A DNA stretch of 64,000 nt from Nemertoderma westbladi. Taxonomy: Eukaryota; Animalia; Xenacoelomorpha. The DNA lies in NCBI GenBank assembly GCA_032718475.1, contig JAUCBJ010006914.1, positions 7,886 to 71,885 of the forward strand, written 5' to 3'. Position numbers and translations under genes: made by a program. The notes under the pieces are model-generated. The model searched no databases and was not told the DNA's origin. It saw only the letters and a program-made list of their open reading frames with translations. Numbering within the stretch: the stretch's first letter is position 1; the number at the start of each line of letters is the position of its first letter. Below, one piece after another: positions 1 to 64,000 of the stretch.

Positions 1-2527
1 ACTGAGTCTGAATGACTCATTCACGGACAAAGATGGGAAAACCAAGGTGGTCTGGGATGTTCTGCGAGCGAAACATCCTCCAGCGCAGCCCGCAGACGAG
101 TCGACCCTGCTATCGCATTTCCCTGAGGCGCCACAGCACCACAGCGTTGTGTTTGAGGCGATCGATGGGAAGCTCATCCTTGGGAGCTTGCTTAGAATGA
201 AGGGAAACGCCGCTGGTCCATCGGGAGTTGATGTTCAGGGTTGGAAGCACCTCCTTACCCGGTTTCGGAGACAGTCTTCCGAGCTGGGTGAGAGGATCGC
301 AGACTTGGCGAAACAACTCGCACAGACCAAGACTTCTCAGGGGTCTCTATCTGCGCTACTGTCTGCCAGACTTATTGCACTGGACAAAAACTCGGGCGTC
401 AGACCCATAGGGATAGGTGAGGTGTTGCGCCGCGTCATAGGTAAATCTATCACCCATTGTATCCGTCAGGATCTTGAGTCTGTCGGTGGGAACACCCAAC
501 TCTGTCTGGGTCAGAAGGCTGGCATTGAATTCGCCATCCACAGCCTCACGATGGAGTGGGACTCGGACGACTGTGACGGGGTTCTACAGATAGACGCTAC
601 AAATGCCTTCAACGTACTGAACCGTTCGGCTGCCCTCCACAACATTGGAGTTGTCTGCCCTGCCCTTCTCACTGTAGTCACCAATTGCTACAGCGAACCA
701 GCTCGACTCTTTGTGGGAGGGGAGACGTTGCTCTCTGAAGAGGGGACCACACAGGGTGACCCCATTGCCATGGCGATGTATGGGTGCTCCATTATGCCAC
801 TATTAGCTGAGTTGGGACGTGCAAGCAAGGCCACACAGCGGTGGTATGCGGATGATGGCAATGCGGCAGGAAAACTCACTGACCTACGGGCCTTCCTAGA
901 GGTTGCTACCACAAGGGGTCCTCTCTTTGGCTACTTCCCATCCAAGTGTCACATCACAGTGAAACCAGCAATGTTGGAAGAGGCTGAGATTCTTTTCGCC
1001 AATACTGGTGTCACCATCAACACAACAGGCCATGAGCTACTCGGCGGGGTTGTTGGCACTGAGGAGTATCGCACCACGTTCCTAGAAGAGAAGGCTCAGG
1101 AGTTCGCCATGGAAGTGGATCGTCTCGCAGGGGTGGCAGCAGTGGACCCCCACTGTGCGTACGCGGGCCTCGCGTTTGGCCTTGCCTGTCGGTGGCGGTT
1201 CATCACCCGTGTTGTATCCACCACGCCAGCCCATCTCACCCTGTTGGAGGAGGCTGTAAATCGATTCCTTTGCCATCTCACCGATCGGCCAGCCATCTCA
1301 AAAGAGGAACGCCTGTTACTTTCCCTGCCAGTCCGTGACGGGGGTATCGGCATTCCGGTGCCCACTGACCTGTCACATCAGTATACCAGCTCGCTTCGGG
1401 TCTGTGAGCCATTCATCAGCGCCACACCAGATACAATGGGGCAGGCCCGGGAGAAACAAACAGAGGTGGTGGGCAGGTTGAAGGTAGAGGCGCTGCTCCA
1501 GTCGATGGAAAAGAGAGAGGAAGTGGTGGGAATATTATCTCCTCCCCAGCGGCGGCTCCACGGACTGACCACTGAAAAGGGCGCTTCTATCTGGCTCAAC
1601 ACCAAGCCACTCATCCTCCAGGACACCCACCTGGACAAGGGTGAATTCAGGGATGCCCTGTGCCTCCGATATGGGTGGATGCCAAAGTCTCTACCGTCTC
1701 GTTGTGTCTGTGGGGAGCGATTTTCTCCTACCCACGTTCTGTCGTGCCCCACTGGAGGATTTCCTTCCATCAGGCACAACGAGATCCGGGACTTTGTCGC
1801 TGATGCTCTGACGGAGGTGTCACATAATGTGGCTGTGGAGCCAGTCCTCCAACCGCTAACGGGCGAGCAGTTTGAACACCGCAGCACTTCAACGGACCAG
1901 CTGGCGAGATTGGACGTCTCAGTGAGCGGCTTCTGGGGCAATCGGTTCCAGAAGACGTTCCTAGACGTCTCAGTCTTCAATCCACTGGCAGAAACTAATG
2001 CTGCCATGTCCCTACCGTCAGCCCACCTTTACCATGAAGCGCGGAAGAACCTAAAGTATCAGGAACGAGTGAGGGAGGTGGAACACGCCACCTTCACGCC
2101 TCTGATATTTTCCGCGTTTGGTGGTATGGCGCCTTCAGCCATACATCTGGTGAAGCGGTTGGCGCACCGCCTGGCGGAGAAGAGAGAAACGCGGTATGCG
2201 GAGTGCATCACATGGGTTCGGCGAAAGTTGAACTTCGCGTTGTTGCGGTCGGCCCTCATGTGTCTCCGTGGACACCGGTCGGCTGCTAGACGACCCATTC
2301 GCTGCACAAATTCAGTTGCAGACATAGCCATTGTGCATGCGAATGCGGATGTTGCCCCACCGCCGTAGACCACAACGAGTGAAGACAAGACCACGAAGAA
2401 ACTGATGTTAATGATTTTTTTTTGTGTGTAACTCTATATATAATTTTTGATCTCGTAATAATTTTCAACTATGTGAATTTGTTATATTTATTAGCTATAG
2501 ATATAGTTTAACTAAATATATTATACT
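1..2527 (+). mobile_element. CRE-like non-LTR retrotransposon, 3' portion with short AT-rich 3' UTR
   Basis: ORF above followed by ~160 bp AT-rich sequence that ends at a tandem repeat; 3' end approximate. Confidence 0.7.
2..2368 (+). CDS. CRE-clade non-LTR retrotransposon ORF, 3' part: reverse transcriptase + Cys/His motif + restriction-like endonuclease; frame open past the left window edge
   Basis: RT motifs LIALDK..GVRPIGIGEVLRR, IDATNAFN, EEGTTQGDP, WYADD; C-terminal CVC..HVLSC..GG..RHNEIRD, RLD..FLDV, K..KY, FTPLIFSAFGG typical of RLE-bearing CRE elements; no stop from nt 2 to 2368. Confidence 0.9.
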   Translation: MSLNDSFTDKDGKTKVVWDVLRAKHPPAQPADESTLLSHFPEAPQHHSVVFEAIDGKLILGSLLRMKGNAAGPSGVDVQGWKHLLTRFRRQSSELGERIADLAKQLAQTKTSQGSLSALLSARLIALDKNSGVRPIGIGEVLRRVIGKSITHCIRQDLESVGGNTQLCLGQKAGIEFAIHSLTMEWDSDDCDGVLQIDATNAFNVLNRSAALHNIGVVCPALLTVVTNCYSEPARLFVGGETLLSEEGTTQGDPIAMAMYGCSIMPLLAELGRASKATQRWYADDGNAAGKLTDLRAFLEVATTRGPLFGYFPSKCHITVKPAMLEEAEILFANTGVTINTTGHELLGGVVGTEEYRTTFLEEKAQEFAMEVDRLAGVAAVDPHCAYAGLAFGLACRWRFITRVVSTTPAHLTLLEEAVNRFLCHLTDRPAISKEERLLLSLPVRDGGIGIPVPTDLSHQYTSSLRVCEPFISATPDTMGQAREKQTEVVGRLKVEALLQSMEKREEVVGILSPPQRRLHGLTTEKGASIWLNTKPLILQDTHLDKGEFRDALCLRYGWMPKSLPSRCVCGERFSPTHVLSCPTGGFPSIRHNEIRDFVADALTEVSHNVAVEPVLQPLTGEQFEHRSTSTDQLARLDVSVSGFWGNRFQKTFLDVSVFNPLAETNAAMSLPSAHLYHEARKNLKYQERVREVEHATFTPLIFSAFGGMAPSAIHLVKRLAHRLAEKRETRYAECITWVRRKLNFALLRSALMCLRGHRSAARRPIRCTNSVADIAIVHANADVAPPP

Positions 2528-2835
2528 AAGTAGTACCGCTAGTCAGATAGTGGGAAATTAGTAGTAAGAGGGTACGTAGTACCGTTAGTAAGTAGCAAGT
2601 AGTGCCGCTAGTTAGATAGTGGGAAATTAGTAGTAAGAGGGTACGTAGTACCGTTAGTAAGAGAGTATGTAGTACCGCTAGTCAGATAGTGGGAAATTAG
2701 TAGCAAGAGGGTACGTAGTACCGTTAGTTAGTTAGAGAGAGTTAGAGGTTAGTAAGAGGGTACGTAGTACCGTTAGTTAGTTAGTTAGAGAGAGTTAGAG
2801 GTTAGTAAGAGGGTACGTAGTACCGGCTAGTAAGA
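2528..2835. repeat. Composite tandem repeat (~70-bp units then ~50-bp units sharing AGAGGGTACGTAGTACCG)
   Basis: TAGT(A/G)CCGCTAGT(C/T)AGATAGTGGGAAATTAGTAG occurs three times, then GTTAGAGAGAGTTAGAGGTTAGTAAGAGGGTACGTAGTACCG twice. Confidence 0.85.
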
Positions 2836-3301
2836 GGAAGAGGTAGAAGGGTATGTATAATATAGACATTAGTTAGTAGTTAGTAGCGAGAGGGGGGCAT
2901 ATGAGTACAGCTGGATAAATCGTGTAGGCCATGCGACGCATACTGTTGTACTGCACAAGCCCACAGAGTAGGCCAGAATGTGGATTATGGAATAGAGTAA
3001 TCCATTGGCAATAATAAGTAGTAGCACAGTAGTAGGATTGAATTAAATTAAAATATTAAAAATAGAAAAGGGCTAAGACAATCAACAAATTATGGTAACA
3101 GTAGAAAGTAAATTCTGGAACATAATTAAAGTAACTGACAAAATTGTAATTTAAAGTACAATTTGGTAGCTTCAGAAATTAGGTAGTGTAAAATAGGCTA
3201 TATAACTTAGTAATTCAGAGAGAGACAGGCCATCGAACTGAAATAAACCATCTTAACCTATCACTCATCCTATTGCGCCTTGGCAAGGCACCACCCAACG
3301 G

Positions 3302-4303
3302 GTGAGCGATCGGGCAGAGTTTGAGATGGCAGGCAAACTTGTGCGAAAGAGAAAGGCGGAGCTAGGAGGAAAGGAGATACTGGTGGATTTCACCAAGAGG
3401 CATCCGGAAGAGAAGACGAGGGGATACTACAAGCGGTTAGAGAGAGGTCACGCAGAGCGAGCGCTACATGACCATTTCAGGGAGGTGCACGAACAGCGGC
3501 TGGTCGGGACCTACGGGACGCCGTCGCTGGACAACGCGATCTTCGAGCATTTCCACTACGTGGTGAAAGGAGATGAGGCGAAGTTCGGGATTCTGAAGTA
3601 CGCGAGAGAGCCACCGAGGAAAGATTGGAAGAGGTTCGTAGAGTCCGTCAGCAGGGGAGGATATATGACCCTAGACGACGAAGGAACCGTGGAAGACGAG
3701 GAGGGTTCGAAGAGAGGATCGGCGGGGTCGGCCAGAACCATACTCCTACATTTGGCCGCGCCAAATGGGGATATATTCCTATTCGATCTAGGAACGTATG
3801 GAAAGAAGGATGGGCCGAAGTTGAACCGGTTGCCGAAGGCGGTGCAAACCCTAGTGAGAGAGAAGTCGACGACGAAAGTGGGATCGGCGATTCGCGTCGA
3901 TGCGGAGAGAATCATCAGTCCGGACACCCCCAACCTGCTGGATATGCAGACGGTCTATATGGCTATGACAGCACCAGACGGGTTGGGACTAGTAGAGAAC
4001 ACAGGACATTGCGGGGTGGTGGCAATGGGCCAGTTAATGGGGCTCGTGTGTCACAAACCGATGGACTGGAGTAAGTTCAGAGGGGAGTACGGAGCGGACT
4101 TGGCGAACTCGCTGAAGTGGGGAGCGAGGCCAGGGAGACAAGAGGTGTATCAATTCTGGAGAGGAGCGATAAAGGTATATCAGAAGCGATATATCCTACA
4201 GGAGGACTGGATAATGATGGGTTTGCTTAACCTATTCATGACCGTGGTTATCGAGAGGGAACCAACGGCATTCCTATTATCGGGATCACCCCTAAGCTAC
4301 TGA
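3302..4303 (+). CDS. Accessory ORF, N-terminal half: DEDDy (WRN/EXD2/RNase D-like) 3'-5' exonuclease-like domain
   Basis: ExoI-like TLDDEG; TILLHLAAPNGDIFLFDL; LPKAVQTLVREKSTTKVGSAIRVDAERI (ExoII D); LLDMQ; W..YQKRYILQED (ExoIII-like, atypical spacing); first ATG at 3326. Confidence 0.65.
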   Translation: MSDRAEFEMAGKLVRKRKAELGGKEILVDFTKRHPEEKTRGYYKRLERGHAERALHDHFREVHEQRLVGTYGTPSLDNAIFEHFHYVVKGDEAKFGILKYAREPPRKDWKRFVESVSRGGYMTLDDEGTVEDEEGSKRGSAGSARTILLHLAAPNGDIFLFDLGTYGKKDGPKLNRLPKAVQTLVREKSTTKVGSAIRVDAERIISPDTPNLLDMQTVYMAMTAPDGLGLVENTGHCGVVAMGQLMGLVCHKPMDWSKFRGEYGADLANSLKWGARPGRQEVYQFWRGAIKVYQKRYILQEDWIMMGLLNLFMTVVIEREPTAFLLSGSPLSY

Positions 4304-4360
4304 AGAGCCTTTAAGACGGCTTTCGAGGGTCTGGTAGACCACCTGGGGCTGAAGGGCGAG

Positions 4361-5848
4361 TTGGTGTACTACAACAGCCGACATCTGGTAGACGGGGAGG
4401 TAGATACGTCGTATCAGAGGTGGGAGCAGCTAGAGACGGATAGACGAGAGGCGATGCAATTGGAAGAAGTCGCTAGACATGAGAGGAGAGAAGCAGAGGA
4501 AAGGGAGGAGGAAGCTAGGGCACAGAGCTACGGCTTCGAGGAACAGGCGGGCTTAGACGAACGTCGTTGGACCTTATCAGGGAGTTCAGGGGAGTCTCTA
4601 GGGCGAGAACTAGGATGGATGGTGGGATCACCGAAACAGTCGACGTCAGGATTGCAGACGACGCCCATACCAGCGGGTGCCGAGGGCGACCAGCCGCTAA
4701 GGAGGCTAGGGGAGCTAGAAGGATGGAAAGCTACGGGCGAGAGCCAAGGCGGGAAGGGACATAGTGGGTCCACCAGGATACCAGGGTTGGAGCCACTGCC
4801 AGAAGAGGACGAGGACGACGACGAGTTCGGAGAGATGCCGCCCATCGGGAGGATCGGCCACTCGGACACGGATTGGGTTGGCGGGAGGGTGGTGACGGCC
4901 AGTGGGGCAAGGGCCTTCTGGGATAGACCCGGCAAACGGGCCTGGGTGCATGAGGAGCCGGCGATGGATTTCGCGGGGAGCACCATCAGGTTGGGCGAGC
5001 AACCGGGGACGGCACCATGGGTGGTATTCGGGGAGACGATGCCCGGGAGGGGCAAGGAGATCGATGTAGACAGGGACGCTAACGTCCGGAAGTTCGCTTA
5101 CCAGCGACTCCACAGACCGTGGAGATCGCTTGGGACGAAAGACGACGTGGGGCGGGAGACATTGGTGCTCGGCTGTGACTACTGTGGGAGACAGACCCAT
5201 CAGGAAAGGAGCTGTTTGTACCAGTTCCAGAAAGGGACTAGTTGTCTCTACTGCCGCGAGTCGAGCCACAGGATGGGGGCGTGTCCACGGTTGCACAACC
5301 AATGTTCGAAGTGTAACTTTCGGGGACATTACGGACGCCAGTGCGACTGGATGGACGACGAAGAGAAGTTTAGGGTCTTCGAGGAGTGGGCCGACGTCGG
5401 GGCCATGACTCGGCAACGCATGAAGGCCCAGGAGTTCCGGTGGGGCTTCTTTAACATCAATCAGGAGGCTCACATGGAGATTATCAAATGGAGGCTTCCG
5501 TTTACCTACCAGGAAGTGGCGACGGCGGTGTCATATGCCGGAGTGATAAATACGCAGAGGTATTTGGATAGGTGGACGCCACAGAACAGAGGAGAGTTCA
5601 GGGACTTCTTGGCGGAGCATGTGCCTCGGGCAATGAAAATGATCCTATGGGACGCCACCAGGGGGAGACAGCAGGGCCACTCGGAGGGGCCACCCGCGAA
5701 GCGATACCGGGAACTAATAACACTGGCACCCAAGGAGTTGACGACCGGGATCAGTAAGGAGGTGGCGGCGAGAGTCCGAAGCCAGAAGGCAGACAAGACC
5801 AAAGGAGCGGCAGTGACCAGGAAACAACCAAGGGAGGAGGACGACTGA
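4361..5848 (+). CDS. Accessory ORF, C-terminal half: charged/acidic linker + three CCHC zinc knuckles; same frame as 3302-4303, separated by one TGA
   Basis: CDYC-x4-H-x4-C, CLYC-x4-H-x4-C, CSKC-x4-H-x4-C at ~5174-5345; only the stop at 4301-4303 separates the halves (joined ~840 aa). Confidence 0.7.
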   Translation: MVYYNSRHLVDGEVDTSYQRWEQLETDRREAMQLEEVARHERREAEEREEEARAQSYGFEEQAGLDERRWTLSGSSGESLGRELGWMVGSPKQSTSGLQTTPIPAGAEGDQPLRRLGELEGWKATGESQGGKGHSGSTRIPGLEPLPEEDEDDDEFGEMPPIGRIGHSDTDWVGGRVVTASGARAFWDRPGKRAWVHEEPAMDFAGSTIRLGEQPGTAPWVVFGETMPGRGKEIDVDRDANVRKFAYQRLHRPWRSLGTKDDVGRETLVLGCDYCGRQTHQERSCLYQFQKGTSCLYCRESSHRMGACPRLHNQCSKCNFRGHYGRQCDWMDDEEKFRVFEEWADVGAMTRQRMKAQEFRWGFFNINQEAHMEIIKWRLPFTYQEVATAVSYAGVINTQRYLDRWTPQNRGEFRDFLAEHVPRAMKMILWDATRGRQQGHSEGPPAKRYRELITLAPKELTTGISKEVAARVRSQKADKTKGAAVTRKQPREEDD

Positions 5849-6528
5849 AGGAAAGACTTGAGGTGGTTCCCAAAGGCAGGTGGAACGAACTAAGACTTCG
5901 GTGTAACATACCTGGAAGGCACCACGTGAGACGTGCGAACTCCTAAGTACAAATTCAAGTAATTTAAATAATTGAAAAGTGCAATTAGTAGGTACGTACG
6001 TAGTAATCATTATTAGTTTAGCAAAATATAATCGAAGTAAGTACTATAGTCATTCAACCTTTTTCCAATTAGCTACTGGACTGGGGGACGACTGACTATG
6101 ACGAACGGGACGCTGGACGACATCACACTTCTTGAGTGCGACGGCACAGGAGGGGGGTGAAACTCGTTGGGAATGAGTGGGAGAGATAGGGGTTGAGTTG
6201 TAGTGCGGAGAGGGTGCAATTCAAGTGTGGGGGGGGAGGGGAATAAGAGGCTGAGTGAGGGACAGGGAAGTCCGAAAGTTAGAGTGGAAGTGAGGAGAAG
6301 TAGAGGAGAGTCAGGGTGAGAACAGAGTAGAGTTAGTGGTGATAGTGTTGGGGAAACAAAAGTCGTGTGAGAGGAGCATATGATCGGCCAGACACGGGAC
6401 GCCAGGTAAACAGGGTAGCGATATCACCCATAGGGGGCGGTCTGGAAAGCCGGCTCCGAGGAAAATAGTTCCACCCCACACTCGATACTAGGTCAAGATC
6501 CAGCGGAATTGTAGCGCACTAGAAGTGG

Positions 6529-6565
6529 ATGCTATCTTCTCACCGAGAAGATAGCATGGGGGGAG
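6529..6565 (+). promoter_or_regulatory. 13-bp perfect hairpin directly followed by the polypurine tract of B1
   Basis: ATGCTATCTTCTC-acc-GAGAAGATAGCAT then GGGGGGAG then TG of the LTR. Confidence 0.75.
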
Positions 6566-7146
6566 TGTTAGCGTATTCAATTCCACTAGCCAGGCCCAAA
6601 CAGAGTTGGTTTTAAGCAATATTGGGAGCACGAGGTTGGTTACCAATCAACCTCGTGTCACCCCAATAAGCGGGGTCAATAGGCCCCAAGGGAACACACA
6701 CAGCAGGGGTCAGAGGTTATACCTCCGGGAGGGAGAGAGAGACAGCAGCGGGGGGGGGGGGGGGGAGCACACCGAGAGAGATGGGAGGGTGACAAGTGAG
6801 TTATTAGCCAATGGGGGGAAGGCATCGGCTGAGTAGTGTAATGCGGCCGACCGGTGCAATATATTACCAGTAACCGTGTTATTCATTCACTCATTAGCTA
6901 GTCAGTTCAGTTAGGGTAGGATGGCAACTTTTATTACCGTTCAGCCGTTTATTCATTCATGTTATCTGTATACTGCAATTACTAACTGCATTCGCTATAA
7001 CTGTGCTTATACTTTATACCACTTTATATTATATACATACCGAGCGATTAACAACAGGAACTCTAACAAACTCTTTTCACACGGCGGGACGCATAAATAA
7101 ACCTAACCACCGGATAAACCGGGATCCTCTATCTGATCCCATCACA
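6566..7146 (+). repeat. 3' LTR of family B copy B1 (581 bp, TG...CA)
   Basis: TGTTAGC...GATCCCATCACA; collinear with 42192-42753 (TAAGCAATATTGGGA, CACGAGGTTG, TTATTAGCCAATGGGGG, CACACGGCGGG); preceded by PPT. Confidence 0.85.
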
Positions 7147-9019
7147 AGATAGTTCATTTATATTATTAAACAACTCATTGTATTTAACGGTAAATTTACC
7201 TCGATAACTCCGTTGTTGCCCTAGTAAGGTATCCAAGTCGACATTAGTATTTAATTGTGCAGAAACACGGCCACCACGAGCCTGTGAGCGTAACGAGGTA
7301 GAGCTCGAACTTTGTGACCCATAATGTGTTTTATTTGTATGCGACATTGTACAGTTGTATGATTGTAGGCCCCCTACCGTACTTCTGGCATCTAACACGA
7401 CCCAGGTGTGTAGGTGTAGTGTATTATTATAAATACCGGTATTGAAATATTATTAACTACTGCCTACCACAGCGGTGGACAGCTTAGTCTACAATACAGC
7501 AATATGTTGATATACGAAAAATAGGCCTAGGCCTGTAGGCTATAGTACGTACTGAGGTATATATATACAAATATAAGTATATGGGCCTACCAGGTAGGTA
7601 CCGGACCGGTCCTACTGAGTACAGAGAAATTAAAACAGTTAATTAAATGCACAAATGTAGGCTATGCTGCTACGGCTATAGGCCTCTACAACCTAATATT
7701 GCTAGATTTATGCACTGCGGTTTTATCTGATTATCACTAACTGGCAGTCAGTCAGTTAGTCGTAGGCTAGGTTAGGCCCTCCTAGTCTGCCAGTCTGCAG
7801 TCTATGGTCTTGGGAAAAAAAACAGCAAAAAAATTGACTAGGCCTACCGCACTACAGGTACCGGGTATGGTATTTATTCTGCCTAGGCCTACCTGGATTG
7901 CTGTCCGTCAGTCAGTCAGTCTGTCAGTACAGCAGTAGGCAGGCATACGTGTCCAGGTGTCTGCATGCCAAGTAAATCTGTAAATACGTAAATTTCAGAA
8001 TTTTTACATGTACGTACAGACATATGACTAATAATTTGATATCGCTCCTTTACTGTCCTGGATGCCGGGCGGCTAATGCCACTATATAGGAAATTTGAGC
8101 TCGCTAAATGTAGTTTACGTATGGGAGTACGTAATCTGGTAATGGTATAATAAAGGGTTGACGACCCTTTCATGCATCCGAGTATACACAGTAAGGTTGA
8201 CAGATAGCTGGATAGTTGAACAGTTGAATGGCAAGTGCTGAAGTGGGTTACAAAGGACTGCATAGATCAGTGGATAAGGTAAATGTGAAATGAAGTGCTA
8301 CCAAATACAGCAAATAAGGACGGGTACGGGTAAGGGATAAGGCAGATAGGTGGAGGATGGTGAAAGTAGGCTGGCGGGGTTCACACTCCTACCCAATGCA
8401 TAGAAAATACATAAAAACTAAACAATGATATATTCTTTATCCTGTAATATATATATGTCTAAACAGCTACACCCGGAGAGCTACCGGTAACTGCATATCC
8501 TAGCACCTAGTCCTGCTGTCCTGAATACTGGAATAACTATACAACTAAATGTAAAGGAGCGATGCGAGCTCATGGGGAGACACGCATTTGATAAAGGTTA
8601 CTGAAGTACGTCTGTACTGGAGTAGCCTAATTTGCATATAATAATGGAAGGGGCATCAATGCGTCTGCATTGATGCGTAAATCACAGTATGCAGTATATC
8701 CGCTATTAATCAAAAGAGTACAGACTGCACAATGACAGGAAGACACCGTGACAATGAGAAATCCGCAATCAGCGATACTGGAGATAACTTCAGTACCAGT
8801 GACATATGATTTATGAATCATAAACTACTGTATCTATCCAAAAGGATGGTTGTACTATAAGCTGTAAAGGTCGGCTGAGTGACTATAAAATGTAAATTGA
8901 AATGCAATCAGGAGATGGCCCACGTAATCCATGACATAGTCTGGGTACGCTAAATAACAATATTGAAAATAGTCCCGGTGAAATTGATCAAAATAATGCA
9001 AGTAATAACGTAACAAATC

Positions 9020-9761
9020 AACAAGGTGAGGCCAGTGGCGGTATAATTAATACAAATGTCGGGGAAGCAGGCAATTCGCCTAGAGAGGGCCTACAAGGCC
9101 ACGTGGTTGTGCAGGGAGGAACGCGGGCGAATAAACCTAGGGAGAACAGAACTAACGTGTCGAGTGGAGGAGAACATGGGCATGGGGGCGAAGTGAGAAG
9201 TGACAGGTGGGGGGGCTACGGGCACCCCACCACAACCAATCAATGACGAGAGGGGGGGGGGGGGGGGCAGAAAACGCTCCACAGATGTCGACGGGAAATA
9301 TGCTCGGTGATTCAAGTGAACCGGAGCTCCCGATGACGGAGAAAATGGGGGTGGGGCAACAGAAGCCCCACGAGCCCCGGAAGACAATGCGCACGGTGAG
9401 TTAAGTGAACCGTGGCACCCGACGACGGAGCATAATAGGAGGGCAGCGAATATCCGCGAGGCCGTACAACCGGGTAGAGGGAGGGACATTGGTGCCGTAA
9501 GCGGTCAAACGAGAAAACGAGAAACCGATCGAGGAAGAAGACAGAGGAGGGGATCGGAGGGAAACTTCCCGTCAGAACGTAGCTGCCGATCGAGGATATG
9601 GTAGTCGCGGGGAGGACTTCTCGGAACATTCAAGAAGATTAAACTTCGATCCAAAAGGACACAGGCAGACTGCAGAACATACTTGGTTAATACCCCACTT
9701 ACAGGTACCGGAAGACAGCCCCAAGACTGGTGTGACCGTACGGGCGGGGGGGGGGGGGGGT
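9020..9761 (+). pseudogene. Decayed fragment of a family-B-like gag low-complexity region
   Basis: Shares GGGGCTACGGGC.CCCCACCACAAC, GAAGATTAAACTTCGATCC and TTAATACCCCACTTACAGG with B2 gag (44158-45600); cut by a LINE 3' end. Confidence 0.6.
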
Positions 9762-11287
9762 AATAATATTTTATTTTATTCTTTATTGCAGGCATTGCCC
9801 ATAGTAAAATTGCTAAATAGTATACAGTAAATAGCACAGAAGTATAAATATAGTGATACACAGATATACATATATATTATATACCAGTATTGAATAACTA
9901 TTTATTTAAGAATAAAATTAATATAGATATGCACTATTATCGAAAGTTTCGCGGATTCTAGAACAACAGTAGGTGACGTTATAAACTGAATTAACGACAG
10001 TGTTTATTGAACAATAAATCCTATTAAAGAGACTATTTACACTACGAAATCTAATATGTACGAAACACGGTAAATTATGTTCTCTAAAAAATTGTGACAT
10101 GCTGTTAGAGACCTGTGCACTAGAAAGTCGGGGAATCTTAAATAGTATTCGAGCTGCGTTGTTGTAGGCAACTCTAACGCGGTTATATACAAAAGATGAG
10201 TAATTCCGTTTCGCCCACAGAGCATTGCAATACAGAGGTGTGAGGAACGCACGGAATAAACAACATTTGACCGATACAGAACAGGCACTAAATTTACGAA
10301 TTAATAAATTAGCACGTGCATAAATGCTCCTCATAGTTTTCTTGATATCATAATCATCATCGCGAGTGCGATGTATTATGTATCCCAGATATTTAAACAT
10401 ATCAGATTCAATTATTCATTTACCATTTAGAAAGACTGGAGCCATACCAACAATTCCAGTACGCTTAGAAGCAAAATACATAAACTTTTGTCTTTTTTAG
10501 ATTGAAGAGGATGCCATGTTTCGAGGCAAAAACTTCGCAGATATCAAGCAAGCTTTGCAAACCAATAACGGAATTAGAAAGCAGATTTAGGTCATCAGCA
10601 TACATCAAATGATTGACCCTCTTGCCATCCAATGCAGAACCGAAACCGGCCTTGGATAGCAAGACGGACAAATCATCCATATAAACATTGAATAAATATG
10701 CAGAGAGCACTCCGCCCTGTTTTACACCATTAGACACTGTAAAAGGAGTAGAAAATGATGACCCCCATTTAACACGTATTGATTGACTAGAGTACCAATA
10801 TGCTATCATACGCACAATGTATAGTGGCACATTACGCTTTATCAGCTTCTGGTACAATGTACTGTGCACATTGCACAATTCGATCAAAAGCCTTAGAGGC
10901 ATCCATAAAGCAAACATAAACTGATGAATCGTTGTACAACTAGTAGTCTATTATATCTAATAGAGTGTACCTACACAATTCAGTTCCACTACAACGTTTG
11001 TACGCGAATTGATTGTCGGTCGTTATCAAATATGATTCTATTCTAGAAAGAGCTACATATTCAAACACTTTACTAATCATTGTCGCTATAGCAATACCCC
11101 TATAATTTGACTTGTCGTCAATGGGACCATTCTTATCCTTAATGATTGGAATAATAAAACAGTCAAGGATGGCATTGGGCATGTAACCATGAGTAAGCAT
11201 AGATGTGAATAATGACGCCAATAGATTATTCAGGTTGTCACTTTTACTGTGAAATAAGTGTTGTGGGGCAATTCCATCTGGCCCCAT
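9762..11287 (-). pseudogene. Decayed LINE ORF2 (RT) 3' part and 3' UTR; clade unresolved
   Basis: GPDGI, PIIKDKNG..SNYRGI, QFAYK, GVKQGGVLS.YLFNVYMDDL, LMYADDL, FKYLG in ORFs 10940-11287, 10465-10917, 9918-10400; frameshifted; AATAAA-rich tail at ~9765-9790. Confidence 0.85.
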
Positions 11288-12365
11288 TGTAAAAGCTTTT
11301 GCGGAATTAGCTAGTCATTTTCCCCGCAAAGTACTCGGTAGGTGTTTTAGCGGACATAAAAAGCCATTTCCTTACTGTACCGGTGTTTTAGTGGACATAA
11401 AAAGCCATTTCTTCTGTAGGTGTACTTTAGCGGACATAACTAGCGATTTTATGTCGCAATAAGCCAAAATACTCTTGATACAGTGCAGTTCAGATGACGA
11501 CATCTATCAGCTGATATGTCCACGTCAGTGTGTATTTTTCCTAAGCCTAGAACACCGGCTGTGGAATTATTCTGTGTTTGAGACTTTAGCCAAACATTAG
11601 AACAGTTTTGATCATAGAAACGTATAACTGTTATTCTGCCAAACTGGCATACAGCCCATATCATACCATACATACCTTTCACCGCATTATTTTACTGCTA
11701 TTTACTGTCGGTTATTAATTGTACCAGTTGATGGAATATTGTTATATTTGGAGAATATCGATAAATAATCGTAAAACCCCAATCTTCTTGATATACTGAA
11801 GGTGAGAGACCGGTTACATATAGCAATTGCGACTTACATTATATTGGTTTTGGAGTGAATTTAATGCTATTTCATAGGCCCTACATGTGTCGGTTGCTGT
11901 TCTCTTTATATGTGACTAAAATTAGTGAAGGTCGGCAGAGATCGGTGTGCAGCATTGTGCGGTAGTGTGCATGAGTTTGATAGATAACAAAGCATCTCCT
12001 AAAGAATGCACTTTATACGTGAATCAATAGCCATCCTGTTGTGTTTAGTGTAAGTCATAACTCTGTTTACATACTTAGAGCGCCACGTCCAAAAGGAACT
12101 GTTGATATTTCCCGAAAGTGAATAATATTTGTCAGAGATTATATATTAACGATCAATCGAATAATTCAGTAGGCCTACACAGCAATAAGGTCAGAGCTTC
12201 CGAATCCAGTCTCCCGGGTAAATCCAGCGGGTGAATGGTCGTGCATAGGCTGGCTTTGGCTAATGTAGTGTATCAAATACTTGTCATAGGCTAAAGTCGA
12301 ATTATAACCTAGAAGACACCTAAATTTGGCAGGTTAAACTGCTAAAAGGTCTAAAAGCGCGAACA
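11288..12365 (+). repeat. 5' LTR of A1 (1078 bp; 83-bp deletion relative to the 3' LTR)
   Basis: TGTAAAAGC...AAAGCGCGAACA; near-identical to 22647-23804. Confidence 0.95.
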
Positions 12366-12377
12366 ATAACAGTTATA
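12366..12377 (+). promoter_or_regulatory. Non-tRNA primer-binding site of A1, complementary to LTR site 11623-11634
   Basis: ATAACAGTTATA is the reverse complement of TATAACTGTTAT; no TGG after the LTR. Confidence 0.75.
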
Positions 12378-14357
12378 TCTTCTGATTGCAGTGTAGGCAA
12401 TAAATACAGTTTAATATTGTTCTGGTAAGAACAATAACAGTTGTAAAGTACCGGTCGACCGGTAACCAGTAGGCCTGACTGCCTAACCACCCGAACCGGT
12501 ACTTACAGCAGTACAGGTACAGCAGTATTATTCGATTTTGATAATTATATACCAGTAGGTCTTAATATTTAATCGGGGACGCCTGGTTTTTATTGGGATT
12601 TTACTTAGGCCTATTTCTGTCAGTTTTATTTATTTGAAAGTTAATATTGAACAGAAGGCGTGTAAGCCTGCTCAGATTGTACAGATAATTTGTAGGCTGG
12701 ATTGTTGTCTGGCTGTTGTTAAGTCTGAAGAGATTGCAGTGTGTGTAGAGTGTATGTCCGATAAAGTACTAGTTAGGAACGTAGGGGCTTCCAGAGCTGT
12801 AAGGTAAATCCCCCCCCCCCCCCCCCCCCCGAAAGAATAAGTTGTACTACTCGGTTAGAACGCATACTAACTAACCATTTCGGAGTCTGCATATACTGTA
12901 GTTTATTTAGGCTTGATAGTAGTCTGCCAGCATTTGGTTTGTATTTTGTTTGTGTAGTCTGTACGGGTAGCGTAATATTTATTATTCAGAGTTTATGCGA
13001 TTATTCGCAACATTCACAAACCCCAAGTTTATTCCTACAGTAATTGTGCTTGTTATACATACCTAACGGTATGTATAACAAGCACAATTAAGCGCAGTTA
13101 AATTAACCCCGGTACTACATCAGGGCTGTTTGGCGTAGGTAAAGACTAGAGATTTTATGCTTTGGTCACTCTGGCAGATACCGTGGTTCTTTTAGCTGTA
13201 CAAGTATTTTTTAACTGCTGGTTATTTGTTGTATAAGTACTTGTACCTAATTTAGGGTTTAGTGTACAGTGCTTTCCGAAGGTAATTAGCGTGTAAGCAG
13301 TATATTTGTGTTGTAAAGTGGTTAATAGGCACGTTGGCTCTGGTAGGCCGCGGTAATTAACTTCTAGGTAGGAACACTCCGTGATACATAACGTAGTACT
13401 TATAGTGCTATGGCTATAAGTCATCAGACGGTGGTATTTTTCCTATCTGGACAACGCAATATATTTACTACTGCTTTATTATTTTCAAATACCGTATTAT
13501 CCTGTCCGTTTGTAATAACCAGATTTTCTAACCCTTTGTTAGGCTGGTTTGTAGACTTCTTGTAAAATTACCCTAAAAATTCGTACGTGTAATTTTTGTG
13601 TTTATTATTAGAGATTGTAATCTCACCCCGCAATTGTACATAATTTGTAGTAATAAGTAACTTAGGCAAGTAGAATTATTTGTTTTAGTGTCCAACAAGT
13701 AGCACTCCACTGAAAGCCTACAGCTTCTGTGTAGTGACTCCTTCCCAGAAATAATAAAATTTATTTCAAATATTGTAAAAAAACCCATTAAACGGGTATA
13801 TATATTATAAATCAACTCAAACCGATTTATAAAATAGTAGGCCTGTCATACAACAATTAGGTCTTAATATCAGTTGGACTACTGCTTAAATAATGGTAAT
13901 AAAGTAAAGTAAAGTAACCAAGTAACCCCTTAAATTCAGAAATTCAATTATTCTAAAATAATTGACATACCGGTATTTACAATAGGCTTATTATATTTAT
14001 TTCTATAAATTTAAGCTGAAATTATATACCGGTATTCTGTAATTAATTCTAGTCTATAATTATACTTATATATACATTATAAGTGTAAGCTGTATACCGG
14101 TATTCACGATAGGCTTATTATATATTTCTATATATTTGTGCTGAAATTATATACCGGTATTCTGTGACAAATCTAGTCTGTAATAATACTTATATATACT
14201 ATAAGTGTATACCGGTATTCTAATATATTGTGTATATATATCACGTTACACTGAGTAACGATATCGGTAATTAATTACTAGGCTAACAGTTGATACTGAA
14301 TTACTAGACTTGCTTTAACAGTAATATAGCAGTAGGCATTCAACTGTACAAACAAAC

Positions 14358-17300
14358 ATGTCTGACACAAAGCAAAACCTGTCAGACAGTCTCCTAGATA
14401 CAAGCATCTGTGACCCAGACAGGAGTGTGGAACGTGTGAGACTGAAGTTCAACTCACCTCCTACTGTGAGAAAGATCATCCCTCCAGTAGTGGTATCAGA
14501 CCCTAGATAGTCCAACACCGTAGGTCTATCATAGGCACTCGGGCTCAAGTCAAGCAGGACCAAGAAGCAGCTGTTAAACAGCAGCAACACTCGAGCCGAG
14601 AACTTATTTCTCAGTGGCCCGACAGCTCCAGTAGTTCGGATACTGTAGAGCTGACACCCGAGCGCGGAGCAAAGATGGCAGATGCAGTTTATTCGGATCC
14701 CCTTCTCATCCTTCCTGCAGCCGTACTCACTAGGGTATTGATTGCGGTGGAGGAACACCAAATTGATTGGGCGAGAAGTAAGCGATCGACCAAGGATAGT
14801 TATGCAGGATACACAAGGGAGGAACTGAAGTCTATTGTCGAGTCGCAATGGAACTTCCCCGGACCCGGACTCCCGTTTGACTTATCGGAAGCTGCCTGGG
14901 AAGACATACACAGGATGGGAGTGACGAAAGACACTAGTGATCCAGCTGTGTGGAAGAGGTCGGCAGCAGGATATGTACAGGGATTCTTCAGCTCTTTGGA
15001 GCGATTAGAAGAACAACTGTTTCGACAACCCCAAGGACCTCAAGAGTAGGGAGAGCTGCTTTATCAAGTTCGAGAAAGAATTCTAAGGATCAGACTAATC
15101 CTATCGGCCTTTGAGGAAGCTTCGAAAAGAAGACAAGACACGTCGTTGCAAGTTGCCGTAAAGACTTGGTTCCAGCGGGTGAGTCTCAAGGTTCAAGGAA
15201 CGGCCCAGTGGAAATTTCAGCTGGCTGAGCGCTCAACCCACAGAGAATCAACAGACGCTACCTTTTCTCAAGTGGAAAGCGAAGCGATAGCGGAGAAACC
15301 GCAGCAGAGGGACGCTATTGACATCTATCTGTCAGACTATCAACGATTCCTAGGTGACAAAGAGTTGAGGAGACGGCTGTCTGGACTTCGCCCTAATAGT
15401 GACGGAGCCAAGCTTGTGTTGGACGCAATAGATGCGGAAATGTTAGCTGCGAACCAAGCTAAATTTGATTAAAGCAGCCGCATCGCTAGGGTCCAAGAAG
15501 AACAAGTAAAGAAAAAACGTATAGAAGACAGAAAGACAGCAGCAGCAGCGGCAATGGCAGCGGCAGAAGCGGAAAGAAAGGTGGCAGAGGCAGTGGCAGA
15601 GGCAAAAGCGGCAGCTGCAGCAGTAGAAGCGGAAAGAAAAGCAGCAGCGGCAGAGGCAAAAGTGGCAGCGGCAGAGGCAAAAGCGGCAGCTGCAGCAGTA
15701 GAAGCGGAAAGAAAAGCGGCAGCGGCAGAAGCGGAAAGGAAGATAGCAGGGGCAGAAGCAGAACGAAGAGCATCTGAAGAGACCACCCAACTAGAGTTGG
15801 AAAATCTGCAAGAGAAGCAAGACTACATAGATAAACAGAGAACAGCTACTCAGTGGCAGCTGATAATTCGATCCACCCCCAAGCAACATGGCTTTACATC
15901 ATCGGATGAAGGCGATACAACAGATCCTGAAGGCGGAGGAAATAGATCTCGTCTCAGCAGGCGTAGAAGAATGCCCCACCGTCAGAAATTGCCTGATTTG
16001 CCCCCAGCTGTGAGAAGGCAACTAGCTAGCACAGACTTAGGTAGTACAGAACCCACAGACCAATTATTGTAGAAAGTCTCCCTACTATAGTAGATGAACC
16101 TGAAATAATTAGGCCTGTTCTCGAAGCCACCCCTTCGGTGATAGAGACACCTGTACTCCCAGAACCTACCTCTAAATTCCCTTTGCACAGCACTAAACTA
16201 CCTGTGCCCAGCAGAACCGCCCCTGAGACAGTTCCTGTCCTGGACTCCAAGCGAAATATCAACGATTTGTCGCCCGTGGTCCCTCGCCTGCCCGCTACTA
16301 TGTTGGCGGCTCCCGCTTCGGCGGTCGAGTGGGTGGATGAGGGGCGGCGGGGGATGAATCTCCTGCTCGGGCAGATGCAGGAGACTGTTCATCAGTTTAA
16401 GGGAACTGTAAGGGAAAGTAGGTTAGAGTTGCAAGAAGTGCAGCAGAGTATCGCGTTAGAACGCGATAAATTAGTAAATACACAAAAGGGTATACCACCA
16501 CCCCCTGTAACAATGTGTCAACCTGTTAGGTCTGAAGTATTTCATGCGCAAGGTGTGGAGCCTACACGCATCTATACTGCTAGTGAAGTGGAAACTCCTA
16601 TAGTAAACCCTATTAAGGGTAATTCTAAACCTGTTGACAATGATATTCCATAGACCATAGACCCCATAGACCTCCATAGACCTGATCATAATCCGAGAAA
16701 TTTATATACCGATAACTCGATATTAAATAACACGATGGCCCAAGAAAGTTTTACGCGTCAAATGGCTAGAACCGAAGCCCGTCAAGCGGTAAAGGTGGGA
16801 GAGATCGTCAAGTTCAATGGAGATGAGATGAAATGGTTACCTTTTAATGAATATTACAAAGATAACATACAGAACTCTGTGCTATCTAACGGAGAGAAAC
16901 TTAGATTCCTCATCGAGTGCTTGGAAGGATCTCCCAAGTTAATGGCGTTAAAGTTTATTGGACATCCAGATGGATTAAGACAAGTTTGGGATACACTGAA
17001 CATCAGGTATGGTAATAGGTAATAGCTAGGTATTTATATGCGAAATTAATGGCGCCCCGAAAGTTTCTTAGCAGCGGGATTATAGAGTTTTCCAACGAGA
17101 TTCAGGAGATCTGTAGACAACTAGATTGGTTAGGTAAGTCTCATGAATACTAGAATTCTATGGTTGTAGGAGCCTTAGCATCTACTTTGCCCAAGGGCGG
17201 AGTAGGTACACGCTGGGACAAGAAAGTGTTATATATGATGGAACAACAACGAAGAGATCCTACCATGGCTGATCTCATGTCATTCTTAGATGGAGAGGTA

Positions 17301-18735
17301 AAATTACAGCTCCTAAAGCAGTCCAGAGAGAAGACACCGGAAAATAAGGTAAGTGAGAAACCCGTTTCTAGGAGAAAGGTAATACCAGTGTGTTATACAG
17401 ACGACGGTGAAAGCCAGGCTTCTCAAGAGGAAGACAGTGGGAAAGACACTGAAAGATCTTACTATGACAACAAAGCGCCTAAGGACGTAAGTAAATTCAA
17501 GTCTCGAACCAATGACAGGAGAGAACAGGTAAGAAAAACTCCTCCTACGACTCCTAAGAGAATTGATGGAAGAAAGCCCGAGGAAAGAACGAGTGTGCAC
17601 AACGTTATCCAAAGTAAGGTAAGTAACATCAAACCAAAATGTGTGTTGTGCGATGGGCCCCACCGTTTAAGTGCGTGTGATGAATTCCTGAGGAAATCAT
17701 TAAAAGATAGACGTGAACTCATGTGGGATAAGCGGTTGTGTTATAATTGCCTCAGACGAGGACACCAACGACGAACCTGTTACTCCGACACAAGGTGTGC
17801 TAAGTGCGGCGCAAAACATCATATCTTGTTGCACACTGAATTCGAAAGAAACAGCCCGAGTCAGGTAAGTGAGTCCGAACTACATGTCCAATTCAGTGAT
17901 GTGAACGACACTGATCAAAGTTCTGAGATGGAAGGATTCTATACTGATAAATTCTCCGACGAAAACGAATCCTGTTACCTAATAAATACCGCAGTGTATC
18001 GAGCACTTACGTATGAGAAAGAAACCGATAGTGAGCTCCCCCCAACTGCTCCTGACCGACAACCATCTTGGAAAGCACCAACATCCAATGTAGGAATCCG
18101 AGAATTTCCCGTAGTGCAGTTGAGAGTCCACGGGCCTAAAAAGAGTTATATAGTGAACGCCCTCCTTGACTCCGGCAGCACACGAACATTCATCGACAAA
18201 GAACTAGCCGAAGACATCTTTGCTGGACAACCCAAGTTCCGAACTAAGTTGAACCTTGCAGGAATTATGCAGGTTTGGAAATCTACAGTAGTTACAGACT
18301 ACTATGTAGGCGCGTTGTCCACCCCCCAGGATGAACTAGGAGAACACAGTATAAGGTCAGTAAAAATGGTGGTGATAAAGAACTTCGCTACCAGCCAAGT
18401 GGAACCTTATAACTGGGATGAGGACTATTTCACCCAGCAGCATAAGATACCTAGATTCAACACAGACTACCCTGGAGTGCAAATACTCATCGGCCAAAAT
18501 GCGCATGAGGCGCTTGAGACATTGGAGAAACAGCCTGCTCAACCGCAACCACTGCAAACCTATGCGGGAAGAACAAGAGTAGGTTGGTACCTCACTGAAC
18601 CTTCCCGTAGGACACTCTTGGAAAGGCTACCCAAAGATCGGGTCCATAAGAAGAGAGTGAATGGGAAGAAGACATCAGTGAGGGAGACGACCCAACTGAG
18701 GGAACACCATACTCCTCAGATAATGGCGATATTAA
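14358..18735 (+). pseudogene. A1 gag-protease (BEL/Pao), multiple stops and frameshifts
   Basis: ATG MSDTKQNL; Ala/Glu/Lys repeat; KFNGD..KW..F capsid-like region; CVLC..PHRL..C, CYNC..GH..C, C..C..HH.LLH knuckles; protease ALLDSGS. Confidence 0.9.
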
Positions 18736-18740
18736 CTCCA

Positions 18741-19380
18741 ATGTAGATCAATGGAGACATTGCCCCGAGACGATTAATCTAGCCGACATCGCTTCCAGAG
18801 GAGCAACTCCTCAAGAACTGACAGATACTCCAGACAGGTTAGGTGGACCCGACTTCCTAATTAAAGAAGATGAATGGCCTCCCCATCTTACCACGGCTGA
18901 GATTAGACAAGCCAAGGGAGCAGAGAAAGTCAAACCTAAATCCCGGACGAGTAAATCAAGGTTATTAAACCCGTGATAGATCTGTCTGTACAACACATTG
19001 CCAGGGCCAACACTGTGGATCTAAACTCCCCCACCGCGAACAGATCTGTTGTGGAGATCAGAGAGAGAGACTGGAGATCTGGAACACCAGACGTCTCGCA
19101 GGGACCCTCACCTCTCCTGCCGGGAGCGATGGACCACTATAGCTCCTGGAATCGGCTTTGTAAGGCCGTCGTGTATTTGAAGCGATGTTTCTATCGTCAC
19201 TATTCCAGGACGAAGAGGAAACCTGGAATTGTCTTCGAGACACAGCAGCTCAATCGCCCAGTTGGTCGTTTATGTTTACTGGAAAGAGACAGAGAACTCT
19301 CCTGAAACTATGGAAGGCAAGATACTCTTCCCACGACCACCTCCCTAATCCAACCAACATCTAGGGACTCCCCAACGTAA
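18741..19380 (+). pseudogene. A1 pol remnants: RNase H 3' part fused to the integrase C-terminus
   Basis: DQWRHCP..NLADIASRG segment, then at ~19213 jumps from YSRTK to KPGIVFETQQLNRPVGRLCLLE (matches end of A2 integrase). Confidence 0.85.
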
Positions 19381-21083
19381 CAGCGTCTGGAGTGGGTGTG
19401 TGACTATATTATTTTATATAATATGTTCTTATTATTTTATATTTATGTATGTATTATTATGTAATTTTATTCTAATCGTTTTCTTTAATTTTATTTAGTA
19501 GAATGTTATTTTAGCGATTATTTAGTAGATTAGTGCCATATATATATTCGCGTTTATTACTTAATTACTTATATATTATATATTTAGTGCGACGGCGAGA
19601 AATAATTCTTTTTCTCTTTATATTTTTTCTCTATTATAAATACGTGACTACAGTAAGATGAAATATCCGTACTTATTAAAGTACAATAAAGCTCCTACTA
19701 TATTCAAGTATTATTGGTAAGTAGAGTATTAGGAATGCAAAATTCAGATCCTCGTGTCTCGGCTAAACCAAGCTCTGGGTAGACCTTGGAAACGACTTAC
19801 CTCTTCTCACTGACATTGCTTCTTGCGATATTGCTCTCATACAGTATATTAAATAATACATATAGTAGCGTGATGTCCCTTTAACAGTAGCGTAAAACGC
19901 AAAATAAATCTGTTAAACCCTTTGACCATCTGTAATTCTAGTCGATTAAGATATTGCGGCACCCACCAATATACTTGAAAGACAAAATTCTAGAATCAGT
20001 GGTTAATGTCCCCAGACAAGTTCTGGAATAAATTGGTGCCCATCTTAAATATTAACTATTAATATTTGTAAAATCTGTCAAATAAATACAATAGAGTAAC
20101 TATTTACAAGTTAACTCTAGAAAATCTAAAAATTAAAATCTGTAAAATTTAGATCCTTTAAAATTCTAGTCAATTAAGATATCGTAGCACTTACCGATAC
20201 TCTTAAAAGGACAAATTTCCTAGAATCAAGGATCCCAGTCCCCAGATATGTTCTGGAATAAAATTGTGTCTATTTTAATATTAAATAATAAAATTTACAG
20301 GAATAAATTTAAATTCATTTCTTTTAATGAATTTGATAAATTGTCATTTTTATACAATTTATAACATTCCCAAAATTCCATTAATTAATAGATCATGGGA
20401 GCGGATATTCACCCTATTAAGTATATTAGTGTGCGATAATCTCCAATATATAGTCAATAGCCGATAAAATTCATAAAATCATGTATAAAGGGGATATTGA
20501 CAATTAAAGAATTACTATTAAATAGCATCCCAGATCTGTATGCATGAGAATTACCCTAATTCTACCGCTAGCTTTCCATAATGTCACCATGGCAACAACC
20601 ACGCTAGAATTAGAAGTGAGTTAAAAGAACGATAAAGGCTTGCCCCATTGAATAGCATAAGGAATAAATAGCACACTGCTAGTATCCCAGGATACCCAAT
20701 AATAACGTGGCATTCTGGAAGGCACTTGACTAACGGACAAATGGCCCAAATGTGTGCGGTTTGTGACAGTTGTGTGGAATGTGTGCGTTTATAGGTGAAT
20801 GTTACTACTAAAGTGTGTTTACAGTAGCGAGTCCCAATTGTGAAAGTAGCCCTAACTCTCCAGTAAGAACCTGAAGTAAATCTAAGCCTTTGGGACGGAC
20901 GGTGGAGTGACTCGCGCTGGTTGTGGAAGTCGTTGTGCAGCTACTATGTTGGCGATAGCCACATCGGCAAAAGTACACCAGCGCTGAGAATCTTACGCTG
21001 TCCGGGGGCCGAGAGGGGTAGGCAGCGACGCCCGCTAGCCTAATTATAACTAATTATAATATTGATAAACTCATATAGCAGCT

Positions 21084-22568
21084 ATGACTGAGTTGATAGA
21101 AGATGATCTTGGTATCAGGGAGAAATATACTCTACCGTTGCAAGCGTTTGTTGATAGCTTGATATGCAGCGACACTAGTCCAACTACTACGGAGGATGAT
21201 GGTCGTTATATCGAACCGCCGATGTCCCAGGAGTAACTTACGCTTGAATTGGACTATCGAAAATTCACTGCTCGCTATACGCATCGTAATGGTACGCATA
21301 TAGACTTCTTAACTGCTGGTCATCCTATCGATTTACACGATACGGATGATGTCGACACCGAAAGGGAAATGGTACTATTTAAATATCCTACCCAGCGGAG
21401 TCGGAACGATAACTGAAAATCGAATGCGAAAATTCTATTCGAAACGACTCGAAAGAGAAACGTTGTAAAACCGAATAAATATCACCAGCGTTTCCCCTAC
21501 AAGACGTGCGTCTTTGGTATTATTGCGATAAATGCCCAAGATCCAACCAACAAACGGAAAGACATAAACATCCGCGGAGACGTTGCTTTAAACACGGTTT
21601 TACTCACTATATTTACGGGAGTTTCGAGCGAAACTTGTTCGATGTATCACCTACGCTCGCTCGATTCAAACGATCCTTAAATAAACCCATGATCAGAGTT
21701 CCGGAATACTCGGTCAGACCTCCTCATTCCCTAGTTAGACCTCAGACTCTTGATCCTAATAGTATCACGGATCCTCCCGAACTGTACTCACTGTTCAAAG
21801 ATCTTGTGTTACCCGAACAGTTAGTCGGTGGCACTCCGGTTGTGGGCTCCCTAAATATTCGCCCATCTTACCTAGTTGGATTGGGACGCGGACATCTAAT
21901 ATCGCCATTCAACCATATCATCGTCCCGGTTTAACCCGATACAACCTGTCACCGAGGTGGAGGAGAGCGTTGTACGAAACGCGTTGGACACTATTCGTCA
22001 AAAGATCGGAAAAGGAACCTACAATTGTTTAGAGAAACGTAAATTGTAGCAGCAAGTCCAAGCGGTAAACGAATTAGCTTTATCTCAGTTCGATCAGGAA
22101 ATCCAGAATCTAACCAGTATCGAACTTGGACGACTCTACTCTAAAAGAGTTTTAGACGAATGCTTCCAACAACAAGAGGAGGAAAATCAGCTCGAGGAGA
22201 AGCATATCGATTCCGATAGAGCCCGAGAACGCGAGTTGAAAAGAATCATCAAACCGAGGAAATTTCTCACTACACACTGTCCACCTAATGCTCTTGTGCA
22301 GACGAATCGTCAGGGACCAGTGGGAGCTGCTGTCTTAAAATGCGCTCTCAAGGTTGTTCGACCTCGTTCCACTGAGGTTGATATAGATCAACCAGGTACC
22401 TCAACCGGCGGATACATCGACCGTAATTCTAAACCTTCCGATGCAATTGTATTGCACCCTTCACCAAGGAGTTATAGCCCTCCTAGTAAAGTGGCTCGCC
22501 CCAAAGAGAAAAGGACTCTTGCTAGCCTCAGAGAACTGCGTAAACGCCGTCCGCGCAAGAAAGACTAA
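21084..22568 (+). pseudogene. A1 accessory ORF X (~490 codons, unknown function), disrupted
   Basis: ATG MTELIEDDLGIRE; Cys/His cluster YCDKC..H.H..C..H; basic end LRKRRPRKKD; homologous to 26722-28242 with synonymous differences. Confidence 0.7.
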
Positions 22569-22646
22569 CTGTTTAGAGTATTTTTATATTTTAGAAACTG
22601 TGATTTTTTATATTTTATAGAATTAAATCCCATTTTCTGGGAGTGG

Positions 22647-23804
22647 TGTAAAAGCTATTGCGGAATTAGCTAGTCATTTTCCCCGCAAAGTACTCGGTAG
22701 GTGTTTTAGCGGACATAAAAAGCCGTTTCCTTACTGTACCGGTGTTTTAGTGGACATAAAAAGCCATTTCTTCTGTATGTGTACTTTAGCGGACATAACT
22801 AGCGATTTTATGTCGCAATAAGCCAAAATACTCTTGATACAGTGCAGTTCAGATGACGACATCTATCAGCTGATATGTCCACGTGTAACTTTTTCTTTGT
22901 TCGGTCGACCAATCAGAGCGATTTTCTTTGTGTTGGACAGTGCATATAGAAACTCACGCAATTCAGTCAGTGTGTATTTTTCCTAAGCCTAGAACACCGG
23001 CTGTGGAATTATTCTGTGTTTGAGACTTTAGCCAAACATTAGAACGGTTTTGATCATAGAAACGTATAACTGTTATTCTGCCAAACTGGCATACAGCCCA
23101 TATCATACCATACATACCTTTCAACGCATTATTTTACTGCTATTTACTGTCGGTTATTAATTGTATCAGTTGATGGAATATTGTTATATTTGGAGAATAT
23201 CGATAAATAATTGTAAAACCCCAAGCTTATTGATATACTGAAGGTGAGAGACCGGTTACATATAGCAATTGCGACTTACATTATATTGGTTTTGGAGTGA
23301 ATTTAATGCTATTTCATAAGCCCTACATGTGTCGGTTGCTGTTCTCTTTATATGTGACTAAAATTAGTGAAGGTCGGCAGATCGGTGTGCAGCATTGTGC
23401 GGTAGTGTGCATGAGTTTGATAGATAACAAAGCATCTCCTAAAGAATGCGCTTTATACGTGAATCAATAGCCATCCTGTTGTGTTTAGTGTAAGTCATAA
23501 CTCTGTTTACATACTTAGAGCGCCACGTCCAAAAGGAACTGTTGATATTTCCCGAAAGTGAATAATATTTGTCAGAGATTATATATTAACGATCAATCGA
23601 ATAATACAGTAGGCCTACACAGCAATAAGGTCAGAGCTTCCGAATCCAGTCTCCCGGGTAAATCCAGCGGGTGAATGGTCGCGCATAGGCTGGCTTCGGC
23701 TAATGTAGTGTATCAAATACTTGTCATAGGCTAAAGTCGATTTATAACCTAGAAGACACCTAAATTTGGCAGGTTAAACTGCTAAAGGTCTAAAAGCGCG
23801 AACA
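22647..23804 (+). repeat. 3' LTR of A1 (1158 bp), preceded by atypical PPT CTGGGAGTGG
   Basis: Direct repeat of 11288-12365; followed by TSD CCCAT. Confidence 0.95.
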
Positions 23805-23809
23805 CCCAT

Positions 23810-23945
23810 TGACTTACCACATTTCAAGTTTGAAATTGCACAAGATATTTCACCTGCACTAACGTTAATGTCGGCACTATACCGTATCCCCGAAAATAAG
23901 TTATTCAGGTCTGAGGTTGCCTCGTCATTGGACTCATTGCTATTA
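23810..23945 (-). pseudogene. Upstream continuation of the LINE ORF2 split by A1; 5'-truncated
   Basis: Minus strand reads ..INVSAGEISCAISNLKCGKS and joins MGPDGI at 11287 across the TSD. Confidence 0.85.
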
Positions 23946-24030
23946 GCGACAGAGAGGAGTGGATGGCAAGATGTCCGGAGGAACGTCCGGAAGAGACGCC
24001 GGTCCGGTTGAGAGGCATACAGTGAGTTAA

Positions 24031-25407
24031 CCCTATTAGTACCGGGCTATAAAATGTTGTACAAATACCGGGGGGGGGGGTCATATTGACCCCCCCACCC
24101 CCCCCCCCCCCCCCCCCCCCCCCCCTCTAAAATCTACAAATATTTACGAAAACGTCTGATTTTTTGTTTGTACGTAGGTATCACTTGTCTGGATCCGACC
24201 GAAAAAAAAGTTATTCGAAAAAATGTACTGGGGTGGTTATATTGCAGCACCAAAATTACAAGTAGTGCACAATTTTCACCAAATTTGAAAGTTACATTTT
24301 CGGCTAATTATTTTTCAATACAGGTTTTCTGGCGTGCAAAATACATTGGAAAATATTAAAAAATGATATGATTACTATAAATGGCTGTTTAGTCCTATCT
24401 GCGTAGGAAAAAAATGAAAAAAACAAGTAACCAGCTATTTTCAGTTAGAACACAAAATTTTTAATTCACTTATACGATGCTATAAATTCACATTTTCAGG
24501 TTTTCAAGGGCGCTGATTCTAATGGAATACATTTCTAATATGCCATATCATTGCTACTTGTATTTTTCGGCGTAATTTGGCAACTTTTGGTGCTAGCACC
24601 AAATTTCGTACCCATCATCAAAAAGTACAAGTTTGCGATGTCCAGTGCTGTTTTTATTGATTCCATCGGATTCAGGACCCTCATAAACCCGTATAATGCA
24701 AGAAACAAGGTGATACTATCTACTTATCAATTTGCATATTTTCCAAAATTTGGTGCTGGCACAACAATTTTCACCCACCGGCGAAAAATACAAGTTTGAG
24801 ATCTCTTATGAAATTTTTACTGATTCCATTGAATTCAGAACCATCACAAACCCGTATAACGCAAGAAACAAGGTGACACAATCAATTGATATATTTGATG
24901 GTTTTCAAAATTTGGTGCTAGCACCACATTTTGCACCCACATCCGAAAAATACAAGTTTGAGATGTCTAATTCAATAATTATATTTTCTATTGAATTCAG
25001 AACAGCCATAAACCTCTAAAACGCAAGAAATAAATTGTAACAAGCAATTTTATCTATTGAATGGATTTTCAAAATTTCGTGCTAGCACCAAAATTTGCAC
25101 ACAGCACCTGAAAATACAAGTTTGATACGCTTTGTTCAACTCGTATATATTTCATCGAATCCAGAAACCCAAAAAACCCCAATTGCGTAAAAAACAAGTT
25201 TCAAACGATCAATTTACAAAGTTGACTTATTTCAAAATTTGGTGCTGGCACCAAAATTTGGCACCCACCGAAAAAAACAAGTTTGAAATTTCTAAATCAA
25301 TTTAAATGAATTCCATCAAATTTCTAACACCAAAAAACCGGTGTAAATCAAAAATAGAGATGTTACAATTCATATTTAATGAAATGTAATTTTCAAAAAA
25401 ACGTCTC
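24031..25407 (+). mobile_element. piggyBac-type non-autonomous element (MITE), left part, interrupted by A2
   Basis: TTAA (24027-24030) then CCCTATTAGTACCGGG; inverted near-identical copy at 58493-60046; resumes after 41315. Confidence 0.85.
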
Positions 25408-26643
25408 TGTTCGCGCTTTCAGACCTTTAGCAGTTTAACCTGCCAATTTTAGGTGTCCTCTTGTTTATAAATCGACTTTAGCCTATAACAATTATTTAAT
25501 GCACATGAAGTAACATTAGCCGAAGCCAGTCTATGCGCGATCATTCACCCACAGTTAAGGGAGACTGGATTCGGATGCTTTGACCTTATTGCGTTGCAGA
25601 CCTACTGTATTATTCGATTGATTGTTACTATATAATCTCTGACAATATTATTCACTTTCAGGGAAATATTAACAGTTCCTTTAGGACGTGGCGCTTTAAG
25701 TATAAAACAGAGTTATGACTTATACTAAACACAACCAGATGGCTAATGATTTTCGTAAATAGCGCATTCTTTAGGAGATGCTTTATTATCTGTCACAATG
25801 CTGCATACGATTTCACACTGCTGCACACTGATCTGCCGACCGTCACTGAATTTGATCATATATAAGGAGGATAGCAACTGACACATGTAGGGATTATGAA
25901 ATAGCATTTAATGCACACTAAACCACTGTAATGTAAGTCGCAATTGCTACCGGTAACCGGTCCCTCTAACCTTTAGTAATCAAGAAGATTGGGGTTTTAT
26001 GATTATTTATCGATATTCTCCAAATATAACAACATATCCATCAACATATAACCATTAATAACAGACAGTAAACAGAAGTACAATAATGCGGTGATATTCA
26101 GCCAGTATCGTTAATACCGGTACCGCAGGTGCCAAGTGACCAGTTGTTATGGTTAGTTGCACAGTTGCACAGTGCAGCAGGGCCAGTAATGGATCCAGTC
26201 AGTCCAGAGATAATAGATTTACGTTCTTGTAATCAAAGCCATCTAATGTTGGCCAGATTCTGAAACTTCTAACACAGAAGTACAGAATAATTTCTAAGCA
26301 GTTGTTCTCGCTCAGAAAGGTAAAACCAAGACCGTCATGCATTGCGCGGTTTTCCGTAGGCCTCTGTGCAAAATAAAATGAAAATCGCTCTGATTGGTCG
26401 AGCGAGCCGAACAAAGAAAGTTAAGAAAGCTCCACATCGACATCAAATCAGCTGACAGATGTCGTCATCTGAACTACACTCTATTTAGAGTATTTGGCGT
26501 ATTGCGGCATAAAATGGCTTGTTATGTCCGCTAAAACACCTACAGGGTACATTGCGGAGAAAATGGCTTGTTATGTCCGCTAAAACAACTAAACAGTTTA
26601 TTGCGGAGAAAAATGACTGGTTATATCCGCAAAAGCTTTTACA
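25408..26643 (-). repeat. 3' LTR of A2
   Basis: Direct repeat of 40080-41315; preceded on minus strand by PPT-like CTGGGAGCAG. Confidence 0.95.
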
Positions 26644-26721
26644 CTGCTCCCAGAAAATGGGATTTAATTCTATAAAATATAAAAAATCACAGTTTCTAAA
26701 ATATAAAAATATTCTAAACAG

Positions 26722-28242
26722 TTAGTCTTTCTTACGCGAACAGCGTTTACGCAGTTTTTTGAGGCTAGCAAGAGTCCTTTTCTCTTTGGGGCGAGCCACT
26801 TTACTAGGAGGGCTATAACTCCTGGGTGAAGGGTGCAATACAATTGCATCGGAAGGTTTAGGATGACGGTCGGTGTATCCGCCGGTCGAGGTACTTGGTT
26901 GATCGGTATCAACCATCAGTGGAACGAGGTCGAACAACCTTCAGAGCACGTTTCAAGACAGCAGCTCTTACTGGTCCCTGACGATTCATCTGCACAAGAG
27001 CGATAGGTGGACCGGACCTTGTGTAGTGAGAAATTTACTCGGTTTGATGGTTCTTTCCGACTCGCGTTCTCAGGCTCTGTCGAAATCAATATGCTTCTCC
27101 TCGTGCTGATTTTCCTCCGCTTGTCGTTGGAAGCATTCGTCTAAAACTCGTTTAGAGAGTAGGGTCGTCCAAGTTCGATATCTTCTTAGAGATTCTGGAT
27201 TTCCCGATCGAACTGAGATAAAGCTAATTCGTTTACCGCTTGGACTTGCTGCTGCAATTTACGTTTCTCTAAACAATCGTAGGTTCCTTTTCCGATCTTT
27301 TGTCGAATAGTGTCTAACGCGTTGCGTACAACTCTCTCCTCCACCTCGGTGACAGGTTGTATCGGGGTTAAACCGGGACGATTATATGGGTTGAACGGCG
27401 ATATTAAATGTCCGCGTCCCAATCCAGCTAGGTAGGATGGGCGAATATCTAGGGAGCCCACAACCGGAGTGCCACCGACTAATTGTTCGGGTAACACTAG
27501 ATCTTTGAACAATGAGTACAGCTCAGGAGGATCCGTCATACTATTAGGATCAAGAGTCTGAGGTTTCACCAGGGAATGAGGAGATCTGACCGAGTATTCC
27601 GAACTCCAATCAGAGGTTTATTTAAGGATCGTTTGAGTCGAGCGAGCGTAGGTGATACGTCGAACAAGTTTCGCTCGAAACTCCTGTAAATATAGCGAGT
27701 AAAACTGTGTTTAGCGCAACGTCTCCGCGGATGTTTATGTCTTTCCGTGTGTTGGTTGGGTCTAGGGCATTCATCGTAATAATACCAAAGACGCACGTCT
27801 TGTAGGGGAAACGCGGATGATCTTTCTCCAGTTTTACAACGTCTCTCTCAAGAATTCCAAATATACGTTGAAGTCACTGCATTTATCCAGTTCTTTAACG
27901 TCTTCTTTAACGTAAATTTAACGTAAACTTTAACGTTAATCAAATATAATTTTCGTGTTCGATTCTCAGTTTGTCGTTCCGACTCTGCTGGGTATGATCT
28001 TTAAATAGGATCATTTCCCTTTCGGTGTCTACATCGTCCATATCGTGTAAAATTAGCGGTGAATTTTCTATAGTCCAATTCACGCGTGAGTTGTTTCTTG
28101 GACATTGGCGGTTCGATATAACGGCCATCGTCCTCCGTAGTAGAGGGACTAGCGTCACCGCGTATTAAACTATCAACAACGCTTGCAATGGTAGGGTATA
28201 TTGCTCCCTGATACCAAGATCATCTTCTATCAACTCAGACAT
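26722..28242 (-). pseudogene. A2 accessory ORF X, frameshifted
   Basis: ATG MSELIEDDLGIRE at 28242; ORF-track pieces 27566-27796, 27186-27569, 26722-26937 match A1 ORF X. Confidence 0.7.
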
Positions 28243-29967
28243 AGCTGCTATTTGAGTTTATCAATATTATAATTAATTATAATTAGGCTAGCGGGCGTCG
28301 CTGCCTACCCCTCATGGCCCCCGGACAGCACAAGATCCTCAGCGCTGATGTACTGTCGCCGCTGTGTCTATCGCCAACGTAGTAGCTGCACAACGACAAC
28401 AACAACCAGCGCGAGTCACTCCACTGTCCGTCCCAAGGGCTTAGATTTACTTCAGGTTCTTACTGCAGGGTTAGGGCTACTTTCACAACTGCGACTCGCT
28501 ACTGTAAACACACTTTAGTAGTAACATTCACCTATAAACGCACAAACTCCACACAACTGTCACAAAGTGTACACATTCGGGCCATTTGTCCGTTAGTCAA
28601 GTGCCTTCCAGAATGCCACGTTATTATTATGTATCCTTGGATACTAGCAGTGCACTATTTATTCCGTATGCTATTCAATGGGGCAAGCTTTCTATTGTTC
28701 TTTTAACTTGCTTCTAATTCTAGCGTGGTTTTTGCTATGGTGACATTATGGAAATCTAGCAGTAGAATTAGGGTAATTCTCATGCATACAGATCTGGGAT
28801 GCTATTTAATAGTAATTCTTTAATTGTCAATATTCCCCTTTATACATGATTTTATGAATTTTATCGGCTATTGACTATATATTGGAGATTCTCGCACACT
28901 AACATACTTAATAGGGTGAATCTCCGCTCCCATGATCTATTAATTAATGGAATTTTGGGAATGTTATAAATTGTATAAAATAACAATTTATCAAATTCAT
29001 GAAAGGATATGAATTTAAATTTATTCCCGTAAATTTTATTATTTAATATTAAAATAGGCACAATTTTATTCCAGAGCATGTCTGGGGACTGGGATCCTTG
29101 ATTTTAGGAAATTTGTCCTTAAGAGTATCGGTAAGTGCTACGATATCTTAATCGACTAGAATTTTTAAAGGATCTAAATTTTAACAGATCTTGATTTATA
29201 GATTTTCTCGGTTTACAAACTCCTTAGAGTTTATTTGCGTGCATTTACTCTATTATAACATTTGTTTTAATAGATTTTATAAATATTAACTATGTAATAT
29301 TTAAGATGGGCACCGATTTATTCCAGAACATGTCTGGGGACATTAACCACTGATTCTAGAATTTTGTCTTTCAAGTATATCGGTGGGTGCCGCGATATCT
29401 TAATCGACTAGAATTACAGATGGTCAAAGGGTTTAACAGATTTATTTGCATTGTACGCTACTGTTAAAGGGACATCACGCTACTATATGTATTATTTAAT
29501 ATACGGTATGAGAGCAATATTGCAATAAGCAATGTCAGTGAGAAGAGGCAAGTCGTTTCCAAGGTCTACCCAGAGCTTGGTTTAGCCGAGACACGAGGAT
29601 CTGAACTTTGCATTCCTAATACTCTACTTACCAATAATACTTGAGTATAGTAGGAGCTTTATTGTACTTTAATAAGTACGGACATTTCATCTTACTGTAG
29701 TCACGTATTTATAATATGATACGGACAGTAAGGAAAGAGAAAAAGAATTATTTCTCGCCGCTGCACTAAATATATAATATAAGTAATTAAGTAATAAACA
29801 CGAGTATATATTGCACTAATCTACTAAATAATCGCTAAAATAACATTCTACTAAATAAAATTAAAGAAAACGATTATTATAAAATTACATAATAATACAT
29901 ACCTAAATATAAAAATATTAAAAAACGAATATAAAATAATATGGTCATACACCCACTCCAGACGCTG

Positions 29968-31329
29968 TTACGTTGGGGAGTCCCTAGATGTTTGTTGGAT
30001 TAGGGAGGTGGTCGTGGGAAGAGTATCTTGCCTTCCATAGTTTCCGGACAGTTCTCTGTCTCTTTCCAGTAAACATAAACGACCAACTGGGCGATTGAGC
30101 TGCTGTGTTTCGAACACAATTCCAGGTTTCTTAAAGTTACGTTGCATGACGACGAGTTCTACCGATCGCACCAAACCATCATCTGAGATATGAGTCTCGA
30201 TGATACGACCTGTCTGCCACCACTTACGTGGAAGATCTGATTCCACAATAAGGACCATGTCTCCGGCGCTGATGTTTTCTTGCTGCGCAAACCACTTGGT
30301 TCGAAGTTGTAGCGTAGGCAGATAATATTTTTCGAAATGGTCAGCGAAACGACGGGATAATAACTGCATAAGTTGCCAAGTTTGTTGGCAGTATTCGTCT
30401 ATGTCCGTGATTTCCGATCGTGGGAGCATGGCTACAGGTTTCTTCAGTAGGAAGTGCGCAGGTGTTAGCGCTTCCAGGGAGTCGGTACTCGATGAGACTG
30501 GCATAAGCGTTCTTTCGTTAAGATAGGCGGTGATTTCTTCCATTAATGTCCGCAAAAGTTCGTCGGTGAGATACGCGCGGCATGGCACTATAAAGTGAAA
30601 TGTGGTCTTCACGCTTCTTATTAATCTCTCGCAACTTCCTCCCCACCAAGGGGCGTTGGCGGCATTGAATGTCCAGCTAGATGATGTTACCCTTAGCTGA
30701 TCGTCCACCTGTCTTTGGTTCCAATCTCTAACGTAAGCCTTGATCTCATTATTGGCGCCAATGAAGTTCGTCCCCTTATCAGATCTCATCGTGTTGCTAG
30801 TTCCAAAGCGAGCGATCTGTTGGCGTAGACTCAGTATGAAGCTGTTGGTAGATAGATCGTTCACCATATCTAAATGGATCGCTCTACAAGTCATACAGAC
30901 AAAGATGACACACCATCGCTTGACTATATTCCTGGCACGATATACTTCAATAGGGCCAAATAAATCCACACCAGTATTAGTAAAGGGTGGTTCATAGAAG
31001 CTTACTCGTTCCCTAGGTAATTCTGCCTCTCGCTGTGTTAAAGGCCTACTGAATGCTTTCCTACAGGGTATACAGTTCCTAAGAACTTGGTTCAGAGCTC
31101 TACGGGGTTTATGAAAATAATAGCGAGTTCGAATTTCGCTAAGAACTCGTTCTCTACCAGCATGGTAAAGCTTACTGTGAACATCTACAATCATCTTGAT
31201 TTGTATTTCAAGATTTCTAATGAGTATGGGAAACTTAGTGTCAAAGGATAATGGAGCATTAGTTAGTCTCCCTCCAACACGTATTAACCCATCTATCATT
31301 GTGCTAGAGAAACGATCCCTTAAGCGCAT
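29968..31329 (-). CDS. A2 integrase part of pol
   Basis: GLIRVGGRL, HHCC (H..YHAG..CIPC), PPFTNTGVDLFGP, SDKGTNFIGA, PWWGGSCERLI (DDE), LTPAHFL, GRII..DGLVR; separated from upstream pol by one in-frame TAG. Confidence 0.9.
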   Translation of the reverse strand: MRLRDRFSSTMIDGLIRVGGRLTNAPLSFDTKFPILIRNLEIQIKMIVDVHSKLYHAGRERVLSEIRTRYYFHKPRRALNQVLRNCIPCRKAFSRPLTQREAELPRERVSFYEPPFTNTGVDLFGPIEVYRARNIVKRWCVIFVCMTCRAIHLDMVNDLSTNSFILSLRQQIARFGTSNTMRSDKGTNFIGANNEIKAYVRDWNQRQVDDQLRVTSSSWTFNAANAPWWGGSCERLIRSVKTTFHFIVPCRAYLTDELLRTLMEEITAYLNERTLMPVSSSTDSLEALTPAHFLLKKPVAMLPRSEITDIDEYCQQTWQLMQLLSRRFADHFEKYYLPTLQLRTKWFAQQENISAGDMVLIVESDLPRKWWQTGRIIETHISDDGLVRSVELVVMQRNFKKPGIVFETQQLNRPVGRLCLLERDRELSGNYGRQDTLPTTTSLIQQTSRDSPT

Positions 31330-32562
31330 CTATGGATTTCTCAACAACAGGAAATACTTATCGGAATCTTCATAGCATTGCAGGAGTCTCAGTATCTGCT
31401 TATTGGTTTCTTCATGCTCCTGGTAACTGATCTTCTCCGTCAGAAACCTATCTGAGATTTTATATTTGGGAAGATCTTTAATAGCATGGACCTGCACAGA
31501 TGTCAGTGGAGCGGTATCACTAGCGATCTTCGTCCTGGAGTAGTGATGATGAAAGCATCGCTTTAAATATACGATGGCCTTACAAAGCCGATTCCAGGAG
31601 CTATAGTGATGTATCGCTCTCTGTATGAGAGGTGAGAGTCCCTGTGAAACGTCTGGTGTTCCAGATTTCCAGTCTCTCTCTCTGATTTCCACAACAGACT
31701 TATTTGTGGCGGGGGAGTTTAGATCCACAGCAACGTCTCCGGAAATATGTAGTACAGACAGATCTATCACGGGTTTAAATAACTTCGATTTACTCGTCCG
31801 GGTTTTAGGTTTGACTTTCTCCGCTCCCTTGGCTTGTCTAATCTCAGCCGTGGTGAGATGAGGAGGCCATTCATCCTCTTCTTTACTTAGGAAGTCGGGT
31901 CCACCTAACCAGTCTGGAGTGTCTGCCAGTTCTTGAGGAGTTGCTCCTCTGGAGGCGATGTCGGCTGGATTAATCGTCCCAGGGCAATGTCTCCATTGAT
32001 CTACACTAGTGCGACTAAGTATAACGACTACTCTGTTGGTAACGAAGACGCTGAACTGACAGACTTCATTGGTTATATACTCCATAACGAGTAAAGCATC
32101 AGTCCAATAGACAGTTTTCTCCAGTGGATAGTCGATCTGTTCTGTGACATTCCGGCCGATGGCTGTAGCGTATAGAGCTGCCTTTAACTCCGCTCGAGGA
32201 ACTCGTAGCTTGTAGTTTATCAAGGCCTTAGAGGTAACCAAGGCAACTTTAATTCCATCCGGAGTTTCAACCCTCAGGTAGGCTACTATACCTATTCCCA
32301 TATCGCTGGCGTCTCCAAACACATGGAGTTGATAGGAATATGTGGGGAGAACATGACCAAAATATGAACGGGAAATCGTAAAGTTCCCGATGGATGGTAG
32401 AGAATCTTCCCATTTCATCCACTTCTTTAGTAGTTCTCCCTTAAGTGGATCGTCCCACGAGTGGTTTTCAAGCCACATTTGTTGAACTAAACTCCGAGCA
32501 ACCAATATAACTGGGCGAATAAATCCCAATGGATCGAAATAAGTGCTCGGATACTTAGACAA
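31330..32562 (-). CDS. A2 RNase H region of pol (Pao-type)
   Basis: FDPLG, QLHVFGDAS, PRAELKAA, YWTD, WRHCPG.INPADIASRG; frameshifted from the RT ORF near 32550. Confidence 0.9.
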   Translation of the reverse strand: MSKYPSTYFDPLGFIRPVILVARSLVQQMWLENHSWDDPLKGELLKKWMKWEDSLPSIGNFTISRSYFGHVLPTYSYQLHVFGDASDMGIGIVAYLRVETPDGIKVALVTSKALINYKLRVPRAELKAALYATAIGRNVTEQIDYPLEKTVYWTDALLVMEYITNEVCQFSVFVTNRVVVILSRTSVDQWRHCPGTINPADIASRGATPQELADTPDWLGGPDFLSKEEDEWPPHLTTAEIRQAKGAEKVKPKTRTSKSKLFKPVIDLSVLHISGDVAVDLNSPATNKSVVEIRERDWKSGTPDVSQGLSPLIQRAIHHYSSWNRLCKAIVYLKRCFHHHYSRTKIASDTAPLTSVQVHAIKDLPKYKISDRFLTEKISYQEHEETNKQILRLLQCYEDSDKYFLLLRNP

Positions 32563-35500
32563 ATCCGTTTAGTTCGAATTGGATTATCTCGCTGTTTTAG
32601 CTGGAAAAACAGGATATCTCTCTCCGTGTCCCATTTCAAACCAAGCGTCTTGGTTTCTGGAAGATCGTCCTTGATAAGGTCTAGATCTTTAACTCCTCGG
32701 TCTTCTACCGGGATCGATTCCAGAAATTCACGGGAGTTACTGGTGAATTTAGTTAATCGAAATCCACCTCTTTTCAAGCACTCTACCGTTCCCTTGGCGA
32801 CATCAATGGCTTCTTCCACCGATGGGAGGGACTTTAAATTGTCGTCCATGTATATATCCCGTTTGATGTTACCGATAACCACTTTAGAGAAGGCGTCCCG
32901 GTTGTCATCAGCAGTGGTGCGCACTACTGAGCAGGCGTTTGAGGGGCTCGAGATGATCCCAAAAGCCTGGATGGTCATCCAGTACTCCACCGGTTTCTGG
33001 TTGAGGTCTCCTTCAGGCCACCACAGAAATCGTAGGCTGTCTCGATCCCTATTCAGCGCCTTAACTTGTAAGAACATGCCTTCTATATCCGAGGCGAAAG
33101 CAATCGAATATTGTCGTAATCTTAAGAGTATTCCCAACAAGGATTGGAGTAAGTTGGGTCCCGGCAACAACTCGGAGTTAAGGGATTGGCCCATGTAGAG
33201 GGCGAAGCCGTCAAATACTACCCGGACTTCGTTGGGTTTACCGGGTTTGGGAACGTAATGATGTGTTAAATAGTACGTTCTCTCAGTTATGGGTGTTTCT
33301 TCCTGTACTCGCTCCGCATATCCCTTGTCAATGAATTTCTTCAGCTGGGTCTTGTACATCTCCTTAGCTGAAGCATTTGCCGTAAGGCGTCGATGTAGTT
33401 GCGCGATTCTCTTCTCTGCCAAGGGTCGGTTATTTATAAAATTGGGTTCTCGCCGTCGGAAAGGCAGACCAATCTCATACCTACCTTGATCTTTAAGAAA
33501 ACGTGTAGTCGTTTCCTGTATCTGCTTGGCTCTTTCCTCTTCTACCGATAGGGCCTTATCATAGGAATTAGGCTCTACAGCTTCTTGAGTAAAGAATCGT
33601 ATGGCGTGTTCATCGCGAGTCTTCGCGTTGTAATGATCTATCACTTCATTCAGTTCGTCGTTGTAATCGACTTGTCCACCTGGATGGATGAGGTGACACA
33701 GGTTCACTTGGTTTTGCCAAGTTTCATTTTCCGTAAGGAGGTCGATGGTATTCTCCTTGTTGAATAGTTGATGAATATCGTCATTATCTGAGGAGTATGG
33801 TGTTCCCTCAGGTGTGTCGTCTCCCTCACTGATTTCCTCTTCCCATTCACTCACCTGGTGGACTTGATCTTTAGGTAGCCTTTCCATGAGTGTCCTACGG
33901 GAAGGTCCAGTAAAGTACCAACCTACTCTAGTTCTTCCTGCATAGGTTTGCAGTGATTGCGGTTGAGCAGGCCTTTTCTCTAATGTCTCAAGCGCCTCAT
34001 GCGCATTTTGGCCGATGAATATTTGTAACCCTGGGTAGTCGGTGTTGAATCTAGGTATCTCATGCTGCTGGGTGAAGTCGTCTTCATCCCAGTTATAAGG
34101 TTCCTCTTGGCTGGTAGCGAAGTTCTTTATCGCCACCATATTTACTGACCTTATACTGTGTTCTCCTAGTTCATCCTGGGGGGTGGATAACGCGCCTACA
34201 TAGTAGTCTGTAGCTACTGTAGATTTCCAAACCTGCATAATTCCTGAAAGGTTCAACTTAGTTCGGAACTTGGGTTGTCCAGCAAAGATGTCTTCGGCTA
34301 GTTCTTTGTCGATGAATGTTCCTGTGCTGCCGGAGTCAAGGAGGGCGTTCACTATATAGCTCTCTTTTAACCCGTGGACTCTCAACTGCACTACGGGAAA
34401 TTCTCGGATTCCTACGTTGGAAGTTGGCGCTTTCCAAGATGGTTGTCGGTCAGGAATAGTTAGGGGGAGCTCACTATCGGTTTCAGTCTCATATGTAAGT
34501 GCTCGATACACTGCGGTGTTTATCATATAGCAGGATTCGTTTTCGTCGGAGAATTCGTCCGTGTAAAATCCTTCCATCTCAGAACTGTGGTCAGTGTCGT
34601 TCACATCACTGAATTGGACATGTAGTTCAGACTCACTTACCTGACTCGGGCTGTTTCTTTCGAATTCGGTGTGCAACAAGATATGATGTTTCGCGCCGCA
34701 CTTAGCACAACTTGCGTCGGAGTAACAGGTTCGCCGTTGGTGTCCTTGTCTGAGACAATTATAACACAACCGCTTATCCCACATGACTTCGCGTCTATCT
34801 TTTAGGGATTTCTTTAAGAATTCATCACACACACTTAAACGATGGGGCCCATCGCACAATGCACATTTTGGTTTGATGTTACTTACTTTACCTTGGGTAG
34901 TGTTGGGTACACACGTTCTTTCCTCGGGCTTTCTTCCATGAACTCTCTTAGGAGACGTAGGAGGAGTTTTTGTTACCTGTTCTCTCCTGTCACTGGTTCG
35001 AGACTTAAAATTACTTACGTCTTTATGTGCTTTGTTGACATAGTAAGATCTTTCGGTGTCTTTCCCGCTGTTCTCCTCTTGAGAGGTTTGGCTTTCGCAG
35101 TCATCTGTATAACACACTGGGGTGACCTTTCTCCTAGAAACAGGTTTTTCAGTTACCTTATTTTCTGGTGTCTTCTCTCGGGACTGCTTTAGGAGCTGTA
35201 ATCTTACCTCTCCATTTAAGAATGACATGAGATCAGCCATGGTAGGGTCTCTTTGTTGCTGGTCCATCATATAGAGCACTTTCTTGTCCCACCGAGTACC
35301 TACTCCACCCTTTGGCAAAGTAGAGGCTACGGCTCCAATAACCATGGAACTCTGATATTCATGAGACTTACCTAACCAATCTAGTTGTCTACAGATCTCC
35401 CGAATCTCATCGGAAAACTCTATAATCCCGCTGCTAAGGAACTTTCGGGGCGCTACTAATTTCGCATACAAATACCTAGCTATGTTTGTCCTATTACCAT

Positions 35501-38173
35501 ACCTGATGTTTAGTGTATCCCAAACTTGTCTTAATCCATCTGGATGTCCAATAAACTTTAACGCCATTAACTTGGGAGGTCCTTCCAAACACTCGATGAG
35601 GAATCTAAGTTTCTCTCCGTTAGATAGTACAGAGTTCTGTATGTTATCTTTGTAATATTCATTAAAAGCTAACCATTTCATCTCATCTCCATTGAATTTG
35701 ACGATCTCTCCCACTTTTACCGCTTCACGGGCTTCGGTTCTAGCCATTTGACGCGTAAAACTTTCTTGGGCCATCGTGTTATTTAATATCGAGTTATCGG
35801 TATATAAATTTCTCGGATTATGATCAGGTCTAAATTGAATATCATTGTCAACAGGTTTATAATTACCCTTAATAGTGTTTACTATAGGAGTTTCTACTTC
35901 ACTAGCAGTATAGATGCGTGTAGGCTCCACACCTTGCGCATGAAATACTTCAGACCTAACAGGTTGACACATTGTTACATGGGGTGGTGGTATACTCCTT
36001 TGTATATTTACTAATTTATCGCGTTCTAACGCGATACTCTGCTGCACTTCTTGCAACTCTAACCTACTTTCCCTTACTGTTCCCTTGAACTGTTGAACAG
36101 TCTCCTGCATCTGCCCGAGCAGGAGATCCATCCCCCGCCGTCCCTCATCCACCCACTCGACCGCCGAAGCGGGAGCCGCCAACATAGTAGCGGGTAGACG
36201 AGGGACGACGGGTGATAAATCGTTGATGTCTCGCTCGGCGTCCAGGACAGGAATTCTCTCAGGGGCTGTTCTACTGGGCACAGGTAGTTTAGTGCTGTGC
36301 AAAGGGAATTTAGAGTTGGGTTCTGGAAGTACAGGTGTCTCTATCACCAAAGGGGTGGCTTCGAGAACAGGCCTAATTATTTCAGGCTCATCTACTATAG
36401 TAGGGAGTCTTTCTACTCTAATAATTTGGTCTGTGGGTTCTGTACTACCTAAGTCTGCGCTAGCTAGTTGCCTTCTCACAGCTGGGGGCAAATTAGGCAA
36501 TTTCTGATGATGAGGCGTTCTTCTACGTCTGCTGGAACGAGATCTATTTCCTCCGCCTTCAGGATCTGTTGTATCGCCTTCATCAGATGATGCAAATCCC
36601 TGTCTCTTGGGAGTAGATCGACTTATCATCTGCATATACTTAGCTGTTCTTTGTTTATTGAAGTAATCTTGCTTCTCTTGAAGATTTTCCAACTCTAGTT
36701 TGACTGTCTCTTCAGATGCCCTCCGTTCTGCTGCTGCCACTGCCTCTGCCGCCTTTCTTTCCGCTTCTGCCGCTGCTACCTTTCTTTCCGCTTCTGCCTC
36801 TGCCGCCGCCATTGCCGCTGCCGCTTTTCTTTCCGCTTCTGCCGCTGCCGCTTTTCTTTCCGCTTCTGCCGCTGCCGCTTTTCTTTCAACTTCTGCCGCT
36901 GCAGCTGCCGCTTTTCTTTCAGCCTCTGCCACTGCCGCTGCAGCTGCCGCTTTTCTTTCAACTTCTGCCGCTGCCGCTGCCGCTGCTGCTGCCTTTCTGT
37001 CTTCTATCCATTTTTTCTTTAATAATTGTTGTTCCTGTTCCCTGGCGATGAGGATGCTTTCATCAAATTTAGCATGCTCTACGGCTAACATTTCCGCATC
37101 TAATGCGTCTAACACAAATTTGGCTCCCTCACTAGTAGGATGAAGTCCAGACAGTCGTCTCCTTAGCTCTTCGTCTCCTATAAATCGTTGATAGTCCGAC
37201 AGATAGATGTCAATAGCGTCCTTCTTCTGAGGTTTCTCCAATGTCGCTTCGCTTTCCACTTGAGAAAAGGTAGCGTCTGTTGATTCTCCATGGGTTGAGC
37301 GTTCAGCCAGCTGAATTTTCCATTGGGTTGTTCCTTGGACTTTAAGACTTACCCGTTGGAACCAAGTCTTTACGGCAACTTGCAACGACGTGTCTTGGCT
37401 TCTCTTCGAGGCTTCCTCAAAGGCCGAAAGGATCAGTCTGATTCTTAGGATTCTTTCTCGAACTTGGTAAAGCAGCTCTCCCTGCTCTTGAGGTCCTTGG
37501 GGTTGTTGAAACAGTTGTTCCTCTAATCTCTCCAAAGAGCTGAAGAATCCCTGTACATATCCTGCTGCCGACCTCTTCCACACAGCTGGATCTCTTGTGT
37601 ATTTTGTCACTCCCATCCTGTATAGGTCCTCCCAGGCAGCTTCCGATAAGTTAAACGGGAGTCCGGGTCCGGGGAAGTTCCATTGCGTCACGACAATAGA
37701 CTTCAGTTCCTCCCTTGTGTATCCCGCATAACTGTCCTTGGTTGATCGCTTACTTCTCGCCCAATCGATTTGATGTTCTTCTACCGCAATCAATACCCTA
37801 GTGAGTACGGCTTCAGGAAGAATGAGAAGTGGATCCGAATAAACTGCTTCTGCCATCTTGGCTCTGCGTTCGGATGTCAACTCTACCATATCTGAACTAC
37901 TGGAGCTATCGGGCCGCTGAGAAATAAGTTCTCGGTTCGAGTGTTGCTGCTGTTTAACAGCTGCCTCTTGGTCCCGCTTGACTTGAGCCCGAGTGCCTAT
38001 GATAGACCTACGGTACTTTACTAGCCTAGGGTCGGATACTACTACTGGAGGGATGACCTTCTTACAGTAGGAGGGGACTTGAACTTCGGTCTCAAACGTT
38101 CCGCACTCCTATCTGGATCGCAGACTGTTGTTTCTAGGAGACTATCTGACAGATTTTGCTTTGTGTCAGCCAT
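32487..38173 (-). pseudogene. A2 gag-protease-RT polyprotein (1800-aa open stretch 32487-37889; true ATG 38173 with a frameshift near 38060)
   Basis: Gag knuckles CALC/CYNC/CAKC, protease LLDSGS, BEL RT motifs YYLTHH, RVVFD, SLN..L.GPNL, DIEGMFLQV, YMDD, GGF.L.KF.SNS. Confidence 0.92.
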
Positions 38174-40068
38174 GTTTGTTTGTACAGTTGAATGCCCACT
38201 ACTACAACTACAGTTAAAGCAAGTCTAGTAATCCAGCACTAACTATAAGCCTAGTAATTAATTACCGATACCGTTACTCAGTGTAATGTGATATATACAA
38301 TATATTAGAATACCGGTATACACTTATAGTATATAATATAAGTATTATTACAGACTAGAATTAGTCACAGAATACCGGTATATAATTTCAGCATAAATAT
38401 TAAAATATATAATAAGCCTATCGTGAATACCGGTATACAGCATACACCTATAGTATATATAAGTATAATTATAGACTAGAATTAATTACAGAATACCGGT
38501 ATATAATTTCAGCTTAAATTTATAGAAATAAATATAATAAGCCTATCGTAAATACCGGTATGTCAATTATTTTATAATAACTGAATTTATGAATTTTAGG
38601 GTTACTTTACGTTACTTTATTACCGTTATTTAAGCAGTAGTCCAACTAATATTAAGACCTAATTGATGGATGACAGGCCTACTATTTTATAAATCGGTTT
38701 GAGTTGATTTATAATATATATATACCCGTTTAATGGGTTTTTGTTACAATATTTGAAATAAATGTTATTATTTCTAGGTAAGGAGTCACTTCACAGAAGC
38801 TGAACGCTCTCAGTGGAGTGCTACTTATTGGACACTAAAACAAATAATTCTAATTTACTAAGTTACTTATTACTACAAATTACGTACAATTACTGTGTGA
38901 GATTACAATCTCTAAATAAAAACAAAAGTTACACGTACAAATTTTAGGGGTAATTTTACAAGAAATCTACAAACCAGCCTAACAAGGAGTTAGAATTTCT
39001 GGTTCTTACAAACAAACGGACAGGATACTACGGTATTTGAAAATAATAAAGCAGTAGTAAAGATATTGCGTTGTCTAGATAAGAAAATACCACCGTCTGA
39101 TGACTTATAGTCTCTAGCTTTACAGCTCTATAAGTACTACGTTATGTACCCGGAGTGTCCCTACCTAGAAGTTAATTACCGCAGCCAACCAGAGAGCTAA
39201 CGTGCCTATTAACCACTTTACAACACAAATATACTGCCTACACACTAATTACTTTCGGAAAGCACTGTACACTAAACCCTAAATTAGGTACAAGTACTTA
39301 TACAACAAATTACCAGCAGTTAAAAATACTTGTACAGCTAAAAGAACCACGGTATCTGCTGGAGTGACTAGAGCATAAAATCACCAGTCTTTACCTACGC
39401 CAAACATCCCTGATGTAGTACCGGGCTTAATTTAACTATAACGGTATGTATAACAAGCACAATTACTGTAGGAATAAACTTAGGGTTGTGTATGTTGCGA
39501 ATAATCGCATAAACTCTGAATAATAAATATTACGCTACCCGTACAGACTACACAAACAAAATACAAACCAAATGCTGACAGACTACTATCAAGCCTAAAT
39601 AAACTACAGTATATGCAGACTCCGAAATGGTTAGTTAGTATACGTTCTAACCGAGTAGTACGACTTATTCTTTCGGAGGGGATTTACCTTACAACACTGG
39701 ATGCCCCCACCTTCCTAACTAGTATTTTATCGGACATACACTCTACACACACTGCAATCTCTTCGGACCTGACAACAGCCAGACAACAATCCAGCCTACA
39801 AATTATTTGTACAATCTGAGCAGGCTTACACGCCTTCTGCTCAATATTAACTTACAGATAAATAAAACTGACAGAAATAAGTAAAATCCCAATAAAAAAC
39901 CAGGCGTCCCTGATTAAATATTAAGACCTACTGGTATATAATTATCAAAATCGAATAATACTGCTGTACCTGTAAGTACCGGTTCGGGCAGTTGGGCAGT
40001 TAGGCCTACAGCTTACCGGTCGACCGGTACGTTTGACTTTATTGCCTACGGTGCAATAAAGAATCTGA

Positions 40069-40079
40069 AAATCTATTAT
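40069..40079 (-). promoter_or_regulatory. Non-tRNA primer-binding site of A2, complementary to LTR site 40882-40892
   Basis: Minus-strand ATAATAGATTT directly after the 5' LTR pairs with minus-strand AAATCTATTAT in the LTR. Confidence 0.75.
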
Positions 40080-41315
40080 TGTTCGCGCTTTCAGACCTTT
40101 AGCAGTTTAACCTGCCAATTTTAGGTGTCCTCTTGTTTATAAATCGACTTTAGCTTATAACAATTATTTAATGCACATGAAGTAACATTAGCCGAAGCCA
40201 GTCTATGCGCGATCATTCACCCACAGTTAAGGGAGACTGGATTCGGATGCTTTGACCTTATTGCGTTTCAGACCTACTGTATTATTCGATTGATTGTTAC
40301 TATATAATCTCTGACAATATTATTCACTTTCAGGGAAATATTAACAGTTCCTTTAGGACGTGGCGCTTTAAGTATAAAACAGAGTTATGACTTATACTAA
40401 ACACAACGAGATGGCTAATGATTTTCGTAAATAGCGCATTCTTTAGGAGATGCTTTATTATCTGTCACACTGCTGCATACGATTTCGCACTGCTGCACAT
40501 TGATCTGCAGACCGTCGCTGAATTTGATCATATATAAGGAGGATAGCAACTGACACATGTAGGGATTATGAAATAGCATTTAATGCACACTAAACCACTG
40601 TAATGTAAGTCGCAATTGCTACCGGTAACCGGTCCCTCTAACCTTTAGTAATCAAGAAGATTGGGGTTTTATGATTATTTATCGATATTCTCCAAATATA
40701 ACAACATATCCATCAACATATAACCATTAATAACAGACAGAAAACAGAAGTACAATAATGCGGTGATATTCAGCCAGTATCGGTAATACCGGTACCGCAG
40801 GTGCCAAGTGACCAGTTGTTATGGTTAGTTGCACAGTTGCACAGTGCAGCAGGGCCAGTAATGCATCCAGTCAGTCCAGAGATAATAGATTTACGTTCTT
40901 GTAATCAAAGCGGTCTAATGTTGGCCAAAGTCTGAAACTTCTAACACAGAAGTACAGAATAATTTCTAAGCAGTTGTTCTCGCTCAGAAAGGTAAAACCA
41001 AGACCGTCATGCATTGCGCGGTTTTCTGTAGGCCTCTGTGCAAAATAAAATGAAAATCGCTCTGATTGGTCGAGCGAGCCGAACAAAGAAAGTTAAGAAA
41101 GCTCCACATCGACATCAAATCAGCTGACAGATGTCGTCATCTGAACTACACTCTATTTAGAGTATTTGGTGTATTGCGGCATAAAATGGCTTGTTATGTC
41201 CGCTAAAACACCTACAGGGTACATTGCGGAGAAAATGGCTTGTTATGTCCGCTAAAACAACTAAACATTTTTTTGCGGAGAAAAATGACTGGTTATATCC
41301 GCAAAAGCTTTTACA
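40080..41315 (-). repeat. 5' LTR of A2 (1236 bp)
   Basis: Direct repeat of 25408-26643; TG...CA termini; TSD adjacent. Confidence 0.95.
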
Positions 41316-41320
41316 GTCTC

Positions 41321-41498
41321 AAAAAAAGTGCCAAAAGTAGGGTTAAAAAATGGTGCTATAACTCGAAAAGTACCCAATATTTTTGAAAACGGTTTTCACT
41401 ACTAGGAAGACAATAGATTTTTAGGAAAAGTCTTAAAATTTCAGATTCCCAACTGCGTTTGTTTTAGAATTATAATAAAAAAACCACGGCGGGGTCAT
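41321..41498 (+). mobile_element. Right part of the piggyBac-type MITE split by A2; terminal ~30 bp missing
   Basis: Reverse complement of ~58520-58700; similarity stops at GGGGTCAT. Confidence 0.8.
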
Positions 41499-41862
41499 TC
41501 TAAAAACTGATAGTGTGGCATTGTTGGCTAGAATTAGTAGGTATTTCACTATGCTGAATCGAATGTAATTATATTCCATTTCCTAAAATTGAACTGGATG
41601 CTATTTTTCGTGCAACTAAGAAGTGGGCGTGGCACTTCAAATTTTGAAAAATACCCCCATCTTTTGATTTCAACTCGTTTTTATAGGTTTTCTGGACTGC
41701 TGAATCGATTGAAAATATTATCGAAGCCTGGCGCCACCTAGCGAGGTATGGCAATACTGCTTTTTACCGAATGTATATATAGTGCAATTTAAATCATAAT
41801 TATCAGACTCGGTATTATTTTACATACCCCACGTTGGGTAGCTAATAGGCCATACTTTTCAG

Positions 41863-42073
41863 CACTACACTACACTACACTACACTACACTACACTACAC
41901 TACACTACACTACACTACACTACACTACACTACACTACACTACACTACACTACACTACACTACACTACACTACACTACACTACACTACACTACACTACAC
42001 TACACTTCACTACACTACACTACACTACACTACACTACACTACACTACACTACACTACACTACACTACACTAC
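41863..42073. repeat. (CACTA)n microsatellite, ~42 units
   Basis: Direct observation. Confidence 0.97.
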
Positions 42074-42074
42074 T

Positions 42075-42191
42075 TACTGACTTCCGAATCCATGATCCCA
42101 GGTAACAGAAGTCATCCACATGCTCAAGCATACCATCTTTTGAGTTTATGCTCATCCGATCAAAGTTAACTGTCAACATTTTGGTCTTTCT
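42075..42191 (-). pseudogene. Short RTE-like LINE RT fragment at the B2 insertion site
   Basis: Minus strand translates KTKMLTVN..LEHVDDFCYLGSWI (KTK.M..V..F.YLGS motif of LINE RT). Confidence 0.65.
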
Positions 42192-42753
42192 TGTTAGCTT
42201 ATCCAATTCCGCTAACCTACCCCATAAAGTGAGCCGTTAAGCAATATTGGGAACACGAGGTTGATTACCAATATCAACCTCGTATCACCCAACAAAGTGG
42301 GAAGGAGAAAATACACACACACACGCACAATAAGGGTCAGGGGTTACACCCTTGAAAGAGAGAGAATAGCAGGGGCGAAGGGAAGCACTTCAGGGGGGGC
42401 AAAGGGCGACAACAGGGTTATTAGCCAATGGGGGGAAGGCACCGGCTGGGTAACGTAACTTGGCCAACCGTGCAATATATATTATCAGTGCAGTAATCAT
42501 TTCGTTCACTTATAGTAAGTCAGCTTAGCTAGGGTAGTACCGGAACTTCAATTACTGTCTTCGTATACCATCCGTGTATCCAATATCATATCATATACCT
42601 TGTGTCATCGTTTATATATCTTATATCATATCCTTACTATTATACCCAGAAGACTATATACAGCGATCAATAACTCTCTTTACCTTTCACACACGGCGGG
42701 GACGCGTAGATTGAAAACCGGATAAACTGGGATCCTTCATAGATCCCGTCACA
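42192..42753 (+). repeat. 5' LTR of B2 (562 bp)
   Basis: TGTTAGC...GATCCCGTCACA; CCAAT (~42425) and TATA-like (~42475) motifs shared with B1 LTR; gag ATG 60 bp downstream. Confidence 0.85.
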
Positions 42754-42813
42754 GTAATTTAATCCAAACTGCCGCCCTAGTTAAACAGCCCAAACTGACT
42801 GCCAGATACCAAG

Positions 42814-45800
42814 ATGAGTCGAACAGGAGAGACGACACCGCCGCGGACCCTGGACGGAGACCTAACGATCCGCGAGGCCGCGACCAGACTGTATAGACCC
42901 GCGACGCCGGACCCATCGGTAACGGGAGATCCGGCAATCCAAGATGAGGGGGGCCGTCTACAACCGGAGAGCGAGTTGAGAGAAAGGAGAGACGAGTCGG
43001 GAGAAGAGAAAGACGAGTCGATGGGGAGCGGGGGTCGACGTACCGATGTCGCCGGCCAGCCACATGCCGAGGGCGACAGACGGTCCACCGGAACGGTGAC
43101 GGTGGAACCGACGGTACGACGCCGAACCCGGAGAGATGGAGGAGATGTCGGCGATGAGGACATCGGGGTCAGCGATCGACTTCGACGGGCCTACAACGCG
43201 ACCCGGAAGATACTCAAAGAGGCCAAAGGAGGGGCGAAGATAGATGAGGTAAAGTTGAAGAAAAGATTAGGTGAGTCGAACGAACATTTCAACTATCTAA
43301 TGTGCTTTGGACAGAGAGAACTAGCCGAGGACAGAGCGAAAGGGGTTGCCAGCGAACTGTCTGATCTATGGGAGTGTATGAGTATGCGGGCTAGTGTAGT
43401 GTACATAGGGCCATACTTAGTCGATGCCCGGGGGATAAAATTAGTGGGTTGGAGGAGACCGCAGGAGGGCGAATCCGAGGTTAACCCCAAGGATTCCGTC
43501 TCGTCGGTCGGAGGAAGTTCCGGGAGGCGGGGGAAAGTTAGTAGGACGGGAAGGCGGAGGGAATCCGTTGCAACTGATAAGTCTGCTACATCCTCCGCAA
43601 AAGAAAGACGGGTGATGGAATTAAATTTGGCTTACCAAGTCGATCTAGCGGCGCAAGACCAGAGAGAAATAGAGAGACAGTTAGAGGAGGGGAAAGCGCT
43701 ATTAGAGAAGGAAATGGAACTGGTTAGGGAGACCGGAGAGAGGGCCGAGAAGGCCGCGAGAAGCTTTAGGGAGTGTGAGGAAATAGGGAGGAAGGAACAA
43801 GAGGAGCGTGAAGCGAGAGACCAGAGTGAACGTAAAGAGCGTGAGGCGGAACGTAAAGAGCGTGAGGCGGAACGTAAGGAGCGTGAGGCGGAAAGCAAAG
43901 AGCGTGAGGTGGCGAGGGAGGCAAGACGAATGCAGGGAGCCGCGAGAGAGAGGGAATTGGCCGAGCAAAGCGCGCGGGAGAATAAGGAGAGAATGGCAGA
44001 GGAGACGCGTGTACGGGAGGTTTTAAATGCCCGTCGGAGGGAGCTTATTCAGTACCAAGCCATAAAGAAACACAAACTGAAACTGGCGCAAATGGGGTTG
44101 TCAGAGAGTGACGCTGGCTCGACTGCTTTCGAGGGGCCAAGGGTCGTGGAAACATTTATTAATACCCCACTTACAGGAACCGCATGACAAACCCGAGAAT
44201 GGTGTGACCGTACAGGCGGGTGGGGGGGGGGGGGGTAATAATAATACTACAGTAGACGACGTTAATATTAATAGTACCATATTAGATAATCCTAACCAAA
44301 CCTTTATTCCAGGAAATATTTTACCTAGTAGTCTAGTAGTAATTTAAACTTAAATGCATTTAATCCAAATAATTTAAATAATGATCCAAACCCGAATTTG
44401 CAAAATAATCCAAATAATGTACCCACGCAAAATAATTCAAATAATCCTATCTCGAACGAACAAAATAATTCTGTTTCTAATTTTGGTGCACAAAATAATT
44501 TAGGTGAACTAGAGGGCCAAATTGGCGACAACCACAGTGGTGCTATTAACGTGAACGTGTCGGACATACACAACCCGGCAAAAGGGGGCCTGGTAGGCCA
44601 CGTAGTTGGTAGGCAGGAAGTGGCGGGGTTAAGCCAACCCGACGGGGGCCTGGTAGGCCACGTAGTTGGTAGGCAGGAGGTAGCGGGGTTGAACCAACCT
44701 GAGGTGGGCCTGGTAGGCCACGCAGTAGTAGAGAGAGAGGCGGGGGTGAATGGACCCAGCCGTAGTAGAGACAGTGCGTCGACTAGAGAGGGGTGTAGAG
44801 GTGAAGTGAGAGATAGTGAAGTGAAATGTGGCGAGTGGGGGGGGGGGGGTACGGAGCGCCCCATCACGGAAAATTAGTGACGAGAAAAGGGGGGTGGAGA
44901 ATGTCCGACAGGAGGGACGCAGAAGTGTGGTAGGAGATGGTGAAGTTAGATGCGGCGGGTGGGGGGGGCTACGGGCGCCCCACCACAACAGATTAGTAGC
45001 GAGAGGGGGGGGGGGGGGCAGAGAGTGTCCCACAGGCGTCGGCGGATAATGCGCGGGTCGAGCTAGGTAAACCGCAACACCCGGCGACAGAGAGTAATAG
45101 GGGGATTGCGAGTATCCCCAGCGACGTGCGATCGAGCAGAGAGAGGCAGGTTGACGTCGCGAGAGGGCAGACGAAGCGTCGAGCCCGATCAGAAGAGGGA
45201 AGAAGAACAGTGGAGTTTAACCGGGAGATGGAGGAGAGATCTCATGAGCGGGAATACTGCACTGGAGAGAGAAGAAGAGAAGATAGTAGGAGAAGTGTCG
45301 CCGCGAACGATAGGAGAGCGAGGACGGATAGCGAGCCATCGATAGTCGAGATGGGAACGGAGAGTCGGTGGGGTCGAACTTCGGGAGATTGCCGTCGCCC
45401 CGGAGAAGCGCGACCTGACGAGGCGCACCACGCGCCGATAGGGGGGTACACGATGTACCGACATGAGGACGAGAGTAGTGGAGGGGGTCGAAGAGAAACT
45501 TTCCGGCGGAATATAGCTACCGATCGAGAATACGGTAGCCGCGGGGAGGATTATTCGAGAAGATTAAACTTCGATCCCGAGCGGCACATACAGACTGTAG
45601 GACATACTGTAGGCCTTACTGCACATACCATAGGTCATGCTGACAGGAATAATGTAGGCGATAGGATAGCGCGGACGACGGGATTAAACCCGGAAGTCGC
45701 GGAGTACATACCGGCAGGTAGGCCAGGAGCTGATAGGCCTATACCGGTACCAGCACAGCAGTATGACTACAGCATGCAAGGGCATAACATATACCCAGGG

Positions 45801-48628
45801 GAGGGGGGAATGATTGCGGATAGGTGCATGGGCCCCAATATATTAACATCAACCCCAGTACCAAGCATACCGGTGGGGGGGGGGGGGGACAGGGTGACAT
45901 TCCCCCATCACAATATCAACAATATACCCCGATAGGAGCAAGAACAACGAGACCCTTGGATGAAAACAGATCATGCGACACAGAAATATGGAGGGGGCCG
46001 CTACCCCCAATGATATACCCAAGCCAAAGGAAGGTAGAAAATAGGACGGACGGACCACACGCAATAGGAGAAACTATACAACATCCATCGAACCCATTGG
46101 AAGCGCAGGCGATGGGGATGGCCACGTTGATCGATGCTTTAAAAACTAGGATCGAGTTACCACCCGTGGAACCGTTTAAATTCGATGGGAGTAGGCCGGA
46201 AGAATATCTGCAGTTTCGGCGCATGTATAGTAACAAAATACTAACAAAGAACTTGACGCAGGCGGAGTGCCTAAAATATCTGCAAGTATATACAGGAGGC
46301 CCAGCATACGACATCGTGAGGCAATACCAGGGTATAGAGGGCAGTTTCACGATGGCATGGCGGGCATTGGACAGGGAATACGGGCACCCGGACAAGATCA
46401 TCCGGCAAACCCTGAGGGGCATAACATCGGGTGGCCTATAGGATAATCCCGTTAGCATAAAGACATTCGCTAACAAAGTCGAGAAGGCGCTAATCATGCT
46501 AAAGACGCTAGACGCGCCATACGAATCAACACATCCAACAACATCACCACGATATCGCAGGCACTACTGATGTGGCTGCGCAACAAGTGGAGGAAGATCG
46601 CTTTCTCCACTCGAGATAGGAAGGGTGCGGAACCGGGTTTAGAAGAAATGTCGAGCTTCTTGAACTACGAAGCCGAATTAATAACCGACCCAGTCTATAG
46701 TGAGGACAGCCTGGGAAAGGGACCAAGAACTGACTACCATAGACCGAAACCAAAACAAAACTCGTCAAACGCATTACCAAAGCTCAGGCAATCATTGCCA
46801 TACGCAGCGACGCAGGGGACTGCAAGTCCACAGGTAGCCGGGGGGTAAGACCACATCATGGAGCAGACAGGGGAAAGATAACAACACAAATAAATATAAC
46901 CCCAGTACGCCCAGTAGGCCGAACCCAAACAATAAGAATAGTAGGGACTTTGGTACAAATGCAGCTGCGATACGCGATGCACTGTACAAGGACGGCTATG
47001 ACCCAAAGAGCAAATGCCAGCTACATACAAATGCGCTTCATCAAACCATGAACTGCAGGTACTGGCAAGTGCTACCCAGGGAAGATCAGGTAGAGTACGC
47101 GGCGAGGAACGAGATCTGCTCGCGATGTGTCATGAGTGGACATAGAGCTAGGCAATGCAAGGAGACACCAATTAAGTTCGGTCAAAGGAAAGGCCAAACG
47201 ATGGCAACGAGCACAGTAGGGGCGAAAAGGAGAGGAACGGTGCTACTTGGGGTAGTACCAGTGCGAGTGATTGGAGAAGGCAACCGATCAGTAACCACAT
47301 TGATGCTGGTCGATAGTGGAGCTGCCTTCACATTAATTGAAAATTGGGTGGCCGAAGAGATAGGATTGAGAACGAGGCCAAGTAGAATGGCGGTAACAAC
47401 AATCTCTAGCAAAGATGAGGTCCTGGAGATGAGGAGCGGACGGTGCACGATTGCAGCGGTGGCACCGGGATGCGACTACGGGGCGACCATCGACCCAATC
47501 CAAGTGATAGAGTCAATAAATATCAATGCCAGGTGGCCAACCAACATCGAGGTCGAACAATATAAATTCCTGGATGATATCGACTTCTCAATCCCAGAGG
47601 TGGACGTTAGGAAGGTATCCTCATAGTAGGAATGGACTGCCCGACGGCCCACAAAAGAATGCAAACGGTCTTCGGCGAAGACAGGCAGTGTGATCCGGTG
47701 GCGATATTGACGCCGTTCGGGTGGACGCTGAGTGGCCAAATTAAGAGTAAGATACCATTTAGGATGTCGGAGACATCGGGATGCATGTTCGCGGGAACTA
47801 TGCAGGAAATGGGGGATGAGGGAGCGGAGGAACAGCTCAAGAGACTGCTCAGGCAAGATTTTGAGGGACTAAAGGAAACCGGGGTCGGAACCTCGGTGGA
47901 AGACAAGCAGGCTCAGCAGAGCGTAGAGGAGTCTATGAGATGCGATGAGGGGCGGTATACCATAGGAATGGTATGGAAGCTACCAAAACTACCGCTGCCC
48001 GATAATAAAGCAATGGTACTCACGAGGCTTCGTAAGTTGAAACAGACGTTAAAACGGAGCCCCGAAAAGAATGAGTACATTCATAAAACAATCAGAAAGT
48101 ACGTCGAGAAGGGATGGGCCGTGGAGTTACCGGTCGACGTACCAAACACAGACAGGACATATTACCTGCCACTCCACGTGGCTTTAGATCCGAAGAAAGG
48201 TAAACTGCGGATGGTAGTGCAAAGACCGACGGGAAATGCCTAAACGACTATCTGCTAGAGGGTCCCAACATATACAACTCTGTGATAGAGGTCCTACTCA
48301 GATTCAGGAATGGAAAACACGCCTTCACCTGTGACATAGAAGGCATGTTCAACCAAGTCCGTGTGATGGGAGAGGATAGCGACAGTCAACGCTTCCTATG
48401 GTGCGACGGCGACGTGGAACCGTCGACAATACCGATGTACAAGATGATAGTACAGAATATGGGAGCCAAGTCGTCTTCTTTCACGACGACTATGGCCGTA
48501 AGAGACACAGTAAAGGGAAAGGAAGATAAGTACAGCACTAGAGCCATCGATATGATTCGACGCGGCTTCTACGTAGACGACGGGATGGAATCTGCAAACA
48601 CGGTTAAGGAGCTATTGGACACAGGACG
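42814..48628 (+). pseudogene. B2 gag-protease-RT, many frameshifts and stops
   Basis: Charged coiled-coil, LPPVEPFKFDG..EYLQF capsid-like region, CSRC..GH..C knuckle, LVDSGA protease, YYLPLH, DIEGMFNQV, FYVDD. Confidence 0.9.
44578..44740 (+). repeat. 60-bp in-frame tandem repeat (~3 units) in B2 gag
   Basis: GGCCTGGTAGGCCACG recurs every 60 bp, encoding GLVGH(V/A)V. Confidence 0.85.
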
Positions 48629-49825
48629 TGTAAAGGCTTTTGCGTAATTAGCCGGTTATTTTCCCCGTAAAGTACTCTGTAGTTGGTTTAACAGGCATAA
48701 AAGGCCGTGTCCTTACTGTACTGTTGTTTTAGAGGACATAAAAGCCATTTCTTCTGTATGTGTACTTTAGCGGACATGATTAGCAATTTTATGACGCAAT
48801 GCGCCAAATCCTCTGTAAACAGTGTAGCTACCATGACGACGGCTAACAGCTGATGCTGTATACGTGGACCTTTTTCTTTGTTCTCTGTTCCTTCTTTGTT
48901 CGGTCGACCAATCAGAGCGTTTTTTGCCTCTGTGTTAGAGATTGTATATAGAAACTCGTGGAGTTGAGTCAGTATGTGATTTGTCCACAGCCTACAACAC
49001 CGGCTTTGGAATCTCCGTGTTTCAGTCTTTAGTCCAACATTAGTAGGCTTAATTATAGAACGTATATCCGTTATCATACATACATAACTCACTTAACTTA
49101 ACTAATCATACCATACTGACATACTTAACAAAGCGATCATATCAATTTATACCTTAACATTTTGCTGCTTTTACTGTCGGTTATTCATTATATTTGTTGA
49201 TGGAATATTATATTTGGAATACTGATAAATAATCAGACACCCCAATCTTCTTGATATACTAAAGGTTAGAGAGACCGGTTACATATAACAATTGCGACTT
49301 ACATTAAGTGGTTTGAAGTGAATCTAATGCTATTTTATAGGCCCTACACGTATTGTCTGTTGTTCTCCTTATATGTGACTAAAATTAGTGAAGGTCGGCA
49401 GATTGGTGTGCAGCATTGTGCAGTATTGTGTATGATCGTGATTGATAACGAAGCATCTCCTAAAGAATGCGCCATATACGTGAATCTATAGCCATCCCAT
49501 TGTGTCTGGTTTAAGTCATAACTCTGTTTATATATTTAGAGCGCCACGTCCTAAAGGAACTGTTAATATTTCCCGAAAGTGAATAATATTTGTCAGAGAT
49601 TATATATATTACGATCAGTCGAATAATACAGTAGGCCTACCCCGCAATACGGTTAGGCTCCCGAATCCAGTCTCCCGGGTATATCCAGCGGGTGAATGAT
49701 CGCGCATAGACTGGCTTCGGCTAATGTAGTGTATCAAATACTTGTCATAGGCTAAAGACGATCTATTATCTAGAAGACATCCCAATTTGGCAGGTTAAAC
49801 TGCTAAAGGTCTGAAAGCGCGAACA
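48629..49825 (+). repeat. 5' LTR of A3 (1197 bp)
   Basis: TGTAAAGGC...AAAGCGCGAACA; homologous to A1/A2 LTRs. Confidence 0.93.
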
Positions 49826-49837
49826 ATAACGGATATA
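49826..49837 (+). promoter_or_regulatory. Non-tRNA primer-binding site of A3, complementary to LTR site 49063-49074
   Basis: ATAACGGATATA is the reverse complement of TATATCCGTTAT. Confidence 0.75.
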
Positions 49838-50230
49838 AAGTTCGGATTGCAGGGTAGGCAATAAATACAGTTTAATATTGTTCTGGTAAGAACAATAACA
49901 GATATATACGTACAATCAGAAGATATATTTGTCTATTGTTCTGGTAAGAACAATAACAGATATAGCTTCTGTATTGCAGTAGGCAATAACGCTGAAGTAC
50001 CGGACAACCGGTACCTAGTAGGCCTGACTACCTAACCACCCGGACCGGTACCTACAGCAGTACAGGTACAGCAGTATTATTCGATTGTGAAATTGTATAC
50101 CGGTAGGCTGTTTAAGAGATTAGGGACTGTACACCCCTTGTTTCTTTTGGAGCTTACTTATTTCTGTCAGTTTTATTTATTTGTAGGCCAGTATTGAGCA
50201 GAAGGCGTGTAAGCCTGCTCAGATTGTACA

Positions 50231-50811
50231 GATAATTTGTAGGCTGGACTGTTGTCTGACTGTGGTTAAGTCTGAAGAGACTGTAGTGTGTGTAGAGCAT
50301 ATGTCCGAAAAAGTACTAGTTAGGAAAGTAGGGGCTGCCAGTGCTGTGAGGTGAACCCCCACGAAAGAATAAGTCGTACTACTCGGTTAGAACGCATACT
50401 AACTAACCATTTCGGAGTCTGTATATACTGTAGTTTATTTAGGCTTGATAGTAGTCTGTCAGCGTTTGGTCTGTACCTTGTTTGTGTAGTCTGTACGGGT
50501 AGCGTAATATTTCTTACTTAGATAATTTGTAGGCTGGATTTTGTCTGGCTGTTGTTGGGTCTTGAGAGATTTCGGTGTGTGTAGAGTGTATGTCGTCCGA
50601 TAAAGTGCCAGTTGGGAACGTAGGGGCTTCCAGAGCTGTGAGGTAAACCCCCTCGAAAGAATAAGTCGTACTACTCGGTTAGAACGCATACTAACTAACC
50701 ATTTCGGAGTCTGCATATACCGTAGTTTGTTTGGGCTTGATAGTAGTCTGTCATCATTTGGTCTGCATTTTGTTTGAGTAGTCTGTACGCGCAGCGTAAT
50801 ATTTATTATTC
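50231..50811. repeat. ~290-bp tandem duplication in the A3 5' leader
   Basis: GATAATTTGTAGGCTGGA starts at 50231 and 50521; single copy in A1 and A2. Confidence 0.85.
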
Positions 50812-52262
50812 AGAGTTTATGCGATTATTCGCAACATTCATTCCCCAAGTTTATTCCTACAGTAATTGTGCTTGTTATATATACCATTACAGTTAAACTA
50901 ACCCCGGTACTACATCAGGGCTGCTTGGCGTAGGTAAAGACTGGAGATTTTATGCTTTGGTCACTCCGGCAGATACCGTGGTTCTTTTAGCTGTTCAAGT
51001 ATTTCTAACTGCTAGTTATTTGTTGTATAAGTACTTGTACCTAATTTAGGGTTTAGTGTACAGTGCTTTCCGAAGGCAATTAGTGTGTAGGCAGTATATT
51101 TGTGTTGTAAAGTGGTTAATAGGCACGTTGGTTCTGGTAGACCGCGGTAATTAACTTCTAGGTAGGAACACTCCGTGATACATAACGTAGTACTTATAGC
51201 GATACGGCTATAAGTCGTCAGACGGTGGTATTTTTCTATCTGGACAACGCAGTATATTTACTACTACTTATTATTTTCAAATACCGAAGTAACCTGTCCG
51301 TTGTAATAACCAGATATTCTAACCCTTTGTTAGGCTGGTTAGTAGACTTCTTGTAAAATTACCCTAAAAATTCGTACTTGTAATTTTTGTGTTTATTTAG
51401 AGATTGTAATCTCACCCGAATTGTACGTAATTTGTAGTATTAAGTAACTTAGGTAAATTATAATTATTTGTTTTAGTGTCCAACAAGTAGCACTCTACTG
51501 AGAGCGCACAGCTTCTGTGTAGTGACTCCCCCCAGAAATAATAACATTTATTTCAAATATTGACAAAAACCCATTATAACGGGTATATATATTATAAATC
51601 AACTCAAACCGATTTATAAAATAGTAGGCCTGCCATACAACAATTAGGTCTCAATATCAGTTGGACTACTGCTTAAATAACGGTAATCAAGTAAAGCAAA
51701 GTAACCAAGTAACCCCTGAAATTTCAGAAATTCAATTATTCTAAAATAATTGACATACCGGTATTTACAATAGGCTTATTATATTTATTTCTATAAATTT
51801 TAGGCTGAAATTATACCGGTATTCTGTAATTAATTCTAGTCTGTAATTATACTTATATATATACATTATAAGTGTAAGCTGTATACCGGTATTCACGATA
51901 GGCCTATTATATATTTATAAATTTAGGCTGAAATTATACCGGTATTCTGTAATTAATTCTAGTTAATAATTATACTCATATATACTATAAGTGTAAACTG
52001 CATACCGGTATCCACGATAGGCCTATTATATATTTATATATATTTGTGCTGGAATTATATACCGGTATTCTGTGACAAATCTAGTCTGTGACAATACTTA
52101 TATATATACTATAAGCATACCGGTATTCTAATATATTATATATATATTACGCTACACTGAGTAGCAGTATCAGTAATTAATTACTAGGCTAACAGTGATA
52201 CTGAATTACTAGGCTTGCTTAAACTGTAATATAGCAGTAGGCATTCAACTGTACAAACCAAC

Positions 52263-53549
52263 ATGTCTGACACAAAGCAAAACCTGTCAGACAGTCTTCT
52301 AGATACAACCATATGTGACCCAGACAGGAGTGTGGAACGAGTAGGACCGAAGTTCAATTCACCTCCTACTGTAAGAAAGATCATCCCTCCCGTAGTAATA
52401 TCAGACCCTAGGCTAGTCCAACATCGTAGGTCTATCATAGGCACTCGAGCTCAGGTCAAGCGGGACCAAGAAGCAGCGGAACCGCAACAACCCGCGAGCC
52501 AAGAACTTATTTCTCAACGGCCCGACAGCTCCAGTAGTGAGGATACTGCAGAGCTGACACCCGAGCGTGGAGTAAAGATGATGGATGCGGTTTATTCGGA
52601 TCCCCTTCTCATCCTTCCTGCAGCCGTACTCACTAGGTTATTGATTGCGGTGGAAGAACACCAGATCGATTGGGCGAGAAATAAGCGATCGACTAAAGAT
52701 AGTTATGCGGGATACACAAGGGAAGAACTGAAGTCTATTGTCGAGTCGCAATGGAACTTCCCCAGACCCGGACTCCCGTTTGATTTATCAGAAGCTGCCT
52801 GGGAAGACATACACAGGATGGGAGTAACAAAGAAACCATCGATCCAGCTGTGTGGAAGAGGTCCGCAGCAGGATACGCACAGGGATTCTTCAGCTCCATG
52901 GAGCGATTAAAAGAACAACTGTTTCAACAACCCCAAGGACCTCAAGAGCAGGGACAGCTGCTTTATCAAGTTAGAGAAAGAATTCTACGAATCAGGCTAA
53001 TCTTATCGGCCTTTGAGGAGGCTTCTAAAAGAAGACAAGACACGTCGTTGCAAGTTGCCGTAAAGACTTGGTTTCAACGGGTGAGTCTCCAGGTTCAAGG
53101 AACAGCTCAGTGGAAATCTCAGTTAGCTGGGCGCTCAACCCATGGAGAATCAACAGACGCTACTTTTTCACAAGTGGAAAGTGAAGCGACGGCAGAGAAA
53201 CCGCATAAGAGGGATGCCATTGACATCTATCTGTCAGACTATCAACGTTTTTTAGGTGATGAAGAGTTGAGGAGAAGGCTAGATGGACTTAGCCCTAATA
53301 GTGAAGGAACCCAGCGTGTGTTGGACGCCATCGATGTGGATATGAGAGCTGCGAACCAAGCTAAATTTGATGAACAACTCCGCATCGCTAGAGTCCAAGA
53401 AGAACAAGTAAAGAAAAAACGTATAGAAGACAGAAAGATAGCAGCAGCGGCAGCAGCGGAAGCAGAAGCAGAAAGAAAGGCGGCAGAAGCAGCGGCAGAG
53501 GCAAAAGCGGCAGCGGCAGAAGCAGCGGCAGAGGCAAAAGCGGCAGCAG
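52263..53549 (+). pseudogene. A3 gag N-terminal part (one frameshift near 52835)
   Basis: MSDTKQNL..; collinear with A1/A2 gag until the Ala-rich repeat. Confidence 0.9.
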
Positions 53550-53869
53550 CTGGTTTAAGTCATAACTCTGTTTATTTATTTAGAGCGCCACATCCTAAAG
53601 GAACTGTTAATATTTCACGAAAGTGAATAATATTTGTCAGAGATTATATATATTACGATCAGTCGAATAATACAGTAGGCCTACCCCGCAATACGGTTAG
53701 GCTCCCGAATCCAGTCTCCCGGGTATATCCAGCGGGTGAATGATCGCGCATAGACTGGCTTCGGCTAATGTAGTGTATCAAATACTTGTCATAGGCTAAA
53801 GACGATCTATTATCTAGAAGACATCCCAATTTGGCAGGTAAAACTGCTAAAGGTCTGAAAGCGCGAACA
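53550..53869 (+). repeat. Partial 3' LTR of A3 (last 320 bp)
   Basis: Matches 49506-49825. Confidence 0.92.
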
Positions 53870-53874
53870 GGACG

Positions 53875-54856
53875 CGAGGTTCGCGACATCCTTAAAGGAT
53901 CCGGCTTCAACCTAACCAAATTCCAATCCAGTTCGAAGGAACTTATCGAGGCGATAAGAGATGAGAGACCAGGATCGACCATGGATAATCCCACAACAGC
54001 CAAGGGGCAGGACATGGCGAACAAGAGAATAGAGTCTCAACAGAAGGCACTGGGAATCGTGTGGAACAGAGAAACGGATGAACTGAAGTACCAGTTGAGT
54101 CAGGAGGGCGCAGATATCCACACAAAAAGGGGTTATGTGTCATACATAGCAAGGATATACGATCCCCTAGGCCTAGCATCCCCACTACTAGTCACGGGGA
54201 AACAGATACTCAAGAAAGTATACAAGCTAAAGGACGAGTGGGACGCAGAGGTCCTGGAAGAAATCAGAAAGCAGTGGCATAAGCGGACAGAGAGCCTGGA
54301 GCAGATGGGAACATACAGCATGCCAAGAGTGTATTTCCCGGATGGGGACATGACGAATCTGGACTTACACATGTTCTCCGATGCGTCGTTGGAGGCATAC
54401 GGAGCGGCACTCTATTTAGTACAACGAGAGGGGGCTCACAAGCCCAGACTCGCCTTCAGCAAAGCGAAGTCAATGCCACCAGATTCAGCATCAGTTCCCA
54501 AACTATAATTGACAGCTGCGAGACTAGGAGTTAGGGCTACAGCCTACCTAATGGATGCTATTCCCAACATAGTGGAGACGCACTACTGGACGGATTCCAT
54601 GGTAGTGCTTGGTTGGCTACATAACGAAAGGACGAGATACCCTATATTCATTGCGAATAGGGTGGACGAAATAAGGGCGACCACAGAACTGGAAAGGTGG
54701 CACTACTGCCCAACAGACGAGAACCCAGCGAACTTGTTATCGAGGGGCGTGGTACGCCACACTTTCTTGAAGAAAGAAGTATTGTGGCAACACGGGCCAC
54801 AGTTTCTGAGTGATAGGGAGGCCTGGCCGCCGTTGAGAAAGGTGGACCCGGGCTCA
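53875..54856 (+). pseudogene. B2 pol continuation: RT C-terminus and RNase H
   Basis: SGFNLTKF.S, KALGIVW, YDPLG, LHMFSDAS..AYGA, YWTDS.VVLGW, W.YCPT.ENPA.LLSRG. Confidence 0.9.
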
Positions 54857-54858
54857 TA

Positions 54859-56523
54859 TATACTATACTATAATATACTATAATATACTATACTATACTA
54901 TACTATACTATACTATACTATACTATACTATACTATACTATACTATACTATACTATACTATACTATACTATACTATACTATACTATACTATACTATACTA
55001 TACTATACTATACTATACTATACTATACTATACTATACTATACTATACTATACTATACTATACTATACTATACTATACTATACTATACTATACTATACTA
55101 TACTATACTATACTATACTATACTATACTATACTATACTATACTATACTATACTATACTATACTATACTATACTATACTATACTATACTATACTATACTA
55201 TACTATACTATACTATACTATACTATACTATACTATACTATACTATACTATACTATACTATACTATACTATACTATACTATACTATACTATACTATACTA
55301 TACTATACTATACTATACTATACTATACTATACTATACTATACTATACTATACTATACTATACTATACTATACTATACTATACTATACTATACTATACTA
55401 TACTATACTATACTATACTATACTATACTATACTATACTATACTATACTATACTATACTATACTATACTATACTATACTATACTATACTATACTATACTA
55501 TACTATACTATACTATACTATACTATACTATACTATACTATACTATACTATACTATACTATACTATACTATACTATACTATACTATACTATACTATACTA
55601 TACTATACTATACTATACTATACTATACTATACTATACTATACTATACTATACTATACTATACTATACTATACTATACTATACTATACTATACTATACTA
55701 TACTATACTATACTATACTATACTATACTATACTATACTATACTATACTATACTATACTATACTATACTATACTATACTATACTATACTATACTATACTA
55801 TACTATACTATACTATACTATACTATACTATACTATACTATACTATACTATACTATACTATACTATACTATACTATACTATACTATACTATACTATACTA
55901 TACTATACTATACTATACTATACTATACTATACTATACTATACTATACTATACTATACTATACTATACTATACTATACTATACTATACTATACTATACTA
56001 TACTATACTATACTATACTATACTATACTATACTATACTATACTATACTATACTATACTATACTATACTATACTATACTATACTATACTATACTATACTA
56101 TACTATACTATACTATACTATACTATACTATACTATACTATACTATACTATACTATACTATACTATACTATACTATACTATACTATACTATACTATACTA
56201 TACTATACTATACTATACTATACTATACTATACTATACTATACTATACTATACTATACTATACTATACTATACTATACTATACTATACTATACTATACTA
56301 TACTATACTATACTATACTATACTATACTATACTATACTATACTATACTATACTATACTATACTATACTATACTATACTATACTATACTATACTATACTA
56401 TACTATACTATACTATACTATACTATACTATACTATACTATACTATACTATACTATACTATACTATACTATACTATACTATACTATACTATACTATACTA
56501 TACTATACTATACTACACTACAC
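54859..56523. repeat. (TATAC)n microsatellite, ~1.66 kb (~330 units), ending in CACTA variants
   Basis: Direct observation. Confidence 0.97.
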
Positions 56524-57231
56524 CAGCTGGTTACTGCCATTGACTGGCCCGAACTCCGGCATTCAACGTACTGAGTGTGAGTGTCTTCCACAAGTTACCT
56601 TATTGCAGTTGCGCTGTCCGTCCGCATTAGGCCTCTATACAGATCAGTTAAGCCTAATCGTCGTCGATTTTAAGACGAGCCCTTTGCTTTGTGTGAGCGT
56701 GTGTGTAACAGTGTGGTAATGCAGTAATGTGCCTGCGAATCCGCCAAACAACCCACGTAGGGCGCTAGAATCTCTCTAGCACCAACAATAATTAATGCAT
56801 TAAATGTATAATTACACATTTTGAAATATATATTAATCACGAGTATACTGATACTGACTGACTGAGTCTGTAGTATTATATACTCAGACTCAAAGTCATG
56901 CACATTGTGCCATCTTCACAGCAAATACAATATTTACCAGTTGTTTCGCTTTAAGTGAATGGGCGTTGTTTGGGCTAGGAGGTTGGGCGTAGTTTGGGTT
57001 AAGAGCTTGAGCGTTGTTTTTTACAATGAATATCATTTTAAATGATTAAATATAAATGAATTAAATTGAATTGTTTGGGTTAAGAGGTTGGGCGTTGTTT
57101 GGGATACGATTGTTTTGGTTAGGAGGTTGGGCGTTTTGGGTTAGTTATTTACAATTATTATTTAACCAGCCACCTAATAGTGTCCTTAAACATTCTTCGC
57201 CAACTACGTGGCTCGCCCCACACTTGAAATA

Positions 57232-57473
57232 TTGGAACTAAATTCGCTTCCATTGGAACTAAATTCGCTTGCATTGGAACTAAGTTCGCATCCATTGGAA
57301 CTAAATTCGCATCCATTGGAACTAATATCGGAAGCATTGGAACTAAATTCGTTTTCGTTTTTCTCTAGTTATTGGAACTAAGTTCGCCTAAATTGGAACC
57401 AAATTCGCCAAAATTGGAACTAAATTCGTTTCCATTGGAACTAAATTCGCATCAGGCATAAATTGGAACTAAG
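57232..57473. repeat. ~21-bp minisatellite (ATTGGAACTAAATTCGC...), preceded by GGGCGTTGTTTGGG repeats at ~56960-57140
   Basis: About ten ATTGGAAC-initiated units. Confidence 0.8.
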
Positions 57474-58492
57474 TACGGGGAATCGGCTTCCATTACAAAT
57501 TTTACATTGAAAAGCATTAGGCAGGACCAAATACCAGTATTATATACTACTGTATATATAGGCAATCACTTATTTCTAAATCATTTAGCAACACTATTGT
57601 GTTTGTTCTGGGGGGAAGATCCCCCGGAAAAGGGTTTCTTTGGGGTCCAAATCATAAAAATTGGGGCTTGGAATGTTTTGGGGTTGGAATTTAACAATCA
57701 AAAAGCGCGGGTAGGCCTATTTAAAAATCTCGTAGTGCGGACCAAATACCAGGAGTATGACATACTACTACTGGTATTTGGTCTGCTCCTATAGGTTTCC
57801 ATTAAAAATTTTACGTTGAAAAGCATTAGGGCGGCCAAATCCAAGAAATTGGGGCTAGGAAAGTTTTGGGGTTGGTATTAAAAAGTCCAATCAGCCAATA
57901 GCATATCGACCCAATATCCGTATTATATGATAATACCGATAGTTATGGTCCGCGTATAAAGCATTTTGGTATGAAAAAGTCACATATGGCAGGCCGAATA
58001 CTAAGTAGTATGATACTACTGATAGTTGGACCGCGTATAAGCACTTGCCACTTCTTTCATAAATATATGCCCTACTCTCAGTATCTATTACTTTTCTATT
58101 GTCGGAAGCAGTAGTTTAGTCTTTCAATAGCATCTCAATCAGCCAATTCCGCAAGGTAAGCAAATGTTAGGTAGAGTGCGTTATTATATAGTATATTACA
58201 TAGTATGCTTCAGAATCTTTTAATTAAACCGCCTCCTCGCCTCCACACCTGATCTAACAACAAGTTAGGACGGCAGTACATACAGCGGTTATCAAGCTTG
58301 TACATAACCAATTACATACTGTAGACGGCCCTCCCATCAATGAAGGGCGAGGGAGGGGGGTTCAGCGGATCGGCTCAAACGAGATTTATGATGACTTGCA
58401 ACTGGCCACTACAACCACTTGGTTATTACTGTATTATTGTGGATTAACTGATTAACACTTCATCTAACAACATGTTAGTTTAAATAGTTTAA

Positions 58493-60046
58493 CCCTATTA
58501 AACCCGGGGGGGGGTCAATATGACCCCCCCCGTGGTTTTTTTATTATAATTCTGAAACAAACGCAGTTGGAAATCTGAAATTTTATGACTTTTCCTAAAA
58601 ATCTATTGTCTTCCTAGTAGTGAAAACCGTTTTCAAAAATATTGGGTACTTTTCGAGTTATAGCACCATTTTTTAACCCTACTTTTGGCACTTTTTTTGA
58701 GACGTTTTTTGAAAATTACATTTCATTAAATATGAATTGTAACATCTCTAATTTTGATTTACACCGGTTTTTTGGTGTTAGAAATTTGATGGAATTCATA
58801 TCAATTGATTTAGAAATTTCAAACTTGTATTTTTCGGCGGGTACCAAATTTTGGTGCCAGCACCAAATTTTGAAATAAGTCAATTTTGTAAATTGAACGT
58901 TTGAAACTTGTTTTTTACGCAATTGGGGTTTTTTGGGTTTCTGGATTCGATGAAATATATACGAGTTGCACCAAGCGTATCAAACTTGCATTTTTCGGTG
59001 CTGTGTGCAAATTTTGGTGCTAGCACGAAATTTTGAAAATCCATTCAATAGATAAAATTGCTTGTGACAATTTATTTCTTGCGTTTTAGAGGTTTATGGC
59101 TGTTCTGAATTCAATGGAAAATATAATTATCGAACTAGACATCTCAAACTTGTATTTTTCGGATGTGGGTGCAAAATGTGGTGCTAGCACCAAATTTTGA
59201 AAACCATCAAATATATCAATTGATTGTGTCACCTTGTTTCTTGCGTTATACGGGTTTGTGATGGTTCTGAATTCAATGGAATCAGTAAAAATTTCATAAG
59301 AGTTCTCAAACTTGTATTTTTCGCCGGTGGGTGAAAATTGTTGTGCCAGCACCAAATTTTGGAAAATATGCAAATTGATAAGTAGATAGTATCACCTTGT
59401 TTCTTGCGTTATACGGGTTTATGAGGGTCCTGAATCCGATGGAATCAATAAAAACAGCACTGGACATCGCAAACTTGTACTTTTTGGTGATGGGTACGAA
59501 ATTTGGTGCTAGCACCAAAATTTGCCAAATTACGCCGAAAAATACAAGTAGCAATGATCTGGCATATTAGAAATGTATTCCATTAGAATCAGCGCCCTCG
59601 AAAACCTGAAAATGTGAATTTATAGCATCGTATAAGTGAATTAAAAATTTTGTGTTCTAACTGAAAAGTGCTGGTTACTTGTTTTTTTCATTTTTTTCCT
59701 ACGCAGAGAGGACCCTAAACAGCCATTTATAGTAATCATATCATTTTTTAATATTTTCCAATGTATTTTGCACCCCAGAAAACCTGTATTGAAAAATAAT
59801 TAGCCGAAAATGTAACTTTCAAATTTGGTGAAAATTGTGCACTACTTGTAATTTTGGTGCTGCAATATAACCACCCCAGTACATTTTTTCGAAAATTTTT
59901 TTTTTCGGTCGGATCCAGACAAGTGATACCTACGTACAAACAAAAAATCAGACGTTTTCGTAAATATTTGTAGATTTTAGAGGGGGGGGTCAATATGACC
60001 CCCTCCCGGTATTTGTACAACATTTTATAGCCCGGTACTAATAGGG
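58493..60046 (-). mobile_element. Intact piggyBac-type non-autonomous element (1554 bp)
   Basis: TTAA on both sides (58489-58492, 60047-60050); TIRs CCCTATTA..CCGGG; subterminal GGGGGTCAATATGACCCCC palindromes; no transposase. Confidence 0.88.
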
Positions 60047-61257
60047 TTAAATAAATTATTTCACAAAAATATGATTGCAATTATTACTGCTTTTGCGACC
60101 GTTCTACTTAGCTAGGCTTCCGCTTAATGTAATTAATTAATTAAATGGCAGGACAATTGTTTTTAATTAATATTTATGCTGAGCAAGCAAGTATATTGTA
60201 TTTAACTGAAAGTTAATTTATTTCAGTAAGTAGGCCTTGCGGTTTGTTAGTTTTAGTTAGTAATCTCGGCTTAAGCTTACACTGACTGATTACATTTAAT
60301 TACGAATAAAAAACAATAAGTATCACATATATTACGTGCTGCTGTACAGTAAACGCGGCTTTGCATTATTGAATTACAGAATTGGCGGTACAAAGTACAT
60401 TATTAGGCATCAGGCATATTGCATTTAAATAATTGTTGTTGTAAATGTACAATAATATGCGCCACTTATGTGTATTTCATTTGTACCTGCAACCCACTAA
60501 AAAGGTCAGCCGAACTTATCGCGGACAGGCTGGCTATATACCCCCCCACACCCACACTCACCGCAGTTCCACTTGCAGTTCATTATAATTCTGTGGGGCG
60601 AGCCACGAAGTGAGTGAGCCTTAGCGTAGGGGTACCATTAATCAACCTGTCGTTCTGTCGCGTTTTTTTTCAGTATTTTATTTTAAACGTTAATAACTCG
60701 GCCAATCCTTGATGAAATCTATCCAAACTTGGTACACATGTTGTTTGGCAAAAGTTTGAAAATTTTCCAAGTAGAATTTGCGTGGGGTCTTCGTGCAGCA
60801 TCAGTGTAACTGTTATTGCAGTTATAATAAATTTATTTATCCAAATTTAAAATGCGTTAAATTATTATTACTGTAGGATAAATCAGCTGGTTTTTCTGAC
60901 AAATTTTGCAATACATTGGGGTTGTCTGCATGTACCATGTGTACCGGTACTGTCAGGCTGTACTCAATCCCTGAATCGAGAATCCTGCAATCAGTCAATA
61001 CTGCAATACTGGTCAGCCGGTACCATACACTGCAGACATGCCATATCATGTAATCTAATTAACCCCGGCAACCCTTGCGGTGATTAAAGTTTAGGCCTAA
61101 TTAGCCCAGTACCGGCACCGGTAATAATAATATAATAGTTTAGATAGTTACCGCTAATCATTCAGTCATTGCTGCATTGGCACGGTACACCGTACAGCCG
61201 TATTGCTGTACTGCCGTTGTCAGTTGTAGTGCGCACCGTACTGCCGTAGGTACCACC

Positions 61258-63124
61258 CATGGCCTACTACACACAGGCCATGACAAGGACTTTGCTGTGA
61301 AATTAGCGTAGGCTGACTGTGCTGATTATCAGATTATGGTACTGTGGTACAAGCTATATACTGTTAGGTATACTGCTGTATTGGGGTGGGGTTAGGAATA
61401 ATCCATTTGTTTTAGCATTTAATCCCCTTATTTATTATAAAACCATTGGAAATATTCGCAAATGCCGCTCCATTCTGCCATTACTGTCTGAAACGCTCCC
61501 GACAGTCCGATGTATCTGGACCCGAGCAGCCGAGTTGCTTCAAGAGGTGATTAACGGGGGAATACTACGCAGTGCTACGGAATTGCTTGTTTGTCAGTAC
61601 GATTCTATTTGGGTATTTACTACACTCAGACACTGGGAATACGGCGGTCGGTCAGATCGTAATGCGGGCCACTGCCAAGTTCCTCATGCCTCACTCCGGT
61701 CACCCACCTTGGAGTGCGGTGGGAAGAGTCCCACTTACTGACTTACGTCGACGACTGGACGAATCGACGAGGATTGCGATCTGGGTTTAGCGGCGGCCCG
61801 GATCCTGGTATCGCCTGGGGGAAATGGTTGAACGTCGGGCATACTTGTATCGCACTGGATTACGTTCTCTGCGACGTGAAAGTGTGAAGCGAATTCGTTG
61901 TCGAATTGGGTCGAAAGCTGCGGGAATTCTACTGTTCTACGGGAGTAAACCGCAGCGGTCCGGTGACTACGGACGGATACTACTGGGATAAGCAGGTATT
62001 TCGATCGAGTTTCTCGTATTCTCGATGCTCGACAGCTCGAGGCGGATAGAGAGTTGGTTGTGTTGGGCGGTGTTGTTCAATTCTATCAAACGTATTAAAT
62101 AATTGGTAAAATAATAAAAACACACCAGATAAAGATACTGAGCTTATGGTAAAGAGATAGGCCGAACTTACAATTTCCAAATAGATTGTTCATATAATAA
62201 ATATATTTTTGGTATTTGATTTCAAGATAGGGGGGGGGGGGGGGGGGGGGGACTGGACGCAATAAAAATTAATCCCTCTCCAGGGGAAATTGGACGCAAA
62301 TAACAACAGCTGATTACTCTCAAAAATAAAACTGTAACCTGTTCTATTGTGTTTACTTTATTGTTTTGGTTAAAATAACGTGCCACTGTAACCTGCTCCT
62401 TTCCCAAAATTGAGAAATTAATATTGAGGCGGGATATTAATTCGCCAAGATGGGATTTGCGTCCAGTCCCACCCCCCTCCTGTCTCTTGATTTTACTAAA
62501 AAATAGAATACATTGCATTTTACTGTTATAATTACTGTATTGAATAAAATAATTAATTTATTGTTTATTAAACCGTGCTAAGCACGTTGAACTGGAGCTT
62601 TAACAATTCCCCACTAGCGGCAGACAGGAACTGTAAAAGTCTCTGTAGAATTTCTAATTAAGCAATGCTCTTAGGTAACTACTACTAAATTTCAGATGAA
62701 TCTGATCGTTGGTTCTATAATTACAGCTATTTTTAAGTTTCTGTTAATTCGCCCCCTAGCGGCAGACAGGGGAACTGTAGAAGTCTGTCTGTGTGTAGAA
62801 TTTCAAAATTTTTTATAGACTACATGTGTACCAAGTTTGGTTCCATTTCATCCTTGATTGACTGACTTATAAGCGTTCAAACATTCCTGCCACAAACATA
62901 GCCAGAGGCAGCCACAAACAAATAAAAGCTGCAGGAACTCTAGCGATAATTAATTAATTAATTATTAAATACTGTTTCAATTAAATTACTTACGAAAATC
63001 TAGTCATCTTCTTTTAAATATGGACCCTGCATTCGTGGAAAATATAATATTTGATAATTCAGCAGTCAGCCTACGCTAATTTCACAGCAAAGTCCTTGTC
63101 ATGGCCTGTGTGTAGTAGGCCATG
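61258..63124. mobile_element. Non-autonomous TIR DNA transposon with 62-bp perfect TIRs and 8-bp TSD (P- or hAT-type)
   Basis: 61258-61319 is the exact reverse complement of 63063-63124 (CATGGCCTAC...); GTACCACC at 61250-61257 and 63125-63132; boundary ambiguous by 1 bp (6/8/10-bp TSD readings). Confidence 0.8.
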
Positions 63125-63357
63125 GTACCACCCTACTACCGGTACCGGCTGACCGGTGGCAACTAGCACTTCAGCACTTGCACAGCAACAGCACTACCGG
63201 CGATACACAGGTTGGAATTTATGTAGAGTTTGCTCAACAGTACAGATATAAAATAGTTATCTAAATTATATATATTACTATTGACAAGTATTGAAATATA
63301 TACCGTTATTCGTGTTATCAGTATTTGCAACATCTGACATTGAAGAGGTGAGAGAAG

Positions 63358-63816
63358 ATGAATACCGGCACTCAACAAAACCAACGCTTATCACAGGTCG
63401 GTATGGTTACCTCGAAACCGGCGCGACTGTCCACTCGAATACAACTTCAAAACACAAACGCCAACAATAAACTGAAAGCGAATCGAACGTCTTCAGAAGA
63501 ATCTGTCATTGGGACGAAGAAAAGGAAGCCGAAACCACGGGAATGGACCACAGCTAAGATTGAATGCTCCCATTGTCAGAGTTCCTGGACCGAAATTGAA
63601 ACACCAATTGCCGATGGGCTTGATCTCTCAAACCAAAACTTCCTCTGCGGGGTTTGCGCGGCAGTAAAGATTGAAAGTCTGGAAGCTGGCATCCCTAGGT
63701 ATTATTATTATAAAGAGCGTCAGCCTGCGTTTAATAAATATATTTTAATACAAAACAGGTCGAACGCAAAGAGGCTTATAATGAAGACGAGTACTGCATT
63801 GATTATATTCCTATAA
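63358..63816 (+). pseudogene. Possible LINE (CR1-group) ORF1 N-terminal zinc-finger fragment
   Basis: CSHC..W..F.CGVC..KIESLE spacing resembles CR1-type ORF1 zinc finger; no ORF2 follows. Confidence 0.35.
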
Positions 63817-64000
63817 ACCACCTGGCTTTGCATATTGAACGTGCGTTTGGAAATAAGTTCGTGCTACCCTTCCGTGGGTGGTAGATGTCGCGGTTATGTA
63901 TTGGTGGGTGGGAAGGGAGGGGGGGGGGGGGGGTGCAGATTAAAAGGGGTGAACACGTACTGTCCCCCTTTCTTTGATTAATTGGTGGTGTGGGTTAATC

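Follow-up and report, generated by a model that had tools for sequence, protein, structure and literature searches.

A candidate LTR-derived self-primer with a second covarying partner in a BEL/Pao retrotransposon family of Nemertoderma westbladi

How does an LTR retrotransposon begin reverse transcription when its primer-binding site (PBS) does not resemble a tRNA? BEL/Pao is one of the three main groups of LTR retrotransposons and is defined as tRNA-primed, as an earlier note on this DNA had stated. The ICTV text describes an 18-nt PBS that can pair with the 3' end of tRNA-Arg or tRNA-Gly (PMC8742986). The DNA analysed here, a 64-kb stretch of Nemertoderma westbladi without any N (the window), holds three insertions (A1, A2 and A3) of one BEL/Pao LTR family, which we call family A. 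In all three, no TGG lies within 40 nt 3' of the LTR, in line with the note's statement that no TGG/tRNA PBS is present. We estimate a probability of about 0.8 that family A is primed by a segment of its own LTR, counting internal and 5'-end primers together.

The limits of the LTRs were set by both LTR copies and by the 5-bp target duplications (CCCAT for A1, GAGAC for A2, and GGACG for A3). All three elements have TGT...ACA ends (Table 1). The 5' and 3' LTRs within one element are 98.5-98.8% identical, and LTRs compared between elements are 77.9-86.6% identical. A short G-rich tract precedes the 3' LTR in A1 and A2. The 5' LTR of A1 carries a deletion near 11525 of about 80 nt that held CCAAT and a TATA-like box. 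Family A is abundant and diverse: two DNA runs yielded 7110 and 2342 contigs, respectively, that align to the A2 LTR.

Table 1. Positions of family A elements, LTRs and putative priming features in the window
Feature	Positions	Strand	Remarks
A1 whole element	11288-23804	+	12.5 kb
A1 5' LTR	11288..12365	+	1078 bp; 98.6% to A1 3' LTR
A1 segments a, b upstream of primer	11582..11600	+	partners 12290-12298 and 12260-12266
A1 candidate self-primer	11624..11634	+	11-nt core; 11623 pairs as 12th base
A1 guide d	11983..11989	+	pairs primer bases 6-11 and base 12; holds first 6 nt of PBS
A1 hairpin between d and e	11990..12012	+	20/23 columns invariant in the three 5' LTRs
A1 guide e	12013..12019	+	pairs primer bases 1-4 and the 3 bases 5' of those
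A1 PBS	12366..12377	+	directly 3' of the LTR's CA
A1 duplicate of LTR end and PBS	12434..12445	+	downstream; differs from PBS at column 10
A1 3' LTR	22647..23804	+	full CCAAT/TATA-like/TCAGT cluster; primer site copy 23065-23076
A2 whole element	41315-25408	-	15.9 kb
A2 5' LTR	40080..41315	-	1236 bp
A2 candidate self-primer	40882..40892	-	
A2 guides d (40462-40456), e (40432-40426), hairpin between	40426..40462	-	
A2 PBS	40069..40079	-	
A2 gag-pol	29968..38108	-	three open frames; breaks near 32500-32570 and at 31330
A2 3' LTR	25408..26643	-	primer site copy 26220-26210
A3 whole element	48629-53869	+	internally deleted
A3 5' LTR	48629..49825	+	1197 bp; CCAAT -156, TATA-like -119, TCAGT -95 from primer
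A3 candidate self-primer	49064..49074	+	11-nt core; 49063 pairs as 12th base
A3 guides d (49444-49450), e (49474-49480), hairpin between	49444..49480	+	
A3 PBS	49826..49837	+	
A3 duplicates (two) of LTR end and PBS	49895..49906, 49953..49964	+	downstream
A3 3' LTR, leftover 3' part	53550..53869	+	

By its predicted proteins, family A is BEL/Pao, with a predicted mode of priming outside the ICTV description. A2 encodes Gag DUF1759, protease, reverse transcriptase (RT), Peptidase_A17/RNase H, integrase H2C2, and DUF5641, which is the BEL/Pao order, and its translation shows three zinc knuckles in Gag and YMDD in RT. The domain search of A2 gave no chromodomain match, and Pfam RVT_1 alone scored under its cut-off. 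With the A2 RT region, 148 relatives were found at E up to 1e-30. The best of them share 40-46% identity and carry BEL domains, and the named sources among these best matches are sea urchin, corals, abalone, and lancelet. A quick RT tree, built without named reference elements or a Gypsy/Copia outgroup, put A2 on a long, unsure branch and in no well-supported set. Family A resembles the ICTV Belpaoviridae in animal host, gag-pol domain set and order, and LTRs at the top of the 0.2-1.2 kb range. It differs in having no 18-nt tRNA-Arg or tRNA-Gly PBS and in the length of A1 and A2, which exceeds the 4-10 kb given for these elements (PMC8742986). A2 also contains a 2-kb leader (38108-40079) and a 3.3-kb post-integrase region (26643-29968), both without a long open frame and both aligning in A1.

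No tRNA gene was found in the 64-kb window, but other repeats are present. A second, broken BEL/Pao element (family B; LTR 42192-42753, internal region 42799-48628 and 53870-54858) is interrupted by A3 and ends in a (TATAC)n array. Its PBS is without TGG and matches its own LTR over no more than 6 nt, as expected by chance (88 of 200); the last 5 nt of the self-match site persist in a related LTR (6566-7146). Two long open frames in 3257-5848, for which Pfam gave no match, precede a purine tract and this family-B-like 3' LTR, and are possibly an extra gene of a family-B-like element. A YADD near 845, read by eye, suggests a fragment of non-LTR retrotransposon RT at 1-2370 on the + strand. A2 is inserted in one of two inverted copies of a repeat of about 1.5 kb with 163-bp internal units (24027-25407 with 41316-41494, and 58525-60050; 95% alike).

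The PBS and LTR-site pairs that the earlier note had listed for A1, A2, and A3 are all exact reverse complements. The longest Watson-Crick match of the PBS is 12, 11, and 12 nt (A1, A2, and A3, respectively) at offset 0. It falls at the homologous LTR site in all three copies, as the note had claimed, and is limited to that site plus its 3' LTR copy in A1 and A2. Each PBS begins at the first base past the terminal CA, which puts the 3' end of the candidate primer at the U5 boundary. The spacing between site and PBS, given in the note as about 730-800 nt, measured 731, 802, and 751 nt. PBS bases 13 onward do not match the bases 5' of the primer site. Dinucleotide shuffles of the LTR equalled the match in 2, 22, and 7 of 5000 trials. 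A1 alone would be a weak case because its PBS is almost palindromic, and the weight lies on A2, A3, and covariation.

That covariation was also borne out. In an 11-column alignment of the three copies, PBS columns 5, 6, 8, and 10 vary and every change is compensated in the LTR site (4/4). Letter shuffles equalled this in 8 of 500 trials, and slid controls gave 0 two-sided changes. All six cross-copy pairings of PBS and site contain 1-4 mismatches, with energies of +0.4 to -5.5 kcal/mol versus -8 to -12 kcal/mol for a copy's own pair. Chance, or a functionless copying artefact at the DNA level, could draw on the AT-rich sequence, the near-palindrome of A1, and the restriction to three copies; given these shuffle controls, and with 10 of 11 relatives showing the relation as well (see below), we regard it as extremely unlikely.

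The pairing could instead be a folding switch for packaging, dimerisation, or translation control, with a host RNA such as a tRNA fragment as the true primer. In the established retroviral model, each cycle copies the host primer into the PBS, which should therefore stay constant. In family A, however, 4 of the 11 PBS columns vary, always as Watson-Crick partners of the copy's own site, and the match begins exactly at the LTR end in 3/3 copies. PBS columns 1-7 of all three copies could still pair with one outside RNA through G-U wobble, and half-tRNA primers occur in Copia lineages according to the available text of PMC6317226. On balance, we consider a host primer unlikely.

Downstream of the PBS, A1 and A3 carry displaced duplicates of the LTR end and PBS. 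These are hairpin-linked (one within 12410-12445 in A1, two within 49870-49965 in A3), are absent from A2, and look like products of fold-back copying. The A3 duplicates keep A at column 6, a position at which the true PBS, the primer site, and the segment d described next have all changed.

An unbiased scan for helices held in all three copies covered the LTR and 100 nt more, in which 311 of 1082 ungapped columns vary. Just three helices showed at least two compensated changes, and all of them involve the primer site: site with PBS (four changes), site with a segment d (two), and site with a segment e (two). In 60 column shuffles, such helices (at least 7 bp, at most one G-U) occurred with a mean of 0.017 and a maximum of 1. 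Together, d and e form a split, same-sense copy of the PBS located 345-383 nt before the LTR end, with e 30 nt past d. Consequently, every variable primer base is compensated twice, once in the PBS and once in d or e. A 23-nt hairpin sits between d and e, opposite the invariant C at primer position 5. The alignments thus point to a second covarying partner of the primer site, which would be new relative to the descriptions of Tf1. Having two alternative partners is also switch-like, which suits the folding-switch reading.

RNAalifold nests the d/e junction in two helices, a and b, through which the 45 nt upstream of the site join the last 105 nt of the LTR. Helix a comprises 9 bp with one compensated change and helix b 7 invariant bp. 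For the set of d, e, a, and b, all 90 of 90 cells are paired and 2 of 500 shuffles equal this, a lenient control because the helices were read from the same three copies. Helix d covers base 12, and also base 13 in A2 and A3, and so spans the bond presumed to be cut. The predicted junction energy is -13 to -19 kcal/mol with four upstream bases included, versus -5 to -8 kcal/mol with the bare 11-mer, which forms one helix only. Without the upstream bases, helix e consists of four A-U pairs and does not form. Its pairing with three invariant bases upstream of the 11-mer favours an internal primer; since these pairs and the whole of helix b are invariant, they lend no covariation support. An unanchored partner test on family A copies taken singly returned chance values (141-266 of 300), so d and e stand on covariation rather than length. 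A further 6-bp helix (12006-12011 with 12241-12246) seemed to be compensated in the A1 5' LTR, but it fits CpG decay, has no support from population variants, and was dropped.

Population variants were compared with these assignments. In two DNA runs, variants in e at a frequency of at least 12% fell only in the covarying columns (61%/55% and 12%/11%), which in A1 are positions 12013 and 12015. The hairpin between d and e (11990..12012) had no variant of at least 12% in either run. None was listed for d or the PBS, although the frequencies in e predict one at 55-61%; sequencing depth declines in this part, and d borders the end of the aligned stretch. Likewise, the PBS and site had no variant among the 40 listed of 307 contig-variant rows. 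Position 12010 is A in the A1 5' LTR and G in the four other LTR copies, yet no variant of at least 12% is listed for it, which cautions that rows may be missing.

Distant BEL relatives offered a broader view of PBS/LTR complementarity. A metagenome scan with the RT alignment provided 526 loci, the best 80 of which were considered (RT identity 36-46%). A long direct repeat was present in 34 of the 80; 15 were tested, and four (L020, L038, L054, and L064) were set aside because their LTR ends were unsure. The other 11 each have an LTR end fixed by two LTR copies. Ten of these 11 loci have a PBS complementary to their own LTR, and one (L034) has TGG 5 nt 3' of the LTR. L055 and L078 have a contiguous 11-nt PBS match to their own LTR. 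In eight loci, representing seven families, the contiguous match is only 6-9 nt, and the PBS instead matches 10-15 nt across an LTR intron junction, equalled in 0-1 of 200 shuffles. The predicted introns span 67-186 nt; their donor is GTAAG or GTACG and their acceptor a pyrimidine-rich YAG. Because only splicing creates the match, it suggests that the PBS pairs with RNA derived from the element's transcript. Among seven loci with an unfixed LTR end, two gave an 11-nt junction match (L012, and L023, the twin of L022) and five gave none. Matches of the PBS to an exon-exon junction were found in L002, L012, L022, L023, L029, L049, L057, L061, L066, and L067. Among the four loci set aside, L064 has a 12-nt self-match, L020 has TGG near the end, and L038 and L054 have none above chance. 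The relatives carry entirely different PBSs, each matching its own LTR, which is a further argument against a host RNA primer.

Between the primer and the LTR end, relatives tend to hold a second PBS copy anchored at the primer 3' end. Over nine families (L066, the twin of L061, was left out), the Fisher p was 3.8e-5, a post hoc value because the pattern was first noticed in the same loci. Five of the nine families had p < 0.05 and four were at chance (p 0.12-0.95); shifted anchors gave p 0.12, 0.43, and 0.97. Segment d of family A looks like this second copy in the U5 of relatives. A spliced, intron-made primer was also tried for family A and rejected: the best match is 7-8 nt, at chance level (47-107 of 200), and the family A match is contiguous instead. 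A search of viral contigs with the LTR-end pattern and the RT alignment gave no match. L027 and L028 lie on one contig, in which head-to-tail copies of a BEL element form 6138-bp units that are 100% identical, either as a tandem array or as an assembly artefact.

Is the candidate primer internal to the RNA or its 5' end? The earlier note had suggested that the primer may be internal, citing a CCAAT/TATA/TCAGT cluster about 95 nt upstream of the site. The cluster held in part: CCAAT is found at -156 to -177 from the site in all complete LTRs, whereas A2 lacks the TATA-like and TCAGT elements that A3 and the A1 3' LTR contain. The internal primer gains the helix that pairs bases upstream of the 11-mer and loses a conserved promoter cluster. 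Taken together, helix e, helices a and b in the folding model, and the distance to CCAAT favour an internal primer, and we give somewhat better than even odds to a segment that is clamped by d and e, cut from the element RNA, and used at the PBS.

The Tf1 primer is 11 nt long. On a plain Tf1-type alternative, the family A RNA would start at the A of an invariant CGTA, its first 11 nt would be the primer, and d/e would work as a switch or would guide the cut; the sequences upstream (CGU, a, and b) would then pair only with the RNA 3' end. The constant core of exactly 11 nt at a pyrimidine-A step, like Pol II starts, and a PBS match that ends at the core start or one base before it, without copying upstream bases, speak for such a 5'-end primer. 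The relatives add to this, as the exon-1 part in most spliced cases is just 4-9 nt, often beginning at a pyrimidine-A step; L029 has a TATATAA some 30 nt 5' of this part. Against it, helix e covaries at two columns yet cannot form without the upstream bases. The conserved CCAAT is 156-177 nt 5' of the primer site, and the positions 25-30 nt before the site showed no TATA-like box. Furthermore, the sole shared poly(A)-like word is GATAAA at +136 to +209 of the site; d and e, at least 350 nt downstream of the site, lie beyond it and so are probably absent from the RNA 3' end. A Tf1-type 5'-end primer therefore seems to us possible but rather doubtful.

Under the internal-primer reading, transcription would start at least 3-4 nt upstream of the segment, probably close to a CCAAT-linked start some 95 nt from it. 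Guides d and e would first hold the segment in a three-way junction whose helix d crosses the bond 3' of base 11. Cleavage of this bond would then leave a 3'-OH. The cutter would most likely be the element's RT/RNase H, an assumption taken from Tf1 as presented in the available text of PMC5341516. An internal primer would also require trimming or another cut. Assisted by the Gag zinc knuckles, the freed end would transfer to the PBS, and minus-strand DNA would begin exactly at the LTR end. Copying of the primer during plus-strand synthesis would rewrite the PBS each cycle, which would explain the perfect match of PBS and site, and selection would keep d and e in step. Support comes from three independent copies, the structure having been read from those same copies. 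Self-priming was likewise an inference in the earlier note; it now has a second compensated partner and 10 of 11 relatives behind it, and continues to be a reading of sequence.

Thermodynamic predictions fit this scheme poorly. The site-PBS helix has an equilibrium probability of 0.00 in 9/9 uncut folds, in which the site pairs inside the LTR instead, and it forms only at a cost of 4.6-7.5 kcal/mol when forced. With a cut modelled, the probability of primer-PBS pairing is 0.00, 0.36, and 0.00. Simple energy models hence disfavour transfer from d/e to the PBS, and chaperoning by Gag would be needed. This preference against pairing in cis could suit an element-derived primer that acts in trans as a small RNA (a piRNA or short aborted transcript) with no cut in cis, and so abundant a family may give rise to small RNAs that match. 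If primers were drawn from a mixed family, however, the PBS would not stay matched to its own LTR in 3/3 copies, and a small RNA gives no reason for the covariation of d and e. We judge this explanation very unlikely.

A more speculative possibility, to which we assign low odds, is that an LTR RNA of about 850 nt is an undescribed ribozyme that uses d/e as a guide and cuts its own primer after base 11. The presumed cut lies within the span of the guide, and long invariant blocks occur in the region. Rfam returned no ribozyme or intron family among 6 and 4 matches for the A3 and A2 LTRs (E up to 10). By eye, P/R-like words of a group I core were present without a consistent P7 partner, and no hammerhead core was seen. 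A group II guide was rejected as well: the order of d and e is opposite to the EBS2/EBS1 order of group II introns. If such a ribozyme were real, the primer would be made without a host tRNA and without a protein nuclease.

How does the proposed priming compare with known systems? According to the available text of PMC4600332, PMC5341516, and bioRxiv 10.1101/2022.12.06.519325, self-priming has been shown for Tf1/Tf2 and proposed for Tj1 and Tosmo. Like the Tf1/sushi elements in those texts, in which an LTR segment is cut off and serves as primer, family A has no tRNA PBS, and its own LTR contains the complement of the bases that follow the 5' LTR. The former are Ty3/gypsy chromoviruses, whereas family A is BEL/Pao with its candidate primer 730-800 nt from the PBS. 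In the Tf1 'pretzel', as far as it is described there, two duplexes join PBS-adjacent bases to LTR sequence downstream of the primer. In family A, it is instead the primer that pairs with d and e, a mutually exclusive alternative to the PBS that also engages bases upstream of the primer. No pretzel-type helix with at least two compensated changes appeared in the family A scan, a test that invariant helices would escape. Base 12 pairs with the last LTR base only in A1. Family A is likely Tf1-like by its predicted primer site, with an added covarying guide; by its BEL/Pao domains it is not a Tf1/sushi member, and no pretzel was seen in it.

Self-priming has also been predicted for Tcn1 (Gypsy) and TAR (Copia; Houba, Osr-1) elements, using a plant criterion of at least 10 nt of LTR complementary to the region 0-5 nt after the 5' LTR (PMC6317226, available text). 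All three family A copies have such complementarity. Those elements belong to other superfamilies and hosts, and a second guide is not described for them in that text. In fungal GalEa Copia elements, a Conserved Hairpin Site, a short near-palindrome at the LTR edge, similarly replaces the PBS. It is conserved across families, pairs 12-41 nt downstream, and showed no LTR complement, in contrast to the family A PBS, which varies and tracks the LTR (PMC5445492, available text). Our literature search, whose scope excluded Repbase reports, subscription papers, and supplements, found no paper on BEL/Pao self-priming. It is absent from the available text of PMC3601003, PMC3118150, PMC554778, PMC8220671, PMC13524379, PMC6934838, and PMC5445492; in PMC3118150 and PMC554778, the main text contains neither 'PBS' nor 'tRNA'.

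If self-priming of this kind is real, many marine BEL/Pao elements would be self-primed, and all three main groups of LTR retrotransposons would hold tRNA-free lineages. This would bear on whether self-priming is ancestral or has arisen several times. By its covariation, the second partner suggests that the element RNA is processed or switched in a way not described for Tf1, and it singles out the exact bond at which a cut is predicted. Annotation based on the PBS would miss such elements, and they may escape control by tRNA 3' fragments.
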